Shown: positions 1-64,000 of the stretch, piece after piece
Position numbering within the stretch: the first letter of the stretch is position 1
Layout: the number at the start of each line of letters is the position of its first letter
Origin: Lytechinus pictus
Lineage: Eukaryota
Length of the DNA stretch: 64,000 nt
NCBI RefSeq assembly: GCF_037042905.1
Contig: NC_087251.1
Span: 36,272,001 to 36,336,000 of the forward strand
Direction of reading: 5' to 3'
Notes under the pieces: generated by a model
Databases searched by the model: none
Told to the model about the DNA's origin: nothing
The model's input: only the letters and a program-made list of their open reading frames with translations
Program-made: the position numbers and the translations under genes

Positions 1-1170
1 AATAATATACATATTCAATAAGTGATAAAAATATAAATTAACATGCATGTCAAATCAAAATTATGATAGCAATTCAAAATTCACAGAGTTTAAGCAATAT
101 GTTTTCTCCTCAAATATGCATGTCCATTTTGCGTCACACCGTAACCATGTTTATGAATATTCATATCTCATTAATTCAGTGGATCAAAATAACAAATGTT
201 ATCATTTTGAAAAGTGGGTTACAGCAACTACTGTCAGGTACCATTTCTTGGCAATAACTATTCAAATATGGGTGATATCTTTGTTTGAATGCAAAAAAGT
301 TGTTTCTGAATGTCACTCCGTAACCGTGGAACTGCCCTGGATCATTGAATTAATGGAGATAGATGACTAGATAGATAAATATATGATTCAATGATTTTTT
401 TTATAAATCACCTTTTATTCATAGAAAAGGGAATCAAATACGTTAATGGGCCCAGGTTATCAGTTCTAGATGAACGTAATACAGGGCAACATAAGATGAA
501 TACAGTACGGTATACATAAACAAACTTAAAACAAGAGATACTAATTATTTACATATCAAACGCGTCAATTCATAACAAAATTCATAGTAAAGTGATGAGA
601 AGGGGGAAGGAGGGGATATGCTATCTCATGGTTTAACTTAAGTTGTTCTGATTTTAAAATGAGTTCATTGTACTAACATATTGGTATTACAAAAATATAT
701 AAATTATGCAATTATAAATATATGAACAGATAAAGTGTAAATTCACATAAGTAGGCCTAGATCTTGAATTTATATTTTATATATATATAAAAGGTGTTAT
801 TTTGTTCGGCGAAGTATATGATATATTGATTGAATAAATAATAATAGTTAGCTAGATGATGGTATTTAATTTAAGAAATGTATGCAAATTGTGCATAGAA
901 ATAAGACATTATTGAAGATAAGATGTCTGAAAAGCTCTTGTTTATCAAGAGACCAGTTGGGGGTCGAGTAGGTGTAGCCATTCCCCCCCCCCAATGTGTC
1001 CAAGCCTGATGGATTACAAGTACAATTTGTGCCGCTACTTGAGATCCCCTGGTTTAGCCTTTGTAATTTAAAATTGATTGTAGTAATTACTGGCATGGAG
1101 ATAGAAATAGACTTCATATTTCCTTGGAAATGGATTAATCTCAGAATATTTCTTTTCTATTCTTGCTTAG

Positions 1171-3454
1171 CTGAGGATGCACGAGAAGCAGCAGCACACA
1201 ATGTAGCAGGCGTGGTCGTATCCAATCATGGAGCTAGACAGCTTGATGGGGTTCCATCTACAGTAAGCTCAATGTATTTATGTTTACCACAATATTTGTA
1301 TAATTCCCAATGACATGAACTGTCAAAGGACATTGAATTACTCATCAAAATCCTTTGCCAGAATCACTCCCATTCACTGGAGCATATTTTTCTCCTCAAC
1401 TTCATTGAAATAAACAAGTGAAGATGCAACTGAAAAAAAGTCATTTGATAGATGAAACTGTCCTAATCTGTAAAATTATGTGTCATTCAGTTTATTTACA
1501 TGTTTTACCATGATAGCCAGTAGCAATTTCATGTATTTCATTCTTTTGATAAAAGAAACCCTTCCTGTTAGCTGCATGATTTTGAAATCAAAATCACCAA
1601 AAAATGTAGACCATTTTGTTGACAGTATTGATAATATTATTTGGAATACTTGTATTGACCTTTTGAATAGATTGATGCCTTGCCTGAGGTTGTTGATGCT
1701 TTAAAAGGCACCGGGTTGGAGGTTTATCTGGATGGTGGCGTCAGGACTGGAACAGATGTTCTAAAGGCGATAGCCCTCGGAGCGAGGGCGGTATTCGTTG
1801 GTCGACCAGCATTGTGGGCTTTGGCATACAATGTAAGTGCAGTCATAAAATATTGACTTTCTAGTCAGGCAAAATTGCTAATGGCTAATACTAATGACTA
1901 GTTGCATTGACCAGTTATTGTTTTGAGGTGAGGATGGTTTATCAAATGGGCATTAGAATATATACCCACAATTGTTACCTCTGAAATTGTCCAAACTGTT
2001 TCAAAGGTATCTTGTGCATGTATAATTCATAATAATACTCTAAAAGCTGTGTAGTATTTATGAATAAACTACCTGAATTTTTATTTTTTTTACAGAGGAT
2101 TACAATACTACGCATAGTCTTTGAATAGGCCAGTCCAGGATTGGATTTTAAGTGTTTACATACCTTTCAAACAGAGGTCATTTTGACATTCCGAAAGCTT
2201 TCTTTAAGATTACTGAACATAGCAGCAAAGATTATTTGAATGGCTTAACATAGCTCAGAGAAAAAAAAAATGCTTAAGAATTTATATTTCATTTGACAAA
2301 ATTAGTCTAGTGCTCATTTGCTACCTTAGTCATAAATGAATACTGGATGTTAAGAGGGAAATTGAAATAAAAAATAAAACATTCTCAATGAGAAAAAATA
2401 ATTATTGATTCATCTTCTCTGAGTATCATGTAAGCTCAAAGTAAATGGTAGCATACCAATCATAGTGGGTAGGATTTCTATGGCTATCCATCTTTATTTA
2501 TTATCATTCAAAATAGATCCAATCTAAGAAAAAAAAAAACTAATGCTCTGAAAATATGCAATTGGGTCGCTGAGGGTACACACAATTAACAATTGAAATA
2601 TCTATCTGTCTTCTGCTCCTAATGGTTAATCTATTGTTTTCTTCCCACATTTATTCGCCAGGGTGAGGCAGGAGTGAAGAGAATGATTGAAATTTTAAGG
2701 GATGAGTTTAGTCTTGCCATGGCTCTTTCAGGTGAGACCTTCATGTGATAGTAGATTTTTTTGTATTAAATTTCCAGATATTATGATGAGCTGATGAATA
2801 GGGGTACCCTTCCTAACAAGGAACCCCCGATTATATGCTATCTCACAATTTTTTTTAATTTTCTTTTAAATTTAAATTCAACTTTTATCGTAAAAATATT
2901 CATTTTCCCACAACTACTGAATGTTGTCAGGGGCAATAGCCTTTAAAAAAATTACTATCACAGTTACTGTACCATCCATTGGCAATTACCATGGCAACAT
3001 AACCCAACAGCCAATGAATATATAGAATTCTATGGAAGTTACCGTTGGATGCCAAAGTTACCATGATATTAATGGTATACAAATAATGCACATAAGCGCG
3101 TGCGTGCAGGGCCAAATAATGAACGATGTGCAAGAAGAGCCAATGGATATACCGCAATTAGCTGAATATCATGTGATCCGATTTGGACCAATCAGATTAC
3201 AGAACATTCTTTGGAGTTGTATAATCACTTTTATGCAATACGTTCCAGATGGAATCAATCTCAGCAAAAGCAACTGATTTCACTGGAACTTTAAAAATCT
3301 ACATTATTAAGTGCAAATGATTTATATTTTACATACAATGATTGACCTATTTCCTTTTTTTTCTCATAATTTTCAAGGTGCAACAAATATCTCAGAAATC
3401 AACAGGAGATTAGTCCGAAGACAATCGCCATCTTATACCTCTTCAAAACTGTAA
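1171..3454 (+). CDS. HAO1: Peroxisomal 2-hydroxyacid oxidase (glycolate oxidase/HAO1-like), 3' part; 5' exons lie upstream of the window
   Basis: GT-AG exons 1171-1262 ([31 protein letters not shown], catalytic SNHGxRQLD), 1671-1832 ([33 protein letters not shown]-binding), 2662-2731 ([23 protein letters not shown]) and 3378-3454 ([25 protein letters not shown]). Phases are compatible and the protein ends in the PTS1 tripeptide SKL. Confidence 0.92.
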
Positions 3455-4371
3455 TAGAACTTATCTGGAACCCATAACAAAAAAGCTAACAATTGACCTT
3501 AGGGTTGATTTTGCCCATTGATCATGCGCAATGGTCATTGCAATCAAATGTAGAAATCAGCCCTACGGTCAGTTGTTATGCTCAATGTTACCGGGCACTG
3601 GTCATCGTATATTCCTCTATACAAATAATTAAAAACGAATGTATATTTTTTTACTGCCATTGTCAAATCAGTGATATACATTATAATGTAATTGTGTGCT
3701 GTAGTTTGAAAGATGTGTCTGTTGATGGGCATGTGACCATTTAGTGTTTGAATCATTCATTGTGCATGCATTTAATGTAAGGTTAAAAGTGAACGAGGAG
3801 CACTCCACCTGGGAGTTTAAAAAAAAAGTCAGTTCTGACAGGTTCATTGAAATCCTTCAGTTTGGTTGGCTGAAAAGCAGTGGTCTTTGACTGTTACTAT
3901 GGTAACTGCCAAAGAATGAAAACTTGTCAGTGCTGAGAAATGATGCCCATATCTCACTTTAATCAGCAAAGTGGGTTTTTAAATGAACTCATTTGACATA
4001 TCTCCACACCATTTACTTACTGCAATTTGAAGAGAATATATCTCTTAACTTATTCCAATGGAGTTGATGATAATATAAGTACCTTACAGTTTATTAAGAT
4101 TGTATGATGTGAGGCAGTTCAGAACTTTAGATTATTGAAAACATGTATATTTTTTTTCATGTAATATATCTTGGCCTCTACAACATTAATGTACAGGTAA
4201 ACTTGTGTGAGTAGATTTTCAATATGTCCAATATTCACCCATGGCAAAGCAGTTTTTTAGACCACATTATGCAAAACGAGTTTTATAGACCTCATCAAAT
4301 TTCTCCTCAGTCTATCAGATTTCCGTGATCCCAAAAGATTTGACTTCAGAAAAGTTTATTCATAAATATCA

Positions 4372-4790
4372 ATGACTGACTGGCTGACTTAGGTGCATAG
4401 GACGGTGTGTCTCCTACTGGTGATCCTTTTCCATTCAACTGGGCGTTGTGGCGTGCGCCTGTAATCCAAGCTATGTGGGGAAGTTACAAATTGATGCAGA
4501 GGTTCGAGGTTCGAGCCCTGGTCACGTATTTCGAATGGTGACGTTAAAGGTCGGTCCCAGACATAAATAATCATATCTGATTGATACACGTCTGACAAAA
4601 CTCAAATACACACACACACTTTTCCATTCAGTTCTACCCTGGGCTAGGTCTTCAGAATCCTGTGAGTCCCACATCACTTCTGACTTGGTCCCTCCATCTG
4701 GTATGGGGACGTCCTGGTGGTCTCCTCTTTTCAAAGTCATTCCTGTAGGCCTTGACAAATATACTTTTATCTTGGACATCTCGAAAAATC
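4372..4790 (-). mobile_element. 3' end of an RTE-like LINE, split by the SINE at 4438-4618
   Basis: Removing the SINE and one TSD rejoins the minus-strand frame as ...DSEDLAQGRTEWKRITSRRHTVLCT*, resembling the AQDRxxWR C-terminus of RTE-clade ORFs, followed by an (AGTC)n-like tail. Confidence 0.55.
4438..4618 (+). mobile_element. SINE with 7SL (SRP RNA Alu-domain)-like head, B-box and (CA)n tail
   Basis: Perfect 12-bp TSD cttttccattca at 4426-4437 and 4619-4630. Head is ACTGGGCGTTGTGGCGTGCGCCTGTAATCCAAGCTA, followed by a GGTTCGAGCCC B-box and a tail of (CA)n. Confidence 0.75.
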
Positions 4791-6427
4791 AAGTTAAACT
4801 TGGGCATTTTAGACTTTGTGGACAATTTAGACTTGTGAAATGATAGTGTAAAAGAGAAGATAAGTGATGTACAGTAAGATCATATTAGGCATCAGAAATG
4901 TTAGGTTTGAATATGCATACTGCTGATCGGTATGAGTATATCATGTCAAGTACATAGGTATTCACTTGCTACACTGTGTACTTCTGACAAATTGGCAATA
5001 TCATGTATCCTCATGACTAGAGTATTTTTTAACTTCAATCATATTCATTTTATTATCCACTGTGTGAATATTCATTTTATGGAATTTGTATTGTGATTAT
5101 AGGACAACTCCCCTCCCCCAAGAGGGCATCTTTCCCAGGGCTTGTGCCTTCACATCCGTTTATCACATCTGGTCGGGCAATAGTGTAATCCAGCCATGCC
5201 CAACCATATTCTCGCAAGGTCGGGTCCAGTTTACCCAATGTTTTGTGAAAATTATAAGCTAAATATACATAAGGGTTGGATCAAATTGGACCTTTCTGGA
5301 ATTTAAGGGGCCCTTTTCTTGAATGGTCAAGTTATGTGGTTGCCCAACCACATACAATAACCCGATGTTGTGGCTCAAGTCCTTTCCCTGTGACTGGCTA
5401 GTTATCCTCAAAGGAGTTGTCCTTCGGGTGAGGTGTCCTCTAGGGAGACTTTCCCCCATGGAAACATTTCTCCATGGGAGGTGCTGACTGTGCTCCACTG
5501 GATTTTCATGTGGGGATTGCCTTGTTTGCTCGATAATGTGTAGTTTGTATAATTCATCTGAAATTACCTCATGACATGATGTTTTGATTTCGAGGTTTAT
5601 TTTTAATATTTAAATGTACTATCGTCTAGAATCATGCCTTATGTCATTCTATTCTTGACACATATAAATATTGCAATATAAACAAATTATATTCTGTATG
5701 TTGGGGAAAAAATAAATGGTTCACATTTATATGTCATAAATGGTGCAAACTGTCCTATTGATTTCATTCTTGTATCAAAGTAGTAAACCTGATGAGGTGT
5801 GATTTTCTTGGTCGGTAGAGTGGTGGTTTTGGCATTCAGTGACCTGGGTTTGATCACTCCTTTGTGCCAGATGGTAATAAGTATTTACTCTCATTACCCA
5901 GTCAATGAGAGAAGACCTTCAAGGGAAAGGTCACACAATGGTAATTTGTTTTTTCTAAAGGTTTGAATTATGTTTTATTTTCCCAGCCGTTTTTAACATG
6001 ACATGGTCCCACCTCTTGTAAAAATATTATTGTTTGATTAAACTTTTCTTAAATCTTTATTTCTAAGATAGCACCCAGATTTCTAAACGAAATAACAATT
6101 TAAATGTACTTTGGAATGTGGTGTATTCAGCATTTATGTTATGTTTCTTTTATCTTAATATATAATATAATGGAATATTTGGAATGAGCTTTATATAATA
6201 TATAAAGCTCGTTCCAAATGTTGTAAAGCACCAGCTGTAATTTAAAACATTACAATGTGTGTTTTCTTAAAATCGGACACTAGTAAACGACAAACATATT
6301 ATCGTTTGTTTTAATATAAAAACTATATCTTTTATTATTAAACAAATATATAATATATTTTCCATACCTTTCTTTTGTTCTTTTCTTTCAATTTTCAGCA
6401 AATTTCCTACTCTATTTCAAATCTTTA

Positions 6428-6654
6428 CCGGGCCTAGTGGCTCAGTGGTATATTGTCCGCCTCATGAACGCGAGGTCGTGGGTTTGATACCCGGCCAAGT
6501 CATACCAAAGACTTCCAAAATTGGGACCTTCTGCCTTTTTGCAAGGCGCTCAGTGTTAAGATTGGAGAAGGGTAATAATTCATGCAGTGCCCGCTGGTAG
6601 AGCAGTTTCCACACTGAAGTTGCTACCTTGAGGAAAATAAAGTGTTATTATTAA
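6428..6654 (+). mobile_element. tRNA-derived SINE
   Basis: A-box TGGCTCAGTGG and B-box-like GGTTTGATACC in a degenerate tRNA head, then a body (gtcataccaaagact...) and a TTA-repeat tail. The 3' part resembles 23870-23935. Confidence 0.65.
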
Positions 6655-7126
6655 TCTCGAGCTTTCCTAATCCCTATAATATTAACTACTTTTGATATCC
6701 CTAATGGTCATTACTCAAATATTTATCCTTATACATAGCACTTTAATATACTGCGTGTTTAAGCAAAAAAATGCATTGTGTGATTTGAAGAAGGGATATA
6801 CTTGTTCATTTCCTCCCTTTTCGTCTTCGCCCCTTATAATCTTACTTTTGTCATGGAATATCAAATGTTTTGGTACATTAGATTAAATATTGACCCGGAA
6901 CTATTCTCATTCGATATGAACAATTCATGTGGTCATTAATTAAATCTTTATTTAATCAGATATTGATTTGTTATAGATGACTCAATGTTAGATCACCTTG
7001 AAATTCTTTATTTATTTTTCTTAGATGATGTTTTTTTTCACAAGATATTCCAAGGTTTTTAACAACGTGATTCCTTTATTATTGCTCTAATTATCATCAA
7101 ATATCCTTCTCTTTCTTATCTCCAGG

Positions 7127-7186
7127 CAGTGGCGTACCTAGGATTTTCCACAGGGGGGGCAAAATCGGCCGCCAAAAAATTTGACA

Positions 7187-7223
<37 letters not shown>

Positions 7224-7463
7224 TCTTCAATAAAAAAAATTTAGGTTTTCGTACCAGAAAAAAATTTGACAAGCAAAAAAAAAAAAAAAAGGTCTTCAGG
7301 CTCTTCAGGGGGGGCATTAAAGGTCTTCAAGTTCGTCAGGGGGGGCAAAAAAGGTCTTTTAAACTCGTCAGGGGGCAGGTATATGTCTTTTGTATGGGTT
7401 GTGGCTCGTCAGGGGGGGGGGCAGAGTGCCCCCTCTGCCCCCCCCCCCGTAGGTACGCTAGTG
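7127..7463. mobile_element. hAT-like MITE
   Basis: Imperfect TIRs cagtggcgtacctag / gtaggtacgctagtg with 8-bp TSD tctccagg (7119-7126 and 7464-7471). Same family at 54695-54991, 58021-58280, 58511-58672 and in later array units. Confidence 0.85.
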
Positions 7464-7961
7464 TCTCCAGGCCAATTTTGCTTATTATCAAAAGTAAAAG
7501 TGATTCCCCCCCCCCGAAGTTTACCTTGGTAGTTTTGTTTCATTTTAGTTACGGAGTATACAGAAAGTGACGCAATACCTAGAGAACTCTATCATATCTT
7601 TTACACAGAAATAAACATATCATATTTGAAGAATAAATTTTCCACTATTTCTAAATCATATTTGTATGCGTCTGACTGTCTGACAAGTCGTTATAAAAGT
7701 AGAAACATTGATGAAATTAGACAATCTATATGGAATACTTCTGTTCATGCAGTAATGAGTAATTTTATCTAAAAAATTATATTCGTGCAAACATTCGGGT
7801 GACAAAATATAAAATGTATTAGCACTCAAGTATTCATGTATAGAAATAAAAAGCGTTCAGTAGGTGTGTGCTTTTTCATTCTTCCTGAAAATAATTAGAA
7901 ACCAGTAAAAACTAATATGCCTAAGTAATTTTTGAATACTCAAATCATAATTGTACTAGAC

Positions 7962-9426
7962 CACTGGCGTAAATCCCGGGGGGATGGGGGGATATATCCC
8001 CCCACTTTTCGAGGAGGGGGGGGATGGCCTGTACAAACATCCCCCCCCCCACTTTTTACGAATGAAATGAAAAAAAAAATCACAAGAGATAATTGTTTTA
8101 TTGGTGAAAATTCCTCCTAAAATACCGCTTAACAAATAAAACAAGATTGAATCATAAAATGCAAATAAAGAGCCAGTTCACCATTTCCAAACGAAATACT
8201 TATGTCCTTAATATAACATTGAAGAGAAACCCCCGTTTCTTCCAATGTTGGGGTCTTGGGAAGGGATTAAGATGGAATGTCAAAAAATTTGAATGTAATC
8301 TCTAATAAAACCATTAAACTATCATGGGGTAAAAATATAATAATATTGGAGGGGTATTTGCCATATGGACATACAGTGGCGTAACTACGGGGGGCATGGG
8401 AGGGCACATCCCCCCCCCCCCCCCCCCCCATCGGCTGTCCAAAAAAAAACGGGGAAAGGGGGGAAGGAGAAAAGAGGGAGAAAGGAAGAGAAGCGTAGTG
8501 GGAAAGAAGAAAATATTATTCATTATAATGTTATGTTACATTACATAAGAAACATTTTTATCATAACTTTATGAAAACATAATTTGCCCAGGGCCTACGT
8601 CTTCATTGTTCCTGGTGCTCGCATTGTCTGTTTAACGAGATATATAATCCTGTTGTACTAAAACATCCCGTTTTCAAGTCAATATAAACCAAACATATTT
8701 CCTAGCACTTGAGTTATCATTGTTTTATGTAGTGACATATGCTTCTTTTTCATGACTCAAAAGTGCATTGCCCCATGTTAAGGTCTTCGTATATATGAAA
8801 CATTTCCTGTCCGTGATTACGTTCGCATTAGTGGATTGGTGAGATATGTCTGCTCTTCATGAATTCCTAAAATCAGTCCTTAAAATGTCCCTTCTGATCT
8901 GAATATTAAAAAAAAATTCAGCTCGCGCTTCGCGCTCGCATCATTTGGTAAATGAAATACGTATGGTTTTAGTTAATTCCTACAAAGAAACCTTAGAATG
9001 CCCCACTTCAGGTCTGAATTATCTCAGTTTTCAGCTCGCGCTTCGCGCTCGCATTGTTTAGCGAGACAGGTACCTATCATGATTACACAAATTTGATTAT
9101 AATGTCCCTTTTTAGGTGTGAATATAAAAAATTTCAACTCGCGCTTCGCGCTCGCATTATTTGATCAGTGAGATACATGTCCGTTTAATGACATTGTCCT
9201 TAAAATGTCTCTATTAGGTCAGTATAACTGGCAACTGAGCGCGCTCACTAGCGCACTCACTCAGTGATTCAAAAATTTTGCTGGTACCACCCTAATGCCG
9301 TGACCCACGGTACGCCACTGTGGACATATCAATGACAATTCCTTGCATATCTAAAAACATGATTGCAAAAAAATGCCAAAATATTTCAGTCATCCCCCCA
9401 CCCATCAACACGGATTTACGCCAGTG
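7962..9426. mobile_element. hAT-like non-autonomous element (outer member of a nest)
   Basis: Perfect 15-bp TIR cactggcgtaaatcc / ggatttacgccagtg with 8-bp TSD tactagac (7954-7961 and 9427-9434). Confidence 0.88.
8374..9320. mobile_element. hAT-like non-autonomous element nested in 7962-9426
   Basis: TIR cagtggcgta / tacgccactg with 8-bp TSD tggacata (8366-8373 and 9321-9328). Contains internal gctcgcgcttcgcgctcgca repeats. Confidence 0.88.
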
Positions 9427-9754
9427 TACTAGACCTATTGTGTTGCAGTAGACTTAATCAGTTTATTACTCGAAAGTTAAGATTGTAGGATACAGATTTT
9501 ATTGGCATACTGTATGATAGGATAGTACTTGTTTTTTATCCGCCTTCCCGTGATGGAAATTTCGGTCAGTTTGTACCACCTTTACAATAACCTTTATACC
9601 CAAATATCCTCATCTGGGACTTCAACAAATCGGTTTTTGGCAAAGGGGATTTGAAGGGGATTCCGCGTGCAACCCTCTCATGCATAGAGGTTTGCGGAAA
9701 TTTGGCAACTCTGATACTTTTGGCCTATCCAACTTTTGAAGCCTTCGTAGTAAT

Positions 9755-10350
9755 TTAAAAGTCAAGTCCACCCCAGGAAAATGCTGACTTGAATAAATAG
9801 AGAAAAATCAAACTAGCATAGTGCTGAAAATTTCATCAAAATCGGATGTAAAATAAGAAAGTTATGACATTTTATAGTTTCGCTTATTTTTCACAAAACG
9901 GTGATATGCACAACTAGGTGAGTCAGTTGATGATGTCCTATACTCACTGTTTCTTTTGTTTTTTATTGTTTGAATTATACAATATTTCATTTTTTATAGA
10001 TTTGACAATAAGGACCAACTTGACTGAACCATATAGTATTAAACAATGCTAATTCCACATGTTCAGGGAGGAATTATCGTTGTATCACTTGACAATGAGG
10101 AGAAAATAAGAATATTTCATATTTCATATAATAAAATACAAAAGAAATAGTGAGTGGATGTCGTCATAGTCTCCTCATTTGCATACCAGCCAGGGTGTGC
10201 ATATAACTGTTTCGTGAAATTAAGCGAAACTTTAAAATGTCATAACTTTCTTGTTTTACATCCGATTTGGATGAAATTTTCTGTGTTATGCTTGTTGGAT
10301 TTTTCTCTTTTTATTCAAATCAATTTTTTGTTGAGGTGGACTTGTCCTAA
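9755..10350. mobile_element. Non-autonomous DNA element with TTAA-associated ends (Kolobok-like); partial copy at ~19995-20287, relatives at 24522-25133 and 38193-38578
   Basis: Inverted termini aaagtcaagtccacc / ggtggacttgtcct and subterminal inverted blocks (aaatttcatcaaaatcggatgtaaaataagaaagttatgacattt versus its reverse complement near 10235-10280). Confidence 0.6.
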
Positions 10351-11879
10351 AAAAACACCACTTGTATATAGGTTTTTATTTTATACGATTAACGCATTTA
10401 TGGTTCTTTAATAGCGAAGACGGGTAGGCTTATTGCTAAACGAGGGGTAAACACGAACACGCCTCATCGTGGCGCCCTTTAAGTTCTAATTTGGAATAAT
10501 AGGTTTGGAATAATATGAATTGTGATTGTAAAAGTATTGATTTGATCATTTGAAAGAGGAAGAAAATAAATTATTATTTAAAAAATATAAAGGTTGCGAT
10601 AGACAAGTTCATGAAATAGTCCGTTTTCAGGACAGGTTGTTCCAGATAAAGCAAAGTTAACGAACGATTTGTGTCTTATATCTTTTGTATTATGGCATGC
10701 TACATGGGGTCCGGGGTGACCGCTCCCAGCCGTTTTTATTTTAAGTAGTGGAAAAGTCAAAAGTTGAGAATGAAAGGAAAAAGAAGTAAAATAAAAGAGG
10801 AAAATCTAAGAAGAATCTCAAAAGGAGAGGTCTTGATTTTGTAACTCATGCCCGGCCTTAATTCAATTGAGACAAAATTATCTTTATTTCTTCTTATATC
10901 CCTATCAAAATGATGCATGTATTGAGATGATGTTCATTCTAATGAATATCATTTAGATCAGTCGTTGGATAGCTTTTTAGAAGCAAAATAAAGATAACAT
11001 GCTTTATCTACAAGATCTATAAGGCCCGGCCCTATAATTTGTTAGAACTGCCAATACGGGTAGGCCTAGTATATGCAATCCAAATTTCATTTATAGGCAG
11101 GGGCCGCACGGTTTGGGGGGGGGGGAGCCTGAGATGACCATATAAAAAAAAAAAACACAATCCACATGTCATCTATAACAGACAAATTTTCGGGGGCAGC
11201 TAGGCACCACCCCCCCCCCCCCGGCGATTCCGCGGCCAGACTTACAACAAAGCTAACAAAACGATATCACGTGCTTCCTGGAAATTGGATTTCACGTTGA
11301 CAAAAAATAAACCAAGGAGAATGTCAAGATCAAGGACCATGACATGCATTCTTCTCGATCCACGTGCAGATGTTCATGGCCGAGCGCTCCAATATTATAG
11401 GGACCTGGGAACGAGTTTGAATAGAAAGTGTGGATGTGGAAGAAAAATTTGACAGGTAAAAAGGGGGGGGGGCTTACAAAATGAAGGTGATTAAATCACC
11501 TTCAGATTTGGTTAAATTTCTCGTATTTAGCATACAGGATTTTCAAGGACACGAAGAACCAGCTCTCTATGCATATCCCCGCTTCCCAGGGCCATGGCTA
11601 CAACGTAAAACTACGTAGAGTAACTCTATATATACACTTGATCTTGTTTTGCACTCTAGTCCAAACAACTACACGTAGCACGTGTTCAATTCGTGCAATG
11701 ACGTCATGAATTTGGCTGAGCTGCGCTGCCTTGCATACTACAAGGTCATGGGAGAACGTTTTTCAGAGATACTTTTAATAAAGACAAGTGGTGTTTCGCA
11801 GCTAGAAAGTTTAGCATCCCTTGTTCAATCGGGTACACATCATTTATATCTCTGTTGATAAAAACCGATATATCAAACA

Positions 11880-14800
11880 ATGGATACAATTGGAAATTCA
11901 ACAATATGCCGAAAGAAAACATGCGAAGCTGAAGATGAGGAATGCTGGCCATGTCAAGATCTATGCAAGCCAAATGTTGTCTGTTTACAAGACTTTGAGG
12001 AATATGCAAAGAAGAACATGACGAAAGAAATATTCGATTACTATGCAGGTGGATCTGGTACTGAACAGAGTGTGAGAGATAACCAAGAGGCATTCAAACG
12101 GTGAGTAGACCGGGGAGTATAGACAGTAGACACTCATTTTTTCTTCATTTATTTCCTTTTTACCAACAAACAAGTTTGCCAGACACAGTCAGCACGGCCA
12201 GCAAAATTCCCATTGCATAGCCAGGGGCGGAAATCTCTCCCAAAAGGTAGGGGGGACACAGGGGCGGATCCAGCCTTCGCCAATAGGGGGGGGGGGGGCG
12301 GAAATTTGTTTCAGCCATATTTTCCCCGATCGGCAACTCGGAGATGATTTTTGTTTGTTTCTTTGAAGGGGTAGTCCTCATTAGTCACTTCTTATAAATT
12401 AATATATAATATCATAATCCTTATTTATATGATGCGAGCGCGAAGCGCGAGCTAATTTTTTTGGAAATTTTATGTATTTTTCCCTAAAATTTGAACTGAT
12501 TCTGGGCAATGTTTGTTATCCTGAAAAAGATGTGTATGCGACTTAATAATTATTACAAACGCAAAGCGCGAGCAGAAATGAACTGATGGAAAAGATACCT
12601 GTAATTATTAAAGTAGCATTTAAAAATCAAATAATGCGAGCGCGAAGCTCGAGCTGAATTTTTTTTACATTTTCACCTAAAGAATGGAAATTCTAAGCAC
12701 TTTTTGTAACTCAAGCAGAATAGGTATATAAGTAAACAATTAATGCGAGCGCGAAGCGCGAGCGGAAAATTTCGAGATTTAGTCCTATAATATTTACTGA
12801 ACGAGACACTCTATTCATGTTTTGTAAATCCTGAAAAGGATGAGTATTAATAATGCGAGTGCAAAGCGCGAGCAGAAAATTTTTATATAAGTTTTGAACC
12901 GGTACCTGTTGAAAGGGTACCTGTAAGGACTGCTTGCACTTAGCCATGAAGGCGTTACATATTTCAACAATGAAAAAATGCGAGCTGAAAATTTTTGAAC
13001 TTTCTAAAGAAAGAATGGAACATTTTAATCAGTTTTTGTGTAATCGTAAACAGGAGCTATATAATTTAACGATTGATGCGAGCGGGAAGCGCGAGCAGAA
13101 TTTTTTTCGAGATTTAGACCTAAAAATGGCCACTCTGTTCATGTTTTGCAAATCATCGAAAGGATGAGTAATATGGGGTCTTTCTACATTAATAATGCGA
13201 GCACAAAGCGCGAGCAGAAAAATTTTGATATTGTGATCTGAAACTGGATAATGAATTAAATTAGAGAACAAGTTGAGTATCTGAATAAACATGCGCGAGC
13301 GTGTTTCATATTTATCTAGGCATTCTATATACAACTTTAATCATGAAAATCATGAAACTTTGATATTCAGATCTGAAAAAAAGAGTAAATTTCAGCTTCA
13401 TATTTCAAGCACTTTGTAGAAAAATTGTAAGGTGGATAAGGATCGCACTTAAAAAAGAGCTGATATTATTACTTTGAGTTTTGAAATAGGACCGGGACAT
13501 CCTTACGACATGTCATCATATTAGACTATCCTCCTATTCCTCTTGCTAAGCGCGAGATGAAACAAAAGGGACAATTTAATTATTAAATTAATATATTTAT
13601 TAATGCCTAATGAGGGCGCGAAATCTGATGATATCATGGCATAAAAACTGGACATTTCACTTTTGTGATTATGAATAGGATGCATCAGGTAATATATTTT
13701 TAACCATTAATGCGAGCGCAAATCGCGAGCTTAAAGTTTTGATAAACTGTCATGAAAAGGGGATTTTAAGTAGTTTGTTGTATAATCAATATTGAAACAT
13801 TTATATAACTCGCCAATCAAAATGCGAGCGTGCAGCGCGCTAGCTGTTACGTCTTAACAATCAGACCTGTAAACTTTAGTGAATACACGAAAATAATAAG
13901 TACCTGATAAATCAAAATTTGCGAGCGCGCAGCGCAAGCAGCAAATGTTAACATTCAGACCATAAAACTAGCATTTTTACAGAGCACTTTTTAAAAACCA
14001 ATTTGTAAATTACACAAAATAATGAAAGTTCGATTTCCGAGGTGAAATATGTTTTGTATATTGACTTCCAAACTTGATATTCGAACTCCATATTGAACAA
14101 GATATGTAAATCACCTATCAGGCAATGCGAGCGCGAAGCGCGAGCGAAAATTTTATATAGTGGCACGAAAGATTCTTTTTATTTTCCAAGTCTTCCCCTC
14201 ATCTTAGTTTATGCTCTCGTCGTCCTCTTCTTTTTCTCCTCTCTTTTCCCTCCTTTTTCCTTCTTTCTTTTCCTTTTTTTTTCTCCACCAAGAGGGGTTG
14301 GGGGCGGACCCCTGGATCCGCCTATGGGGACAAGGGGCGGGAAAATTTGACAAGCAAAAAAAAAGGTTATCATCGCCAAAGTAAGGTCATCTCGTCCCAA
14401 AATACATGTTTTATTTCGATTTAGAATGATGTATTTCTTACCATCATAAAAGACAAAAAAATAATAGGGGGGACATTTGATATTGTGTACCCCCTACTAT
14501 TTTGAGTAGGGGGGCACGTCCCCCCTGTCCCCCCTGTCCCCCCTGGGATTTCCGCCCATGTGCATAGCCAATAGTACGTATGAAAATACTGAAATAGACT
14601 AAGGGGTACGTGTTGCAAGAAAACATTTGCAATCAATTACAAAATTTCAGTTGCAAATCTACAAGTGATAGATCAATCACGAGTAGATTCACTCTTGTCG
14701 ATGTAAATAAAGAGCAGACCTGTAATAAATTGATGTCGGGTCCTAAAATTGACTTGCAGTCAATGGAAAGTAATTCTTGCAACATCCCGTACCGTAAGAG

Positions 14801-17800
14801 TAGGTCTTTATACATAAATTTTGTGGGTAATTTTTTTTTTCATTTGTGGGGGCCGAAGTGCGTTTTTACATTTGTGGGTGTATCATTCTCCCGGGAGAGG
14901 AGTATATATTTATGTCAATTTTGGTTTATGTAATTGTGAAATAAAAAAAAAATGTTAACGACATTGCTACCAAACTAAAGTGAAAAAGAGGAAAATCATT
15001 AAGTTATACTTATCGACGTTGACGAATAGTCCTATAAGTGTATGGAAAAGGCAAGCAAGGCGATGTTGCGATATGCCCCCTATTATATCTAATACATCTC
15101 TATACTATGGTTATTAAGTCTGAAAATGTTTTAACGCGTACGAATATCATGTTAATTACCGGGAAATTTGATTCACAAGCTATTTTTTTCTCAAGGTTTT
15201 ATCCACAATACAACATTTAAGTTACATGATCATACAAAAATATAGTTATTCAACTATTCAAAGTATGTGTTTTGAATTGTATTTTTCATTTGAGATGTAG
15301 AAATTTTATTTAATTTGCTGTGAAAATAAATTAAAAACACAAAGCGTCGGTTATTGGAATAAATCAAATTTTTAGTTCAGATAGATATATGTATAAATCA
15401 CATTTTATAATTCAGATATTGACTAAAGAGTGACTTAACTCTATGATGAACGAGGGGTCGTAATATGGGAAAAGAGATGCTATGAAAAATGATTAATGAA
15501 ACGGGACCCAGAAGTGTTTTATAGCGGATCCTCTACCGATAGTGACTGTGTAATAGCTGATCATTACGTCCTATATTTTCATTAGTTTTCAACCAAGGCG
15601 CAAATTGTTCATCTCGGATGTTAATATTGAACTCCTGAAACAACATACTTTGGACCTTTTAGAAAATTAAACATCTTTGTTACAGCTGTTCATCCCATGG
15701 CGGAGGGGAGGGGTGTTCCAAAGAATTGTAAATATGCACAACCAAAGTAAGCAGAATCTATTGTGTGGACAGAAAAATATTAAGCAATTATACGTGATGC
15801 TTAATTAAATACACGATAATGATAATACATGTATTATATGTATATAATACATGGGAAGCGCGTTTTATGAAAGGACTTGTCGGTAAGAATGAAAGAAATG
15901 CACAAAATGGAAGGTGTGTAGATTATCATAAACATTCGGCATTGGTAAATTCTTATCTGTTTTCTTAGTTTTAAAGATATGGAATCGAATTCCCAAAATC
16001 CTTCAATATCCAAAGTCCTGATTTTCATTACTAATGGTAACCTGAGTAACCAAAGTTAGGTCTACATGCTGTGAAATCTTGTGAGAGAATGGAACAATAC
16101 ACGTACGAGGGACCGAAGCGATAATCTCCTGAAATTATGGCATTTTAAACACTCCAATGCTTCTTGTCGGATTATTCTTCATTCCCCCTTTCATAATTCA
16201 TATTTTTCATAATTGATATCTTTATATCCTGATCACAGAATTCGTTTACAATCGTATATTCTACGAGATGTGTCATCGAGGGATATATCCACCACCATCC
16301 TGGGACAGAAGGTACCCTTCCCCTTTGCCATCGCCCCTACAGCTATGCAGAAGATGGCCCACCCAGAAGGAGAAGTGGCCATGGCGAGAGGTAAAATCGG
16401 TGATGTTGCTAATATAGGGAGATTTCGCTTCCACGACACACAACCAATTCCAGAACACAATGAATATAATTAAAATTGCCCGTCAAATGACAATGATCAG
16501 CTACGAGGCTAGGAAGGTCTTTGTCGAAAACTGGTAACCCGGAACAGCAGTGTCATCCTAAGTCCCGGAGCTGACGAAAAATTGCAATCGTCTCCCGAGT
16601 CCAGGATGAAACTGCCGTGTTGATTCGTAAATTTTCGACAAAGACTTCTTGATTGTTCATTGTCATGAAGGGCATTTGACAAAAATTGTCTATGTTCTTG
16701 AATCCGTCGAAAGTCAACAGTCCCAAAATGATGCAGTCACACCAACGAAACAAACTCCTAAACGACCGATGGTATGTCGTGGGTAATAACGTATCAATTG
16801 GTCGAGCTGCGTGGACTCTTGAGTAGCTAGTTTTCACGGTGAATCACCGGTGTGACTGTCGCATGAGATTTGGAAAAAATAGAAATTTGAAGGTAGGGCC
16901 TACAAAGCCATCGGGTTTATGTTTAATCGGAATTAAAGAGAAAAGTACATGTATGATACAAAGGAAAAAAATGCATCTCTAATCAATTTCATGGCATCGT
17001 ACTATTTATATTTGGTGCACGTACCATTCCTTCCCCTGAAAACCCATTCTCCAAACATCATGATATGAAATCGGGAAAAGGTCGTAGGCCTTTCACCTCG
17101 ATCCATATGACATTTTCACGAAGGTGACCTTCAATGCTTCATCTGGTTGTGAGGTAAATAAAACTTCTCCAACTCTTTCATGAACCCACTGTCATACGTC
17201 TATGTACTATTTAGTGACTTTGTCACCAGATTTTTTGTCACTGCTAGACATCGTTCAGGTACTTCCGGAGAATTACTCTTCTGTAATTCCTGTTTTTAAA
17301 ACCTTGCTATAGCCGCCACAGCCATGGGAACCGGCATGGTTTTGAGTGCTTGGACAACGTGTACAATAGAGGAAGTAGCAGAAGCATCAGGTGATGGACT
17401 GCGCTGGTTCCACGTGCACATCTTCAGGGACAGGTCAATTACGAGGAAGATCATTGAACGGGCGGAGAGGGCGGGCTACAAGGCTATCTTCGTTTCTGGT
17501 GACACACCTGTCCTGGGAAGGAGGCTTCGAGCGTTGAGGAGTGAATTCGCGTTACCATCCAAATTCAGGTACAAACTACTACATTGAGATCTTTCTATTT
17601 TAGATCAGAGTTTGATTACTGGGTGATAATACCTAGATTACTCATTGTAGGCCTATCAGGTACGGTTAGTTTAATGTTTCTTCTTTTCTTAGTTGCTGTT
17701 AAATCGCAGAAGGGTAGTCTAGATATTTGTAGCAACTAAATAGTCACATTACGGGATGTTGTAATTCTCTTTTAAAAAATCCCTTTTAATGTCAATTACT

Positions 17801-20800
17801 TAACTAATAATGTTCTGTGGCTTAGTCAATATAATAACGCAGATATTTGCAATAAGTTTTAGCTAAATTCTAAGGGTGGTGTAATTCTTTTCATTAACTC
17901 GGATCCAAAAGGCGAATTAGCCTTATATTCCAAGTATATTTACTCTAAGTTTGACTCGATTCCTGGCAGATTACAGAGCTTTCCAACGCAGTTGGAGATT
18001 GAGGATGGGGCAGATAATGACTCCTTCCCGCAATACGTGGACACCCAAATCGATGATGCCGTTAGCTGGGACGACATAGAGTGGGTCAGAAGCATCTCGT
18101 CACTGCCAATTGTCGTTAAAGGCATTCTTACAGGTACACTGTAATATATCTTCAACTTTTCAGAGGATATGTAGGTGTGTTAAAGCACGGACATACAGAG
18201 CAGTAGGTCCAATGACGGAACGAACGTCTCGATAGAACTGTGTTTAACTTTAACATAATCAAGTATCACTGCGCATCCTGCCTGAGTTTCTTGTCACATG
18301 TCTAAGATCAAATGTCATTTATGTTCAATGAACTTAGAATTTTATTTTCATGTGAATTACGTTTTTTTTTAATAGGCCTAATCATCAATCTTCGTTGTTT
18401 CCAAAGTCAGCACTGCTGCTATATCGAATCGCGTAATTCAGGCGAGACTGAGACTGTCATAGGTGTTCCACTTTTTATCTGGCTCCCAAAGTCAGGAAGG
18501 GTACCGTTCTGAAGTCTTGAGTCGCTTTTAATACTATACAGAAGATCTTCTTTTTTTAATGAATGGTACACTCGGTTGTAATTCATTGTTATTGTAGACC
18601 TCAATCGCCTTGAGATTATACGATTCAAATCGAAATATAGGCCTACCATTATTCGATATTAACTTTGAATTATTATTTTTTCTTTAGCTGCTGATGCCCG
18701 AGAAGCAGTATCGCGTGGTGTAGCGGGTATATGCGTCTCGAATCACGGAGGTAGACAATTAGATGGAGTTCCTGCATCGGTAATGTCACACCAAACCATG
18801 CCCAACTCCTTATTCTTCTCCCCCCCCCTCCCCACTACTTGTCTTTCTATGTCGTAACCAACTTCTTTTTCTCTCCTTTTCTTATATCTTTAAAAAAAAA
18901 ATTCTATTTATTTTTTAACACTCTCTTTTCTCCCCCCCCCCCCTCTCTCTCTGTCTCTCTTTCTCCCTTTTCATTGTTGGGATTACTTACATCCTGTGCA
19001 TTGCGACATGGGGGGGGGGGGGCAAAGTATTACTATAGGGGGCAAGTCGATAGGGGCGGGCGTCTTATCGGCTTGCCCCCTATAATAGCACCGTCCCTGC
19101 TTTGTGAGAAGTACCACGTACGGAAATAAAATAAAAGTTAGAAATCGAGTGAAACGAAGACTGCATGCGCTATAGGTTTCCTAAAGGGGCTGTTTCGAGA
19201 GAAATAACATCTTGCCAAATGCCAAATACAAATCATAAGTAACGGGACACAGTTTAGCTATAATTCTTTTTATAACCAAAACCCACTTTACAGTTAGCGT
19301 TCCTTAGGCCTAGAAGTAAATGATAACTGCATATGCGCTAGGTTTCCTAAAGGGGTGTTTCTAGAGAAATAACATCTTGCCAAATGCCAAATACAAATCA
19401 TAAGTAACGGGACACAGTTTTTATTCATCAAGACTTGTATTAATATCCACCTTTCCTGGACAATACAATCCTTACAAGGAAAAAAATATTTCCCCAAACA
19501 TCCAATCATTGGGCTATTCCTTTCTCTTACTTGTCTCTAAACTCTTCGCACTTTCAGATCGATGTCCTAGAGGAGGTTGTGGATGCTGTTCGAGGATCCA
19601 GTATGGAAGTATTCTTTGATGGCGGTATTCGATCCGGAAATGATATCCTCAAAGCTCTGGCACTAGGAGCCCGAGCTGCATTCATAGGTCGACCGGCTCT
19701 CTGGGCTCTTAATTATGATGTAAGTTGTTGTTCTTATTTCCGTAAGATAAAACTAAATCATAATCAATTCATTTAATTTAACATTTGCATTAAAAAACGA
19801 ATACATGTACATAAGATTGTAACAGCAAACATAAGTTCACACATGACAAGAATATAGAGAAATACAAATGTGTGCCATAGGCCTATCAAAGGTCTATCAA
19901 ATCATGGACAGTTGCATAATATTACAGATTAAAAGTACACAAATAAAGTAAAATTACGACTGGTAGACAGTGGTAGTATATTTTCATCTTGGTTGGTATG
20001 CAAATGAGGAGACTGATGACATCATCCACTCACTATTTCTTTTGTATTTTATTGTATGAAATATTCTAATTTTCTCCTCATTGTCAAGTAAAACAGTGAT
20101 TAATTCTTCCCTGAACATGTGGAATTAGCACTGTTTAATACTATATGATTCAGTCAAGTCAGTCCCTATGGTCGAATCTGTAAAAAATGAAATATTGTCT
20201 AATTCAAAAAAATTTCAGTGTTATGCTTGTTGGATTGATCTCTTTTTATTAAAATCAGTTTTTTGTTGGGGTGGACTTGTCCTTTAAAATCAAGTCCATT
20301 ACAACTTGGGCCCCATTTCGTAGACTAATACGATTATGGTGACTTTGATTGGGTGTTGAGTCATGTTACCTTGGTAGTTACCATAATGGAAAAGTTGCCA
20401 TAATATTATTAAACAGGTCCCCTTAAGTTGATTTGAATAAAAAGCATAAAAAAAACATATCAATTTTGTGTTGAAATAAAGTTGTGTGAGTGATATGTTA
20501 AACTTTCACTTGATTCCACATAAATGACACGCACAACACAGATGACCTTGCTAGGGGCCGCGGAACGGTTTTTGAAAGTGCGGGGGCTAAGCCGAAAATG
20601 TGTGCGTGTGTGTGTGTGTGTGTGGGGGGGTGATCATGCAAAAAATCATAATCATTTTCGTTTTTGTGCACGGTTTCGGGGGAGCCCCCGTTTCCGGGGC
20701 CCCGGATGATATGCAAGGAGAGAACAGATGGGACCACAAACTTGATATTTGTTTTGTATTTGGTTTTATGGATAACATTTTTCATATTTTTAAAATGAGC

Positions 20801-22672
20801 CAAAAAGTTATAATGCTGATTCCAATTGTTTAAGGTTAGGTCAGACTGTGTCTTTTATTGGATGCGGAAAGAATCGAATACTTTATATTTCATATAATAA
20901 AATACACAAAAGTGTGAAATCCATCGCTTCCCTTTCCTATTTTGCACCAGATTTTGTTTTTACAATCAAAACAAAAATAGGATATTAACCCGCTCACATC
21001 TCGAGAGGAAAGGTGTATAATGATTTAAGAAAGGAAGGTATGCGGAAAACGATTACACTTTATTATCCAAGATTTAAGGTAATAATGTAACAAATAGTGT
21101 GCCAAGATTCGTACAAGAACCCTGAGAAAATATCTTCCTGTTATCATAGTTATGCGTCTGAAGATCATAGAAGCCAGACAGGTTCATTTTCAATATTGGA
21201 TCCTTGACCACAGAAACCTGAACTCAGAAATCAGAATTAAACTGATTTTTAAAGATAAAAATTGCAAGTGAAATGTTTGAATATCATTTTACTTTTTTTT
21301 TTAATTATTCCAAATATTTCAGGGGACTGCAGGAGTCTGTAAAATGCTGGAAATTCTTAAAAAAGAATTTAGCGTTGCCATGGCTTTGACAGGTAAGAAA
21401 GATAGACTGCGATGCGTGAGTCATAAAGAATATCTTCCAATGTTTAATCGTAAATAATGTAATGATAATTGTAACTAAGAATAAATAGCAAACAATATTT
21501 GACTGACACCAATACTATTCCTTTCATTTCATTATTTCTGGTGTTTGCGATGATGTCTTTTTCTTAGTAACTTCTTGTCTTTTCTGTTCTGTTTGGGAAA
21601 AAAGATGAACAAATTGGGACTTAATGCTTTAAATATTACTAGACTTACTTGGTATAAGGCAGTGCTGCTTCCAGCTTGAAGAAAATATGTTGAGAAATTC
21701 ATTTTTTTTCGTTAGAATTTTTTTTTGGGGCAGTATGATTCCTTTTTTTTTTACACGAGGTTGGCAGCTCTGTCATAATGGGTCAAGAACATGATTTGTG
21801 CGGCAAAACATGACTTATGTGAGAAGAATATGACTTATGGGGCAAAACATGACTTACAGGGCAAGAACATGACTAACTCTTACTGGACAAGAACATGACT
21901 TATGGGACAAGAACATCACTCATGGGACAAGAACATCACTCGTGGGGCGAGAATATGACCTATGGGGCAAGGACATGACTTACTGGGCAAGAACCTGACT
22001 TATTGGGCAAAATCGTGACTTACGGGGCAAGAACATTACTTATGGGGCAAAAACATGATCTATGGGGCAAAAACTAGACCAATTGGGCGTTGCAAGAAAA
22101 TTAAGTTCAATTACGAATAAAGCATAAGTTTTAAAAAAAATCAAAAGTAAATCATTTGATTAAACGCAAATTTGTTTGAGTTCAATTGCAACACAGCTTT
22201 TCTGTATATAGCCCAATTACGCATGATTTTCGGACTTACGCTTGATTTAATTAGAAATTGAACGTGTCTTTCACCTCCCAATTACACACAGTAAAAAGGC
22301 TGTTTTTTTTATACAATGCTGATATGTGAACCTTATACGGTAGTTTAAACGGTTTAAACAAGTGTTCAAAATCTTAAACAACAATGTTTAACTTTTGATA
22401 TTTTATTCTCGATAAATTAAGCATGGTCGTTTAAACAGATAAACAACTACTGTAAAGTTCAAATTGTAAAATAGTAAAAAACAACGTTTTTACTGTATAA
22501 CATCCTTCATATTGTTTTAGGCCAATGAGCTTGACGTTTTTCAATGACGTAAGAGTTTCTTCGTACACCGTTTTGTCAAAACTGAATCTGTTTGTTTTCT
22601 ACAGGTTCACTTAGTGTTGCTGACGTAACAAAAGACTTGCTGAGGAGGCAAATCATTTACGCCAAGCTATGA
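11880..22672 (+). CDS. Second, divergent 2-hydroxyacid oxidase (HAO1-like tandem paralog), complete, 8 exons, 394 aa
   Basis: Exons 11880-12100, 16239-16390, 17313-17568, 17970-18133, 18688-18779, 19558-19719, 21323-21392 and 22605-22672 are all GT-AG and sum to 1185 nt in frame. Motifs: [50 protein letters not shown]. Ends in PTS1 AKL. Exon sizes 92/162/70 match the upstream copy. Confidence 0.93.
12222..14560. mobile_element. hAT-like MITE (outer member of a nest) in intron 1 of the second HAO gene
   Basis: TIR caggggcggaaatc / gatttccgcccatg with 8-bp TSD tgcatagc (12214-12221 and 14561-14568). Confidence 0.85.
12259..14326. mobile_element. ~2.1-kb hAT-like non-autonomous element nested in 12222-14560
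   Basis: TIR caggggcggatccag / ctggatccgcctatg flanked by (g)nACA on both sides, with many internal gcgagcgcgaagcgcgagc motifs. An inverted copy of the same family lies at 35620-38927. Confidence 0.82.
16414..16730. mobile_element. Palindromic MITE-like repeat family (other copies at ~48310-48580 and ~31950-32060)
   Basis: Shared blocks ttgcccgtcaaatgacaa, ctttgtcgaaaa and ggaacagcag, together with their reverse complements, occur at all three loci. Confidence 0.55.
21778..22075. repeat. Minisatellite, ~21-bp unit gggcaagaacatgacttat
   Basis: About 14 degenerate tandem copies in intron 7 of the second HAO gene. Confidence 0.85.
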
Positions 22673-25484
22673 GGATTCGATTGCCAGCACACATTCATCA
22701 TAAAAATATACGCTAGAAAAGATTGAACAAAACGATAATATTATACGAGTTGATGAACATTATTGTGTCCCACAATAGGATTAATCTCAAGATGTACCTA
22801 CCTATTGATTGGCTAAAACCTTTCGGAATATTTAATTGGTTTTCTGCAGTTTTGACAAACATTTGAGCAGTCAAATTTTTTGGAATGTATGAAATCGTTT
22901 ATTTTTTTTGTAATTTACTTCAGTGATTCCTGAAATAAATAATTACAGATACATGAATGATTCTATACTATGCATTGACACGTTCATTCGTATTATTTCT
23001 ATTCACAGCCCAAGAATTTACTTTTAATTACATTACATTTTGAGAATTTAGATTAGCAATTTTAGCTACGATCATATTTTGTTGAATTGTCTTTATTCAC
23101 TTTACTTTGTACATGTACAGTGAAAGTCATATCATGGACTTGGGTTATTTTTTCATTTTCAATTAATTGCAGATGTTAATTGTAGACTTTTAATTGATGC
23201 TAATTGTAGCAGAGGGATATTGATGCTAATTATTTTCACCTTCATTGAATGAAATAATCATTTAATAATAGTAATTACTCAGTCATATAGTAATAGTTAC
23301 ATTTATGTAGCGTTTAATACTTTGTTTCTAAGCGTTTTCCATTATACTTATTATTAACCCGGTCATGCCCGCACACAATGTATGCACTTTCTCCACTCCC
23401 TGGGGAGCATTCCAACAAGAGTTCCAAGACTCAATTTAAATCGCCATGATAAATCATGTTCGAAAGACCAGGGCAAGAGTTGAATACTCATCATGCCAAT
23501 GTAGGCCTACCAACAATCTGGATATCCAAAGGTTATGATGTCCATCACGGAGGTACATCCGCTCGAGCTTTCTATTCATTAGGGGGTGTGGCGCTTTGTA
23601 TTATTACGTAATATCCCACAGATGAATAGCAATTTCTGCGGATCGACATCACTGGTGTCCATTTTCATAACGAATGCAGTGTGAGATTTATGTCGAATAC
23701 TATTTAGAGGGAGATTTCCAGGGCCATGGGGATCTCGCTTGCCTTTCAAGTTCTAAAATTTGCCACTCTCCACTCAGGTGTAGATAAATAAGTACCCGGT
23801 AGAAAGAAATTCTTTGAATGCTTGAGTGTTAAGACAGACCAGTTGAAACCAGAGTAATATAACATTAAATAGCGCCCACTGGGGGAACAGTTTTAGGAAC
23901 TGAAATTGGTGCCTGGGTAAATATGATTTAGTTTTTAGTATTGTGAAACGAGGTTTTATGATGGTATCTTAATCAAATTATTTACATTTATTACATTGTG
24001 TACATCCACACCCTTATACAATCAACATGATTAACATGGGATCCAAGTATGATTGTACTGTGGTAAAACCGTAATGTTTTTACCACATATTTAGGGCAAC
24101 TTCTTATAGCATCAGGAGCCATTCATTGTATAATATGTATCTGCAAGTGTACCCCGCCACAAGCTTTTGCCTTTAGGCCCACGCCTTAATTGTAAAGATA
24201 TCATGTATTTGTTTTTAACTACAATTGATTTTGTATGACTTTATGTTTTGAAAGAAATGATAAATTTGTGAAATGGAAGAAAAGAAAATGTTTATACTGT
24301 GAAAATTAAAAAAATGAAATCGTTCAATCTAATGTGAGTTTGAATGTCAACTAATCTAAAGTAGATATTAAACTTGTGTATGATTTTCTTTAAAATTTAC
24401 TTTCTATTTCCTGAAATTTCTTAAAATTGTATTTCTGAAACTAGTGACGAGACCCAGGAATATCCTTTGTCAATCGACATTTTAATATTGTATACGCCAT
24501 TAATCATTCTAAGGTTCTTTGCTTAAAGGGGTACGCCAGGCTGAAAATTACTAGTATGTTATTCAAACAAATTATCATAAAAAAATAAAAATAAACATAC
24601 ACTGAAAATGTCATCAAAATAGGAAAAGGAATAAACAAATTATATTTTTTTTTAAGTTTACATTATTTCGTTGAAACAGTTATATGCATTTCCTCATGAA
24701 TATGCAATGTGCGAGTTCATGACGTCATATCCCCTCTTAACGGTATTCACTTTTATTGTATGATATAAAAGTAGGTGTATTCACAATTTGTCTTTGTAGA
24801 ATGTAGAAATAGGATTGACTACTGATTAACGTTGTGAGCTAATTACTGTTGAAACTTACTTCATTACAAGACATGTTTTTACGCACACGAAAATTAATTA
24901 ATCATGATTTCATGAGATGAAATGGGGAAAAAAGGGAAGTGGGGACATCAGCCCATTTATCGCGTATTTCCTGACGGCACGCAAGCAACTGTTTTTAACG
25001 AAACCTTGCCGCACTTTAAACTTCGATAACTTCATTGTTTTTCATTGGAGTTTGATGCAATTTTCAGTGTTGATCTTAAATAATTTTACTCTATTCATTT
25101 ACACATTATTTTCAGCCTGATGGACTCCCTTAAGAAAGTTATCTTCGATTTGTTAGTTTATATCGAGTGAGAAGATCACCTATGCCTAATTTCAGTAACG
25201 AGAACCCCATTTGTGCCCCTTGCCACAGAAAAAAAGCCCTAAATGTTTTTTTTTTTCAGTGTATATTCTGCAAAGTTTTGTTGCACGAGGAATATTAAGA
25301 TATATTTTATGACGTAAGGACTTTTTAATCATTTAAACATTCCAATGATGGTATAACTTCGTTGACACACATACACACACGCACACACCCACATTATTGT
25401 ACACGCACATATTCACCCACACACCCACCCTCATGTAGGGCCTACACTATTTCGCCGTAACCAGCGATATTTAAGGGATGCATA

Positions 25485-25730
25485 CACTGTAAAAAAAATG
25501 TGGTGTTGAAACTGACACCAGTTGGTGTTAATAGAGGACCACACCCTGATGTGTAACTTAAAGTTACACACTAGAGATTAAATATAACACTGAAGAGTGT
25601 AAATGTAACTACCAAAGGTGTTGTAATAACACCTATAGGTGTTAAACTAACACTGTCAATTTTAACACTGGTGTAAAATAATGGTGTGGTCCTCTATGTA
25701 CGCCTGTTAACACCACAGTTTTTGCATGTG
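25485..25730. mobile_element. CACTA/EnSpm-like MITE; inverted copy at 54082-54346
   Basis: CAC...GTG termini with inverted arms. The TSD is 2 bp: TA here and CA at the 54082-54346 copy. Confidence 0.75.
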
Positions 25731-25827
25731 TATAAACTCTGGGCCATGTCTCAAAGTAGGTAATTTAGCACCATACCTTCGATTTGGAGCCTGATTTTAG
25801 AGGTTAAAAATTTTGGGAACGTGCTTG

Positions 25828-26059
25828 CACTGCAAAAACTCCGGTGTTGATTTAACACCAGCCCGGAATCCACACCAGAGAAGTATTGAAACAACACCCG
25901 TTTGGAATCAAACCGATGCTGTTTAAATACTAATTGGTGTTGTATAAACACCTATCTGGTGTTAGACCAAAACGAAAGTGGTGTTGTTTAACACTTCTCT
26001 GGTGTGGACATATATAGATTCCGGGCTGGTGTTAAATCAACACTGGAGTTTTTGCAGTG
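25828..26059. mobile_element. CACTA/EnSpm-like MITE; same family at 34453-35070
   Basis: ~43-bp TIR cactgcaaaaactccggtgttgatttaacaccagcccggaatc with 2-bp TSD TG. Confidence 0.8.
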
Positions 26060-27824
26060 TGTGTTTGGAACGCCCCTCGAAGAGATAGTCGGTGTCACAC
26101 TTTCGTCCCCAGTTACAAGGCGATTGCGCGCACACACACGGAACTTGAGAAAGACACACAAGAAAACAAATGCATTAAATGCACAAAATACTATTCGGAA
26201 CGATTTCATTTATTAACTATTTATTCCATCTACAACTAATGGTGATCATTATTTCATTATTCTGATGATTTTAAATTCATTAAACTTCTTCTATAGATCT
26301 ATTAATTTGGAACTAAGGGGGGAGATGAATGTATACCGTACGGTAGAGCAGGACTAGATTTTTTTTTTTGGGGGGGGCGGGGTAGAAGTTCTGCTACGAC
26401 AAATTTCACCCTCTCTGCGAGGCCTGACGAATAGAGTTTATACATACGATCGATTGAAATAGGCTAATCTGAGAAAAGAAAAACACCACTTTCGTGCATG
26501 GGATATGAAAGCCGAGAGATCATTACGACAGGCAATATAGGTATTGAGAGAATACGTGACGTTATAACCTCAAATCGTCTCTTTACCCTTGATTATTTTT
26601 TTCCATTGTGAGTTTTATGATTAGATTAATAAATATTTTTCATGAGGATACAAGTATCATCTTTTCACCATGCAAAAAATTCATGTCATTTAAGAAATTT
26701 ATATTTATTTTCTTTAACTAAAACATTTTTAGAAATTAGATGATAAAAGGATATGAATCTGATAAAAGAATCCTACCAAAAATTATTCGCAGCATGATTT
26801 CTGACGGCTTGGGTATTTATGGAAGACTTAACTCTGAGTCCTTATTCGTCTTTCCTCCATGTTACATCATTTAGACTAATACTAGGCCTATATATGCTCA
26901 ATAAAATATCATATTTCTTTGTCAACTAATCACCGGTCTTTTACGAAGAATTCATGTAAGTCAGTGATATTTTGGGGTGAGTAGATCATTCAGGATCAAC
27001 TTGGTACCCCCTACAGCCACGCATCGGGTAAACCGACCCCACACCGACAAACGTTATATTATCAGTAAGTGATTCTATTATATATTACAGAACGCGTAAA
27101 CTTACGCATCAGAAAATAATTTCAATACGCTTAAAACTATGCAAGATCCTTCCAAATGGAATTTGAATAGGATGGTGATGAAAAATGACCAAAACATAAT
27201 TTGAAAGCAGAACAAAATGTGGTCGAAATACCTAATCAGCGATTTAATGAATTTTTCCGAATTTTCCTACAGGAAATACACGTTCGGTAATACGATATCA
27301 TTTCCAAGCGACCAAAACATTTCACATGTGAAGAGGGGTGCGTTCGGAAACTGATATCTTAACAGAATGAAAACGACATCTGCACAAAATTTCACATTTT
27401 TTTTCATAGGTATTGGGGTATTCATGGTGGAATAAGTTTGATGAATTTCACTTCGTTTGATATGATTGAATTAATATAAGGTGTTCGGTAATACGATCCA
27501 CCGATCCATGCTGGTAAGAACACGGTGTGATCACAGTATATTCACATAGTCCACTATGTAAAAAATATTATTCACACTGTTCAAATGCTCAAATTAAACA
27601 GTGAAGAAATATTTTCACGCTGCGGACAGCTCAACAGTGTGACTGTACACAGCGTGATGACATTTTTTTTCATGGTCCACTACGTGAATATGCTCAATTT
27701 AACAGTGTGAAGGTGATTTCACATTGTGTTCCACAGTGTGGGACACTGTGTTATTTCCAGTAGAGATGTCGATCGGTTTGGTATCGGTTTCTTCGATGAG
27801 ACTGTAGCGTTGTTGGCCTTCCGA

Positions 27825-30800
27825 CTATATTATGGCTTTGTAAGATAATTGGAAGCCCCTAAACTGGATGGATTCATCGCTCTCGAAGGTCAACTTCATT
27901 CGGTTGGACCGGGATATGTAGGGGCCTAAATTAGTTCCAGATCCACAAAGTCTGAAATAAAGAAAGATGGATATAGTGGCAATAGCAGTGATGATGATTA
28001 AAGTGAAAATAACTATAACAACAATAATGAGAGTGATATAATAGTAAAAATAGTAATAGTACTAATGATGAGAATATTGATAATCATGATAATGGTGATG
28101 ATGATGTTGATGATAATGATAATACTAGTAATACTATACCACTACTTCTACTACTAATATAAAATCATTCTTAGTAATGATAAGAGTATAGGCCTAATAA
28201 TAATAATAATAATAATAACAATTATTATAATAATTATAATCTGAATAATAGAAATAGTAATAATCTTTATAATAATAATTTCAACAACAATAATAGCAAT
28301 GATAATGATATATGGTGACGATAACCATTGTTTAGCACAAGAGCAAAAGGTGTTTCCCATAAACTATGTCAGATTGCCATTCCATTAATAAGAAATCTCC
28401 CATGCAGTGATAACAACTTATGACAATTCAAAACTTCCTCATTTTTGTCTTACTTTACTTTATTTTTTCCTGTAATTTTGTCGGCTCCTTTTATATTCAG
28501 AACGATTTGCCTGATAGACATATTTACCGTATTGGGTCAAACCCACTTTCGATGATTAAGACGTCGTAGCGGCAATTGTAACTTGACTCAATCTGCATAT
28601 CGTGGATAAATACATATATCCGCTGGCCTTCTTGGGTTTCCAAATTGTACACATTTCTCCTCAACGATGGGTAAGGATTCGGGTAGTTCGGTGATTGAAT
28701 TGTAGTCATAGGTGCTGACAGAATGACAAAAGTAAAAAAAAAAAAATGTGACTAATAAACCTAAGCCTATCAATGCAGTAGTATTTTTTTTACTTTTTGT
28801 TTCCGTGTATAGCCAGTTGTATGTCGATGTGTTTAGCTTGCTCGGACAAGAAGGCAATTTGTGGATCTTTTGCGATCAATAGGCCCTATTTCATAAATGA
28901 TTTGAACGTATTGTGAGACAATACAACTATCACAATTATTTTTACTATTTGATGCATGAACGTTGAGTAAACTCTAATAAAATATTCTTCGGGGGCATTT
29001 TTAGTACATTTTCTTACATTGTAAAACATGCATTATTGAAATAGACGGTGAACGTAAGTATTTTGAGCTAAATTATGCAAAGTCTTACAAAAATAGTTAT
29101 GAGGAAAACATGTCAAAATTTAGCTTGTTGAATATAAAAATTTAACAATTCTACTATCATTTGCAACAACCACATTTATATCGTTCAACGCACAAACCAT
29201 GGGGGTGGGATGGAGGCCGGAGGGTGGGTATACTGTTCCAATATATCCTACAAGTGATAAAAAAGTATTCATTCCTCGATCCAATACCTTAAACAAAAAA
29301 ATTTATTGATTTTTTTCTACTCTAAATAATGCCTCTAATTCTCATTACAGATGTAAAAATTATACGCTCTTTCCCGATTTTGGCAATTTTAGAGCCATTT
29401 ACATTGTACAGTATTCAGTAACATGTACATGTAAAGATTCATTATTTTTGTTCCCAAGGAAAGAATCTGTTTTAAAAAAATGTGAATGAGGTTTTATGAT
29501 TATAGGTTTTTTTTATTTGGATGGATTTGGCATTAACAATACACCTGTCTTTAAAAGGTCAATATACGACCAAGAAACTTGGCATACCTTCAGTTGTGGT
29601 TGTCACAACAGGTGCTTGTGTCGGTGCCGCAGTAGTTACGACCGGTGCTGCGGTTGGTGCCGCGGTAGTTACGACCGGTGCTGCGGTTGGCACCGCGGTA
29701 GTTACGACCGGTGCTGCGGTTGGCGCCGCGGTAGTTACGACCGGTGCTTCGGTTGGCGCCGCGGTAGTTACGACCGGTGCTTCGGTTGGTGCAATGGTTG
29801 TCACAACTGGTGCTTCGGTTGGTGCTGCGGTAGTTACGGCCAGTGCTTCGGAGGTTGTAAGTGGTTTATCAATGGTGAAGTGAGCTTTGAATCCTCTTCC
29901 AGTAAAAGATTCGTCGGAGGAGAACCATATCATCATATCATCCGTCGCAGTTATCGGGCTTTGTACAGAATTTCCACAATACTTTACACCACCGTATCGA
30001 AGGTCATCAGTGTTAACCTGGACGTAGTCCCAGCATTTGCCGTTGCTTTGACTTTCCAAGTCAAAATCATCAAACCACAGTGTTATCGTAGATCCAGGTT
30101 GGCCCTTTGAAAGAAGAAGCAGGGATAGTTTACAATACAAATATCATTAGACCAATATAAAATACTGCTTCTTTTATATTCTTTAAGACACGCAATGGCA
30201 CATGCACTTTTCATTTTGATCCGTTTACTAAGCTCATTATACGTTTTTGTCGAGTCCGCTTTTTTTTTAAATTCCACTTCTTCTTTTCCATAATATCTTA
30301 TGGTATTCTATTGCTTTCGATTCATATTTCACTTTTAATGCTATCATCACACTCTGTTATTTCCTGTTGCTTTCAGCTTTGTGCAATTGCTTCATTTTAA
30401 CTCGTGTAATATAATGGATATAGTAAAATAACTTGAAGGCCATCAGTTGGGTACCGAAAGATTGTAAGAAAGTGTGATTTGGCGTAATCTTGTATGCTAA
30501 AAATTGAATGTTATGTAAAAAATAAAATCATAGATAAAACAAGTGGAGCGTCTCTGGCAGTCTCACCTGCATCACGCGATTCACAAAAAACACCATTCAT
30601 ATATGATACAATACTACGTTCATTGATATTTGACCTTGATCATGTGACCTAAAACTTGTCAGTGATACTTGATTACCACTGTATCCACTTTTTATACACT
30701 ATATCTATAAATTTTGAAAGTTATGACAGCAATCTAATAATTACCTCCGAAATGGCCACAGTTCATTGACCTTAAATGACCCTTGACTTTGGTCATGTTA

Positions 30801-33073
30801 CCTGAAACTCGCATTAAATGTTCAGTGATATACTTGATTACACTTATGTTCAAGTTTTATGAACTAGATCCATAGACTTTCGGAGTTATGATGGTTATTC
30901 AACAATTCCCCCAAACATGGCCAAAGTTCATCGACCTTTGAACTCGGTCATGTGACTTGAAACTCGCACAGAATGTTCAGTAATACTTGATTACTCTTAT
31001 GTCCAAGTTTTATGAACTAGACCAATACACTTACAGAGTTATGATGGTAATTCAACAAATACCCCAACATTGCCAAAGTTCATTGACCTTAAATGAACTT
31101 CGACCTAGGTCATGTGACCTGAAATTTGCACAGGATATTCAGTGATACTTGATTACTTTTACATCCAAGTTTTATGAATCAGATTCATAAACTTTCAAAT
31201 TTATAGTTATTCAACATATACCCCCATCATGGCCAAAGTTCATTGACCTTTGACCTTAGTCATTTTACCTGAAACTCGCACAGGATGTTCAATGATACTT
31301 GATTACTCTTGTGTCCAAGTTTTATGAACTAGACCAATACACTTACAGAGTTATGATGGCAATAAAACAACTTGGACAAAGGTCATTGATCCTAAATGAC
31401 ATTTGACCTTGGTCATGTGACTTGAAACTCAAGCAGGATGTTCAATAATACTTGATTACCCTTATGGCCAAGTTTCATGAACTAGGTCCAATGTAATTTA
31501 TGCATAAGTTATGCTGTCATTTCAAAAACTTAATCTTCGGTTAAGATTTGATGTTGAAAAGCGGCGCCTATAGACTCTCTCTGCTATGCAGGCGGGTGTT
31601 TCATAAAGCTGTTCGTAAGATACGAATGAATTTACGCACGACTGGTGATCCTTTCTTGTGCTAAATGATATTCCTGTATAATTAATTTATGACCTAAGAA
31701 TATGTTCCAGTCGTGCGTAAAGTTGTGCGTAACTTTACGAACAGCTTTATGAAACACCCACCAGCTGAGACAAAAACGAGAATAACTCTCAAATAATGAA
31801 AGGAAAAGACACAATCTTCGTCAGTGCCAATGGTGCTACAAAATTAAAGCGAATTTAAAACCCGTTTCTGTTCCGATTAACCATTAATGAAAGGAAAAGA
31901 CACAATCTTCGTCAGTGCCAATGGTGCTACAAAATTAAAGAGAATTTAAAACCCGGTTCTGTTCCGATTAACCAATTTTCGACAAAGACCTCCCAGTTGT
32001 TCTTTGTCATTTGACGGACAATTTCAATACATAAAATGTGTTCTAAAATTCGTTCTGCGTGGCGGTGTGGATATATACTCGCTGATAATAAAGTTACATT
32101 GCACAAAAGCTAGGCGTATGAATTGAACTTACCTGAATATAAATCATGCAGTAAGAGTTAATGAGGTACTGTCCCGATTCGTAGTTAGGGGACGTAATCA
32201 CCCCCGATGCCTCAGTTCTTGTGATCTCGGTCACTTGAAGAGAAAGACAGGGAACGTATATGAATCACACCCATCCGAAAGACGGCATTGGCATCAATCT
32301 TTGTTACGTTTGTTGTTGGTTTGACATTATTTTTCTGATTCATTTTCAGGAAATCTTATACATTTATGATAGATCAAACAAGGGAGTCTCGTGAAGCACC
32401 TTTTCAAGTGATTTCCATTGACGATGAGATGTAATGAATCCAAAACGACAAAATAGTGAAAGTCGCCGGTAGGCCTCTATTATCATGAAATGCTCCCCAC
32501 CTCTCGATGTATCCTAACCACATATGGATTGAATCCGTATACTACTCTTTTTGATTTTGTCACCCGTTCTGGTCTTACTACCATCCGTTTCCAACCTGCT
32601 AATAATGATTATCGTAACTGTAAATTTTGTACGTAGAAATTTGTATGTTTCATTGCTTATATATCTGTATTATAATACGAAAAAAGGAGTAAATGTTGGA
32701 AATGGAAATAAGTGATTAAAAAAAATGGATATAGCAATAAGCGCTCTTTTGAGGCCTTTGTAAAAACTTAAAAGTACTCCAAAAGGTCAAGGAAGCATAG
32801 AGATCCACACTTTTTTCTTGGGTTTAGACCAACTCGTCCCCGCCAAAAAATTAGGTTCCCAATCGTATAACCTAACCCTAACCTAAACCTAGCCCTAACC
32901 CTTTTACTAGTATTATTTTCTTGTATTGTGTAACGCGCTTGACAATTTTTTCGTCCATGTTGGCTTTGTGTTCAAGTTCAAGTTTAAGTTTTAAAGAACA
33001 GACAGACATCAATCTAATGCACTTCTTAAAGTCATTTCTATTAAAACATAATGCAAAGTAATATAAATCAGAT

Positions 33074-33112
<39 letters not shown>

Positions 33113-36100
33113 TACCAGTCAAAAGTTTGGGTACACCAGTAATCAGAACTGATTTTTAACAAACATTTACAATTTATTCATTTATACTCTTCAAACACAG
33201 TGACAATTTAGTATCAAAATAAAGGGTAATTATCAGACTTCACATTGACTTTATTTTGAAGGTGAACAATCGTTTAAGAAAGCACTCAGGCGTGTCCAAA
33301 GAGAGATGAGACCAGACATAGAGTAAAAGCACAGAACCTTGTAAACAAAAAAAATGCTATTTCTGTTTCTGCAATATCTGACTTTCTTGACAAGTTCCAA
33401 TGATACATCTTTCTTAAATCTTTGATTCCTCATGAAGCCACCTCTGGCTACTATGATGACATGGAAAACACGTGGTATTCAGTTGAGTAGTTTCTTGAGG
33501 TCTGGTCTAATCTCGTTTTCAATTACCACAATTGTTTTCTCTTTTATTACTTTGTATTCACAGAAAAAAATATGCTTAACTTCAGGATCAGTTTGAATGG
33601 TATATTTGAATTATTGAAGATAAAATGTAAGAAGAAATTTTTTTTTGAAATATAAAAATCCTCAATTATTTCACCACTAGGGTACCTTAGTTTGCTTCAG
33701 AAGTGATGTTTGTTGTTTACTGATCAATTAATATTCAAAGATTATTCACTAAAAACCAATAAAATATTATGAAACGCACAGAGTCAACTCTAAAAACACA
33801 AAATGACAAACATCCTCATTTGACTTAAATAAACAGTTTGAGAGAGAGGGGTCTCTGGACACGCCTGAGTGCTTTCTGAAACGATATTTCATCTACAAAA
33901 TGAAACCAGTTTGAAGCAATAATTATCCTTTAATTTGATACTAAGTTGTCACTGTGTTTGAAGAGCATAAGTGAATGAATTGTAAAAAAAAATCAGTTAT
34001 AATTACAGGTGTACCCAAACTTTTGACTGGTACTGGATAATATATATATATATAGATATATATTTATTTATTTATTCATTTATGTATTTATTTATTTATT
34101 TATGAGCACTCACCGACTTTATCGACATTAGAGCTCTCTGTGCAGAGAGATCCTGTCCAATCAGGGGGACATTGACACGTGCATGTTTTGTCCACAAAGC
34201 CTCCATTTGCGCAGTTAAGAAGTGGACTAGGACATCTCGAATTGCAGTTGTATATGTAATTCGCAAGTTTGACATCGTAGAAACTGAGCTCCGACCTTTG
34301 GCCGATGTACTGCATGTCGAAAGGTCGTTTCGTCAGCAAAGTCGGCACAGCGTCATCGATGGCGAATCCCTGCATACCCAAGATTGAACAGTTATCCAAT
34401 AAGTCGACAACTCATAAATTGATCAAACCATAATTATAGATACATGTATATACACTGCAAAACACCTGTGTTGATTTAAAACCAGCCCGGTATCTATATC
34501 GGAAAACACCGGAGAAGCGTTGAAACAACACCAGTTAAGAATCAAACCGATATTGGTTTATAACACTAAGCGGTGTTGCTTAAATGCCATATTAGCACTG
34601 GAGGGGCACATCATTGTTCACAAACAATACAGTGCCCCTCCAATCATTGTCTCCTCCGGTTCACGGTCCGCCAATGGGTGTTTACTTGTTTCAACACCTC
34701 TCTGGTGTGGTCCGATATAGATACCTGGGGCCGATTGCACGAAAGGGTCTTTCCAAGGACAGTCTTTCGTGTCGCCCATCTTTGATGATGCGCTGTATGC
34801 GGGATATTTCTGAAATGTATGATAAACAAATAAAATTTGTTAGCTAGCATTTAAATCAATTCGTATACAATTTCATGATATATCACATCATTTTATAAAC
34901 AAAGATTTTGTTTACTTTAACAGATGAATAAAATATGTTTGCAGGTAATTTATTTGAAATGCGTTTCACATGGCGCATCATAATAAATGGGCGACATGAA
35001 AGACGGCTCCTGCAAAGACCCTTTCGTGCAATCGGCCCTAGACTGGTATTACACCGGCGTTTTTGCAGTGTAGGCTTAATCATTTCATTTCGTTGGGCTT
35101 CATTACACCGGAATAATTGAATATCCGAACAATGTAAACATTGCTCAAATTATTATAGGCGTCTTTACTTAGGTGCATGTGGCACAATTTCATTTGCTTG
35201 GGCGTCTTTACTTGGGTGTACGTGGAAACCTATAAATTGATCAGACTATATAGGCTCATTCCTTTCATTTGTTTGAGCATCCATACTTGGTGTAAGTGGA
35301 ATTTGAGCATTCTTACTTGGGTGTAAGCGGAAACCTTTACATTATTAATCATCAATCGTATCATTTGGTTTACATCCTTGCATAAGATGTAGCAGAAATT
35401 GCCAGCAATAAAAACAAATCTGATTTTTGTTTACATATACGATACAAACGATAAATAAATCGATCCTTAGCATACCAAATTCTCCTTTTAATTTAATACC
35501 CCCTCTGTTCTTTATTAAAAAAATAATTGTACTAAAATTTATTTCGGTCATACCACACCTTTATTGCTAAAGGCAGCATTGAATATTTGCAAATTAAGTC
35601 CGGACTCGAATACACTATACATAGGCGGATCCAGGTGGGGGCCCGAGGGGCCCGGGTCCACCCTATTGGCGGAGCAAAAAAAGAAAAAAAAGGGAAAGAA
35701 AGAAAAAAGGAAGGAAAAGAAAAGAGAAAAAGAAGAGGAGGAAGACGAGTGAATAAAATAAGATGAGAGGAAGACTTGGAAAAAAAATATTTCATGTCAC
35801 TATATAAAATTTTTCGCTCGCGCTTCGCGCTCGCATTGCCTGTTAAGTGATTTACATATCTTGTTCAACATGGAGCTTAAACATCAAGTTTGGAAGTCAA
35901 TATACAAAACATATTTCTCCTCGGAAATCGAACTTTCATTAATTTGTGTGATTTGCAAATTGATTTTTAAAAAGTGCTCTGTAAAAATGTCAGTTTATTC
36001 CATATTATTCCATAAAGTTTTAAAAATATCCCTTTTCAGGTCTGATTGTCAAAACGTATCAGCTAGCGCTGCCATGCTTGCATTTTGATTGGTGGGTTAT

Positions 36101-39100
36101 GTATGTCTCAATATTGATTATATAACAAACTACTTAAAATCCCCTTTTCATGACAGTTTATCAAAAATTTCGGCTCGCGATTTGCGCTCGCATTAATGGT
36201 TAAAAATATATCAACTGATTACTGATGCATCCTATTCATAATAAAACAAGTGGAATGCCTCTGGCCGTCTCACCTGCATCACGCGATTCAATATAGCAGC
36301 AGTGCTGATTTTGAAAACTACTATAACTCGCACAAGATGTTCAGTGATACTTGGTTACTCGTATTTCCACGTTTTATGAATTAGACCAATACACTTATAG
36401 AGATATGATGGCAATTCAACAAATACCCCCAACGTGGCCAAAGTTCTTTGACCTTACATGACCTTTGACCTTGATCATGTGACCTGAAACTCGCACAGGA
36501 TGTTCAGTGATACTTGATTACTCTTATGTCCAAGTTTTATGAACTAGACCAACACACTTTCAAATTTATGGCTGTAATTCAACAAATACCCCAATTTGGC
36601 CAAAGTTCATTGACCCTAAATGACCTTTGACCTTGATCATGTGACCTGAAACTTGCACAGGATGTTCAGTAATACTTGATTACTATTATGTCCAAGTTTC
36701 ATTAATCAGATCCATAAACTTTCAAAGTTATGATGGTAATTCAACAGATACCCCCAATTCGGCCAAAGTTCATTGACCCTAAATGACCTTTGACCTTGGT
36801 CATGTGTCGTGAAACTCATGCAGGATGTTCAGTGATACTTGATTAACCTTATGTATAAGTTTCATGAACTAGGTCCATATATTTTCTAATTTATGATGAC
36901 ATTTCAAAAACTTAACCTTAGGTTTAGATTTTGATGTTGATTCCCCCAACATGGTCTAAGTTCATTGACCCTAAATGACCTTTGACCTTGGTCATGTGAC
37001 ATGAAACTCAGGCAGGATGTTCAGTAATACTTGATTAACCTTATGGCCAAGTTTCATGAACTAGGTCCATATACTTTCTAAGTTATGCTGTCATTTCAAA
37101 AACTTAACCTCAGGTTAAGATTTGGTGTTGACGCCGCCGCCGCCGTCGCCGCCGCCGTCGCCGTCGGAAAAGCGGCGCCTATAGTCTCACTCTGCTATGC
37201 AGGTGAGACAAAAAAGTACTTGAAATGTACAGTGTTCAGGACATAATATCATCAGATTCTGCGCCCTCATTATGCATTAATAAATAAGATATCAATTTAA
37301 TAATTAAATTGTCCCTTTTGTTTAATCTCGCGCTTAGCAAGATGAATAGGAAGATATATAGTCATCATATTCATATAATGACATGTCCTAAGGATGTCAC
37401 GGTCCTATGTCTCAAACTCAAAGTGATAATGAAAAATATCAGCTCTTTATCAAGTGCGATTTATATCCACCTTACAATTTTCCTACAGTGTTTGAAATAT
37501 GAAGCTGAAATTGACCCCCCTTTTCAGATCGGAATATCAAATTTTTTAATGATAAAAGATGTATTTAGAATGTCTAGATTCTAGGTCTAAATCTGAAACA
37601 CGCGCGCACATGTTCATTCAGTTATCCAGTTTCAGATCACAATATCAAAAATGTTCTGCTCGCCCTTTGTGCTCGAATTATTAATGTAGGAATATTCCCC
37701 CTTTCTCATCCCTTTCATGATTTACAAAACATGAATAGAGTGTCCTGTTCTAGGTCTAAATCTCGAATTTTTCCGCTTGCGCTTCGTGCTCGCAATATTT
37801 GATTGTTGAAATATGTAACGTCTTCATGGCTAAGTGCAAGCAGTCCTTAAAAGGCACTTTTCGATCAGTTCAAAAACGTATACAAACATTTTCTGCTCGC
37901 GCTTTGCGCTCGCATTATTAATGTAGGAAGATCCCTTCTTACTCATTCTTTTCATGATTTACAAAACATAAATAGAGTGTCCTGTTGTAGGTCTAAAACT
38001 ATAATTTTTCCGCTCGCGCTTCGCGCTCGCATCAATTGTTTAGTTATATTGCTATCCTGTTCATGATTACAGAAATTGATTAAAATTTTCCATTCTTTAT
38101 GTAGAAATTTCAAAATTTTTCAGCTCGCGCTTCGCGCTTGCATTATTTGATTGTTAAAATATGCAACGTCTTCATGGCTAAATGCAAGAAGCTTTAAAGT
38201 GATTGGTTAACATTGGTTTGACTTTTAAAAAATCTGAGCTAGAAGGTTACACTTGTCACCTGTGTGTGTGATATGTTACAAAAATGAAGCCCAGAAAAAT
38301 TACGTTCGAAAATAATTATTTAGTGCTTCAAAAATTGAAATATAAAGTGACCGAAAACACCATCTTAATTTCATCCCATACACTTATGTGTACTATTTAG
38401 GCGTCTATAAGACGCCTTTTTACAAAATCGGGGTTTGTCTTGTAGTTTTAGCTTTTCATTCTCAATAATGGTTGTTTTCAGGGTTTATTAGTTCTAATAC
38501 ATGCACTTGTACACATGTTTCATCTTGGTTTGAGAATTTTTTAAATCGGCTGCTCACAAATTTAAACAGTACCTTTAACAGGTAGGCCTACCTTTCCGAT
38601 CAGTTCAAAACGTGTATCAAAAATTTCTGTTCGCGTTTGTAGTAATTATTGCCGGCACATCTTTTTTTTTCAGAATGTTCAAACTTTAGGAAAAAATACA
38701 TACAATTTATAAAAAAAATTGCTCGGGCTTCGCGCTCGCATTATGAAATAAGGATTATGATATTATATATTTATGTTGATTTAAAGAATACAGCTAAGAA
38801 GTGACTTATAGGACTACCCCCTTCATAGAAACAAACAAAAAATCATCTTCGAGCGGCCGATCGGGGACAATATGGCTGAAAAAAATTCTGGACCCCCCCC
38901 TATTGACGAAGGCTGGATCCGCCCCTGCTATAATATGTAATATTGCATAATTTTGATGTTGGTTTACTCACATGGGATCCGTAATGCATGACGGACGTGA
39001 CATCATATTCCACTACATCGCTACTCATAACTTCGTCGAGAGTATACTTGTCAAAGTTGTGTTTCTGTGAAGTTTGGATGTTGCTCCATAAGACATCGAC

Positions 39101-42100
39101 GTAGTCATCGCGATCGGGTCTTGACTGTTCATGTTGGAATCCCATCGCATGTCCGATCTCATGGGCGATGGTTCCAAGCTGAAAAGGAAGTTTGAAAATA
39201 TTATTTAAATAAATTATTACGTCTGTAATGATTACCCTTGCAAAATATTATTACGTCTTTAATGATCACCCCTGTCCATCCATGTCCACTAAGCTCAGAA
39301 ATGCACCCTAAAAATCTAATCATACGTGCAACTCTTAATTGCCATAATTGCTAAGCGAAGTGGCGCAAACAAGAAAATCCTCACATTCTTATACCCTCTT
39401 AAAATGGCATGACGCAGTGTGAACTGCTACAACATTGCGGCGTAGCAACAACTGTTAGTTACCTTTATTGCCCCTCTTTTTCATTTGACGGTGTTCCCGC
39501 CACGACTTTGAAATAAAACCCGGGAGGCATCCACGTATGTATGGATATGTGCGGCCCTTAAGACCTAGTCTGCAGGCACAGACCCTGATTGGAACTTTGA
39601 TCAACAAATGTGCCTCCATGCAAAGATTAGCACATACAAAACTTGCTGTTCCAATAGCGAGAGGGCCTTCAGTACACAAGGCATGAGTAGGCTGCAATTC
39701 AGACCCTTTACTCGAGTGAAGGGTTTGCCCAGCAGACTACTTACTTAAGACCTCCTTTTCACGTCTTGCCATGCAGCCGTTCTAAAGTTTTGACCCCTTT
39801 TCACAGATCAACCCGTTATCCCCCTTTCCTTCAGTATGCAGTTGAAATCTCTCGATTTCTCGTTTCATTGCTTATTTTGTAAGCCCCAAAACATAACCCA
39901 TTCCTATGCGTTACATTTCCGATGCAAGCACCAAATATGCTTTGCTCTGCTCTAAACAAAAACGCGCGTAAAAGTTTCATGTCCCTTTGTACACATCATG
40001 ATGTATAGTCGGGTAGATATGATCAAATTTATTGCATGACCGTCAAGTTGGGTATATATGCAATTTCTTTGCTGAAAGTTGTAGTGTAGGGTGTCTACTT
40101 CAAGAATCCGACGGGTGCCACTTGAGCACCCTTGGGCATTTTTTAAATTGACGTCATAGGCCACGCCCACTTTTTAAATACCTCTTAAATATGACTTTCA
40201 TATTTTACGAAATAAACATGTCATGTTTGGTATCAAATTAAAGCTAATGAAAAATCAAATGCAAATATATGGATCACTGGGCATTTAAATTACACGTATG
40301 TTAGTTAAATGTCATTTAAGGTCATAAAAGGTCAAATTGCATTGCAAATGTAAGTAATACATATAAAGCGAAAAATATCATGTTTTAGATACAAATAAGT
40401 TAGGAATTGTGTGCATTTTGTGCTGATAGTTAATTTGAGGGTGCGAATATTAAGAATCCGATGGATGCGACCTTGGTATCCTGAGGAAGTTTGTACTTTT
40501 CTGACGTCATAAACCACACAAACTTTCTTACATTCCTCTGAATTATTACTTTTCTATTGAGCGGAATAAACATATCATGTGTGATATCATATAAGTACAG
40601 ATGCAAAATCAAATCCACATATCTGAATCACAAGGCATTTAGAACGCACTCAGGGCAATTAAAGGTCATTTAAGGTCATGAAAGGTCAAATTAGGTCACA
40701 AATTTAAGCAATGCATCATATAATGCGGACTATCTCAAGAATGGAATACAAACAAGTTGGGTATCAGTTTATGTTAAGGATGTGTATATTAAGAATCTGA
40801 CAGGGACTACTTTGGTAACCTTGGGGCAACGTCATTTTCTGACGTCATAAAAAACACCATCCTTTTCACATAGGTCAACTTCTTGATTAATTAATCTGAT
40901 CTAGTGTATGGAATAAACATATCATGTTTGGTATCGAATTAAAGTCTATGGAAAATGGAATGTACATTTATACAAAAATAAAACACATTGTGTCACAAAC
41001 AAGTACGAGTAGGCCTCATGATATTGATGGCACATTGTCAAATCCCATAACTCTAGAATTTGGACTCCCTCAGGGGTCAATAGTCGGACCCATAGGCTAC
41101 TCAATATATACTCTTCCAGTTGGTGATATCATCCGAAATCACTGTATCAATTATCATTTTTATGCTGACGACATACAATTATACGTTTCTTTTGATCCGA
41201 AGACTCCTGGAGCTCTCAATAATGCACTGGTTAAACTCCAGAATTGTATATCAGATATAAGGCAGTGGATGATAATGAATAAGCTAAAATTAAATGACAA
41301 AAAAAATGAATTTTTTGTTGCGGCCTCTACTTATAACTTGCGCAATCTTCCAAATGTTCAACTTGATGTTGATGGTACACTTATTAGACCATCAGAAAAA
41401 ATACGAAACCTTGGTGTCATATTTGATTCCCGCATGTCAATGTCGTACCATATCTCTCATATCTGTAGCACAGTCACTTTTTATTTAAGGAACATTTCTA
41501 GAATCAGAAGGTTCATTGACCAGTCTGCCTGTCACAATGCTGTTCGTTCATTGGTTCTGTCTCGTATCGATTATTGCAATGGGCTCCTTTCTACAATTCC
41601 CTCTAATCAATTAATTCGTATTCAACGACTACAAAATTGGGCAGCACGATTAATTTTACAGGTTTCCCGAGATCATCCTTCCCAACCACTCTTTAATTCT
41701 CTTCACTGGCTTCCTTTTAAACAGAGAATTACGTTCAAATTACTCTTGATTGTCTACAAAACACTGAATAAACAGGCTCCACAGTATTTAAGTAACTGCT
41801 TGAATCTGTATACACCAACTAGAGCACTTAGGTCGGCCAGTGATCACCTTCGCCTCACATATTCATTAACTCGTACATTAGCTGGTGACAGAACTTTTAC
41901 GGTGTCGGCTTCAAAATCCTGGAACGACCTGCCACTAATAATTAGACAGTCTCCAACATTAGCAATTTTCAAAAAGTCATTAAAAACTCATATTTTTCGT
42001 ACTTTGTAGTTTGTAAAATATTACATTTAATTAATTCATTGTAAGCGCTTTGGGCCTAATGGGAAAAACGCAGTACAAATAATAAGTAATAATAATAATA

Positions 42101-45100
42101 ATAATAATAATGTCCTTTTTGGGTTTACAAGTTTTCTGCATACTGAGGAAAAGGTAATCGATATTATGTATGGTATTGAAACTATAGGAGAAAAAAATGC
42201 TGGCTGTGCACATACCAGTTGTGTTAATTTGGCAAGGGAAATACTTTCACTCTGAACTGAACTGCTTACTATACAGAGCCTGGTGTAGAAGTGGACAGGA
42301 ATCAGGATCAATTAAAGCTGTAGTATTCATACTTTATATCTCTTTCTTAAGTAATAATGAATGTAAAGATTAAGAGCCTACGTACCCCAACTGAAAAGTC
42401 AGCAAAAGAGCGTGTCAAATGTGCTTTTCTCCAGGATCTTTATCCGGAGACAAACTTATCCGAAAGACTCCCCTGCAACTAACCTTTCATGTATGGATGG
42501 GAAGTATAAGTTAGGAGGGCATTCCTGTACATGTTCATAGCACAGTGGATACTCCCATCATGGAATTGTCAGAACTTGTTCCATGTGGATTAATATCGGG
42601 GCCACCATGCATATTCTAGGGCTAGCGTTTGCCACTTTGGTGTATCGTATTGTGCCATTCTAAACTTAACATGCAATTGAGATTGAAGAGGGGGAAATCA
42701 GTCTGGAAGAGGATTAAGCAAGTTCAGAGTGGAAGTCTTTCCCTTGCCCGATTGAAACAATATGGTATCCCAACTTAACATATTGTCTGTGCACAGCCAG
42801 CTTTTTTTCTCCTAGTTTCAATACCATAACTTTAATATCGATCAGTTTTTCATCAGTATGCAGAAGACTTGTAAACCCTAAAAGGAGACAGTCTGGTAGA
42901 ACACAAATTTCAGTGTTGTCAGAGAAAAATTATATATGCTCTACTCCCATGACATCTTCAGAAGATAACTGATAGTACGTGGAACAGGACATTAGGCCTA
43001 CCCGTACTTGATCATGACAAAGTGGTTGCTCCCCATGAATCAACTTGCTTGCAGATGCAAGTCAGTGTAACCTGTTCTATGAGGCTTAATGCAGTTGTTG
43101 CCCAGCCGTCGAATCATGTATTTCATAATTCATACTGCAAGTGTGAAACAAACAAGACGAAGTATACAGCTATTTAAGGCAGAGACATGAAGTCCAGATT
43201 GTTGAGGAAGGAGGATCCGATGAGCATCTGGTCGAAGAGGAATGGGACAAAGGCCAAATGTGAGAGGAATATAAAAAGGATATGTGTAAAACGTTACATT
43301 TGTGTAGATTATTTGGAATCACGTGGACTGATGTGATAAAAAATGTTACACTTTTTTAAGTACTGATTAACTCTCGCCTTCATTAGACCTTTAATGAGCT
43401 AAAATGACATAATTTTTTTATAAATGTGCATTCCATTTTCCATAAGCTTTAATTTGATACCAAACATGATATGCTTATTCCGTACACATATATAGAAAAG
43501 AGATACTGTAAATCATAATTAAGAGGTTGACTTATGTGAAAAGGATGGTGTGGTTTATGACGTCAGAAAATGACGTTGCCCCAAGGGTACCAAATTAGCC
43601 CCTGTCAGATTCTTGATATACACATCCTCAACATAACTTCCAGCCAAAAATACATTTAATGCTCAACTTGTTTGTATTCCAAACATGAGTCCGTATTATA
43701 TGTTGCATTGCTTACATTTGTGACCTAACTTGATTTTGCATTTGCTATAATTTGATATCAAACATGATAGGTATATTCCGCTCAATAATTAAGAGGAATG
43801 GTTTGTGACGTCAGGAAAATAAAAATTACTCAGAATGCCAAGGTCGCACCCATCGGATTCTTCATATTCACACCCTCAACTTAAGTTTCAGCACAAAATG
43901 CACATAATTCCTAACTTATTTGTATTCAAAGCATATTTTTCGCCTCATATGTATTACTTACATTTGCAATGCAATTTGACCTTTGATGACCTTTAACTGA
44001 CATACCTGTTATTTAAATGCCCAGTGATCCATATATTTGCATTTGATTTTTCATAAGCTTTAATTTTATACCAAACATGACATGTTTATTTCGTAAAATA
44101 TGAAAGTCATATGGGCGTGGCATATGACGTCAATTAAAAAAAATGCCCAAGTGGCACCCGTCGGATTCTTGAAGTACACACCCTATACTACAACTTTCAT
44201 CGAAAAAATTGCATATATACCCAACTTGACGGTCATGTTGTGTTTCTACTTGCAGACTTGACTATTACGCATAGTGACCGTGCGGCAGTAGCAATTTATG
44301 GACGGACTTGCTGCTACGTTCTTTCCGTATCCGCTTGGGTCCGCTACATCACTATGTCGCTGGAGCTGTTATTAAGTCCTAAGAAGATCGTTACGTGGAT
44401 TTTGAGCATGTTCAAAGTCTACACAGTGGAAAATGGGTTTCCGGAAACCATGTAGACTCTGCCACGTCAGAAGTAGTTTAGGCTCTTCGTACAGTATAGC
44501 AGTTCCCGCTGCGTTGTGCATGGCCGTTTTCTTAACCCCCCACCCCGCATTTCTACCATCTTCTGCTTTCTGTGAAGGGGGAGTGTCTCATTTAGTAAAA
44601 ATAATAAGAAGAATTAAGTCAACTAAAGGTAATAATAGAAATCGATCACAATCACAAACAATTACACTTAATACTTAATAATACTTAATAAATTAGGACA
44701 GGAAGACATTTTATTGGAACTGCAGAGCATATATCAAGTTCAGTTTTTTTAAGCGGTTGGTTTTTGTAAAATGCTTTTGTTTTTAAATATTACTTGCCTC
44801 CGTGCAACCGGTTCCGATTGATACTTTCTGTGGAAGCATCTCTGCCGCGGCTGTTGGTTGCCTGCCAACGTATGACCAGCACCTACGAAATCGAATTCAT
44901 TCTTAAAGATTCATCCAAATCATATCATACTATTTCAATGACTCATTAAAATAATTTCCTAAGATTTTTACGGTTTAAAAATTATCATGACTCAATTTTC
45001 TTGACCTTTCGGATAATTATATTTCTTTTCCCCAAACATATTCTGAGGCGTAAATAATGGTTCGACCCCAAACCTGCTTATTTCGTTTTACACGTATCTG

Positions 45101-48100
45101 GTGAACAAGTTTGACAATCCATCTTTCGCTGAGAAACTATTAAGCCAATATTCAACAAATATTGTTTAGGGAGGAAAATTTACTGGTATTTGGGTAAATC
45201 ATATGAAACTGTGGGACTAATTGATCTGCTGAAATCATTATGGGCAAATTTAAAAAGGCAAGTTTTCAAAAAGTTACATACCATTCATTACATAACCTTG
45301 CATTTTGATCGCTAATCACACTGGTAACATACATAGAAATGCTGTAATGAGCAACTTCAAACATCAAAGGATGCACCCTTCTACGAAGCTCTTGCTTATT
45401 AATGACAAACTTACCCGTCCTCTCGCACGAACCGAAGATATTGGTTATGACTAAGTGAACCTGCTAATTCGGAATATGGTACAAATTGAACACACGCCTT
45501 GCTAGTCCAATGCTCCATTGCAGCGTATATGAATGGTATATCTTCGCCTATAATTATCAAAAAGAAAAAAAAGTTCATCAAGATGTTAACTTGCTTCTTA
45601 AAGGTAGAATATCGTAGTGAATAATCTTAGATTCATAGATTAGAAGACGTCATGCAGCGGTCACATCAACGAAACAGACTCCAAATGACCGAATGCCTGT
45701 CATCGGCAATAATGTAATAACTTTGTCGGTTTGACAGGTGTGACTGAAGCGTTATTGCACCGTGGAAGTCAAATAAAAAGAATGCATCTTTTCTTTAATC
45801 ACATTACTTTAATTTTGATGACATGCATGGGGCGGGGAAGGGGGTTGACTGATTCCTTATCTTGCCGAGACACCTTATCTCATCTACTCTTCCGTCACCG
45901 ACACCCCTCATCTCATCTACCCTTCGCCGACGAGATTCCTTATCTCATCTTCTCTTCCGTCACCGACATCCCTCATCTCATCTACCCTTTGCCGACGAGA
46001 TTCTTTATCTCATCTGCTCTTCGTCGCCGACACCCCTCATCTTCCATTCGCCGACAAGTTTCTTTATCTCATCAACCCTTCGCCGACGACACCCCTCATC
46101 TCATCTACCCTTCGCCGACGAGATTCTTTATCTCATCTACTCTTCGTCGCCGACACCCCTCATCTCATCTACTCTTCGTCACAGACACCCCTCATCTCAT
46201 CTACCCTTCGCCGACGAGAGTCCTTATCTCATCTACTCTTCGTTGCCGACACCCTTCATCTCATCTACCCATCGCCGACGAGATTCATTATCTCATCTAC
46301 CCTTTGCCAACGAAATTCCGTATCTCATCTACTCTTCGTCACCGACACCCCTCATCTCATCTACCCTTCTCCGACGAGATTCATCATCTCATGTACCATT
46401 CGCCGAGATTCCTTATCTCATCTACCCTTCGCCGACGAGATTCCGTATCTCATCTACTCTTCGTCACCGACACCTCTCATCTCATCTTCCCTTCGCCGAC
46501 GAGATTTCGTATCTCATCTTCTATCCGTCACCGACACCTCTCATCTCATCTACCCTTCGCCGACGAGATTTCTCATCCCTTCTATCCTTCGCCGCCAGAC
46601 TCCTTATCTCTTCTTCTCCTTGCCGCCCAGAACCATTTTCTAACATTCTCTTCGTCATCGAGGCTCATCTCGTGATAGAGTTTTGGCAGTGGCGACGCCA
46701 ACCGCTCTCTACAACGCACCATTCCTTTGAAAACACAAGTTACATCACAATGGAGAGCTGAGAGCGGAGACTCCTTATCTCATCAACTCTTCACCGCCAA
46801 GACTCTATATCTCGCTTATTCTTTGCCGCCATGACTCCTTTTCTCATCTAATCCTTTCCGCTGAGACTAATTTTCTCATGTATCCTTCGTCACCGAGATT
46901 CCTTATCTCGCCTCGCCTTCCCTACCGAGAACCCTTTTCTCATCTACTCTTCGTCGTTGAGACTCCTAATGTCATCTACTCTTCGCCACCGAGACTTCTT
47001 ATCTTTTCTACTCTTTGCCACTATTACTCCTTATCCCACCTACCCATCACCGTAGAGACTCCCCCCCCCCCCCCACCTACTCTCGGCCTCATTTGCTCTT
47101 CTCCTATTCCTATATAGCCATCGTATCTCATCTCGTTCGCAGTCCTTCTAAGAACTCTCGCCTTATCCCATATTATAACACTTTCTTCTCCTTCATTTAT
47201 ATATTTCGTTCTCGCCTGTCAATTCTCTTATTTTCATTTTTAATCCATTTGTCTTCATTCGGCCGAAACCGTCGTAAATGTCCACTTTAGGACAATCATG
47301 GACCTGCTACTCTGTGCAAAACCTTCCCTCGAGTTAATTGGTCTTAATGCAAAGCCTACAATGAGGTGTGTACTGAAGGCCCTCTCGTTTAGCAAGTTTT
47401 ATATGTGCTAGTCTTTGTGTGAAGACCCACTTATAAAAAAAAATAATAAGGGTCTGTGCCTGCATAATTATCTTAGTCTTAGGGTCAGTTGACGAGAATA
47501 CATATTCTACATTGCGTTTGAATTATATTAGTTTATTTTTCATTTAGTGTAATCTATATCACGATATTTTCTATTGTATCATATCGCGTCCCTTCCTTGA
47601 ATAGAGTAAATGACTAAAACAGAAGAAGAGAGAAGAATTAAGAGGTAGGCCTTGATGAATTCAAAGCTTACTTGGGCTATCAATTGTGTATGGCACAATG
47701 GCGTCCCCATTGTCATCCCCATTGTATCTTGTCCATCTGTACACAACATCTCTGAGGGCCTTCCTCTTGCTCCGCCCATCCGTCATCTGACGAATATATT
47801 CCTCCTGTTCTTCATTCAAGATCATGTCGTTGTTCTGTTCGTCACCGGGTACTCTGGACGAGAACGGGTCGACGAACTTGTTTTCAACGGGTACGTACAC
47901 GACTTCGCCGTTGAATTTAAACTTCCTCATAGGCCGTTCCTATCAAGATACAACAAAGTGATTCACATTCATTGTTTCGAAACCCAGTGGAGATTAAATG
48001 TAGTTCAGAGCTCAGGGTCCCGTCGTACAAAGTGTTTTGATTTATCTGATCAACTTCAATTCTATGGAAATCCACCATGGTCATAATATTTTCTACAAGA

Positions 48101-49771
48101 AATTTGATCAAATTCCTTTGTAAACAAAGAGAAGCACAATTAATTATCAAGAAAACAATGAATGTGTGAATATACATCATTCATATTTATAAGAAAATAG
48201 AAAATATTTTGAACAAGCGTGCGAAATAGATATTGATGTTGCTGACTTTCCATAGTTGTGGTTGATTGGATCAATCGCAACTCTTTGTAAGACGGGGCAT
48301 AGAACTATGATAGGGAGTTTTCGCCCCAGTATTCGCTTCCATGATGCACGACAGATTCATGACAATGAACAACCAAGAAGTCTTTGTCGAAAATGGATGA
48401 AAACAGCAGTTACGTCCTTGGACTCTGGACAAACGACATATTTGCAATTTTTCATCAGCTCCGAAACTTAAGACGAAACTGCTGTTCCGGTTCACCAATT
48501 TTCTACAAAGACCTCTCAGCTGTTCTTTGTCATTTGATGGGCATTTCAATACATTTACTGTGTTCTTGAATCCGTCGTGCGCACAAACTCCTTATTATAA
48601 TTCAGACATATATGGTGCCAAAAGCATTAAAATGTCCATATCGTTTCCTATCAAGTAAACACATTCACAGAATCACAGAAAAATAAATGCTCAAAGCAAA
48701 TACTCATTCATATCAAATGAAGCATTTAATTAATTCGCTTTTCTCGCTTTGAGCTTGCATTTACTTTTGGTTCAACAATAATGTAGTCCGTGCCGACACG
48801 AACACTTTCTAATGCGTAGGCACTATCCGACCATGCCTAACAATCGATTTTTTAATTCTTAAACTCTATCAACCAAAATAAGATGTCAATTTCAGCATTT
48901 TAGGTGATCGCATATAGAGTAACTGCCCGTGGAAGAGCAAAAAATTAACTCCAATATTTCAATATGTATTCATACATTGCAACTTGGTTTGTTCTATCTT
49001 CTTCTCTGACCTACGAAATATGTTTATCTAATTAAAGATGTTTTTAAAATGGATCACTCATGTTTGACATACATGTAGGGGGTAATTAAAAAGAAGTTAA
49101 TATCGACTAAAGCAGTAATATAAGGGTTTCAAAGAGAAGGGGTATGCGCAGCGGAATATAGAAAAAGAATACACACTGTAAGAAATGAAGTGCTAATTTA
49201 GTGCTTACAGTGGTTGTATGCTGACTGCACTTAGAGTGCTGATTTTCTAGTTCAAATTTAAACTAGAAAATCAGCACTCGTAGTACAATTACTATACAAG
49301 CACTGTAGTGTAAGTGCGAAATTAGCACTTCATTTTTTTTACGTTGCAGGGGCTCAAAGAGAATCTCTTCTGATTAAGGGTGGTGATACAAATTACGTCA
49401 AAAGTTGACTGAAGCCGGCTCGAATTATGTGTAACCTCCACCTCCCATGTTTTTAAAAAGCCGGATTGACGCCTGCTCGGACTGAGTCCACCACTGGATG
49501 TCCTGCAATTGGTATGAGTAACAGCCCATGCATGTGGACTGAGGACGGCTTGACTACTGAACTATAAAATTATAGCAAACGAACCGAATCAAGAACATTT
49601 TTTAATTTAAGATATGAAAAGTCAGGTGCCTGGTGTCACGTGCATGAGTGACGTGAAGCCGGCTTATGCAGGCCTCAGACTCGAGGCTGCTTCAAAGTCG
49701 GCGTCGGGACCGCCTTTAAACCCGACTCAGGCGTATCAGTCTAATAATGGAACTGGATACACAATAACCTG

Positions 49772-49805
<34 letters not shown>

Positions 49806-51490
49806 TGCGTATCAAAAAAAAGTTTAAACTCTGAAAAAGCCCTGGGAATTGAAAAATATACCACATGTGGGTAATTTTTTCACATGTATTTTTGGGTTTG
49901 GATCTCATCTATGAGAAAGTAAAAGTTATGACAGAATGTTACACTTGAGTGAGCACTGTCCATTTTTGTAAAGCTCGAAGATATCTGTTTGCGCAGAAAT
50001 GCCCTTTTCACGCCGCTGTGTCAAGGGGAAAGGGCGAAATCAAACTTACCCTGCCAAACATTTCTCATACATTTCCCTAGCACTTTTAGTCAATTGAAAT
50101 GAAATGGATACATTCAAGCATTTTGTAACAATTTTGCCACCAAAATTGAAATTTAAACACTTAGTAAGCACAACCTATACCCTTTTGTGCCAGCTGGATC
50201 TGGGGACATAACTGAATCTGAACAAAAGTTTATATCAGACATCTCCCGCATTTTTCACTAAGTTTTTATCATTAAATTAAAGTGGGTTTACATTTAATTT
50301 TCATTTCATACTTGTTTCTCCACACTTTCCCAAGCTTGACAATGATTAACAAAATAAAAATCAAGCCTAACCCATTTCATGTAAATCACAGCTCAGTGTA
50401 AAGCAAATATCGTCACGATGGCCTCGGTGTGTGGGGGAGTGGGGTAGGGCGCAATGCACTCTTCGAAGTGTTTTGGGCAAGGAAACAAGTTTAAAAAGGT
50501 AAAATATATCTTCAAATCAATTATACTAGCTAATTTCCACGTATTCTTCATGATTAAGGTCTACTTTTATTCGCATGACTATTTCAAAGTTCTGCGCAAA
50601 TCATCTTTCACTAACTTTTCAAAAGTGGTGCTCACTCAAGCGGAAATATTTTTTCGACAGTTATATCGTAATTTGCTTAAATGGATCTGTACCAATGTTG
50701 AAATGTGGAAAAATCTTCAGGATATTACAAATGTATAATTTTCCAGGAATTTTTCTAAGTGTAATCTTTTTTTTGATACGCACTGTATATGTACACACAG
50801 ATTCGCTGGCGTATAGATGTGGGATAACTTATAGGGCATTGGACCCCCAAAGGTTCCACGAGTGATGGAGAAAAAATGGAAGAAGGGGGAAAAAAACAGT
50901 TGCAAGATAATAGCATTTGTAAATAATTGTGCCACAATATATCACAAATTTCTATCCAAAATGCCAATAAATGTTACTTGCTTACTTCGCTCACTTTTAG
51001 GAATATATACTACATACACCAAGTCATGCCCACTTAAAAATGTTAACTTTCTACACCACTGCAGAAAATGATACACAAGACCGTAAACTCGAAGACTTGC
51101 AAACTAATTTGAGATAAATGCAATTCAATTCTATTCGAAATGGTTTATCAAAATACTTTCTTTGCGGCAAAAACCAGATTGCAGAGGTAAACTTTTTAAC
51201 AAGGTAAAAAATAACTTATTTGAATACAGACATATAATAACAGAGTATAACAATATATACATTTAAATACTCATCAAATAGGAAATTGTGCAAAAAAAAT
51301 GAAAATATACCTAATGTGTTTCCATGTATTAGTATTTGTAAGAAACAGGGACATTTTAATGATAAATACATGAATACATGTAGGAAGTAAAGTAAAGTGC
51401 TCTTTGTGTTACCTTGTTAGATAATGGCTTGCCTAGACTGGCCGCAACCAAACAGGTCACCACCACGATGCATGCTGAAAAGAGTCCCAT
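27825..51490 (-). CDS. Secreted astacin-family Zn metalloprotease of blastula protease 10 / SpAN type (signal-pro-astacin-EGF-CUB-Thr-rich-CUB), 10 exons, 652 aa
   Basis: Minus-strand exons 51490-51413 (signal peptide MGLFSACIVVVTCLVAASLG), 47939-47672 (prodomain, furin site RSKR), 45547-45415, 44882-44798 (GCWSYVGR), 39178-38972 (HEIGHAMGFQHEQSRPDRD and Met-turn SVMHY), 34369-34114 (astacin end plus 6-Cys EGF), 32233-32133 and 30104-29588 (CUB1 plus Thr-rich linker), 28714-28528 and 27951-27825 (CUB2, TAG). Total 1959 nt with all phases compatible. Confidence 0.92.
27985..28320. repeat. Degenerate (TAA)n/(TGA)n microsatellite region
   Basis: Runs of aat/gat triplets in the last intron of the astacin gene. 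Confidence 0.85.
29590..29850 (-). repeat. Coding minisatellite, 30-nt unit encoding VVTTAAPT(A/E/Q)AP, about 8 copies (mucin-like linker)
   Basis: Repeated ggtagttacgaccggtgctgcggttggcgcc units, in frame within astacin exon 8 between the two CUB domains. Confidence 0.9.
30538..31775. mobile_element. Helentron/HINE-like non-autonomous element with internal ~120-bp tandem array
   Basis: Starts acaagtgga...gtctcacctgcatc and ends gcggcgcctatag...atgcag[insertion]ctgagac. Flanked by A-runs with no TSD. Contains internal repeats tgaccttggtcatgtgacctgaaactcgc. Confidence 0.7.
31592..31761. mobile_element. PIF/Harbinger-like MITE inserted into the end of the Helentron-like element
   Basis: TIR gggtgtttcataaagctgttcgtaa with 3-bp TSD CAG (31589-31591 and 31762-31764). 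The empty site is visible in the sister copy at 37197-37209. Confidence 0.8.
33110..34035. mobile_element. Tc1/mariner-like non-autonomous element with long TIRs, in a (TA)n tract
   Basis: Perfect terminal inverted repeat cagtaccagtcaaaagtttgggtacacc, with imperfect inverted arms extending about 200 bp. Confidence 0.85.
34453..35070. mobile_element. CACTA-like MITE carrying a nested palindromic MITE (~34728-35038)
   Basis: Outer ends cactgcaaaa / ttttgcagtg with TSD TA. Inner TIR gggccgattgcacgaaagggtct / agaccctttcgtgcaatcggccc. Confidence 0.75.
35620..38927. mobile_element. Inverted copy of the 12259-14326 family carrying two nested insertions
   Basis: Ends cataggcggatccag / ctggatccgcccctg and is colinear in reverse complement with 12259-14326, apart from insertions at 36245-37212 and ~38193-38578. 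Confidence 0.82.
36245..37212. mobile_element. Helentron/HINE-like element with ~120-bp internal tandem array (same family as 30538-31775)
   Basis: Subterminal inverted repeat gtctcacctgcat / atgcaggtgagac, a terminal hairpin, a (GCC)n microsatellite near the end, and insertion into an A-run without TSD. Confidence 0.75.
40006..44264. mobile_element. Large foldback DNA element with ~1-kb inverted arms (possibly Academ-like), in astacin intron 4
   Basis: 40035-40990 is the degenerate reverse complement of ~43430-44237 (for example catgaccgtcaagttgggtatatatgcaattt). Inner arms are 42110-42210 and 42788-42890. Putative termini are TAGTC...GACTA. Confidence 0.7.
41021..42109 (+). mobile_element. 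5'-truncated L2-like LINE: reverse-transcriptase C-terminal half plus 3' UTR
   Basis: Open frame with GLPQGSIVGP, YADDIQLY, KLKLN, RNLGVIFD, SRIDYCN, LQNWAAR and LHWLP motifs, stop at 42009, then a tgtaagcgctttg...aacgc 3' end and an (AAT)n tail. Confidence 0.9.
45855..47050. repeat. Pyrimidine-rich minisatellite, ~32+33-bp dimeric unit (tctcatctactcttcgtcaccgacacccctca / tctcatctacccttcgccgacgagattcctta)
   Basis: Regular copies from 45860 to 46620 that decay towards ~47050. This repeat explains the long ORFs 45731-46675 and 45862-46761. Confidence 0.9.
49174..49346. mobile_element. Small palindromic CACTA-like MITE
   Basis: cactgtaagaaatgaagtgctaattt ... aaattagcacttcatttttttacg around the central palindrome agtgctgattttctagtt-caaattta-aactagaaaatcagcact. 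Confidence 0.65.
49803..50785. mobile_element. Tc1/mariner-like MITE
   Basis: TIR cagtgcgtatcaaaaaaaa / ttttttttgatacgcactg with TA on both sides, next to a (TA)n tract. Confidence 0.85.
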
Positions 51491-51560
51491 CTTTGGTTAA
51501 AACTAAGAGATGCTTAGCTGAATGACGAGTACCACGAAATCTTTCCCAATATGACCGGTG

Positions 51561-51568
51561 TATTTATA
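51561..51568 (-). promoter_or_regulatory. TATA box of the astacin gene
   Basis: TATAAATA on the minus strand about 70 nt upstream of the ATG at 51490. Confidence 0.55.
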
Positions 51569-52418
51569 CAAAAATCACCACCAATTATAGTTCTTACAAT
51601 ATTACCGTTTCAAATTAATCTCGAATACCTGTTTACCCAATTGAATGGTATATATTAATGAATTTGATTACGTGACAAATCATTTACTCTGTAAATATAA
51701 GAACGGCCTTTTTGTTTGTCTGTATTTGGGATGGAAGATGAGCAGTGCCCCGGATAAACAACAAAGGGGGAACACAAAAAGTGAAATAATTCTTCTTAAC
51801 ATATTAAAAACAGAAAGAAAGAATCAAAGCCGTTAAAGCGCATTTTGTTGCCAGTTGAACAATTTGCATAATATTTCAATTATTTATTTTTTATTTCTTT
51901 CATTTTAATTTAATTTTATTATTTTTGGTTGGGGGGGGGGTAACACGTGTTCTGGAAAAGGTACTGCTTTTTCCAGGGGCGGCGCAATTTCGATAAGGAC
52001 AAGGCGATCTAAACGTGACGTCTTTTTTTTCTATTGAAATATAATGTGCACTACGGGGATACACTGGCGATCCTTTCTTATCATTATTTTCTTCCATTTC
52101 TTCCCTCCATTTTGACTTCCTTGCCCCCCCCCCTTTTTCACTACTTGAAAACCATAGGGGTGATCATCCTTGCCTTTTCTTTCCATTGTGGGGCCGTCAG
52201 ACCTTCTCCTTTTCAAATATTGTACTTGCACTTTCCTTTTCTTTTTTTAAATTTAATAATTACATTATAAGATATGGATCCGGACAATGTTTGTTAGGCC
52301 TATGTATTGATAGAAAAAAAAATCTTCATCTAACCACCTTTTATAGAAAATTAATTAATTCTGACAAACACAGAAACAATGATTGTTTAACGTCGATAAT
52401 GCAATTACGGTTCTCTGT

Positions 52419-53078
52419 CCCGGGGGCCACTCAACTATATTGCTGCGCGACCTAAAAAAACAAAACAAAAACGCGTAAAAGGGTACTTTTTGCTGATCAT
52501 GGTGCGTCACGAGAGTGACACGTTTAGGTAAAAAAGGCCAAAATCGGGCATAAAGGGTATGATTGTGGAGTAAAAGAAATATATATTATGTATATGATGA
52601 TAAATCATAACGTTTTAGCCCCATAATTTACACAAACACAGTTTCATTCATTCATTGTTTAATAGTGTAATGGAAATTATCACTTAATTCGTTAAAATTT
52701 AACTTCACACAAAACGTCAAGTTTTAAAGCTCTTAAAAATGCTGTGGGTATTTTTTTCTCCAAACTCGTTTTTTAAACTTGCTGCTTGGAATTTCGTGCA
52801 ACTTCGATCCAACTTCCATTATTTTTAGAGGTTTTTCGAGAGAAATTGTCATAAAAATCGTTTAAGGGTATGATTTAGAGGTTATACTTAATTGTTTAGG
52901 GGTATATTTTAAGAGTTGTACTTGTTTAGGGGGCAAAATTGTCAAAAAGCACAAGAAATATATTTGAATAGGTTATAAACTGGACCAATGGATAACATTT
53001 GTTAAAGGGGGGGGGGGGTTGCATAACGTGTGGTCGCGCGAGTGTACAACTATATAGCTGAGTGCCCCCCCCCCCCCC
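52419..53078. mobile_element. Non-autonomous TIR element
   Basis: Inverted ends gggggccactcaactatat...gcgcgacc / ggtcgcgc...atatagctgagtgccccc. Confidence 0.55.
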
Positions 53079-53309
53079 GTTCCATGTCTTGCGGAATGAA
53101 TTATTACATGTACTTTAAACGCCAGGTGTTTTTCGTTTGATTATATCAATAAATCAATACGTTGTTTGCCCTTTATTAGATAACAACATAAAGAAAATAA
53201 TATCTGATAAATTGGGAATGGCATCTGTCAGTAGCCTTTTTCATCAATATTGTTTCCGTGTTTCGTTACCATTCAACGTACAGCGACGTTAATTACGGAA
53301 GCTCTGAAA

Positions 53310-54490
53310 TGCCATCGACTTGTAGAGATTGCGAGATAATTCATCTCGCCAAGTCGACATAATAATGTATTATGTCAACTTGGCGAGATACGTTATTTCA
53401 CCAAGTCGACATAATTATCAAAAGTTTTATGTCACCTTGGCGAGACATTATATATTGTTAAGTCGACGTACGAAAAAGTACGGAGCCTTTAATATGGAAG
53501 CTTAAAAGTGCCATCGACTTGACGACTTGGCGAGATACTTTATCTTGCCATGTCGACATAAAAACCTTATTATGTCGACATGGCGAGATACTTTATCTCG
53601 CCAAGTCGACTTATAAAAAGTTATATGTCGACATGGCGAGATACGTTAACTCGCCAAGTCGACTTATAAAATGTTATATGTCGATATGGCGAGATACGTT
53701 ATATTGCCAAGTTGACTTAAAAAAGATATATGTCAACAAAGCGAGAAATTTTATCTTGCCAAGTTGACTTATAAAACATCATATGTCAACATGGCGAGAT
53801 AAAATGTTATATGTCGATATGGCGAGATACGTTATATTGCCAAGTTGACTTAAAAAAGATATATGTCAACATAGCGAGAAATTTTATCTTGCCAAGTTGA
53901 CTTATAAAACATCATATGTCAACATGGCGAGATATGAAGCGTCCAAGGTCCGGCGAGAGTCCAAATATCTCGCCAAGTTGACATATAACTTTTTATAAGT
54001 CGACTTGGCAAGATAAAATATCTTGCCATGTTGACGTATAACTTTTTATAAGTCAACTTGGCGAAATAACGTATCTTGCCACACAGCAAAAACTGTGGTG
54101 TTAACCGGTGTACATAGAGGACCACACCAGTTATTTTACACCGGTGTTAAATTGGTGGTGATAGTTTTACACCTATAGGTGTTATTACAACACCTTTGGT
54201 TATTACATTTACACTCTTTGGTGTTATGTTCAATCTCTAGGGTGTAATTTTAACACCTCGGGGTGTGGTCCTCTATTAACACCTCGGGGTGTGGTCCTCT
54301 ATTAACACCAACTGGTGTCAGTTTTAACACCGCAGTTTTTACAGTGCATGTTGACATAAAACTTTTTATAAGTCAACTTGGCAAGATAACGTATCTCGCC
54401 ATGTTAACATATAACTTTGTATAAGTCGACTTGGCGAAATCACGTATCTCGGCACGTCGACATAATAATGTTAATTATGTGAGACATGGC
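53310..54490. repeat. Foldback array of ~40-bp gtcgacttggcgagata / tatctcgccaagtcgac units, with a CACTA-like MITE inserted at 54082-54346
   Basis: Units with A-rich spacers to the left of ~53950 switch to their reverse complement (T-rich spacers) to the right. Confidence 0.75.
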
Positions 54491-54694
54491 AATGTCATAG
54501 TCATACTTTGACATAATGGTAACTATCAAGGAAACATTGATTATGATTGTCTGTTGATCCCTGTTGCCATGGTAGTTGTCATAATGGCAACGTTACCTTA
54601 GTTGCAACGCTTTTTTAAACGGACCACAGATGTGACCTACCTGCAAAAATGACAGTCATAAGTGAACGTTTGAGTCAGCATACAGGCGTAAATT

Positions 54695-54991
54695 CAGTGG
54701 CGTACCTAGGATTTTCCACAGGGGGGGGGGGCAAAACCGTCCGCCAAAAAATTGAACAAGCGAAAAAAAAAAAAAAAAAAAGTCTTCAATCACAAATAAA
54801 AGATTGTACCAGAGAAAAAATTTGACAAGCAAAAAAAAAAAAAAAAAAAAAGGTCTTCAAGCTCGTCAGGGGGGGGGGCACAATAAAGGTCTTCAAGCTC
54901 GTCAGGGGGGGGGGCAAAAAAGGTCTTTCAAGCTCGTCAGGGGGGCAGGGATATGTCCATTGCATGGGTTGTGGCTCGTAGGTACGCTAGT
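54695..54991. mobile_element. hAT-like MITE (7127-7463 family) at the left edge of the tRNA array
   Basis: cagtggcgtacctaggattttccacaggggg...gtaggtacgctag, colinear with 7127-7463. Confidence 0.85.
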
Positions 54992-56158
54992 TATTCTTAT
55001 ACAAAGGTTTGTCCTTTATTTAACTTATTCAACAATACTTTCTTGGCATCAGGGAATTAAATCTTGAATTTTATTACTTGATATAAAAAAAACGTCCAGA
55101 TGTGAAAGCTACTTTATCCCTACTTCTTATCCAAATATAGAAGAAATCTCCACCCATTTTTTTTCAATCAACTTAGATTCAATATTTGTTTCTATGTATG
55201 GTGGGCACGGTAGTGATAAAACAAGGTATACCCAGGCAGCTGAAATATATCAATTCTTACAAACACCAATTGACAAAGATTGTTTTGAAATCGATGATTC
55301 AATTAAATCTATCTGTCGAAAGAATAAATGTAAATAACAAAGATTGCTTTGAAATGGATAGTGCAATTAAAATTATCCGTCGAAAAAAATATAAATTTAA
55401 ATAATAAAGATTGTTCTCAAATCGATAATGCAATTATGATATATGTCGAAGGAATAAATGTAAATGCAGTAAAGACCAATGTAATTGCCATTTAATTGTA
55501 TCATTTTGGTCATTAATCAAAAACCTACATAAGTGATACATTATACGAGTATATGACATAACATTTATGGTAGTATTTGCATGAAATTATTTCTGCGTTG
55601 GTTAGAAACAATGAGCTCTCGCTCGTCAAACCCAAAAATTATGATGAAGGTAATGCACGAGTTCTTGCGCAATAATGATATCACCCCCCCCCGGAAAGAT
55701 TGGATAGATAGATAATAGATAAAGAATAATGATAATACTAATAGTAATGCTACTATTACTATACTACCCGGGTCTGAGAATAAGTTTTAAATAGGGGTGC
55801 TGGGGATTTCGTTTAGGTGTTGTCATCAGAAAGAAGCAAAAAAAAAAAAAAAAGCAAAAAAAAAAAATATATATATATAAAATGGAATAGCTCGACTAAA
55901 CTATAACTTCATTGTTAAAAAAAATGAACCCAACTAAAATCAAATAACCCTACTAAGAATAACTGAATTAATAAAAAAATGAAATGGAATAACCCAATTA
56001 AAATGGAATTACCCAACTAACAAAATGGAACAACCCAATTAAAATCGATATCAATAATTTCCTTTAAAATATATCGGTCATGAATATAAAACGAAAGATT
56101 TTTTTTCATTTAATCGTTTATTGTTCATGAATTTGATAAATCTTAATCCTGCCCAGTT

Positions 56159-56168
56159 AAAAAAAAAA
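56159..56168 (-). terminator. RNA polymerase III terminator (oligo-T) of tRNA-Thr; repeated at 59899-59908 and 63643-63652
   Basis: A10 run on the + strand, i.e. T10 just 3' of the tRNA on the - strand. Confidence 0.8.
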
Positions 56169-56175
56169 GAAGAGT

Positions 56176-56248
56176 AGGCATTGCCAGGATTTGAACCTGG
56201 GATCTCCTGTTTACTAGACAGGCGCTTTAACCGCTAAGCCACAACGCC
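56176..56248 (-). tRNA. tRNA-Thr (anticodon AGT), copy 1
   Basis: Reverse complement GGCGTTGTGGCTTAGCGGTTAAAGCGCCTGTCTAGTAAACAGGAGATCCCAGGTTCAAATCCTGGCAATGCCT folds as a complete cloverleaf: acceptor GGCGTTG/CAATGCC, anticodon arm CCTGT-CTAGTAA-ACAGG, T arm CCAGG-TTCAAAT-CCTGG. A T10 Pol III terminator lies 7 nt downstream. Confidence 0.96.
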
Positions 56249-57820
56249 GCTTACACTTCCAGTATAGTAAAATGGCAATATTCTACTCACATCCAGAAAT
56301 CTAGTAATCTCTTGGAGAACGATTCTATAGACTCCTATACATGCATGGGTGGATCCAAGATTGATAGGAGGGTGCACAAAATGAATTAACTCTTTTACTT
56401 AAACAGGGTAAGAATAAAGAAAGAAAAGAGATATATAGGGGAGGGTCTCAACAGCCCCACAAAGGACATATTACAAAATAGGGGCACATTTCATAAGAGG
56501 TTTCAAAATATACTTTACATTTACCAGCGGAAGGGGCAGCAAGTGCCCCATATGCCGCATAATTATGTTCATGTGACTATTTGTAAGTTTCCTTATATGC
56601 CAACTTAATTGTTGTGGTTGTTACTTAAAAATGCAATGTTGATCTCAGGAGGAGAGATAAAATATCATCAAACATTATCCCTATCTGCCAAACAAAACTA
56701 TGAAAAGTCGGGTGTTAAAAAACGAAATGGTATGAATAGCAAATAACTTGTAAGATATATACCGAAGGGGTCATGGGGATCACTTCGAAATAATATTTTT
56801 CGGGGGTGGTGGTACCTTATTTTCTCATTCTATTTATTAAAACATTGAAATGAAACAAATTGTGTAACAATCAATAATAAGATTTTTTTAATTCATTTGG
56901 AAATATATTAGAATAGGAATAGAATTATATTCTAATTCAAATTCGTATTTATTCATTTCCACCACCCCCTCAACTCCCCCCCCCCCCCAATGCGATGGAT
57001 TCAAGATTGGTCATTGGGGATGATAATAGGCTCCACTTTTTCCCAAAAAATATCTGACAAGCAACGGTGGAGCAGGAAGGGATCACCCTCTGGATTTTTA
57101 AGTAGTGTGGAGGGGAGGGGGGGGGGGGGGAGGAAAAACAGAGAAGGGAGAAAAAGGAGGAAGAAAAGGAAAAGCTGACTCTTTTGGCCATTTACAAATC
57201 GCTTTAGGCGCATTTGGGATTTAGGACTTCATCAACATTTTCGTCTAACAAATTGTCAGATCTGACAACTTTCCTTGATCCTCATTTGCTGAGAAGAACA
57301 GTTCCTTAATTGGTAATTCTCTTTACACGAAAGACTCACCTAGTAACAGGTGGTTTGGTACATTAGGAACAGGAAGGAAATAGTGTATCCTATTGTAGGC
57401 CTTCTTTGGTTCACTTCTGTCATAGGCTAATCCATATTGGCTAGACCCATTTGGTCTACGATCACTTTGGTCTACACTGCATGTTGGCCTATGTATGCCA
57501 ATACCACTGGGTCTAATTCTTGTTTAGTCTTATGTCCAGTTGGTTCAATTTCCACTAATTTCATCCACTTATTATTGTTCACATTGCCAAATGAAAGTTT
57601 TGCTCATGTCTAACAATATCAAAGTTGTGTTAAACCAAGTGGATATTAGACGAAATAGTATAGCCTAAATGGAATCTCGGTCTGGACCGTGTGATGAATT
57701 GGTACGGTGTAGACCAGTCGGCAAATAGGGCCTACTTCATCCTTCTTTATCCTATTTTAGAAGAGCGCCACCTCACTGCTTCTATTTAACCAACTCTTTC
57801 CCTCAGGGCTCGAGTGTTAC

Positions 57821-57864
57821 CATAGAGATATATTACTAGTTTATTATTAGTATATATCTCTATG
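57821..57864. mobile_element. 44-bp micro-MITE (hAT-like); repeated at 61563-61606
   Basis: TIR catagagatatat / atatatctctatg with perfect 8-bp TSD agtgttac (57813-57820 and 57865-57872). Confidence 0.8.
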
Positions 57865-59915
57865 AGTGTTACACACCATCATCATGAAATATTGTTTAAA
57901 GTTTGCAAGGCACCACTGAGGTGGCACTCGGGTGTTTTGATGAAGGTGGTTGGGGGGGGGGGGGGTGACATTGGCGGACGTTAAAGTGTGTTTCTTCTGA
58001 ATTTAATGATAGGTGCTACACACTAGCGTACCTAAGGGGGGGGGGGCAAGGGGGGCAGACTGCCCCCCCCTGACGAGTCACAACTCATGCAGGGGACGCA
58101 CCCCTGCCCCCTGACGAGTAATGTAAATGTAATGTAAATCTGCAAAGAAAACCGACGTGAAGTTGCCCACCCCCCCTGACGAAGTTGAAGACCTTTTTTT
58201 TTTTTTTTTTTTGCCTGTCAATTTTTTTTTCTGGTACAAAATGTCCTTTATTTGTGGTTGAAGAACTTTTTTTTTTTTTACATTCAAGTCAATTTGGTTT
58301 TAATTAAAGAAGAAATTCAGGTTAGAATTAACAGATTCACAGAGTAATCAATTTTCAAAATTTTATTTTGTGACGTCTCAAAGGGTGCCTAATTAGGTCT
58401 AATCAAATCAATCAAATTCCCCCAAATCCCACATTTTTTGCGATTTATGAGTGAGAAAATTCATCTTATTGAAGATGGCAGAGTTACCGTCCCGATCGGT
58501 TATACTTTATAGCAAAAAAAAAAAAAAAAAAAAGGTCTTCAAGCTCGTCAGGGGGGGGCACAATAAAGGTCTTCAAGCTCGTCAGGGGGGGGTAAAAAAG
58601 GGCTTTCAAGCTCGTCAGGGGGGGGCAGGGATACGTCCTTTGCATGGGTTGTGGCTCGTAGGTACGCTAGTGGGCGTAATCAAGGTAAGCCAATTCTATC
58701 ATATTCTAACCCTTGGTATGAAAAAATTTATTCTTATACAAAGGTTTGTCCTTTATTTAACTTATTTAACAATACTTTCTTGGCATCAGGGAATTAAATC
58801 TTGAATTTTATTACTTGATATAAAAAAAACGTCCAGATGTGAAAGCTACTTTATCCCTACTTCTTATCCAAATATAGAAGAAATCTCCACCCATTTTTTT
58901 TTTCAATCAACTTAGATTCAATATTTGTTTCTATGTATGGTGGGCACGGTAGTGATAAAACAAGGTATACCCAGGCAGCTGAAATATATCAATTCTTACA
59001 AACACCAATTGACAAAGATTGTTTTGAAATCGATGATTCAATTAAATCTATCTGTCGAAAGAATAAATGTAAATAACAAAGATTGCTTTGAAATGGATAG
59101 TGCAATTAAAATTATCCGTCGAAAAAAATATAAATTTAAATAATAAAGATTGTTCTCAAATCGATAATGCAATTATGATATCTGTCGAAGGAATAAATGT
59201 AAATGCAGTAAAGACCAATGTAATAGCCATTTAATTGTATCATTTTGGTCATTAATCAAAAACCTACATAAGTGATACATTATACGAGTATATGACATAA
59301 CATTTATGGTAGTATTTGCATGAAATTATTTCTGCGTTGGTTAGAAACAATGAGCTTTCGCTCGTCAAACCCAAAAATTATGATGAAGGTAATGCACGAG
59401 TTCTTGCGCAATAATGATATCACCCCCCCCCCGGAAAGATTGGATAGATAGATAATAGATAAAGAATAATGATAATACTAATAGTAATGCTACTATTACT
59501 ATACTACCCGGGTCTGAGAATAAGTTTTAAATAGGGGTGCTGGGGATTTCGTTTAGGTGTTGTCATCAGAAAGAAGCAAAAAAAAAAAAAAAAGCAAAAA
59601 AAAAAAATATATATATATAAAATGGAATAGCTCGACTAAACTATAACTTCATTGTTAAAAAAAATGAACCCAACTAAAATCAAATAACCCTACTAAGAAT
59701 AACTGAATTAATAAAAAAATGAAATGGAATAACCCAATTAAAATGGAATTACCCAACTAACAAAATGGAACAACCCAATTAAAATCGATATCAATAATTT
59801 CCTTTAAAATATATCGGTCATGAATATAAAACGAAAGATTTTTTTTCATTTAATCGTTTATTGTTCATGAATTTGATAAATCTTAATCCTGCCCAGTTAA
59901 AAAAAAAAGAAGAGT

Positions 59916-59988
59916 AGGCATTGCCAGGATTTGAACCTGGGATCTCCTGTTTACTAGACAGGCGCTTTAACCGCTAAGCCACAACGCC
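59916..59988 (-). tRNA. tRNA-Thr (AGT), copy 2
   Basis: Identical to 56176-56248 and 3740 bp downstream, with the same oligo-T terminator. Confidence 0.96.
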
Positions 59989-62900
59989 GCTTACACTTCC
60001 AGTATAGTAAAATGGCAATATTCTACTCACATCCAGAAATCTAGTAATCTCTTGGAGAACGATTCTATAGACTCCTATACATGCATGGGTGGATCCAAGA
60101 TTGATAGGAGGGTGCACAAAATGAATTAACTCTTTTACTTAAACAGGGTAAGAATAAAGAAAGAAAAGAGATATATAGGGGAGGGTCTCAACAGCCCCAC
60201 AAAGGACATATTACAAAATAGGGGCACATTTCATAAGAGGTTTCAAAATATACTTTACATTTACCAGCGGAAGGGGCAGCAAGTGCCCCATATGCCGCAT
60301 AATTATGTTCATGTGACTATTTGTAAGTTTCCTTATATGCCAACTTAATTGTTGTGGTTGTTACTTAAAAATGCAATGTTGATCTCAGGAGGAGAGATAA
60401 AATATCATCAAACATTATCCCTATCTGCCAAACAAAACTATGAAAAGTCGGGTGTTAAAAAACGAAATGGTATGAATAGCAAATAACTTGTAAGATATAT
60501 ACCGAAGGGGTCATGGGGATCACTTCGAAATAATATTTTTCGGGGGTGGTGGTACCTTATTTTCTCATTCTATTTATTAAAACATTGAAATGAAACAAAT
60601 TGTGTAACAATCAATAATAAGATTTTTTTTAATTCATTTGGAAATATATTAGAATAGGAATAGAATTATATTCTAATTCAAATTCGTATTTATTCATTTC
60701 CACCACCCCCTCAACTCCCCCCCCCCCCCCCAATGCGATGGATTCAAGATTGGTCATTGGGGATGATAATAGGCTCCACTTTTTCCCAAAAAATATCTGA
60801 CAAGCAACGGTGGAGCAGGAAGGGATCACCCTCTGGATTTTTAAGTAGTGTGGAGGGGAGGGGGGGGGGGGGAGGAAAAACAGAGAAGGGAGAAAAAGGA
60901 GGAAGAAAAGGAAAAGCTGACTCTTTTGGCCATTTACAAATCGCTTTAGGCGCATTTGGGATTTAGGACTTCATCAACATTTTCGTCTAACAAATTGTCA
61001 GATCTGACAACTTTCCTTGATCCTCATTTGCTGAGAAGAACAGTTCCTTAATTGGTAATTCTCTTTACACGAAAGACTCACCTAGTAACAGGTGGTTTGG
61101 TACATTAGGAACAGGAAGGAAATAGTGTATCCTATTGTAGGCCTTCTTTGGTTCACTTCTGTCATAGGCTAATCCATATTGGCTAGACCCATTTGGTCTA
61201 CGATCACTTTGGTCTACACTGCATGTTGGCCTATGTATGCCAATACCACTGGGTCTAATTCTTGTTTAGTCTTATGTCCAGTTGGTTCAATTTCCACTAA
61301 TTTCATCCACTTATTATTGTTCACATTGCCAAATGAAAGTTTTGCTCATGTCTAACAATATCAAAGTTGTGTTAAACCAAGTGGATATTAGACGAAATAG
61401 TATAGCCTAAATGGAATCTCGGTCTGGACCGTGTGATGAATTGGTACGGTGTAGACCAGTCGGCAAATAGGGCCTACTTCATCCTTCTTTATCCTATTTT
61501 AGAAGAGCGCCACCTCACTGCTTCTATTTAACCAACTCTTTCCCTCAGGGCTCGAGTGTTACCATAGAGATATATTACTAGTTTATTATTAGTATATATC
61601 TCTATGAGTGTTACACACCATCATCATGAAATATTGTTTAAAGTTTGCAAGGCACCACTGAGGTGGCACTCGGGTGTTTTGATGAAGGTGGTTGGGGGGG
61701 GGGTGACATTGGCGGACGTTAAAGTGTGTTTCTTCTGAATTTAATGATAGGTGCTACACACTAGCGTACCTAAGGGGGGGGGGGGGCAAGGGGGGCAGAC
61801 TGCCCCCCCCTGACGAGTCACAACTCATGCAGGGGACGCACCCCTGCCCCCTGACGAGTAATGTAAATGTAATGTAAATCTGCAAAGAAAACCGACGTGA
61901 AGTTGCCCACCCCCCCTGACGAAGTTGAAGACCTTTTTTTTTTTTTTTTTTTGCCTGTCAATTTTTTTTTCTGGTACAAAATGTCCTTTATTTGTGGTTG
62001 AAGAACTTTTTTTTTTTTTACATTCAAGTCAATTTGGTTTTAATTAAAGAAGAAATTCAGGTTAGAATTAACAGATTCACAGAGTAATCAATTTTCAAAA
62101 TTTTATTTTGTGACGTCTCAAAGGGTGCCTAATTAGGTCTAATCAAATCAATCAAATTCCCCCAAATCCCACATTTTTTGCGATTTATGAGTGAGAAAAT
62201 TCATCTTATTGAAGATGGCAGAGTTACCGTCCCGATCGGTTATACTTTATAGCAAAAAAAAAAAAAAAAAAAAGGTCTTCAAGCTCGTCAGGGGGGGGCA
62301 CAATAAAGGTCTTCAAGCTCGTCAGGGGGGGGGGGCAAAAAAGGGCTTTCAAGCTCGTCAGGGGGGGGCAGGGATACGTCCTTTGCATGGGTTGTGGCTC
62401 GTAGGTACGCTAGTGGGCGTAATCAAGGTAAGCCAATTCTATCATATTCTAACCCTTGGTATGAAAAAATTTATTCTTATACAAAGGTTTGTCCTTTATT
62501 TAACTTATTTAACAATACTTTCTTGGCATCAGGGAATTAAATCTTGAATTTTATTACTTGATATAAAAAAAACGTCCAGATGTGAAAGCTACTTTATCCC
62601 TACTTCTTATCCAAATATAGAAGAAATCTCCACCCATTTTTTTTTTCAATCAACTTAGATTCAATATTTGTTTCTATGTATGGTGGGCACGGTAGTGATA
62701 AAACAAGGTATACCCAGGCAGCTGAAATATATCAATTCTTACAAACACCAATTGACAAAGATTGTTTTGAAATCGATGATTCAATTAAATCTATCTGTCG
62801 AAAGAATAAATGTAAATAACAAAGATTGCTTTGAAATGGATAGTGCAATTAAAATTATCCGTCGAAAAAAATATAAATTTAAATAATAAAGATTGTTCTC

Positions 62901-63659
62901 AAATCGATAATGCAATTATGATATCTGTCGAAGGAATAAATGTAAATGCAGTAAAGACCAATGTAATAGCCATTTAATTGTATCATTTTGGTCATTAATC
63001 AAAAACCTAGATAAGTGATACATTATACGAGTATATGACATAACATTTATGGTAGTATTTGCATGAAATTATTTCTGCGTTGGTTAGAAACAATGAGCTT
63101 TCGCTCGTCAAACCCAAAAATTATGATGAAGGTAATGCACGAGTTCTTGCGCAATAATGATATCACCCCCCCCCCGGAAAGATTGGATAGATAGATAATA
63201 GATAAAGAATAATGATAATACTAATAGTAATGCTACTATTACTATACTACCCGGGTCTGAGAATAAGTTTTAAATAGGGGTGCTGGGGATTTCGTTTAGG
63301 TGTTGTCATCAGAAAGAAGCAAAAAAAAAAAAAAAAAGCAAAAAAAAAAAATATATATATATAAAATGGAATAGCTCGACTAAACTATAACTTCATTGTT
63401 AAAAAAAATGAACCCAACTAAAATCAAATAACCCTACTAAGAATAACTGAATTAATAAAAAAATGAAATGGAATAACCCAATTAAAATGGAATTACCCAA
63501 CTAACAAAATGGAACAACCCAATTAAAATCGATATCAATAATTTCCTTTAAAATATATCGGTCATGAATATAAAACGAAAGATTTTTTTTCATTTAATCG
63601 TTTATTGTTCATGAATTTGATAAATCTTAATCCTGCCCAGTTAAAAAAAAAAGAAGAGT

Positions 63660-63732
63660 AGGCATTGCCAGGATTTGAACCTGGGATCTCCTGTTTACTA
63701 GACAGGCGCTTTAACCGCTAAGCCACAACGCC
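63660..63732 (-). tRNA. tRNA-Thr (AGT), copy 3
   Basis: Identical sequence, 3744 bp after copy 2. Confidence 0.96.
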
Positions 63733-64000
63733 GCTTACACTTCCAGTATAGTAAAATGGCAATATTCTACTCACATCCAGAAATCTAGTAATCTCTTGGA
63801 GAACGATTCTATAGACTCCTATACATGCATGGGTGGATCCAAGATTGATAGGAGGGTGCACAAAATGAATTAACTCTTTTACTTAAACAGGGTAAGAATA
63901 AAGAAAGAAAAGAGATATATAGGGGAGGGTCTCAACAGCCCCACAAAGGACATATTACAAAATAGGGGCACATTTCATAAGAGGTTTCAAAATATACTTT

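Follow-up and report, generated by a model that had tools for sequence, protein, structure and literature searches.

The 64,000-nt stretch of sea-urchin DNA analysed here (the window) contains, at positions 4438–4618, a full-length SINE copy of 181 bp, the sole copy within the window, whose first 47 bases are, on sequence comparison, a copy of bases 1–47 of the host's own 7SL RNA, closest to the paralog at locus L037. The best explanation overall is a retroposon of the SINE1 kind with an independent origin in sea urchins, to which we assign a probability of roughly 0.85, and its identity as a 7SL-headed, non-autonomous retroposon spread by a LINE is highly probable. The first-pass annotation had proposed an independently evolved, chimeric SINE family with a 7SL head, and the host-7SL head, the uniform chimeric structure and the distinct flanks of the copies support that proposal. 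Judged from its copies across the genome, the family is young and has recently spread to ~1,500 sites.

Anatomy of the element and its surroundings

The insert with its perfect 12-bp target-site duplication, (CA)n end, B box and Deu-like motif was found just as first annotated (Table 1); the duplicated 12-mer occurs twice in the whole window. The copy differs from the majority sequence of the family (as in locus L002) at 3 of 170 positions and has one broken pair in the tail stem; its terminal AC repeat corresponds to repeats of 6–36 bases in other copies. The T4 run in the right duplication could terminate a Pol III transcript. Folding of the whole element was no better than that of shuffled sequences (z = −0.16).

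Table 1. Features of the SINE copy and its flanks, in window coordinates
Feature	Position	Strand	Basis
Left target-site duplication, 12 bp	4426–4437	.	Identity to 4619–4630
7SL-derived head, complete Alu 5′ domain	4438–4484	+	Rfam Metazoa_SRP match; host 7SL alignment; pairings
Structural parts of the head: closing helix 1–3/45–47, helix 3, UGUA U-turn, helix 4, GGC/GCU loop-loop pair			
A-box position, inside the head	~4442–4451	+	Placed after PMC7245038
Linker and tRNA-type T-arm/B box (element bases 48–88)	4485–4525	+	
7-bp duplication of the B-box start, subfamily marker	4501–4507	+	
B box	4508–4518	+	Motif
First ~33 bases of Deu domain (element bases 89–121)	4526–4558	+	Alignment to host locus L127
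LINE-related 3′ tail, A/C-rich end	4558–4607	+	Homology to 3′ ends of two RNase H-bearing LINE families
Two-helix stem-loop in the tail (element bases 121–157)	4558–4594	+	
(AC)n terminal repeat	4608–4618	+	Sequence
Right target-site duplication, 12 bp	4619–4630	.	Identity to 4426–4437

The copy lies ~1 kb past the apparent last exon (exon end inferred) of an FMN-dependent dehydrogenase gene, and two such paralogs (hydroxyacid oxidase-like) stand in tandem at 978–3455 and 17300–19776. Elsewhere in the window, a tRNA-headed SINE at 6428–6650 resembles, by eye, MetaSINE heads; the minus strand at 29559–47939 carries exons of an astacin protease with a CUB domain and a Thr-rich repeat, a layout that we take to be like that of sea-urchin BP10/SpAN; a 369-aa reverse-transcriptase fragment of a non-LTR element lies at 40900–42009; and positions 54832–64000 are occupied by a ~3.7-kb tandem repeat, with units 95–98% alike, each bearing, on its minus strand, one gene for tRNA-Thr(AGT).

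Sources of the head and body

An Rfam covariance search matched Metazoa_SRP to positions 4438–4529 with 30 bits (E = 4e-6). The gathering score of 70 was not reached because the 5′ end alone matches, the alignment being good over the 5′ domain only. Other Rfam matches (mir-1268, snoRNAs) were dismissed as side effects or chance. The host genome contains seven full 7SL genes above the Rfam cut-off. Element bases 1–47 agree with the one at L037 in 41 of 47 alignment columns, including 30 contiguous identities, and with the one at L031 in 40 of 47; local alignment scores of the head against host 7SL (63 and 60) were equalled by none of 500 shuffles. The same head scored 22 and 18 against the tRNA-Thr of the window and the tRNA-type SINE head, with a common run of 11 bases in the case of tRNA-Thr. 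The pair closing the domain is U3–A45 in both the SINE and L037 and C–G in the other six 7SL paralogs, which indicates an L037-like source. All six differences between the head and L037 fall within the 11-base loop 2; the chance of such clustering is ~4e-5 if changes are spread evenly and 2e-4 with the A box left out, in a calculation that wrongly treats gaps as independent. The claim of a 7SL-derived head therefore stands, given the SRP covariance score and an alignment to host 7SL far better than to tRNA.

Likeness to 7SL stops after element base 47. The 3′ Alu-domain strand (7SL ~267–299) is absent: when bases 49–170 were set against the final 50 bases of host 7SL, a score as high came from 494 of 500 shuffles. 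Bases 48–90 showed no significant match to host 7SL 45–90 (130–356 of 1000 shuffles as high), and derivation of the B box from 7SL 76–86 finds weak positional likeness that is not significant by the same count. Under the SINEBase definition, identity to tRNA, 5S or 7SL should reach 60% across a minimum of 60 nt (PMC3531059); in the alignment to host 7SL, 45 of the first 60 columns agree, with homology beyond chance confined to bases 1–47. The original label "Alu-like" thus fits the first 47 bases and fails beyond them, where a 3′ Alu-domain strand, a 7SL-derived B box and poly(A) are all missing.

The stretch comprising the linker and B box is modestly similar to tRNA-type 3′ halves, with 3–148 of 1000 shuffles scoring as high, and the family has short and long forms, without or with the 7-bp duplication of the B-box start, the more diverged copies being of the short form. 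The next stretch aligns to a host Deu-like SINE at L127 (score 37, reached by 0 of 500 shuffles). That SINE (L127:150–520), with a B box and a Deu-like domain, sits immediately behind the stop that closes an RNase H-bearing frame and includes a stretch that we assume to be CORE-like. Likeness between the two fades after ~33 bases, at the start of the LINE-type stem-loop, and no conserved domain of at least 70 bases, the DeuSINE criterion, was found; the Deu domain that the motif had suggested is present for its first ~33 bases and lacks the rest. By eye, this stretch also aligns to the beginning of the Deu alignment published with PMC7245038. Neither 41 body-motif places nor an nhmmer search of 80 loci and the window yielded a tRNA-headed parent sharing this body.

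The host 7SL genes have features of their own. Just downstream of the terminator, six of the seven carry a tRNA-type B-box motif (316–319 bases from the 7SL start in L031 and L033–L036, 340 in L032); in L031 it sits in a perfect 5-bp T-stem, and none is found in the inspected stretch of L037. The box may act as a downstream promoter element outside the gene. Three tandem 7SL genes on contig C10 have a SINE copy ~35 bases upstream (L031:1290–1466, L035:1294–1467 and L036:1315–1467), and paralogs L033 and L034 have an empty site there. Such an arrangement would hardly arise by chance when copies are spaced at one per 540 kb, and it suggests one insertion followed by duplication.

Copies across the genome

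The host assembly (812 Mb, 368 contigs) has a gene for bindin (236.7 bits), a protein (PF02084) that marks sea urchins. A DNA search of this assembly returned 1,872 candidates, 40 of which were scored and yielded 47 places at 91–100% identity. The tail motif, with at most 3 mismatches, had 1,510 genome-wide matches and the exact body motif 1,064, each with 0 in the control. The family thus numbers ~1,500 copies and is, in the terms by which SINEBase delimits SINEs (PMC3531059), shorter than 1 kb, interspersed and present in at least 100 copies.

A best-hit sample of 80 copies from 80 loci, one dropped for a missing tail, included 22 flagged as tandem and 58 single. Left flanks were distinct in 55 of the 58 single copies, which supplies the differently flanked insertions that the earlier annotation had called for. 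Exact duplications of at least 5 bp were found in 12 of 55 best-hit copies (swapped-flank control: mean 1.1, maximum 4) and of at least 7 bp in 6 of 55 (control 0.06), by a test that is blind to duplications hidden inside the CA tail. The 12-bp duplication of the window copy is unusual for the family, in which a minority of copies has a clear duplication.

A second sample addressed best-hit bias: 40 regions taken, mostly by position, from the list of body motifs on contig C1 gave 41 motif places. Thirty-four have the 7SL head, one has part of it and six are 5′-truncated into unrelated DNA; no alternative head recurred among the 41. The head in 34 of 41 places and the uniform junctions across copies mark a chimera, not a plain 7SL retrocopy. 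Duplications of at least 5 bp were present in 6 of 34 position-ordered copies (control 1.1), and tandem arrangement in 2 of 36, far above expectation for a density of one copy per ~540 kb. Over 38 places, copies had a median of 97.5% identity to the majority sequence; L085, L086 and L100 are clearly older, yet headed. Pre-insertion states were also recovered: the monomers L040 and L015 match the dimers L039 and L014 in their flanks, and the 7SL paralog L034 lacks the SINE copy found upstream of paralog L035. The 5′-truncated copies, variable short duplications and head-to-tail insertions are the marks of the family's spread.

Head-to-tail dimers to tetramers occur at L008, L013, L014, L016, L030 and L039–L044, and at L030 one SINE copy is inserted in the head of another. 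Copies L039–L044 and L112 have common flanks on several contigs and were therefore carried inside another repeat. At least half of the element's sampled words were present in 19 of 24 listed sequencing runs under three organism labels, a seawater run and three small-share rows in that listing being given no evidential weight. The element is therefore no assembly artefact, and the family may occur in more than one species.

Three other accounts of the origin of the element were weighed against these data. The 11-base run in common with the tRNA-Thr genes of the window could speak for a head derived from tRNA that came to resemble 7SL by convergence; this is ruled out by the SRP covariance match and by the alignment to L037, with its 30 contiguous identities and 41 of 47 matching columns, and we give it next to no probability. 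Equally implausible is contamination with human Alu, or a single 7SL pseudogene that was carried inside another repeat: some copies did travel within another repeat, as the common flanks of L039–L044 and L112 indicate, but the head follows host 7SL alleles, the ~1,500 copies differ in their flanks, and at least half of the element's words recur in the 19 runs. A less remote, though improbable, account derives all of the front ~90 bases from a 7SL locus, either because 7SL 48–90 diverged in place or because a deletion drew in the downstream B box. It draws on the B-box motif lying 316–340 bases from the start of six of the seven host 7SL genes and on the long subfamily, which scores 27–29 against two such flanks, exceeding tRNA-type targets. 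Against it, bases 48–90 resemble 7SL at shuffle level, the flank match is not significant once the B box is set aside (90–1000 of 1000 shuffles), and the short form is the one found in the more diverged copies. Loss of significance with the box excluded led us to reject the downstream flank of 7SL genes as the source of the B-box stretch. In the chimeric origin that we prefer, a 7SL 5′ end would have replaced the front of a tRNA-headed Deu-type SINE, via template switch or recombination.

Probable LINE partner, possible SRP9/14 binding and known 7SL-derived SINEs

Ten 3′ stretches of RNase H-bearing elements were compared with the SINE tail. The 3′ end of LINE L123 was identical to it in 38 of 54 columns, and this best-of-ten score was reached by 7 of 500 shuffles; it was the one end matched within the stretch compared, that of L128 being recognised later via L104 and the hairpin pattern. 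Eight of the ten ends gave no match, in stretches that may stop short of the true 3′ ends. At L104:330–600, a second LINE 3′ end lies directly upstream of a 5′-truncated SINE copy and is joined to it. When two SINE and two LINE tails were aligned, 47 of 48 cells were paired and four pairs had changed on both sides, as expected of compensatory change, a count from four sequences in two groups on a structure drawn from those same sequences. The hairpin motif has 205 matches (control 0), with LINE-type tails making up 87 of the first 100 listed, and 5 of 18 LINE-type motif places on C1–C2 follow a scored RNase H hit at a distance of at most 1.5 kb.

The two LINE families carry RNase H in frames that stay open for 1,269 and 1,252 aa. 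Their RNase H and C-terminal Cys/His layout, in place of a reverse-transcriptase tree, is our ground for presuming that they belong to the I/Nimb clade (I-superfamily). They are likely mobilisers of the SINE, and an I-superfamily LINE is probably its partner; LINE tails end in CAA or CAAC repeats and SINE tails in CA, so that the exact partner may be a relative outside the sample. Such a LINE protein would recognise the 3′ stem-loop and copy the RNA by target-primed reverse transcription, the RNA presumably being transcribed by Pol III from the 7SL A box and the tRNA-type B box.

The helix, U-turn and loop-loop complementarity claimed for the head are all present, and their pairings were checked across copies. 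Every pairing of the Alu 5′ domain is kept, with differences confined to loop 2, and among 91 heads, all have an intact helix 4, 83 an intact helix 3 and 88 the GGC/GCU pairs; the U-turn count of 91/91 is circular, the U-turn having served as the anchor. The four commonest head variants (48 of 91) vary only inside loop 2. The features retained are those described as SRP9/14 determinants in PMC12265939 and PMC8137916, namely the GGC–GCU pseudoknot, the G4–U23/G24 triad and the UGU U-turn, and a 46-nt 5′ domain is reported to bind SRP9/14 and to give ~86% of Alu's retrotransposition when assayed in HeLa-HA cells (PMC12199147). An SRP14 gene was found in the host genome; a search for SRP9 came back empty, which, given its short exons, is no evidence of absence. 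Among copies, the substitution rate of the head (0.041) is not lower than that of the rest (0.02–0.053), as expected of neutral decay after insertion.

On these features, the odds slightly favour a head that binds SRP9/14 in a way that aids mobility. It would fold as the Alu 5′ pseudoknot, bind SRP9/14 and deliver the RNA to ribosomes engaged in synthesis of the LINE protein, in the way suggested for Alu. The fuller reading, which we hold tentatively and at a little under even odds, is that invertebrates here provide their first 7SL-derived SINE, a minimal Alu made by nature, in which selection kept exactly the 47-nt SRP9/14-binding 5′ domain; SRP9/14 would bring the RNA to ribosomes translating an I-superfamily LINE, a route that would have arisen anew beyond the vertebrates, with no 3′ Alu strand, poly(A) or L1 involved. 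Its main rival, possible but with a probability well below one half, accepts the same element and treats the 7SL head as a promoter piece (A box, start site) or an RNA stabiliser with no role for SRP9/14, since a LINE that reads a stem-loop needs no ribosome targeting. The putative LINE recognition stem-loop in the tail agrees with this, as do the modest family size, head copies that change as fast as the rest of the element and the lack of the 3′ Alu strand, which every other SINE1 lineage retains. A mere promoter accounts less readily for a 7SL match that extends far past the A box and stops precisely where the 5′ domain does, or for fixed changes that spare the helices, the U-turn and the pseudoknot bases; moreover, the 5′ domain by itself suffices in human cells (PMC12199147).

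In PMC7245038, PMC10886601 and PMC13023118, 7SL-derived SINEs are reported from three vertebrate origins and no others: Euarchontoglires, hagfish and shrew mole. All of them retain both 7SL ends, whence the view that a complete Alu domain is required. The earlier annotation was right that the lineages are very few; its list of primates, rodents and their relatives, and hagfish has to be extended by the shrew mole (PMC13023118). An echinoderm origin with the 5′ domain only and a probable third kind of LINE partner tests the whole-Alu-domain view, and the 47-base urchin head mirrors the 2025 result that 46 nt suffice (PMC12199147). Because the source paralog and candidate LINEs with long frames reside in the same genome and the family is young, promoter and SRP9/14 functions are separable in this system.

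In the literature listings searched we found no invertebrate 7SL SINE, though Repbase, Repbase Reports, Dfam, the SINEBase sequences and supplements could carry the family under another label. Named sea-urchin SINEs are of Meta, Deu or CORE types in the accounts of PMC4824008, PMC4758252 and PMC3531059, and the bivalve SINEs described in PMC11481361 are tRNA-type. As judged from sequence, the urchin element is a SINE1 by its head and falls outside the Alu, Urop and Ebu1-1 families.

Among its closest counterparts in kind is SINE1-1_EBu (Ebu1-1) of the hagfish Eptatretus burgeri, as presented by Kojima 2020 (PMC7245038), which likewise joins an independent 7SL-derived head to older tRNA-type SINE parts, has a stringent LINE-derived tail and a microsatellite end, and is young, with 2,363 copies against ~1,500 in the urchin. 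Ebu1-1 combines 7SL 1–96 with the 3′ Alu strand and a 7SL B box, a bipartite RTE tail, (AAC)n and duplications of ~17 bp (PMC7245038), whereas the urchin element has 7SL 1–47 only, a B box of tRNA type, the start of a Deu domain, a stem-loop like those of the I-superfamily, (CA)n, duplications that are mostly short or hidden, and an invertebrate host. DeuSINEs, among them the sea-urchin SINE2-3_SP, also place the Deu start right after a tRNA-type B box, and 5S-headed DeuSINEs have a second small-RNA head fused before the tRNA-type head; the domain described for them spans 70–330 bases, compared with ~33 bases and a 7SL head in the urchin (PMC4824008, PMC4758252). With Alu, B1 and Tu of Euarchontoglires and Urop of the shrew mole, the element has in common a 5′ Alu domain with U-turn and loop-loop pseudoknot and internal A and B boxes; the ~183-nt central deletion, both 7SL ends, poly(A) and use of L1 described for those families (PMC13023118) have no equivalent in it. 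The engineered minimal Alus SA46/AY46 (Moldovan, Yin and Moran 2025; PMC12199147) match it in 7SL extent, at 46–47 nt, and are reported to have bound SRP9/14 and supported retrotransposition; they are artificial, CMV-driven, poly(A)-bearing and L1-mobilised, whereas the urchin SINE is a natural element with a LINE stem-loop tail. To judge from its parts, the head is of the kind that works like Alu and the end of the kind that works like those of stringent LINE-tailed SINEs.
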